Assembly: GCA_019057375.1 (NCBI GenBank) | Contig: DXJF01000075.1 | Span: 1 to 23,447, forward strand | DNA from: Candidatus Heimdallarchaeota archaeon | Lineage (GTDB): Archaea > Asgardarchaeota > Heimdallarchaeia > Heimdallarchaeales > Heimdallarchaeaceae | Length of the DNA: 23,447 nt | Direction of reading: 5' to 3' | Shown here: in pieces, positions 1-23,447 of the stretch | How the letters are laid out: every line of letters begins with the position of its first letter | Numbering within the stretch: the stretch's first letter is position 1 | Translations under genes and position numbers: made by a program | Notes under the pieces: generated by a model | The model's database searches: none | What the model saw: the letters and a program-made list of their open reading frames with translations, nothing else | Told to the model about the DNA's origin: nothing

Positions 1-75
1 GGAAAACATTACTGTTCTAATTGCTCTTCTAAAGGTTGTACTAACTGTGGAAGTAGACAATTCATCCGTTATTAA
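1..75 (+). CDS. 3' end of a Cys-rich (zinc-binding) protein, truncated by the window edge
   Basis: Frame 1 reads GKHYCSNCSSKGCTNCGSRQFIRY-stop (TAA 73-75), a CxxC-x4-CxxC pattern. Not in the ORF track because it is partial. Confidence 0.7.
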   Translation, partial: GKHYCSNCSSKGCTNCGSRQFIRY

Positions 76-105
76 TACTCACAATTATTTATTTTGCCTT
101 TTAAT

Positions 106-188
106 GCCAGGATAGCCAAGTGGTACGGCGGGGGTCTCGAAAACCTCTGGCATTAGCCTCCGGGGTTCAAATCCCCGTCCTGGCTCCA
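106..188 (+). tRNA. tRNA-Ser(CGA), class II with variable arm, CCA encoded
   Basis: Manual cloverleaf: acceptor GCCAGGA/TCCTGGC; D arm GCC..GGC; anticodon stem GGGGT/ACCTC with loop CT-CGA-AA (anticodon 138-140); variable arm GGC-ATTA-GCC; T arm CGGGG-TTCAAAT-CCCCG; ends T-CCA. Confidence 0.95.
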
Positions 189-261
189 GTGATTTCTCAA
201 ACTTTTATTTCATTAAGTTTTTATTAAGTGCAGTTATTTTCTGCCTATAGGTGACTTTGTA

Positions 262-1698
262 ATGGTATCTCCAACATTTCGTGTAAGAAGTATTTATGAT
301 GTTGCACTAATCAAATTAGTGTCTGAAAATTTAAATTTTGAACTTGTTCAACCTCTTTCTGAACAACTTTCTTTATTCAAAGTTGAAGAAAAACTAGCTC
401 CTTATGACATTGAAATTCAGGATATTTTAGGAGGTTATGGAATCTCCATAGAAGGAGATGAAGAATACGTTTCCTCAATTACTGCTTTGTTTCATAAGCA
501 AATTCCTAATTCAATAATTCTCCAACACCCAGTTCAGTTACACGCCGTTTACAACGGTAAGGTTGTACATGTAAATAATGAAAAGAATCTTTCAGTAATA
601 GATATTGGAGAAAATGTTAATGCTATTTTATTTGGTTCAAGTTTCCATCGAGGGCAAAAAGTAGTTGTTCAAATTAAACAACTTAACATATTTGAAGATC
701 AATTACCTGTTTGTTCAACAGTTATTCATTTTCCTGGTCAATCTGTAATATTAGAAAGAGATGCAAATTTTGTCAGAGTTTCAAGAAAATTACCCAAAGA
801 GGATAGAGATAAATTATTTGAGTTAGGTAAAAATTTGCGTCCTCAAGATCACGGTTTAATTATGAGGACTAGTGCTACTAAGGCGCCTCAAGAAGCAATT
901 CAGGCTGACATTGACCAGCTCGTTCAAAGAGCTGAAGAACTTGACTTATTAATCTCTGGTTCGTCATATGGCCCTGGAATATTACAAGCTGGACAAACCG
1001 TTGCTCATATTCTACTAGTTAAAGATGCCAAGGAAAAACTTACAGGAATCCGAAACAAGGTAATTCCTACAATACCCATGTATCACTGGTTCATGGCTTA
1101 CTCACAAGAACTAAAGCTTACTACAACTTTTGCTGAAAGAATTGCAGAAGATATAGGCGGAGGTAAGATATCAACTATCCTTAAAGATATTATTCTAGAA
1201 ACAGACTTCAGTGATAATTCTATTATGTATCTGCAAGAGTATAAATTGACTTCTCCTCCCCAAGAAAGGATTTTAGGTCAGTTAAGCTGGTCAGATGATG
1301 TTCTAATCATCAAAAGAAGCTTTAGATCCTCTCGAGGTGTCCATTATAGTCTTGACATCGATATTAGTCAAGGTGACACCTCCTCCATAATTACCAAAGA
1401 AAACAGTTGGTCACTACATATGAAGATTTTTCGAGACGACAAGCTCTTAGGTGAAACAGTAAAAATTGTAACACCCATAGAGCTTTGTAGTGGTGGAAAA
1501 CTCAGATATATTGACTTAGGGCTACTTTTAGTTAAAAAGGAAGAAGAGATAAAAACTATCGATGAAGGTCTTATTGACCATTTAACAGATAAAGGAATTA
1601 TTTCTACTCAGCTCAAAGAAAAAATATATTTGATTCATGAAGAATGTCAAAAACAACTATCTGCTGGAGAAGAACATATACTTGTGATGTCTGAATAA
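262..1698 (+). CDS. fau-1: Probable ribonuclease / RNA-binding protein FAU-1 (RNase E/G-like N-terminal part plus DUF402-like C-terminus)
   Basis: 478 aa. Contains the RNase E/G-like segment VRVSRKL..EDRDKL..GLIMRTSA and the C-terminal DUF402-like RYIDL motif. Size matches archaeal FAU-1. GGTGA RBS upstream. Confidence 0.75.
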   Translation: MVSPTFRVRSIYDVALIKLVSENLNFELVQPLSEQLSLFKVEEKLAPYDIEIQDILGGYGISIEGDEEYVSSITALFHKQIPNSIILQHPVQLHAVYNGKVVHVNNEKNLSVIDIGENVNAILFGSSFHRGQKVVVQIKQLNIFEDQLPVCSTVIHFPGQSVILERDANFVRVSRKLPKEDRDKLFELGKNLRPQDHGLIMRTSATKAPQEAIQADIDQLVQRAEELDLLISGSSYGPGILQAGQTVAHILLVKDAKEKLTGIRNKVIPTIPMYHWFMAYSQELKLTTTFAERIAEDIGGGKISTILKDIILETDFSDNSIMYLQEYKLTSPPQERILGQLSWSDDVLIIKRSFRSSRGVHYSLDIDISQGDTSSIITKENSWSLHMKIFRDDKLLGETVKIVTPIELCSGGKLRYIDLGLLLVKKEEEIKTIDEGLIDHLTDKGIISTQLKEKIYLIHEECQKQLSAGEEHILVMSE

Positions 1699-1714
1699 TA
1701 CTAAGGGGAATTAT

Positions 1715-2623
1715 ATGATGGAGCACTTAACAGCTGTTAAATGGAATCCTTCAACCTTTCCTTTTGCCTTTCTTTTTCTGAGAAAACAAGATTATCATTC
1801 TGATGAATTACTAAAAAAATCTCTTTCTCCAGGTGATTCTTTTAACGTAACAATATCTGAAGAAAAAATATGTATAGGACATTCAATAAATAAGGAAGAA
1901 TATTACTTTTGTAACAATTCTGTTACTGAACAATACAATAGATGTTACACCTGTGAACAACAAGATTTCGGACGCTGTTTCCTATTTTGTGATGCATCAA
2001 AACCTTTTGGGAATTGTGCTAATTCAGCAGCTTATGAATATTGTAAAACTCACAAAAGCTCAGTTTATCTTGCCCTTATTGCAAATGACGTGAAAGTTGG
2101 GGTTTCATTTAACCCTTTAAAGAGGTGGATGAATCAAGGAGCTGATGTGGCAATAGAAATCCTTCGAGTTAAAAATGGATTTGAAGCCCGTACAATTGAA
2201 AAGAAAATTTCATCAGATTTAGGAATATCACAAGCTATACGAAAGGCTACAAAAGCGAAAAAATTGAATTATGATCTTACTCGTTCTCTACCCCATTTTA
2301 GAAAATTATCAAAGGATGTTCTGTCATATCTAGAAAAACAATCTCTTGTATCAGAGCAATCAGACTTGTTACATAAGGAAACAAACTTATCTTCTTATTA
2401 TGGGAACATTCCATCACTAAATGTGAATCCAATATTAAATGAAGTTGAAAAAACACTACAAATAACTGGGACAATTGTTGGAGTAAAGGGAAAGCTCTTA
2501 GTTACTAAAGTAAATAACAGCTATTATGTTACTAATCTTTCCAAGATTAACGGTCATTTGATGACTTTTTCTAAAGAACCCTTAAAGTTAAAGGGTCAAA
2601 AATCTCTCTCTGAATTTTTCTAA
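1715..2623 (+). CDS. DUF2797-family protein (Cys-rich N-terminal region, VYLA..VKVG motif)
   Basis: 302 aa with CIGH..C..CYTC..C..C cluster and SVYLA..VKVGV..RW..QGA..AI, which are typical of DUF2797. 16 nt downstream of fau-1. Confidence 0.7.
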   Translation: MMEHLTAVKWNPSTFPFAFLFLRKQDYHSDELLKKSLSPGDSFNVTISEEKICIGHSINKEEYYFCNNSVTEQYNRCYTCEQQDFGRCFLFCDASKPFGNCANSAAYEYCKTHKSSVYLALIANDVKVGVSFNPLKRWMNQGADVAIEILRVKNGFEARTIEKKISSDLGISQAIRKATKAKKLNYDLTRSLPHFRKLSKDVLSYLEKQSLVSEQSDLLHKETNLSSYYGNIPSLNVNPILNEVEKTLQITGTIVGVKGKLLVTKVNNSYYVTNLSKINGHLMTFSKEPLKLKGQKSLSEFF

Positions 2624-2693
2624 ATGTAACTTTTCTTATTATTACAAGAGTAGAACAATTTAAATTTATCATTAAAACTTACTATTTGATACT

Positions 2694-2933
2694 ATGAGCG
2701 ACTTCAAAGAACGTAATGTTCAATGTATACTTAAAATCTTAGAGAAGAAAAATCCTGCTACTACAAAAGACATCATGGCTATGAGGGATCTTTTTCCTGA
2801 TCTCTGTGCTGGATGTTCATCAGGTGGAGATGTAATTTTGGCAGGTAAGCAATTAGTTGAAGAAGGAATTATCCAAAGAAAATGGACAGCAGAAGGGTTT
2901 GAGTGGAAACTTATCTCAGATCCAGACAAATAA
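2694..2933 (+). CDS. Small hypothetical protein, winged-helix-like with CxxC
   Basis: 79 aa. Pattern ILKILEK..ATTKDI ... LVEEGIIQRK..GFEWKL resembles a wHTH with wing; contains CAGC. Stop lies 12 nt before the desulfurase ATG at 2946. Confidence 0.6.
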   Translation: MSDFKERNVQCILKILEKKNPATTKDIMAMRDLFPDLCAGCSSGGDVILAGKQLVEEGIIQRKWTAEGFEWKLISDPDK

Positions 2934-2945
2934 GGCGTGATAAAA

Positions 2946-4211
2946 ATGGTTGTTTGGTCTCGTATTAGAAAAGATTTTCCCGTTTTAAATGAACTTTACG
3001 AAGGGAAAAGCCTAATTTATTTTGATTCAGCATGTATGGCACTCAAACCAGTTCAAGTTTGGGAAGCTATGGAATATTACTACAAATATCTAGGGGCATG
3101 TGGTGGCGCGGGGAGGTCAACCCATAGTCTTGGAGTTGAAACAAGTTTACTTACTGAAGAATCAAGGCAGAAGCTTGCATCATTTATCAATGCAAAGAGC
3201 TCAAATGAAATTGTTTGGACTCGAAATGCAACAGAAGGTTTGAACATTGTTGCTGCCACTCTTCCAATAAAGAAAGATGAAAATGTCGTCACAACTACTT
3301 TAGAACACCATAGTGGAATGCTCCCATTTTTCAAGAAATGTCAAGAAACTGGAAGTGAATTGCGAATTGTAAATGCAAAGCCTGATGGTACTTTTGATTT
3401 AACTGATTTTGAAGAAAAAATAGATGATAAAACTAAGATTGTATCATTTGTTCATGCTTCAAATCTTACAGGAACCATTGCACCTCTAGAAGACATTATT
3501 AAAATCGCTCATGAATATGGAGCTTGGGTGGTTTCTGATGAAGCTCAATATGCACCTCATAATGAGTTAGATGTGCAAAAACTGGATGTTGATTTCAGTG
3601 TTTTAAGTGTTCACAAAGCATGTGGGCCCACAGGTGTTGGTGTTTTATATGGGAAATATGAACTACTAGAAGAACTTGGAATGTTTCTTGTAGGCGGTGA
3701 TGTAATTGAGGACGTTGTTTATGAAGATGGTAAAATTACCCCCAAATACCTCCCACCACCACACAAATTCGAGGCAGGATTACAGAATTACGGTGGTATG
3801 TTAGGAGCTGGTGCAGCTGTTGATTACTTGCAAAAAATAGGAATGGATAACATTCACAAAAGAGAACAATCTTTCTCTAGAAGACTTTTAGAAGGAGTTC
3901 TAGAATTAGAAAAATTTGAAGTTCTTGGTCCTCTTGATTATAAACAAAGAGCAGCTCTTGTATCATTTAGACCAAAATCAGATTCTATGAATCACAATGA
4001 TATTACGGAGTATTTCAACGAAATGTTACCGCATAATAAGATTCTAATGCGTTCTGGAAATATGTGTGTGCACCCGTTCCAATATCAGATAGGTATGAGT
4101 CCTGCTCAAGGAGATGGAGTAACCCGTGCTTCGCTATACATCTACAATACATTGGAAGAAATTGAAATATTCTTGACTGCACTTGAAAATTTTGCTAAAA
4201 CTATTGATTAG
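2946..4211 (+). CDS. sufS: Cysteine desulfurase, SufS/CsdA type (class V PLP aminotransferase)
   Basis: IRKDFPVL..LIYFDSA, WTRNATEGLN, PLP-lysine motif SVHKACGPTGVG, FEAG, catalytic-Cys motif RSGNMCVHP, RAS.Y.YNT.EE. ATG 2946 preferred over the in-frame GTG at 2937. Confidence 0.88.
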   Translation: MVVWSRIRKDFPVLNELYEGKSLIYFDSACMALKPVQVWEAMEYYYKYLGACGGAGRSTHSLGVETSLLTEESRQKLASFINAKSSNEIVWTRNATEGLNIVAATLPIKKDENVVTTTLEHHSGMLPFFKKCQETGSELRIVNAKPDGTFDLTDFEEKIDDKTKIVSFVHASNLTGTIAPLEDIIKIAHEYGAWVVSDEAQYAPHNELDVQKLDVDFSVLSVHKACGPTGVGVLYGKYELLEELGMFLVGGDVIEDVVYEDGKITPKYLPPPHKFEAGLQNYGGMLGAGAAVDYLQKIGMDNIHKREQSFSRRLLEGVLELEKFEVLGPLDYKQRAALVSFRPKSDSMNHNDITEYFNEMLPHNKILMRSGNMCVHPFQYQIGMSPAQGDGVTRASLYIYNTLEEIEIFLTALENFAKTID

Positions 4212-4218
4212 TTTTCAA

Positions 4219-4224
4219 GGAGGT
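4219..4224 (+). promoter_or_regulatory. Shine-Dalgarno GGAGGT for the epimerase, 7 nt upstream of ATT 4232
   Basis: Perfect GGAGGT. Spacing to ATT is similar to RBS-to-ATG spacing of other genes in the window. Confidence 0.7.
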
Positions 4225-4231
4225 TTTTCTT

Positions 4232-5173
4232 ATTTCAAAGAATGTTATAATAACTGGAGGGTGTGGTTTCATTGGATCCTATTTAGTGGATCTAATGGTT
4301 AAGAAAGGATTCCATGTAACAGTAGTAGATGATTTATCCGCAAAGACAGATTTAAGGTATCTCAAATGCCACATTGAAAATAACAATGCCATCTTTAGTA
4401 AAACAGATATCAGAGATTATGATAAATTAATGGAGTTGGACAGTGATTTTGAATATGTATTCCATTTAGCTGCACAACCAGATGTAAAAGTAAGCGTTAG
4501 TAATCCACGTTTTGATTTTGAAGTCAATATAATTGGGACGTTCAACATATTAGAATTTATGAGACAAAAAGAAATCTCAAAACTTGTTTTTGCTAGCTCT
4601 CTGGGAACAGTTTATGGAGAACCAGAAGTTTATCCAACACCTGAAAATTATCAATTGAAACCAATTAGTAACTACGGAGCTGCAAAAGCAGCAGCAGAAA
4701 TGTACTGTTCAAGTTATTCATCATTGTACAGTATTGATATTGTCTCTTTGAGATTAGGAAACATCTATGGTCCTCGTTCTACACATGGAGTTATGTTTGA
4801 TTTTTATAATAAATTGAAGAAAGATTCAAGTAATTTGGAAATTCTTGGTGATGGGTCTCAAACAAAAACCTATCTTCATATAACTGACACAATAAATGCC
4901 TTTGATATAACTCATACAAAGATGAAGAAGGGTTTTGATGTTTATAATGTTAGTTCAGATGAGCAAACTACAGTAAAACAAGTAGCTATCAATATGTCTG
5001 AAGCGTTAGGTTTGGAGGAAGTAAACTTTACTTTTACAGGTGGAAAGAGGGGATGGGAGGGGGATGTAGTGTTTACTTCAGTTGATACTTTGAAACTGCA
5101 ATCCTTAGGTTGGAATGCTAAAATCTCCATAGAAGAAGGAATCGTTGATTATGTAAAATGGTTAAATCAATAA
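4232..5173 (+). CDS. NAD-dependent epimerase/dehydratase (UDP-glucose 4-epimerase-like extended SDR), start extended to ATT 4232
   Basis: The frame upstream of the tracked GTG 4286 is open and encodes ISKNVIITGGCGFIGSYLVD (Rossmann GxxGxxG). Also HLAAQ, YxxxK (YGAAK) and R.GNIYGPR motifs. Confidence 0.85.
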   Translation: MSKNVIITGGCGFIGSYLVDLMVKKGFHVTVVDDLSAKTDLRYLKCHIENNNAIFSKTDIRDYDKLMELDSDFEYVFHLAAQPDVKVSVSNPRFDFEVNIIGTFNILEFMRQKEISKLVFASSLGTVYGEPEVYPTPENYQLKPISNYGAAKAAAEMYCSSYSSLYSIDIVSLRLGNIYGPRSTHGVMFDFYNKLKKDSSNLEILGDGSQTKTYLHITDTINAFDITHTKMKKGFDVYNVSSDEQTTVKQVAINMSEALGLEEVNFTFTGGKRGWEGDVVFTSVDTLKLQSLGWNAKISIEEGIVDYVKWLNQ

Positions 5174-5301
5174 ACAATCAAAATACAATCTTTTGAAGAA
5201 ATATCGATTATTTTTACATATTATTTTCTTTTAAACCGAAATGATTAAAAAATAGAGTGTAAGACATGATACTGACCATAACTTTTGAAAGGGGTATTAA
5301 A

Positions 5302-5577
5302 ATGAACGATGAGACCCTCGAACAAATAGATGAAGCAGTACAGCTTTTGGAAAGAATAAGTGAGGATACAACAGTCCCAAGGAATATTAAAAGAGCAGCA
5401 ACAAATTCGCTGGAGATAATAAGAGAACCAGATCCAGAACTAAGTTTAGCAGTGAAAGCTAACAACGCAATTGAAATCCTTGATGAAATCTCTCAAGATC
5501 CTAATTGCCCAGCCCATGCTAGAACTATGTTGTTACAGATAATTACCCTGTTAGAAATTACTGACTTTGATTACTAA
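5302..5577 (+). CDS. UPF0147 family archaeal protein
   Basis: I.ED.TVPRNIKRAA..S......A..AI.ILDEISQDPNCP.HART signature. ATG 5302 follows a GGGGT RBS and is preferred over 5266. Confidence 0.85.
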   Translation: MNDETLEQIDEAVQLLERISEDTTVPRNIKRAATNSLEIIREPDPELSLAVKANNAIEILDEISQDPNCPAHARTMLLQIITLLEITDFDY

Positions 5578-5603
5578 AAAATCAAAAAGTAGATACACTT
5601 TAC

Positions 5604-5621
5604 TTTCTTTTTTCTTTCTTT
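5604..5621 (+). terminator. Putative archaeal oligo-T terminator between the convergent UPF0147 and GlmU-like genes
   Basis: TTTCTTTTTTCTTTCTTT tract about 26 nt after the UPF0147 stop. Confidence 0.4.
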
Positions 5622-5637
5622 AAGATTTTTTATGGGA

Positions 5638-6864
5638 TTAACTCTTGTTTTCGATATCAGTTTTTACTGAAGTTCCAGGAGAAACAACACTTCCTGAAGC
5701 GATTTTTCTTCCAGGACAGATTAGACAATTAACACCTATCTCGCAGTTATCTCCAATAATGGCACCAAGTTTAGTGAAACCGGTAAATAACGCCTTCCCA
5801 CCAACATTCATCTCAATTTCTTTTCGTGGTGTTTCAGTATTTACAGTGATTACTCCAGAAGATAAGATAGAATCTTTACCTATTACACTGTCACCAACAT
5901 AACACAAACCAAAGATTTTAGCTCCTTCAAAAAGAACCGAATTCTTGATTTCGCTTCCAAAACCAACTACTGTTCCTTCACCTATAGAACAATAATCGCG
6001 AATAAGGGTATTATTTCCTATATAACTATTAGGACCAATGTAAAGCGGACCATTGAGAACAGCACCAGAACTAATTTCTGTGCCCTTTTCGATAATTACT
6101 GAATTTTTCAACTCAACATTTGCACCTATGACAACGTCAGTAGCAATTCTGGTTTCCTTCACTTTTGATAGTAATAGCTTGTTTGCCTCTATGATGTTCC
6201 AAGGCTTTCCAATATCTATCCATTCTTTTTCCCAAATTGCAGCAGCTACTTTATCACCCTTCTTGATTCGATTGTTGATGGCTTGACCTAATGAAGCTCC
6301 GTTCCTAATTTCCTCAAAAATGTCTGTTTTAATTATAAAGCAACCAGCATCAACATATTTGCTGCGGGAGGATAACTCAGCTTTTTTGATGCCTGCCTTT
6401 TTTACCAACCCCATAGAATCTATCTCAACAATACCAAAATCACCAGTATCACCTTGAAGAGTAAGAGTCATAGTCATATCAGCTTGAGTATTTTCAAAAG
6501 CATTGAGAGCTCTTTGAATTAATCCTTTTTCAGAAACAATATCACCAAATAAGAGTAGAAAACAAGTTTCGTCGTTAGTATATTCTTCCGCTGCCAATAT
6601 TGCTGCAACTATGCCTTCTTTATCTCCTTGATCTGCATACTGAATAGAAACACCAAACCCTTTACCCTTCTTAAAATAATTCCTAATCTGCTCTCCCTTA
6701 TATCCTGTAATGATTAAAATATCAGTTAAACCAACTTCTTTCAATTCTTTAATCAGATATTCTAGAATAGGTTTACCAAGAAGCGTTATCATTGGTTTTG
6801 GTCTAGTTTGAGTGAGTGGAAAAAGATCTACTCCTTTACCACCTGCAAGAATTACTGCTTTCAT
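5638..6864 (-). CDS. Archaeal GlmU-like sugar-1-phosphate nucleotidyltransferase with left-handed beta-helix (hexapeptide repeat) C-terminus
   Basis: MKAVILAGG.G...PLT.TRPKPM, FGD, W.DIG.PW...EAN, hexapeptide repeats, G.VGDS.IG, K.GAIIGD...IG.N. The signature reads GVDL instead of GTRL. Confidence 0.8.
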   Translation of the reverse strand: MKAVILAGGKGVDLFPLTQTRPKPMITLLGKPILEYLIKELKEVGLTDILIITGYKGEQIRNYFKKGKGFGVSIQYADQGDKEGIVAAILAAEEYTNDETCFLLLFGDIVSEKGLIQRALNAFENTQADMTMTLTLQGDTGDFGIVEIDSMGLVKKAGIKKAELSSRSKYVDAGCFIIKTDIFEEIRNGASLGQAINNRIKKGDKVAAAIWEKEWIDIGKPWNIIEANKLLLSKVKETRIATDVVIGANVELKNSVIIEKGTEISSGAVLNGPLYIGPNSYIGNNTLIRDYCSIGEGTVVGFGSEIKNSVLFEGAKIFGLCYVGDSVIGKDSILSSGVITVNTETPRKEIEMNVGGKALFTGFTKLGAIIGDNCEIGVNCLICPGRKIASGSVVSPGTSVKTDIENKS

Positions 6865-7082
6865 CTTCTATTTATCCTATGTTTTTTCTTTATTATATCT
6901 TTTTGCGCTTAGTTATCAAACTAAAGAACTGTCACACTATTTTTCAAAGCATTTTTCTTATTCACTCTTTTTTACTCAAAACCAGTATATAACTTTTATC
7001 ATTAATCTGTTAAAAACTAGGTTAATAAAGGATAATTAGGAAGATATTTATTTGTTATAAACAAATTTTCTAACTTTTTAAA

Positions 7083-7177
7083 CTATTCTTCAAAAGTAGG
7101 TTCTTCCTCTTCTCCCAACATAGAAGTCAACTTTCCTTTGTTTGTTTCTAAGTTTTCAATTATTAACTTTTTAACAT
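7083..7177 (-). pseudogene. Frameshifted 5' stub of a paralog of the neighbouring ABC ATPase
   Basis: ATG TTA AA(A) AAG TTA ATA ATT GAA AAC TTA GAA ACA AAC AAA GGA reads ML(K)KLIIENLETNKG if one A is restored, versus MSGKLIIENLEKVYKG for the ATPase at 10699. It begins 1 nt after the permease stop. Confidence 0.6.
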
Positions 7178-7178
7178 T

Positions 7179-9980
7179 TTATCCCCCTAAAATTTGTTCA
7201 CCCATTTGTGTGATTATAGAAGTATCAAATTTCTTCTTTACAAAGGAATAACTCAATAGGGATACAAGAAAACTCATTCCTGAAATAAAAAGAAGATAGT
7301 AAAGTGTAAGGGGAGCTACAGTACTTAGACTATAAATCTTGATATCTATTGCTTTGACTCCAGGATGAAATAGAGCAGACAGCACAACCCCAACTAAAAA
7401 ACCCAATAAAATATTGATTACAAGTAAGACAAATGTGCTCATAATCAAGTTTCTTCTTAACTTCTTGATTTCTATTCCTCGAGCTATTGCAACAAAAATC
7501 GATCTCTTATTGGTATCAATAATTGATTGGAAGTAAAAAAGAGTAAAGCAAATGGTTGCGAATGTAAGGATGAATGCTTCAATTTTAGGTATATTCCATA
7601 CAATGTTGGATAAGTCTGCATCAACAGGTCCAAGATAATCATTACTCACTCTTTCTCCATTTACACGTATAAAAAACTCATTTTTTAGTAAACCCAATTG
7701 TAGTTCAATTTTATTATACCACTCTATAGGGTCAACTCCATCTTTTAGTTTGATATATAATGATGAAAAGAACGAATCTCCATAATAATCTTCTAGCAAA
7801 GAAATATCTGCAACATAATAATATGTTTTAGTTGTAGATCCCCCATATTTGTAATTATAATCCCAACCATAATCGGAAATGAACGGAAAAATATTAAAGA
7901 AGTCAAAAACTGTGAAATTAGCTTTTATTGGTTCTTCTATTAGAGTAAAATTGAGCGGTACTTGAAATTCTACTGGTCTTATTGCAAGACTAATATTATC
8001 ACCTGATGTATAACTCTTTCCTTTTACTAAGTCTCTAGATGCTAAAATAGAGCGATTATTCAGAAGCATTTCTTGAAAATTGAAATCCTTTCCTTCTGAG
8101 TTCTCTATGTTAAAATCATCAGGACATGTTGCTGTAATGTTACTAATGGAAACAAAAAAGATTTCATCTCTCCATATCTCTTCTTCCCAATAAGGACCTT
8201 CTCTCATTTCAATACTCTCTTGAGTGGTCAATTCTACTGCTTGTACATATGATTCGACATCTTTATCAGATAAGATAAAATTTACTTCTGAAGTGTTCAC
8301 AAAAGAGCGAGAACCAACTTGAAAACTTATGTCAGCATAATTTTGACCATAGTTATTTTCCAATTCTTGGTATAGACTTACAGTATTTAAAGCGAAACTT
8401 GTCATTAAAATCAACCAGAAGTTAATTAGGATGAACAATTTAATGCTTCTTCGTTTTGAAACAATCATTTTTTGAAGAAACAATTTAATTTCCTTTGTTC
8501 TTGAAAATGCTCTATTTATTAGACTTAGACTTGTAGTAAGATTGATTCTAATAGAGAACAAGGTTACTACAATGAAAAATATTGCACCTGCTGCAATTCT
8601 TGTAATTAAGATAATTGATGAAAAGAAATTGGGATTGATATATGGCAGAACAAAAGAATAAACAAGGAATAGTAGACCTAGAAAACTTAGGAGCACTATG
8701 GTTTTTAGTGATAGTTCTTTTTGTTCTGTTCCTTTCTTTTCTTTCTTCTTATACTCACTTTGGAATAGCTCAAATTGTTCTTTTGTGAAACGATTTAATG
8801 TAACTATTTTTATGATTTCAATAGGTATTAGTAAAATTATCCCTCCTACAACTGAAATCAAAAAAGAAGAATTTTGAGAACCAATCTGTGTAATTATCTC
8901 TCCAATCCCACATAAGAAGATTAAAACGACTATGTCATTGAGTAAGTGAATAACTGAATAGTGTCTAACGAATTGCCTTGTCTTAGCTCCTCGGGTATAG
9001 TACAGATGTAATTCCCTTTTGAGAGTATCATTCCCTTCCTTTGTCAAAATCCATAAAATGAACCCAAGTATTATCAAACTTGGAAATAAGATCATTTCAA
9101 TCAGAACAAGATTAAGTGTAATTGAACCGATAAAGTCTTCATAAACAAATCCTGTACTTCTATATTTTTTACTTATTAACAATCCTATTCTAGATGCTTC
9201 GTCCTCAATTATTTCTTCTACTTCTGTTCTATAATCATCAATTTTGTAAGGATCTATACTATCCAAAAATGTTGAACTAATGTCAATGTAAAATTCAGCA
9301 TTAACATTTTCTCCCTCAAAAGAAGTATTCATACTTGGTAGATTTTCGAAATTTATCAGAGCTCCTTTTAAACGCTTGTGTAAAACTCTATAATCTTCTG
9401 TATAAGAAGAACAGAATTTAAATTCAAAATCAGACGAGTCTTTGCTTAGAGTGATAGTATCATTAATTTCCAGATTATTACTAACACTATAAGTACTGGA
9501 AAAGAATATGTCATCTTTAACTACTGTTTTGTCAGGAAACATCCATTGTAGTAATGGTTTGGATGTAATGTAAATTGGTGCACTAAAATTTCCACTACTT
9601 GTTGTGAAATTGAAATTTCTTGGAATATATACTGTCTCTTGCCCACCATCATGTGGTATTATAATCTTCTCTTCAAAACTTAAAAACATATAAAGTGTAA
9701 AGTGATTTTCATCTGAAATTGAAGAAATATTCGAAATAAAATCAGTAATCTTCACAACATCTGATTCTAAAAAATAATCGAATCTTTTTTCATAGCTTAA
9801 ATCTATAAGTCTTCCATGCCCACCAATATCTTCTGTTTCAAGCATAATTTCCTTGTAGTATTCAGCATAAATTGTTGAATAAACTGAACCGAACAAGAAT
9901 ATTATTAGAAAGATAGTTGTAATAAGAGTTGAATAAAAAAAGAACCACTTTCTTCCCTTGAAGGTTTTTAGTTTGAACAT
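7179..9980 (-). CDS. FtsX/MacB/LolE-type ABC transporter permease with duplicated architecture
   Basis: 933 aa. N-terminal TM, large extracellular loops, two TM bundles preceded by ..RE...YYTRG.. and ..KRS....IARG.. FtsX-like motifs. Adjacent to the ABC ATPase. Confidence 0.75.
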   Translation of the reverse strand: MFKLKTFKGRKWFFFYSTLITTIFLIIFLFGSVYSTIYAEYYKEIMLETEDIGGHGRLIDLSYEKRFDYFLESDVVKITDFISNISSISDENHFTLYMFLSFEEKIIIPHDGGQETVYIPRNFNFTTSSGNFSAPIYITSKPLLQWMFPDKTVVKDDIFFSSTYSVSNNLEINDTITLSKDSSDFEFKFCSSYTEDYRVLHKRLKGALINFENLPSMNTSFEGENVNAEFYIDISSTFLDSIDPYKIDDYRTEVEEIIEDEASRIGLLISKKYRSTGFVYEDFIGSITLNLVLIEMILFPSLIILGFILWILTKEGNDTLKRELHLYYTRGAKTRQFVRHYSVIHLLNDIVVLIFLCGIGEIITQIGSQNSSFLISVVGGIILLIPIEIIKIVTLNRFTKEQFELFQSEYKKKEKKGTEQKELSLKTIVLLSFLGLLFLVYSFVLPYINPNFFSSIILITRIAAGAIFFIVVTLFSIRINLTTSLSLINRAFSRTKEIKLFLQKMIVSKRRSIKLFILINFWLILMTSFALNTVSLYQELENNYGQNYADISFQVGSRSFVNTSEVNFILSDKDVESYVQAVELTTQESIEMREGPYWEEEIWRDEIFFVSISNITATCPDDFNIENSEGKDFNFQEMLLNNRSILASRDLVKGKSYTSGDNISLAIRPVEFQVPLNFTLIEEPIKANFTVFDFFNIFPFISDYGWDYNYKYGGSTTKTYYYVADISLLEDYYGDSFFSSLYIKLKDGVDPIEWYNKIELQLGLLKNEFFIRVNGERVSNDYLGPVDADLSNIVWNIPKIEAFILTFATICFTLFYFQSIIDTNKRSIFVAIARGIEIKKLRRNLIMSTFVLLVINILLGFLVGVVLSALFHPGVKAIDIKIYSLSTVAPLTLYYLLFISGMSFLVSLLSYSFVKKKFDTSIITQMGEQILGG

Positions 9981-10033
9981 TTTCTATTCTCCAGATTTAT
10001 TCGATTATTTTACAGCTAATTGTATTTATACAC

Positions 10034-10699
10034 TTAGATTATCCGTTTTTCTAAAGATATGACTTGCTTGGACTTCTCAATGATTTTCTCGTCGTGGGTA
10101 GCCAAAAGAAGGATTTTCTCATGTTCTTGGGCTTCTTTAAAAAGTAAATCAATCACTATGTCAGCAGTCTCACGGTCAAGATTACCTGTAGGTTCATCAG
10201 CGAGAATAATTTGTGGATCATTAGCTAAAGCTATACCTATAGCTACTCGTTGTTGTTCTCCTCCACTTAAAAAACGAGGATAGGTTTGAGCGTAGCGATT
10301 GATATCGAGTTCTTCAAGTAAAAATTGAACCCGTTCCCTGATTGCTTTCTTATTCTTTTGTGCAATCCAAAGGGGGAAAGCAATATTTTCAAACACAGTA
10401 AAGAATTCGATAAGATTATAACTTTGGAATACTATCCCAACTGTTTGAAGTCGATAATCAACTAATTCTTCATCAGTAAAGGCGTTGACTAGCTTCCCAT
10501 TGCTAATTATTTTCCCAAATGTAGGTTCTAATAATCCAGCTATACAAAGCAAGATTGTGCTCTTTCCTGAGCCACTAGGTCCAGCTAAAGTAGCACTCTC
10601 TCCGCTGTTCAGGGAAAGATTGAAATCTCTTACTGCGATGGTTTCCACCTCTCCTTTATACACTTTTTCTAAATTTTCTATGATTAATTTTCCTGACAT
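10034..10699 (-). CDS. ABC transporter ATP-binding protein (LolD/MacB-like)
   Basis: Walker A GPSGSGKS, Q-loop IVFQ, signature LSGGEQQR, Walker B/D-loop ILADEPTGNLD, H-loop ATHD. AGGAG RBS. Confidence 0.95.
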   Translation of the reverse strand: MSGKLIIENLEKVYKGEVETIAVRDFNLSLNSGESATLAGPSGSGKSTILLCIAGLLEPTFGKIISNGKLVNAFTDEELVDYRLQTVGIVFQSYNLIEFFTVFENIAFPLWIAQKNKKAIRERVQFLLEELDINRYAQTYPRFLSGGEQQRVAIGIALANDPQIILADEPTGNLDRETADIVIDLLFKEAQEHEKILLLATHDEKIIEKSKQVISLEKRII

Positions 10700-10728
10700 A
10701 AGTATTCTCCTTAGATTATTTCTCCTAT

Positions 10729-10836
10729 TTATGCTAGATAGGTACTACTATGTTGTAATAGAAAATCATTGATTATTCTTGTAGTGGAACGCGCAAAGAA
10801 CCATTCTCGTGCCTTGAACTTATTCCTTTTGAACAT
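10729..10836 (-). pseudogene. 35-codon ORF resembling the N-terminus of the downstream permease (stub or small peptide)
   Basis: MFKRNKFKAREWFFARSTT versus permease MFKLKTFKGRKWFFFYSTL: 11 of the first 18 residues identical. GAGTGA RBS-like element upstream. Confidence 0.55.
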
Positions 10837-10977
10837 TTTTATCACTCAATCTAACAGCTTTATTTAATTTCTTCATTAATAAATCTAGCTTAATTGTAGA
10901 AAGCACCTATCCTTATTTACTGAATTATCCACATCTATTAAAAACCAAAGATTTTTATCGTATTCTCCGGCTTATCA

Positions 10978-11451
10978 CTATGGTTTGTATTCTCCTAAGA
11001 TTTGTTTCCACTGATGTTTACTTCTTTCTTTATGTATCTTGAATGCTTCATCTTTATGTTCCTCAAATTCTTCGAAAGAGCACTCATTTATTCTGCAAAA
11101 ATGAGCAGCTAAATCTTGGTAATCCAAACCTGACTTCTCAAGTATACCTCTTCCCTTTGATGTATAACACCAAAAACCTATATGTTTAATTTTGTGACAT
11201 AATCCACAAAGATGATGTATAGCATTAAGTGTTTGAACGTAATTTTTGTCATCATATTCCCAAAATTCATGAGCATCTAATCTTCCAGAAGAATCTCCAC
11301 ATATCCAGCATTTTCTACCTTCTTTAGAAAAAATTTCATTCTTGATTTCTTTCCAGATATCTGATTTCCCTTGGTCTTGATAATATCTATAGAGCGATTC
11401 ATTCCAGACTGTTGATGGAACTAATTCAATGGTTAATTTGAATTCAGTCAT
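10978..11451 (-). CDS. Stand-alone HNH (beta-beta-alpha-metal) endonuclease with Zn-binding CxxC pairs
   Basis: CWICG...L.AHE.W.YD...Q.L..I..LCGLCH..KH motif. True start is probably ATG 11451 (MTEFKL), 9 nt after GGAGGAG, giving 157 aa and removing the overlap with Ago. Confidence 0.8.
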   Translation of the reverse strand: MTEFKLTIELVPSTVWNESLYRYYQDQGKSDIWKEIKNEIFSKEGRKCWICGDSSGRLDAHEFWEYDDKNYVQTLNAIHHLCGLCHKIKHIGFWCYTSKGRGILEKSGLDYQDLAAHFCRINECSFEEFEEHKDEAFKIHKERSKHQWKQILGEYKP

Positions 11452-11477
11452 TCTATTATTCTCCTCCTTAATTCTAG

Positions 11478-13775
11478 TTACAAACATAAATAGTTTTCAG
11501 GTATAATAACCCCCGCTGTTAGATTTTCACCAATAGATTGAGTCAATAGTTGAGGAAGTGCGTACTTGCTCTTTTTAAAGAAAGAGTTCCAATTCAAATG
11601 CGTTAGATTATAGTACTCTTGCACAATCTCCTCTATCTTTGGTTCAGGGAGAGCAATCCCCAAACAAAAGTGTCCCATAAGTGAAATTTCTAAGGGGATA
11701 TTTGTTCCTTTGTCTGTTTCACTTGATACAAGTAACGCAGTCCGTTCGTTTAGTTTAACACATGTTCCTGAGACTACATTCTTCCAATTTGATATACTAA
11801 TTTCGTTATAAATCTCCTTCTTGGGTGATTTATTCACACTCACTAAATCAATGACTATGTTATTTGGGAGATTTGTATCTGCCTTAATTATATCAAACAA
11901 AGGCTTTCTATTCTTGTCCTCAATTCCTTCAAATAACACTGTTCTAATTGCTTCTACATCTTCTTTGTACATCTGTCCATCTTTTGCAAACACTAATCTT
12001 TTGAATCTGAAAAAATCTGATAGATCTGCATATCTTTTCTCATGAATTACTGATTTTCTTAAGATTGACAATATCATATCATAAGAATTGAGTAAATCTA
12101 ATTTTTCTGATCCTGTTGGAAAGCTCCCAGAATAAATAATCCTTCCATAAGAATCTGTAATTGCAGTATATACTGAAGAATGTGTCTTCCTTTCTGCGCG
12201 TCTAGATATGTCATAGTAACTGTAACAAGTATTCCCTCCTTTCATACCAGAGATTACGTGATCAGCAGGTTTTTCTAGAACCCATGGTACGATTCCTGGT
12301 TCACTTCCTTTAGTATACACTTGCCCTATAATATTAATTAAAGAATAGTCCTTCCTCTTCCTGAAGAATGAATCTAAAGTTGTGGATTCAATACTTTGAG
12401 TATGTAACTTTGGATGATTTTCATCATATGGAGAGAAAAAAACTCTACGCATTGAGTAATACATTTCATTACTATAGTCATCAATAGGTAGAACTACGAA
12501 GATTAAAGGAAGTTTCTTCTTCTCTTCCTGTACAAGTTCCTGTACTCTCATCGCTGCTTTTTCATATTCCTGAAAGTCTGTATTTTTGATTTTATAAAAT
12601 CCGTCTTTAATATTTGCATTTGGATTCTTTGGTACATAAGGTCTCAAATTTCCAAAATTCTTTGTTCTAAAGATTTCACTTATTCTATCAAAGAATGCTC
12701 CAACCAAAACCCCCTCAGGATATATAACAATATACTTTACATCAATTGATCCACCTAATGGATAAACATCATCACCAAATAACATTAGTTTCTTATTATA
12801 AGGAATTATTGAATTCTTGAGTTCACCATTTTCTTTTTTCAATACTTGAATATTAGAAACTGAAGTTAGTTTAGAGTATTTGTGATCTATCTGGTCAATA
12901 TCAACAGGATCTGTAAATAGATAATTCAATCCAAGAAACTTGAAATCATAGAAATATGTCTCAAGAAACTTTCTAGCTTTTTCTATACGTTTGTTGGGAC
13001 ACATTCTAACAAAATCTGGCATTTTAGCATATTCAAACTCTTGAAAAACACAAGAAATTGGATAGGTGAATTGAGAAACTGAACCAAAACTTTCAAACTC
13101 AACTTTTACCATCTCCTCGTCGTCTTTCACAAAAGCAATTTTGTTGGTTTCTTTCCAATATTGAGATGGTTTTTTCTTAATTTCCCATGCTCCTTTACCT
13201 CTCAATATCCCATGTCTCCACTTTGGCAGCACACGAACATTAATTTTCTTTGTGTCACTAAATCTCAATATATCTTGATTCAGTCTTTTCATAATTTTGT
13301 ATTTTGGCCTTATCCATAGAATTAGTCTATTTTTTATTATCTGAGACTGAATCAAAACCGCTTCCTTGAAATCGGTGTCTTTTTGTATTTCAGTCTGTGA
13401 AACATAATTTCCAGGAAAAGATAAAAATCCTTTCTTCTGCAAAAAGGTCCTGATTCTATTCTTTAATGACTCTTCAACTACATCAAGAATTTCATTTAAA
13501 TTAACTTCAATTGGTTTTTGTATTTGAATCATATTTCCAAGAAATGCCTTTACCTTATTCTCATTGTCTTTCCCTAGAAAAACAATATCACAATTCTCTT
13601 TCTGAAAACGACGAGGAGCCACACAACAATCTATTCCTTTTCTATTCAGAAATGAGCATTTTGACTGTTGCAGTTTCCTCCGGTTTTCAACATCTTCTTC
13701 AATTCTTATTTTTCCAATAAAAAGTGTTTTTGGTAATTCTTGTTCAGATAAGTAACCATTTAGATTTAATTTCAT
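11478..13775 (-). CDS. ago: Long prokaryotic Argonaute (N-L1-PAZ-L2-MID-PIWI)
   Basis: 765 aa. L1 (LWIRPKYKI), PAZ-like YWK..K...V.V.F....YP.S.V, MID Y-x3-R..TQ..Q.YTKG..PW.L, PIWI YYDIS, FAKDG, GT...L, P.EI, Y.LT.LNWNS, hydrophobic C-terminal YLCL. Confidence 0.92.
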   Translation of the reverse strand: MKLNLNGYLSEQELPKTLFIGKIRIEEDVENRRKLQQSKCSFLNRKGIDCCVAPRRFQKENCDIVFLGKDNENKVKAFLGNMIQIQKPIEVNLNEILDVVEESLKNRIRTFLQKKGFLSFPGNYVSQTEIQKDTDFKEAVLIQSQIIKNRLILWIRPKYKIMKRLNQDILRFSDTKKINVRVLPKWRHGILRGKGAWEIKKKPSQYWKETNKIAFVKDDEEMVKVEFESFGSVSQFTYPISCVFQEFEYAKMPDFVRMCPNKRIEKARKFLETYFYDFKFLGLNYLFTDPVDIDQIDHKYSKLTSVSNIQVLKKENGELKNSIIPYNKKLMLFGDDVYPLGGSIDVKYIVIYPEGVLVGAFFDRISEIFRTKNFGNLRPYVPKNPNANIKDGFYKIKNTDFQEYEKAAMRVQELVQEEKKKLPLIFVVLPIDDYSNEMYYSMRRVFFSPYDENHPKLHTQSIESTTLDSFFRKRKDYSLINIIGQVYTKGSEPGIVPWVLEKPADHVISGMKGGNTCYSYYDISRRAERKTHSSVYTAITDSYGRIIYSGSFPTGSEKLDLLNSYDMILSILRKSVIHEKRYADLSDFFRFKRLVFAKDGQMYKEDVEAIRTVLFEGIEDKNRKPLFDIIKADTNLPNNIVIDLVSVNKSPKKEIYNEISISNWKNVVSGTCVKLNERTALLVSSETDKGTNIPLEISLMGHFCLGIALPEPKIEEIVQEYYNLTHLNWNSFFKKSKYALPQLLTQSIGENLTAGVIIPENYLCL

Positions 13776-13786
13776 TTTTTACACCA

Positions 13787-14152
13787 CTATGTGTCTGGTA
13801 ACCCCATTTTTGTTCTTGAATCTAGTATAAGGTGAATAAGATACCCAATACAAATTGCACACAATCCAACTGTTATGATGTTTGCACCAAAGCTGAATAC
13901 TGCAAATATAGATATTATCCCAACAGCACTTAGGATAAATAACACCAGCAAAGAATGAAAGGTACTTCGGTGGAAAGGTCCTGTTGCAGGTTCAATTAAA
14001 TCTGGTAAGATTGATCCTAACACTAATAGACCAATACCAATTGATACAGTGAGAAATATCATTGCAGGATTTCTAGAGAAAAACATCAATAGGAGTATTA
14101 TTGGTCCTCCAAAAATAATTCCTTTTTTTAGATGCTCTTTTCTATCTGGCAT
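13787..14152 (-). CDS. YdjM-like (LexA-binding, inner-membrane-associated) metal-dependent hydrolase, about 4 TM segments
   Basis: N-terminal His (KEH), GSILPDL.EP, HRS.FHS and GY..HL.LD..T..G.P motifs with hydrophobic helices. AGGTG RBS. Stop is 11 nt before the Ago ATG. Confidence 0.8.
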   Translation of the reverse strand: MPDRKEHLKKGIIFGGPIILLLMFFSRNPAMIFLTVSIGIGLLVLGSILPDLIEPATGPFHRSTFHSLLVLFILSAVGIISIFAVFSFGANIITVGLCAICIGYLIHLILDSRTKMGLPDT

Positions 14153-14171
14153 TTTATTACACCTATGATTA

Positions 14172-14200
14172 ATAAAGTGAAGTTTAAAACTACACTTTAT
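14172..14200. promoter_or_regulatory. 29-bp near-perfect palindrome, candidate operator overlapping the promoter of the ydjM-ago-HNH operon
   Basis: ATAAAGTG-A-AGTTT-A-AAACT-A-CACTTTAT: 13 of 14 arm pairs complementary. Lies 20-48 nt upstream of the ydjM ATG and contains a TTTTAAA TATA-like element on the minus strand. Confidence 0.65.
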
Positions 14201-14302
14201 AGTTTTAATTGTACTGTGTACCTATAGAATTCTTTATAAAGGTTTTTGTCACAGTGTTCACATAATAAAAAATCTGATTAATTGGTTCCTAGAGGAAGTA
14301 AA

Positions 14303-14896
14303 ATGAAACATAAAAGGAGTGTCTTGATATCACCAATTTTTTCTCCAGATTCAATTATCGCAATTATTGTGAGGTATAGAATTGAGAAATTAGTTTTATT
14401 AGTAGATAAACAGATTAAAAATGAACAAAGGGAGTCTATTGAGAAATTGAGACAAACGTTTGGTAAAGCACTTTCAATTGATCAAAAAGAAATAGAATTA
14501 TTCAATATTGTAGATATAACAACTAGAACAATAGAAATCATTCGCGAATATCAAAATGATTATGAAATAATACTTAATATTTCAACAGGTAAAAGAACAC
14601 AAGCTTTTGGAATGATTTATGGTTCTACAATTGTTGCAGAGCATGTTGAAAGGATAATATATTACGATCATGATACTGCTGAAATGATAGAATTTCCAGT
14701 ATTATGCCATGGTTTATCTGAAGTTAAAGGACAAATTCTTCGTTACTTGAATAAAAACGAATCAATAGAGAAAATTCACAGAGAAACAGGAAAGAGCAAA
14801 AGCATGATCTATAGTCATATCAGAGATCTAAAAGAAAAAGGATATTTGGATGAAGAGGGAAATTTGACTGAAATAGGACAAATACTTGTTCATTAG
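14303..14896 (+). CDS. Csa3-like CARF + winged-HTH transcriptional regulator
   Basis: N-terminal Rossmann-like CARF pattern (VLISP...VLLVD; NISTGKR..AFG matches the N.SgG.R motif) and C-terminal HTH (IEKIHRETGKSKSMIYSHIRDLKEKGYL..LT..G). ATG 14303 preferred over TTG 14282. Confidence 0.75.
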   Translation: MKHKRSVLISPIFSPDSIIAIIVRYRIEKLVLLVDKQIKNEQRESIEKLRQTFGKALSIDQKEIELFNIVDITTRTIEIIREYQNDYEIILNISTGKRTQAFGMIYGSTIVAEHVERIIYYDHDTAEMIEFPVLCHGLSEVKGQILRYLNKNESIEKIHRETGKSKSMIYSHIRDLKEKGYLDEEGNLTEIGQILVH

Positions 14897-14928
14897 TCCT
14901 TCTCTTGTTTTTATTGAGGTATAAATAA

Positions 14929-15240
14929 ATGAATGGTTATGGTGAAATTAAAACCAAAATTCTTCCAAATGAAATCCAAGAAGGAGATTTCATTCGATTC
15001 AGAGTTGAACCTTGGTTTGCTAGAAGAGAAGGATTAGCTAGATTCTTCAAAGATGAAAACGATGGTATTAACCAAGGTTTTGTTTCGGTAGTAACTCCTA
15101 AATCTGTTATTATTCCTTTTTGTAAAATTCATGAGAGAAGGGATAAACAGATACCCAAAAGCGTTTTTGTTTATGTATTTCGAATAGAAAACAAGATGAG
15201 AAGAGATTGGGTTAAAGAATCAAGAGAAACAATGGAATAA
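14929..15240 (+). CDS. Hypothetical 103-aa protein, probably co-transcribed with the CARF regulator
   Basis: ATG with GAGGT RBS 8 nt upstream, 32 nt after the regulator stop. No family recognised. Confidence 0.6.
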   Translation: MNGYGEIKTKILPNEIQEGDFIRFRVEPWFARREGLARFFKDENDGINQGFVSVVTPKSVIIPFCKIHERRDKQIPKSVFVYVFRIENKMRRDWVKESRETME

Positions 15241-16196
15241 TCAAAATTTCCATTTAGATTATCCCAAAAATTTCCTATTTGTTCTATTTCTTGAAACCAA
15301 CTATTTTCCTCCCCATTATCCTCAGCTTGAGATTTTTCAGGATTAAAGTTTCCTTCGAAATAATTGTAGTAGATCTGATTACTATCACTATTATCATCCA
15401 AACTTAAACCATAATTTTCATTATTTTCAAAGAGATTAAACTTAAAGAAACAGTAGTCAGAACTTTGCAAAAACTCTCCTCTCTTCCCATTCTCACTGAT
15501 AGTATTATTCTTAAAAATAACACCATCACTCCCCTCAATAATCACTCCCTCTTCTCCATTTCTAGAGCAAGTATTGTTAAGCAGAACAGCAAACTCTATC
15601 CCTCCAATATACAGACCCTCACCACTATTTTCATAGCATTCGTTATCATAGATTCCTAGGTTAGTAACTAAAGCAATAGATATTCCAGTAGCTCCATTTC
15701 TAAAACAGTGATTTTGCCTGATCAATGCATTATGACAGAAGGTTACAACTATCCCAAAAGCTTCATTATCATAACAGAGATTATTTTGAATCGCTATACT
15801 ATAAGTAGTGAAAACAATTATTCCTTTGCCATTCTCCCGCTCACTATTAGCACAGATGTTGTTTTCAATCCTAATTTCACCTTCAAAGACGTTTTTCACA
15901 AAAATGCTATTGAAAGAAGCATCAATGAAACAATTGCGAATGAGAAGGTGTTTTGTGATATTAGTAACATAAATACCATAAGAATCAGAAGCAGAGATAT
16001 TGAAACCTTCGATAAAATAAGGATCCTCGTAAGTACCAGAACCTTCGAAAACTAGTAAATCGTTATCAGAAGTAATCTCTATAGGTGCATGGAGGGTGTA
16101 TTGTAACTCAGTAAAACCTACTGCAGAGTCTAAGTTACATGAAATTAGCGTCAACCCAAGTATAATTATCAAAATTCTTCTCCAGATAGGTACCAT
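15171..16196 (-). CDS. Secreted right-handed parallel beta-helix (NosD/CASH-like) protein, probably C-terminally truncated
   Basis: Signal peptide, H.PI.I..DND...G.G....PY.IEG, repeated NN.C..N...GI units, GNFW motif. The last 70 nt overlap the opposite-strand 103-aa ORF. Confidence 0.75.
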   Translation of the reverse strand: MVPIWRRILIIILGLTLISCNLDSAVGFTELQYTLHAPIEITSDNDLLVFEGSGTYEDPYFIEGFNISASDSYGIYVTNITKHLLIRNCFIDASFNSIFVKNVFEGEIRIENNICANSERENGKGIIVFTTYSIAIQNNLCYDNEAFGIVVTFCHNALIRQNHCFRNGATGISIALVTNLGIYDNECYENSGEGLYIGGIEFAVLLNNTCSRNGEEGVIIEGSDGVIFKNNTISENGKRGEFLQSSDYCFFKFNLFENNENYGLSLDDNSDSNQIYYNYFEGNFNPEKSQAEDNGEENSWFQEIEQIGNFWDNLNGNFDYSIVSLDSLTQSLLILFSIRNT

Positions 16197-16305
16197 TCCA
16201 ATTCTCTAGAAATACTAAATGGAAATATAAAAACTAAAAAGAAATATACTTTACTATTTTTTCTCTCGTTTATAAACGAATCTTCTGATAATATTATAGA
16301 AGAAA

Positions 16306-18141
16306 TTGAATATCAAAGGTTTGGGTTATTGTACTCTAGTGGTAATATGCCTAATTAGTGGTGGTTTTCTTTCCATAAACGCCGATTTTGCTTTTTACTC
16401 TGGAACCAATACCATACAAGCAACTTCTTCTCTTGATCAGAACCTTATCTTTATTTTTGATGAAACTTATCACGAAGAGACCTTTCATCTGACTGTAAAA
16501 TCTCTGGAACTAGGTGAATTCAACAGATTAACACTTTTCTTCATGGTTAATGATACCAGTACTCAGGAAGAACTGAATGCAGTCTTTACAATTGGTAATA
16601 CTTCAGTTGAATTTACCATTGAGAGAATTTTTCAAGATGGTTTATCCCACAATCTAACAGAGACCTTTCTTTTTCCTGTTCAGTTTTCCGGAGATTTGGA
16701 TATATCCATTCTTTGTGGAGGGCAATCTGATTCTAGTTCGGTTAGTTCTTTGACCATTTTCAATACTACAACAATTGAGAAGATAGAAGTTCCTACTTTG
16801 TTTAATACTCCAGGAGATCTTCCTGTTTTTCCAGATTGGTTAACTTTTCAAGGTAAACAAATGGGTGGGGAGAAAAGATCTACTTCTTCTGCCTTCTATT
16901 GTTCTGAAGAAAACACTAAAATCAATCTTACCCTTTCCTTTTTTGCAAATGAAATACGTGCTTTTGTGAAGGAAGTAGAACTCAGCATAAATGATGTATG
17001 GGTGGCAGCAGGATGTTTTCAAGCGAATTCTTGCAATGAGATGAATTTCATTTTTCAACCTGATGCTGGATTTAATCTTCTCTCTATTAATTTCTCTATC
17101 GAGTATTCTAGTGACCTAATTAAGATAACCAATATTTCTCTCTCTGGTTCTCTTCTGTATTTTGATATAGGTTCTGATGTCTTTGATTCTTTCCAATGGG
17201 GAGAAGGGAGTTTTATTCATTCTTTTGATTTATCTTCCTTACAACCTACCAATTATTACTCTGAGCAAGTGTTACATGTAACTGTTGATTACCAATGTCA
17301 AGGAGTGAAAGTTTCTACAGGGATTCAATATTCTCTAAAAGCAGGTTCAACTGTTCTTGAAGAAGGTACAATTAGTTACTTAGACCAAATGCATGAAACC
17401 AACAGTTTGGAAATTCGAACGTATACAACAGATTATCGTGAAAATCTTTATTTTGTCATTCGCGGTTCTACTCACGATGCAGGAATATTCCTCATTCTAA
17501 ATTCAAGTAAGATTGAGACGGCTCCTTTACCTGAAGTAACAGAAGAACCTTTGGATAGGTTGGTGGCATCAGATTATGATATAACTTCTCTTACTTTCTT
17601 CCAGACAGTTACTTTTTATGATGTTTTCCAAACAAAAGGTTCACCTCTGGTTAATTTCTTTCTTAGTTTCAATATTGATTCTGGCTATGAAGATCCATTT
17701 GATTCCATGATTGTAGAAGTTAAAAATGGAGGAGCAACAATCATTTCGAAGTTTATTCGTAGTGTTAGTTTTACTAATATTAGCGTTCAACTTCCTCTTC
17801 AAATTGGATACCATGAATTACGAATAAGTTTCCAGATTACAAGATTAAACACCCCCATACAGATCCAAGACCTTCGCTATCAGGTGGAAATCATTCCAGA
17901 ACCACCCACAATTTCCTTCCCTTTTGGTTCTCAAGCAGTTTATTGGTTATTAGGGATTTACGGTGCTTTTTTCTTTCTTTTCAATGATAAGAATGTTTTC
18001 AGAAAACATCTCAAGAGAAAAGCTCTCTCTCACAATCTTACAGAATCCTTGCCAGTTGATGAGAAGTCGAAGAAAAAGACGAGAGTACGTTTACTAGTGG
18101 CCCTTATCATTGCAGTAGCTGCATATCTTGTTTTCTCTTAG
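16306..18141 (+). CDS. Large secreted/membrane-anchored hypothetical protein (beta-rich ectodomain, C-terminal TM helices); possibly the 5' half of a frameshifted gene
   Basis: TTG start, N-terminal hydrophobic signal, Ser/Thr/Phe-rich beta-strand pattern, TM at AVYWLLGIYGAFFFLF. The ORF ends in the middle of a second hydrophobic helix. Confidence 0.65.
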   Translation: MNIKGLGYCTLVVICLISGGFLSINADFAFYSGTNTIQATSSLDQNLIFIFDETYHEETFHLTVKSLELGEFNRLTLFFMVNDTSTQEELNAVFTIGNTSVEFTIERIFQDGLSHNLTETFLFPVQFSGDLDISILCGGQSDSSSVSSLTIFNTTTIEKIEVPTLFNTPGDLPVFPDWLTFQGKQMGGEKRSTSSAFYCSEENTKINLTLSFFANEIRAFVKEVELSINDVWVAAGCFQANSCNEMNFIFQPDAGFNLLSINFSIEYSSDLIKITNISLSGSLLYFDIGSDVFDSFQWGEGSFIHSFDLSSLQPTNYYSEQVLHVTVDYQCQGVKVSTGIQYSLKAGSTVLEEGTISYLDQMHETNSLEIRTYTTDYRENLYFVIRGSTHDAGIFLILNSSKIETAPLPEVTEEPLDRLVASDYDITSLTFFQTVTFYDVFQTKGSPLVNFFLSFNIDSGYEDPFDSMIVEVKNGGATIISKFIRSVSFTNISVQLPLQIGYHELRISFQITRLNTPIQIQDLRYQVEIIPEPPTISFPFGSQAVYWLLGIYGAFFFLFNDKNVFRKHLKRKALSHNLTESLPVDEKSKKKTRVRLLVALIIAVAAYLVFS

Positions 18142-18152
18142 GTACTTCCCTC

Positions 18153-20687
18153 ATGTTTAATGTTCTTCATTGGGCTCTTAATGTTCTCTATGTGATCTGT
18201 GCCTATCATATAGGCTCTTGGGTGAACATGTTAGATCTCAATAAGAAACCAATCAGGAACACTTGGAAGAAAGTACAAGAGTTCTTCGCAGAAACCGATT
18301 CTTTTACTGATCTATTCAACAAGATTGTGGATTTCTTGACAAATCAGACCAAGAAATATGCCCTAAGATTCTTAATCTTAATTCTTACTCTTCTTACAGC
18401 AGCAGTACATGTTGGTATTCTCGTATTCTTCAACCAGAGACCAGTTCTTATGAACCTACAACAGGTCTCCAGAATATATTCTCTTCTCCTTGCTAGTTTT
18501 ATCATATCCTCTTCCTTCTTTTTCTATGCATTACATCTTACTAAGAAGTTCTCTTTTCTGGAGGATAACATCAGAAGAGTAAGGTTACTTGGGGGGCTTT
18601 CGTTTATCTTAGTTACAGGTTCATTACTTGTTTTGAATGTCCTTGCTTTTAGCAAGACCTTCGATTTCGCTATCCTTTGGACCTTCCTTTCTCCTTTGAT
18701 GATTGTAGCGTTAATTAAATCATCTAACAAACTAGGGAAAATCATCGCAGACGAGGAGAATCTGACTTATTCAAAGTTTCTGAAGAATGGTAAGGTGTGG
18801 ACAAAGAAGAAAGAGGTTAAGCAAGCAACGGAACAAGGGATACTTCTAAGAAAAGACTGGAGAAAGGAAGAAAAAATACTCAATAAGAACAGACTCAGGG
18901 GAATAATCATCTGGGATATTAAACCAGAAATTCCTGTATCTCTAACTCGTTTAGCGGAGTTGATGAAACTTTCGACCAAAAAAACAGAAAGATTACTAGA
19001 TGCTATCCTCAATGAAATACCTAATCTAGGAGAGTATCATAGAGAAGAACAGGTGTTTATTAGAAAACTTCCTGATAATACTAGTGGTACAGAAAAGATG
19101 GATGTAGATGAAGTGGTAAGGGTTCCAGAAATAGAAGGAGCTAAGAAAGTTCTCGAATGGGAAGGAAGAATAGTAAAGGGGGGTGGTCGTGGAGCAGGAT
19201 ATTTAACCCTCCCTATAGACTTAAGAGATTCTGTAGAGCCGGGGTGCTTCTATGACCTAAGCTTAATTGATTCCAATCTAGAAACTCATGTTTTAACAGC
19301 CAAATTATCGGCAACAAAAAAGGGGTGGGGGTTCTACATACCTCAAGCTCTTTGTATAGAACATTCTTTGATAGGGGAAACAGTTACTTGTTACATCTAT
19401 CAGATGGATCATTTTCCAGTAAAACTTTCAGCAGACAAGATTGTACGGTTACCAAATTCGATTGTAGAAGAGTATGAAATAGAAGAAAATGATTTGTTTG
19501 AAGTAGAAGTGATTACAAAATCAGGAATATTTGGGGAAGTAGTTCTAATAACTAAAATTGACCGCTCAAATAGATCAGATAATGATGAATATAGACTTAC
19601 TCTGAGGTTAAGTGATGCCCCACGCTCTACAGACGCAAGAATTAAACTACTAAAAAGAGTGGAAAAACTATCTTCAAATATAGAAGAGGAAGAAAATTAT
19701 GAGAATTTCTATCTACCAACGTTGTTTCCAGATGGGATAATGGGAAGGTTACATGAGAATGAAATGATAATCTTTCTGGGAAACCATGTACCAACCTTTG
19801 CTCCAATTAGGATTAATTTGTTAGAATTTATCCATTACTTTGGGTGCTATTATGCGGATGGAACAAGGAAGGGATGGGCATGGAGGATAAATGCATCAAC
19901 ACCAGAACAAGCTGTATATTACATCGATATCTACGACAAACTAGTTATTGGAAATAAATTAGTGTTTGAATTAACATACAGTAAGAAACCATCTGATAAG
20001 AGAACAAAAGAACAATTAAAGATGGATCTTGTAAAGTATTGGAAAGAAAAAGCTGATGTAGAGATAGAGGAGAAGAGAATAAAACTTCGAGAAACAAAAC
20101 ATGATAATGTTCTAAAATGGAATAAGTGTGGATCATTAGGGATCAGGGATAATAGAAATTTAGTTATGGAGATACATCTAAGAGTGATGAAAGCAATAAT
20201 TGAATATCTGAATGATTGTAATAATGAAAAAAACTTGTGGGACTTCTTATTTGGAATATTAGAAGGAGATGGAAGTGTAAGTGGGGGAAAAAATAGAATC
20301 GGTATTGGATTTGCTTTTCACAATGATGATAAAGTTATTCGTGAGCTACTTGATAGATTGAAACTAAAGTATTCTTTTGACTCATCTAGAGTTAAAAGGG
20401 AAGAAGGATTTGGGGTTTACGCTTCAATTTGGTTATTTGAGATTCTTATCAATTTAAAGATACTTTCAGAAAATCTATTCAAGTATTATCCAAAAAGAAG
20501 GATTTTATTCATAGAAAGACTTCTGAAACAGAAGACTGTCAAATTAATCCTTGAGAATAAAAAACCTGGATTGTTTTTATCATTAAGAGATGATGAAGAA
20601 GTTGACTTTGAAGAACTAAAATCGATTCTGAAAAATCTTTGTAAAGAGTTAGAAAAACAGCTTCAAACACAAAAAGCGAATGTGTGA
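18153..20687 (+). CDS. Chimeric protein: multi-TM domain + wHTH (PCI-like) + AbrB/MazE-like repeats + two-motif LAGLIDADG endonuclease domain
   Basis: TM helices in aa 1-190; VSLTRLAELMKLS...E..L..I wHTH at aa ~245-305; AbrB-like units (GYLTLPIDLRDSVEPG, GFYIPQALC, IVRLPNSIVEEYEIEENDLFEVEV) at aa ~336-500; LAGLIDADG motifs YFGCYYADG (aa ~562-570) and FLFGILEGDG (aa 698-707). Confidence 0.6.
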   Translation: MFNVLHWALNVLYVICAYHIGSWVNMLDLNKKPIRNTWKKVQEFFAETDSFTDLFNKIVDFLTNQTKKYALRFLILILTLLTAAVHVGILVFFNQRPVLMNLQQVSRIYSLLLASFIISSSFFFYALHLTKKFSFLEDNIRRVRLLGGLSFILVTGSLLVLNVLAFSKTFDFAILWTFLSPLMIVALIKSSNKLGKIIADEENLTYSKFLKNGKVWTKKKEVKQATEQGILLRKDWRKEEKILNKNRLRGIIIWDIKPEIPVSLTRLAELMKLSTKKTERLLDAILNEIPNLGEYHREEQVFIRKLPDNTSGTEKMDVDEVVRVPEIEGAKKVLEWEGRIVKGGGRGAGYLTLPIDLRDSVEPGCFYDLSLIDSNLETHVLTAKLSATKKGWGFYIPQALCIEHSLIGETVTCYIYQMDHFPVKLSADKIVRLPNSIVEEYEIEENDLFEVEVITKSGIFGEVVLITKIDRSNRSDNDEYRLTLRLSDAPRSTDARIKLLKRVEKLSSNIEEEENYENFYLPTLFPDGIMGRLHENEMIIFLGNHVPTFAPIRINLLEFIHYFGCYYADGTRKGWAWRINASTPEQAVYYIDIYDKLVIGNKLVFELTYSKKPSDKRTKEQLKMDLVKYWKEKADVEIEEKRIKLRETKHDNVLKWNKCGSLGIRDNRNLVMEIHLRVMKAIIEYLNDCNNEKNLWDFLFGILEGDGSVSGGKNRIGIGFAFHNDDKVIRELLDRLKLKYSFDSSRVKREEGFGVYASIWLFEILINLKILSENLFKYYPKRRILFIERLLKQKTVKLILENKKPGLFLSLRDDEEVDFEELKSILKNLCKELEKQLQTQKANV

Positions 20688-20689
20688 AT

Positions 20690-22516
20690 TTAAAGCACAG
20701 TGACCGATTTACTCAAGTTTTTTGGAGTATCAACAGAACATCCTTTTCTCACAGCTGTATAGTACGCTAGATGTTGCAGCGGAATCACGTATGGTATTGT
20801 CGATAACATTTCTGAATATCCTTTAGGTATTTCTAATTTCCATTTTGCCAAGTCTTCCATATCCCTATCTCCCTCTTCCATAACTAGTATAGCTGCCGCC
20901 CCTCTTGCTTTCATTTCCATAATGCTGCCGATCATTCTTTTGTTTGTTTGATCCTTTGGTGTTACGAAAACTACAGGATAATCTTCTTCCACTAGAGCTA
21001 TTGGTCCATGTTTTGATTCTCCTGCAGGATATGATTCACTGTGAATATAGGCAATCTCCTTCATCTTTAGTGCTCCTTCATTTGCTGTTTGTAGATTTAA
21101 ACCTCTGCCTAAATAGAAACTACTGTTCTTCTTAGCAAACCATGAAGCGATATGGTTAGCTCTTGCTTCATTTCTAACAATAGTTTGTTTAACAACAGTA
21201 GGTATTTCTTGGAACAGCTTTCGAGCTGCGCTATATTCGGAATTATCAAGTTCTCCTGAGAGTTTCCCAAGTTCTAAACCTATATCCCACATTGCAATAG
21301 TTTGAGCTGTGTAAGTTTTTGTTGCCGCAACACCTATCTCTGGTCCTGCATACAAATATAATACTTCTTCAGAATGGCGAGTAATTGTACTTCCTATAAC
21401 ATTAACTGCTGAAAGAATTTTAGCTCCCTGTTCTTTCGCACCTTTGATTGCCATAATTGTATCCATTGTCTCTCCGCTTTGGCTTACTGGTAAGATGATT
21501 GTGTTTTCATCAACTAGACTAGTAATCGTTTCGTATTCTGAAGCAACAATTGAGCTACAAGGTTTTTTTGCATACTTTCTAATCAAATTCTCTCCAGTTA
21601 AAGTAGAATAATGTGCAGTTCCAGCTGCTAAAAGAAAGATTTTTTCCGCATTATAGATTTTTTCCGCTATCCTAGTTAACGAGGGTTGTTTTATTCTAAT
21701 ATAGTCTGCAAGAGAATTTGGTTGTTCGTGTATTTCCTTTAACATAAAATGTGGGAAACCTGCTTTTTGTGCCATTTCTGGTTTCCAAGAGACTATGTGT
21801 GGCTTTCTCTGTATTTTCTCCATTGTGTTAAAGTCAATGATTTCATATCCTTCTGAAGATAATGTGACGAATTCATTATCATGTAAAAGAACAACTTTTC
21901 GAGTTTTATCTAGAAATGCAGGAATATCTGATGCACAAAACATTCTATTTGAATTAATTCCTATAACCAACGGACTGTCTCGTTTTGCACAAAAGATTTT
22001 GTCAGGTTCTAGGCTTGACACAACACATATTGCAAATGTACCTTCAAGCCTTCTGACAACTTGAATTATGGCTTCTTTCAATGAAATATCTTCTTTTTTC
22101 ACCAGTTGTTCTATCATATGTGGGATTATTTCTGTGTCTGTTTCTGATTGAAATGAGTGTCCTTGATTCAATAATTCCTCTTTTAATACTTGAAAATTTT
22201 CTATAATTCCGTTATGGATTACAGATATTTCTCCACCGCAATCAATGTGTGGATGCGCATTTTCTTTAGTTGGAGGACCATGAGTTGCCCAGCGTGTATG
22301 GCCTATAGCAATTTTTCCCTTTATCTTATTAATGTCAATTCTTTCTGTTACTTCAGATATCTTTCCCTGATCTTTGGTAATCAAAACCTTATTATCAAAA
22401 ATAGATGCGATTCCAACACTATCGTATCCTCTGTATTCCAGTTTGGTTAAAGATTCAATTATGCTCTTCCCTATCTTTGTTTCTTGCTGTTGAACAATCC
22501 CGACAATCCCACACAT
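20690..22516 (-). CDS. glmS: Glutamine--fructose-6-phosphate transaminase (isomerizing)
   Basis: N-terminal MCGIVG (catalytic Cys; ATG 22516), LEYRGYDS.G, GHTRWATHG, HNGIIEN, ETDTE, SQSGET.DT, VAATKTY, EGALKMKEI, KHGPIAL, C-terminal P.NL.KSVTV. Confidence 0.98.
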   Translation of the reverse strand: MCGIVGIVQQQETKIGKSIIESLTKLEYRGYDSVGIASIFDNKVLITKDQGKISEVTERIDINKIKGKIAIGHTRWATHGPPTKENAHPHIDCGGEISVIHNGIIENFQVLKEELLNQGHSFQSETDTEIIPHMIEQLVKKEDISLKEAIIQVVRRLEGTFAICVVSSLEPDKIFCAKRDSPLVIGINSNRMFCASDIPAFLDKTRKVVLLHDNEFVTLSSEGYEIIDFNTMEKIQRKPHIVSWKPEMAQKAGFPHFMLKEIHEQPNSLADYIRIKQPSLTRIAEKIYNAEKIFLLAAGTAHYSTLTGENLIRKYAKKPCSSIVASEYETITSLVDENTIILPVSQSGETMDTIMAIKGAKEQGAKILSAVNVIGSTITRHSEEVLYLYAGPEIGVAATKTYTAQTIAMWDIGLELGKLSGELDNSEYSAARKLFQEIPTVVKQTIVRNEARANHIASWFAKKNSSFYLGRGLNLQTANEGALKMKEIAYIHSESYPAGESKHGPIALVEEDYPVVFVTPKDQTNKRMIGSIMEMKARGAAAILVMEEGDRDMEDLAKWKLEIPKGYSEMLSTIPYVIPLQHLAYYTAVRKGCSVDTPKNLSKSVTVL

Positions 22517-22623
22517 AAGCAACACTTTAAGTATTTCACTGCTTTTTACTCTAAATAAGTAAAAATGATTTTCCTTATTAAAACTTTCTATTGGATAACA
22601 TGTAGAAAGGAGCTTGAAGCGAG

Positions 22624-23447
22624 TTATTTTAATTCCTTTTCGATTGTTTCTTGAAGATTAATCTTCTTCCTTAACACTTCCTTTAGCTTATCAATACTTG
22701 GAGTAATTGATGGATCAACCTCATAAAGTACTGCAAGGTATATGCTTGTTATATCAATCAAATAGGTTAAACTAATCTGTTTAGTCAGTTTAGATTCTCC
22801 TTTTGGATATAATTCTAGAACCTTTTCTGTTTTTTGTTCAATTATTTTCTTTAATTGTTCCATCCTAACTTTAATGGGGTTTGGTTCCTTTTTATCTCTG
22901 ATTAAGATTACCGCCACATTGTTTAACACAATATTGGGATTATCCCAAGCAACGATACCATTATGATTCTGTTCTGGAACCTCTTCACTAATTGCCATTA
23001 TTTTGCTATTTTCGTTTAGTTCTGATTTAGCTCTGTAGGATACAGGAGAATAGATAGTATGCCCCACAAATAGGGGTAGTTTATTGTATAATCCATAAGC
23101 AATCTTCTTTGCGAAATTTCTTTCTGTCTTTTTTTCAGGAGAATATTCTAAGGATAACTCTGCTAATATTTTCTCTGTTTCCTCAAAATCATTGCTCATG
23201 TCTTCGATAAGTTTGAATTTTTCTAATATTGTTAATAGAGAAGTGTAGATTAAGGGCAAACTTGTTCTAGGGGGTATTCCTTCTCGTATTTTTATGTGAG
23301 GTACACTACTCTTCTTAGAAAGTTTTTCCAAAAGCCCCCCCGAAGAGATTGTTATAATCATAGTTCCTTTAGTAAGCGCGTCTTTGAAACAAGAGAGAGT
23401 TTCTTCAGTGTTTCCTGAATAACTAACACAAATAATCAGGGTAGAAC
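22624..23447 (-). CDS. Bifunctional phosphoglucose/phosphomannose isomerase (PGI/PMI, SIS family), 5'-truncated by the window edge
   Basis: Frame is open to the window end: STLIICVSYSGNTEETLSCF..ITISSGG, PPRTSLP, R.K.ELNENSK, PE.NHN.I, S.YLA...VDP..I..LK. Confidence 0.88.
   Translation of the reverse strand, partial: STLIICVSYSGNTEETLSCFKDALTKGTMIITISSGGLLEKLSKKSSVPHIKIREGIPPRTSLPLIYTSLLTILEKFKLIEDMSNDFEETEKILAELSLEYSPEKKTERNFAKKIAYGLYNKLPLFVGHTIYSPVSYRAKSELNENSKIMAISEEVPEQNHNGIVAWDNPNIVLNNVAVILIRDKKEPNPIKVRMEQLKKIIEQKTEKVLELYPKGESKLTKQISLTYLIDITSIYLAVLYEVDPSITPSIDKLKEVLRKKINLQETIEKELK

What the first reader, a model, noticed from the sequence alone, without database searches (positions are those of the whole stretch)
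10978..15240. Candidate new Argonaute defence system: membrane hydrolase + long pAgo + stand-alone HNH operon under a divergent CARF-wHTH regulator
Seen in sequence: ydjM-like gene, ago and HNH are co-oriented with gaps of only 11 nt and 26 nt and each outer gene has an RBS. They face away from a CARF-wHTH gene and a small unknown ORF across a 150-nt intergenic region that holds a palindrome. Established: pAgos that cannot slice often act as sensors that switch on co-encoded effectors (nucleases, NADases, or membrane proteins such as Sulfolobus Aga2), and HNH effectors are described as APAZ fusions with short pAgos. Inference: here a full-length long pAgo is paired with both a free HNH nuclease and a TM metallo-hydrolase and is transcriptionally controlled by a CARF protein. 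I do not recognise this combination from described systems. It may work as guided DNA clearance or as abortive infection.
Basis: partly seen in the sequence, partly recalled or inferred. Interest (0 to 1): 0.9.

Follow-up and report, generated by a model that had tools for sequence, protein, structure and literature searches.

The report
Asgard Argonaute with membrane partner and regulator
A Heimdall-type Asgard archaeon carries a rare full-length Argonaute gene packed between a tiny membrane protein and a small HNH-like protein and facing a CARF-type regulator. Only the membrane protein and the regulator recur with related Argonautes, so it is a new variant of an Argonaute defence module, not a fixed four-part system.

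Summary
On the minus strand, a 121-aa YdjM-family membrane protein, a 765-aa long pAgo and a 157-aa HNH-like protein are separated by 11 and 26 nt. A Csa3/HFX_2341-type CARF-wHTH gene diverges across 151 nt that hold two overlapping palindromes.

The four-gene "system" is a singleton.
- **YdjM:** among 21 other loci of this rare, mostly archaeal Ago clade, the mini-YdjM recurs only with the closest homolog (49% identity, 4-nt overlap).
- **CARF-wHTH:** it recurs in 5 other loci, across phyla and subclades.
- **HNH:** it never recurs. It belongs to a much commoner, highly conserved family whose 22 sampled loci show no Ago.

The clade keeps D-E-D plus an invariant Gln at the fourth tetrad position. 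It is usually followed by DNA-end-processing genes (NurA-HerA-Mre11-Rad50, or AddA/RecB-like or Dna2-like helicase-nucleases). This scan has already noted that link on other genomes.

Here those genes lie elsewhere in the genome. The 5.1-kb block is strain-variable: it is deleted in a same-genus genome that keeps an HNH remnant.

Most likely this is an invader-DNA interference module made of mini-YdjM plus Ago under a CARF-like regulator, with HNH an uncertain addition. No cOA source (Cas10 or a SMODS-type cyclase) was found. I rate it a new variant of a known kind.

The parts
13787..14152 (-). Mini-YdjM: a 121-aa membrane protein of the YdjM metal-dependent-hydrolase family, with about 4 hydrophobic segments. 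It is the first gene of the array.
   Evidence: PF04307 at 2.2e-8, above the cut-off. Conserved LPD-x2-EP, HRxxFHS and HLxxDS motifs. Hydrophobic segments. A 44%-identical homolog overlaps the start of the closest Ago homolog by 4 nt in L004. The Atlas search finds archaeal YdjM clusters of about 120 aa at score 0.94.
11478..13775 (-). Long pAgo of 765 aa (N-L1-PAZ-L2-MID-PIWI). PIWI residues D522, E557, D599 and Q746.
   Evidence: PADLOC pAgo at 9.3e-45. AlphaFold pLDDT 88.4; Foldseek matches to KmAgo, CbAgo, CpAgo, hAgo2 and Siwi at E about 1e-31 to 1e-26 over the full length. Invariant D, E, D and Q. Q746 aligns with the D of 'FAD' in short pAgos. Only 55 representatives among 1.84 billion proteins.
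10978..11451 (-). HNH-like zinc-finger protein of 157 aa, 26 nt after the Ago stop codon, with a GGAGGAG ribosome-binding site.
   Evidence: Sequence. A family of more than 200 clusters at 54-79% identity, with invariant C48, C51, H61, H79, H80, C82, H86 and H90 and nearly invariant C85. Weak HNH matches. Not Ago-linked elsewhere.
14153..14303 (.). Divergent intergenic region of 151 nt with overlapping palindromes: 14184-14208 (9-nt arms) and 14172-14200 (8-nt arms). Candidate operator and promoter region.
   Evidence: P about 0.05 against shuffles and 0.013 against natural windows. No palindrome was found in the equivalent spacer of L005.
14304..14896 (+). CARF-like (HFX_2341_N/Csa3_N) plus winged-helix regulator, transcribed divergently. 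The ORF opens at TTG 14282.
   Evidence: PF19810 at 6.9e-12, PF22662, TIGR01884 at 2.7e-24, PADLOC CARF3 at 1.1e-49. A 39%-identical homolog lies divergent to the Ago in L005. Related CARF-wHTH genes lie next to the Ago in L023, L025, L032 and L033.
14929..15240 (+). 103-aa ORF after the regulator. It has no relatives and it is uncertain whether it is a real gene.
   Evidence: No Pfam or NCBIfam hit. Absent from the 21 other Ago-clade loci. Atlas best score 0.88, below the level that counts. It overlaps the 3' end of the convergent 15171-16196 gene.
11074..16171 (.). A 5.1-kb strain-variable block: most of HNH, Ago, YdjM, the regulator, orf103 and a NosD-like beta-helix gene. It is missing from same-genus genome G009.
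   Evidence: blastn: window 3192-11073 joins directly to 16172-23090 in G009:C163. The two matches overlap by 9 nt at the junction, and the last 33 HNH codons are retained at 97% identity. The Ago was not found in the 24 other same-genus genomes searched.

Best explanation
This is a real, probably co-transcribed array in a strain-variable block of a Heimdallarchaeial genome: mini-YdjM, then long pAgo, then an HNH-like gene.

The Ago belongs to a rare, deep-branching, mostly archaeal long-pAgo clade. The clade keeps D-E-D plus a conserved Gln in PIWI. Its other members are nearly always followed by DNA-end-processing machines (NurA-HerA-Mre11-Rad50, AddA/RecB-like, Dna2-like).

The most likely function is interference against invading DNA (inferred).
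- **Guide supply and targeting:** the Ago is loaded with short single strands produced when DNA ends are resected, and it then binds or cuts complementary invader DNA.
- **Resection genes in trans:** in this genome the resection genes act from other contigs (NurA-HerA on C126, Mre11-Rad50 on C40).
- **Conserved local unit:** the local unit is the mini-YdjM plus the Ago. The membrane protein may tether the Ago at the membrane or act as a membrane-damaging effector.
- **Regulation:** expression is set by the divergent CARF-like/wHTH regulator, which probably binds the intergenic palindromes. Its ligand is unknown.
- **HNH:** the small HNH-like protein is co-transcribed here. It is either a recently recruited nuclease filling the "downstream nuclease slot" of the clade, or a bystander.

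Shown: gene identities, the Ago fold, residue conservation, which neighbours recur, and the variability of the block. Inferred: guide type, targets, the roles of YdjM and HNH, and the regulatory logic.
For: - **Ago fold and conserved residues:**
- **Rarity and phylogeny:** only 55 representatives. WIN, L004 and L005 form a 100%-supported subclade beside a 16-member main clade.
- **YdjM link:** a 44%-identical mini-YdjM overlaps the start of the nearest Ago homolog by 4 nt. Here the spacer is 11 nt.
- **Regulator link:** CARF-like/wHTH genes lie next to the Ago in 6 of 22 loci. These come from Heimdall, Hydrothermarchaeota, Nitrosopumilaceae and Archaeoglobales-type genomes and from both subclades. 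Only two such genes exist in this genome, and the other lies beside an OLD-family nuclease.
- **Clade context:**
  - In 12 of 22 loci the Ago is directly followed by NurA, HerA, Mre11 or Rad50 genes.
  - One locus has a UvrD plus PD-(D/E)XK protein.
  - One has a Cas4/Dna2-like helicase-nuclease before Mre11-Rad50.
  - The Ago-adjacent NurA is an extra copy in Halobellus and in a Nitrososphaerales MAG. It is the only copy in a gammaproteobacterial MAG.
- **Resection genes in this genome:** present elsewhere.
- **Accessory nature:** the 5.1-kb block is deleted in G009, and the Ago was not found in the 24 other same-genus genomes searched.
- **A second HNH next to this subclade:** an unrelated canonical HNH protein of 397 aa also lies next to the YdjM-Ago pair in L004.
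Against: - The YdjM link rests on two loci.
  - The only other close mini-YdjM (L036) shows no Ago start in the 168 nt before its contig ends.
  - A paralog in this genome lies among housekeeping genes.
- The fourth tetrad residue is Gln, which is not an established catalytic variant, so slicing is unproven.
- No guide, target or expression data exist.
- The window lacks the resection genes that underlie the mechanistic inference.
- No palindrome was found in the equivalent spacer of the CARF-Ago pair in L005.
- No cOA or cyclic-nucleotide synthase was found for the CARF-like domain.
Confidence: 0.5

Rival explanations
1. One reading: a four-component abortive-infection system. A non-slicing Ago senses invader nucleic acid and switches on two toxic effectors, the free HNH nuclease and the membrane metallo-hydrolase. 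Transcription is gated by a second messenger through the CARF regulator.
For: - Tight co-oriented spacing with ribosome-binding sites.
- The fourth tetrad residue is non-canonical (Gln).
- Precedents exist for TM effectors with pAgos: BPAM (PMC10620215) and SiAgo-Aga2 (PMC11788926). HNH-APAZ effectors are known with short pAgos (PMC10810196).
- The block is strain-variable, like defence islands.
Against: - D, E and D are invariant across the clade, unlike the long-B or short sensor Agos.
- The HNH family is never Ago-linked elsewhere: 0 of 21 other Ago loci and 0 of 22 HNH loci. It is far commoner and far more conserved than the Ago.
- Other clade members pair with DNA-end-processing machines, not toxins.
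- No Cas10 or SMODS cyclase was found in the genome.
Confidence: 0.15
2. A stand-alone Argonaute in a patchwork variable region. The Ago acts alone or with host factors, and YdjM, HNH, the regulator and orf103 are unrelated neighbours brought together by rearrangement.
For: - The neighbours of clade members differ widely.
- The G009 deletion ends inside two genes, so the block is not a discrete mobile unit.
- The same locus holds other, unrelated genes in G010 and G017.
- The YdjM and HNH families occur in housekeeping-like contexts elsewhere.
Against: - The 11-nt and 26-nt spacers, and the 4-nt overlap in L004, argue for co-expression.
- YdjM-Ago and CARF-Ago recur at 30-49% Ago identity, where synteny by descent alone is unlikely to persist, and across phyla for CARF.
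Confidence: 0.15
3. Not defence. The clade serves chromosome maintenance (DNA repair, recombination or replication-end processing) together with the resection machinery, as proposed for some pAgos. The window copy is a stripped-down remnant of that role.
For: - The clade is consistently linked to NurA-HerA-Mre11-Rad50 and related repair-type genes.
- From general knowledge, not tested here: E. coli ydjM is part of the LexA (SOS) regulon.
- RadA lies next to the Ago in two loci.
Against: - Distribution is patchy. The Ago was not found in the 24 other same-genus genomes searched, and it was lost by deletion in G009.
- The Ago-linked resection sets are extra or horizontally moved copies.
- Some relatives lie in defence islands.
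Confidence: 0.1

Closest known systems
Archaeal long pAgo followed by NurA-HerA-Mre11-Rad50
   Same: It is the same Ago clade at 30-49% identity, with the same D-E-D-Q residues. The nearest homolog (L004) has mini-YdjM, then Ago, then NurA-HerA-Mre11-Rad50.
   Different: The window has no resection genes next to the Ago. It has a small HNH-like gene instead. It also lacks the AAA-wHTH and 240-aa partner genes of the main clade.
BPAM, a long-B pAgo with the trans-membrane effector bAgaM (PMC10620215)
   Same: A full-length pAgo is encoded in one operon with a small membrane protein. No stable Ago-TM complex was detected for BPAM.
   Different: Long-B pAgos have lost the catalytic tetrad, whereas D-E-D is invariant here. 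The partner here is a YdjM-family protein encoded upstream. Homology to bAgaM (og_100) was not tested.
SiAgo-Aga1-Aga2 of Sulfolobus islandicus (10.1101/2021.12.09.471704; PMC11788926)
   Same: An archaeal Argonaute works with a membrane effector.
   Different: SiAgo is a short, inactive pAgo that needs the adaptor Aga1. Here the Ago is long, with PAZ and N domains, and no Aga1-like gene was seen.
Active long-A pAgos that cooperate with nucleases: CbAgo with RecBCD (10.1101/2020.03.01.971358), APACE1 Ago with Cas4-family ACE1 (PMC12094033), pAgo with a PLD-family protein (PMC11442185)
   Same: A long pAgo with an at least partly intact catalytic site is linked to DNA-end-processing or accessory nucleases. 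The best solved-structure matches are long-A pAgos and eukaryotic PIWIs.
   Different: Sequence identity to all of them is 11-16% in the structural alignments. The fourth tetrad residue is Gln. The accessory genes differ (YdjM, HNH-like, CARF-wHTH).
Short pAgo systems with HNH-APAZ effectors (mentioned in PMC10810196)
   Same: An HNH-type nuclease is encoded next to an Argonaute.
   Different: In those systems HNH is fused to APAZ and pairs with a short pAgo. Here HNH is a free 157-aa protein of an unrelated, widespread family beside a long pAgo.
Csa3-type CARF-wHTH regulators of CRISPR-Cas loci (TIGR01884)
   Same: A CARF-like Rossmann domain followed by a winged helix, transcribed divergently from a defence operon, with a palindrome in the spacer.
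   Different: It is not next to cas genes. The genome's CRISPR-Cas locus, with type I-B-like components, is on another contig. No cOA synthase was found.

Membership tests
Long prokaryotic Argonaute | Full N-L1-PAZ-L2-MID-PIWI architecture | tested here: met
   AlphaFold model with pLDDT 88.4 and pTM 0.88. Foldseek aligns about 840-900 columns to KmAgo, CbAgo, CpAgo, hAgo2 and Siwi at E 1e-31 to 1e-26.
Long prokaryotic Argonaute | PIWI catalytic tetrad DEDX (X = D, H, N or K in active Agos) | tested here: inconclusive
   D522, E557 and D599 are invariant in 18 clade members. The fourth position is Q746, kept in at least 90% of them. It was placed by profile alignment to the 'FAD' of short pAgos. 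Activity with Gln is unknown.
Long-B pAgo / BPAM | Loss of the catalytic tetrad | tested here: not met
   D-E-D is retained and invariant.
Long-B pAgo / BPAM | bAgaM (og_100) trans-membrane partner | not tested
   No bAgaM sequence was on hand. The partner here is a PF04307 YdjM-family protein.
Short pAgo with HNH-APAZ | Short pAgo (MID-PIWI only) with an APAZ-fused HNH effector | tested here: not met
   The Ago is full-length. The HNH-like protein has 157 aa and no further Pfam domain.
YdjM family (PF04307) | Score above the Pfam gathering threshold, with conserved His/Asp motifs in a multi-pass membrane protein | tested here: met
   34.3 bits against a cut-off of 29. Only profile positions 28-113 of 176 are matched. 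LPD, HRxxFHS and HLxxD are conserved in 3 sequences. About 4 hydrophobic segments.
HNH (beta-beta-alpha-Me) nucleases | Match to HNH profiles or to the HNH fold | tested here: inconclusive
   No Pfam hit at E up to 1. PtuB scores 8.5e-4 and the IscB HNH region 0.016. The best fold rows are T4 endonuclease VII, DotN, Gme HNH, the Cas9 HNH domain and McrA, at Z 2.3-3.6 only.
HNH (beta-beta-alpha-Me) nucleases | Two CxxC zinc knuckles flanking a catalytic His and a downstream His/Asn | tested here: met
   C48xxC51, H61 (AHE), H79, H80, C82 and H86 are invariant in 18 homologs; C85, the second Cys of the C82xxC85 knuckle, is nearly invariant.
Csa3-type CARF-wHTH regulator | N-terminal CARF-like Rossmann domain plus a C-terminal winged helix | tested here: met
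   PF19810 at 46.3 bits (cut-off 30), PF22662 at 28.8 (cut-off 27), TIGR01884 at 85.7 (cut-off 60.2), and HTH models at residues 149-192.
Csa3-type CARF-wHTH regulator | Association with cas genes and a cyclic-oligoadenylate source | tested here: not met
   There are no cas genes in the window. Cas1 and type I-B-like cas genes lie on contig C8. No Cas10 (TIGR02577, TIGR02578) or SMODS was found in the 89%-complete genome.
Resection-operon-linked archaeal pAgo clade | Ago directly followed by NurA/HerA/Mre11/Rad50 genes | tested here: not met
   The Ago is a clade member by sequence, but the window has HNH and then an ABC transporter downstream. The resection genes are on C126 and C40.

The most novel reading that the evidence does not exclude
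CARF-like/wHTH sensors form a recurrent control layer for an archaeal Argonaute clade. Ago immunity would then be switched on by a nucleotide or other small-molecule alarm signal, as cross-talk with CRISPR or CBASS-type signalling. In the Heimdall subclade the Ago would work through a new kind of partner: a minimal YdjM-type membrane metallo-hydrolase that either kills the infected cell or places the Ago at the site of DNA entry.
Probability: 0.15. Interest if true: 0.85.

Novelty: new variant of a known kind. Interest (0 to 1): 0.55.

Why it matters
Asgard archaea hold the most diverse Argonautes known, and almost none have been characterised.

This locus shows that one deep-branching clade swaps its accessory genes freely. 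The alternatives are resection machines, helicase-nucleases, AAA-wHTH or CARF-wHTH regulators, and here a minimal YdjM membrane protein.

Two points would be new to specialists if confirmed:
- a CARF-family regulator repeatedly paired with a pAgo;
- a YdjM-family protein, whose function is unknown, as an Ago partner.

The conserved D-E-D-Q site also gives a direct test of whether Gln can replace the fourth catalytic residue.

Tried and rejected
- **Word-index homolog search with the Ago:** no hit. A single-sequence search of PDB also found nothing. Relatives came only from the exhaustive HMMER search.
- **The search for related loci with the 18-sequence alignment:** it failed because no stretch was conserved enough. 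The 8-sequence alignment worked.
- **Complex prediction, Ago plus mini-YdjM:** no verdict (score 0.00). This is neither support nor evidence against binding.
- **HNH fold:** Foldseek found no significant PDB match for the confident model. VIA-align gave Z 3.6 at most.
- **Reverse check of the HNH link:** a 397-aa HNH protein lies near the closest Ago homolog, but it shares no detectable similarity with the window's HNH.
- **Third mini-YdjM (L036):** its contig ends 168 nt after the gene with no Ago start, so it is uninformative.
- **Palindrome conservation:** no palindrome was found in the equivalent spacers of L005 or L004.
- **Long-A versus long-B placement:** Only profile and fold matches are reported.
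- **IQ-TREE:** the careful run did not finish in time, so the tree cited is the quick one.
- **A Pfam call with wrong coordinates:** it errored and was repeated with correct ones.

Full report
**1. What is in the sequence**

The window is a whole 23.4-kb contig of a 3.47-Mb metagenome-assembled genome that is 89% complete. Housekeeping proteins of the contig fall into 90%-identity clusters whose named members are Candidatus Heimdallarchaeota/Heimdallarchaeaceae.

Three genes lie head to tail on the minus strand:
- a 121-aa protein (13787-14152);
- a 765-aa protein (11478-13775);
- a small protein whose true start is the ATG at 11451. Eighteen homologs begin there.

The spacers are 11 nt, containing GGTG, and 26 nt, containing GGAGGAG. 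The simple scan found no hairpin-plus-T-run terminator-like site anywhere in 10700-15400.

A 197-204-aa gene (ORF from 14282, probable start at 14304) diverges across 151 nt, followed by a 103-aa ORF. The spacer holds two overlapping palindromes at 14184-14208 and 14172-14200. An arm of 9 nt or more arises in about 5% of shuffles and in 1.3% of natural windows of the contig.

**2. Identities**

- **First gene.** It is a short YdjM-family membrane protein: PF04307 above threshold, about four hydrophobic segments, and conserved LPD, HRxxFHS and HLxxD motifs. It resembles archaeal YdjM clusters of about 120 aa.
- **Second gene.** It is a full-length long pAgo.
  - The PADLOC pAgo model scores 9.3e-45.
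  - A confident AlphaFold model (pLDDT 88) aligns over its whole length with KmAgo, CbAgo, CpAgo, human Ago2 and Siwi.
  - Profile searches put long-A pAgos (VbAgo, KmAgo, CpAgo), eukaryotic PIWIs and the Asgard HrAgo1 nearest among solved proteins, all remote.
  - D522, E557 and D599 are invariant in the clade.
  - The fourth tetrad position is Q746, almost invariant, placed by profile alignment to the "FAD" of short pAgos.
- **Third gene.** It is HNH-like by motif (two CxxC knuckles, AHE, HH, H). It has only weak profile and fold support.
- **Divergent gene.** It is a Csa3/HFX_2341-type CARF-like domain plus a winged helix.
- **103-aa ORF.** It has no relatives.

**3. Is the set a system?**

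The Ago clade is rare: 55 representatives among 1.84 billion proteins. I collected 21 further loci and clustered their neighbours.

- **Mini-YdjM.** It recurs only with the closest homolog. That Ago is 49% identical, the YdjM is 44% identical, and the two genes overlap by 4 nt.
- **CARF-like/wHTH genes.** They lie next to the Ago in 5 other loci. These come from different phyla and from both subclades of the tree.
- **HNH-like gene.** It recurs in none. Its family is much commoner (more than 200 clusters) and far more conserved (54-79% identity across Asgard, Woesearchaeota and a Thermodesulfovibrionales bacterial MAG).
  - It was found in 21 of 400 Asgard genomes.
  - None of 22 sampled family loci has an Ago, YdjM or CARF neighbour.

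So two pairwise links are supported, and the four-gene combination is unique to this window. One caveat applies. An unrelated, canonical HNH protein of 397 aa also lies next to the YdjM-Ago pair of the closest homolog. A nuclease of this class may therefore be a loose, replaceable partner.

**4. What the clade usually does with its neighbours**

- In 12 of 22 loci the Ago is directly followed by NurA, HerA, Mre11 or Rad50 genes.
- In one further locus it is followed by a UvrD plus PD-(D/E)XK helicase-nuclease.
- In one of the 12 it is followed by a Cas4/Dna2-like helicase-nuclease ahead of Mre11-Rad50.
- Upstream, 8-10 loci carry an AAA+ ATPase-wHTH gene and a soluble 240-aa protein of unknown function.

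The Ago-adjacent NurA is an extra copy in Halobellus clavatus and in a Nitrososphaerales MAG. It is the only copy in a gammaproteobacterial MAG. These sets therefore travel with the Ago.

I found no paper describing this link. Earlier notes of this scan report it independently on other genomes. It points to a DNA-end-dependent mode of action, analogous to bacterial long-A pAgos fed by RecBCD/AddAB or by Cas4-family partners.

In the window's genome the resection genes lie on other contigs.

**5. Genomic status of the block**

A same-genus genome (G009) joins window 3192-11073 directly to 16172-23090. The two matches overlap by 9 nt at the junction. G009 keeps the last 33 codons of the HNH gene at 97% identity. 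A 5.1-kb block was therefore deleted there. It held most of HNH, the Ago, YdjM, the regulator, orf103 and a NosD-like gene.

The Ago was not found in the 24 other same-genus genomes searched, and it appears in only one distant relative among 60. Other genus members carry different genes at this place, including a Schlafen/AlbA_2 protein. The block is accessory, as expected for defence genes. It is not a discrete mobile element.

**6. The regulator**

Only two HFX_2341_N-type genes exist in the genome. The other lies beside an OLD-family ATPase-TOPRIM nuclease. That fits a role for this regulator family at defence loci.

No Cas10 or SMODS cyclase was detected, and the CRISPR-Cas locus has type I-B-like components. 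The idea of cyclic-oligoadenylate control therefore has no visible source, and the ligand is unknown.

**7. Verdict**

- **Best reading (confidence about 0.5):** an accessory invader-DNA interference module. Its conserved local core is mini-YdjM plus a possibly active D-E-D-Q long pAgo. It is controlled by a CARF-like/wHTH regulator and draws on resection enzymes encoded elsewhere. The HNH-like protein is an uncertain, possibly recent addition.
possible but less likely (about 0.15).
- **Other rivals:** a stand-alone Ago among unrelated neighbours (about 0.15), and a repair rather than defence role (about 0.1).

This is a new variant of a known kind (pAgo with accessory genes), in a clade that appears undescribed in the literature I could search. 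I put interest at 0.55. The Asgard origin, the D-E-D-Q site, the recurrent CARF-type regulator and the YdjM partner are all worth testing, but the headline "new four-gene system" does not recur.

Noticed in passing
Related loci L004, L006, L008, L009, L024, L026-L028, L030, L031, L034, L035 (Ago at about 8000-10300 in the genome-contig loci): The Ago clade is directly followed by NurA-HerA-Mre11-Rad50, or by Mre11-Rad50-NurA, in 12 of 22 loci. It is often preceded by an AAA+-wHTH gene and a soluble 240-aa gene of unknown function. The Ago-linked NurA is an extra copy in Halobellus clavatus. No paper describing this link was found.
   Followed up: partly
L023:10369-13371 and L024:10324-13029: In two clade members the gene after the Ago is a large helicase-nuclease. 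One is UvrD plus PD-(D/E)XK (AddA/RecB-like). The other is a Cas4/Dna2-like nuclease plus an SF1 helicase, followed by Mre11-Rad50. This looks like a 'downstream DNA-end-processing slot'.
   Followed up: partly
window 10978-11451, with homologs P0057-P0175: The 157-aa HNH-like protein belongs to a family kept at 54-79% identity across Asgard, Woesearchaeota and a Thermodesulfovibrionales bacterial MAG. The family has no Pfam model and lies in unrelated contexts. Its nearest solved look-alike is the Legionella T4SS protein DotN/IcmJ (weak). Its function is unknown.
   Followed up: partly
G000:C30:20-2435 (L060): The only other HFX_2341_N-type CARF-wHTH gene of this genome lies convergent to an OLD-family nuclease (AAA_15 plus TOPRIM) on a 2.7-kb contig.
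   Followed up: partly
L005:5654-8364: About 1.9 kb downstream of the second-closest Ago homolog lies a SMODS cyclase plus a ThiF/E1-like gene (CBASS-like). That Ago also has a divergent CARF-wHTH gene.
   Followed up: no
window 16306-18141 and 18153-20687: Two large ORFs (611 and 844 aa) have no Pfam match at E up to 0.001. Another note of the scan proposes a LAGLIDADG fusion for the second one. I did not examine it.
   Followed up: no
G010:C11:1153-6422 (L019): At the equivalent place, a same-genus genome carries a 462-aa Schlafen/AlbA_2 protein on one side of the NosD-like gene and a 620-aa LRR plus RING-finger protein on the other. The locus is a variable spot in the genus.
   Followed up: partly
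G060:C103 (L003:6204-9871): A distant Ago of a same-class genome (28% identity in PIWI) is followed by a RmuC-family protein and a PolB-type 3'-5' exonuclease-like protein. This is a different accessory set.
   Followed up: no
G000:C69:1579-2055 (L062): A second YdjM-family paralog (35% identical, 158-aa ORF) lies beside an MFS transporter and a flavodoxin. The family is therefore not defence-specific in this genome.
   Followed up: partly
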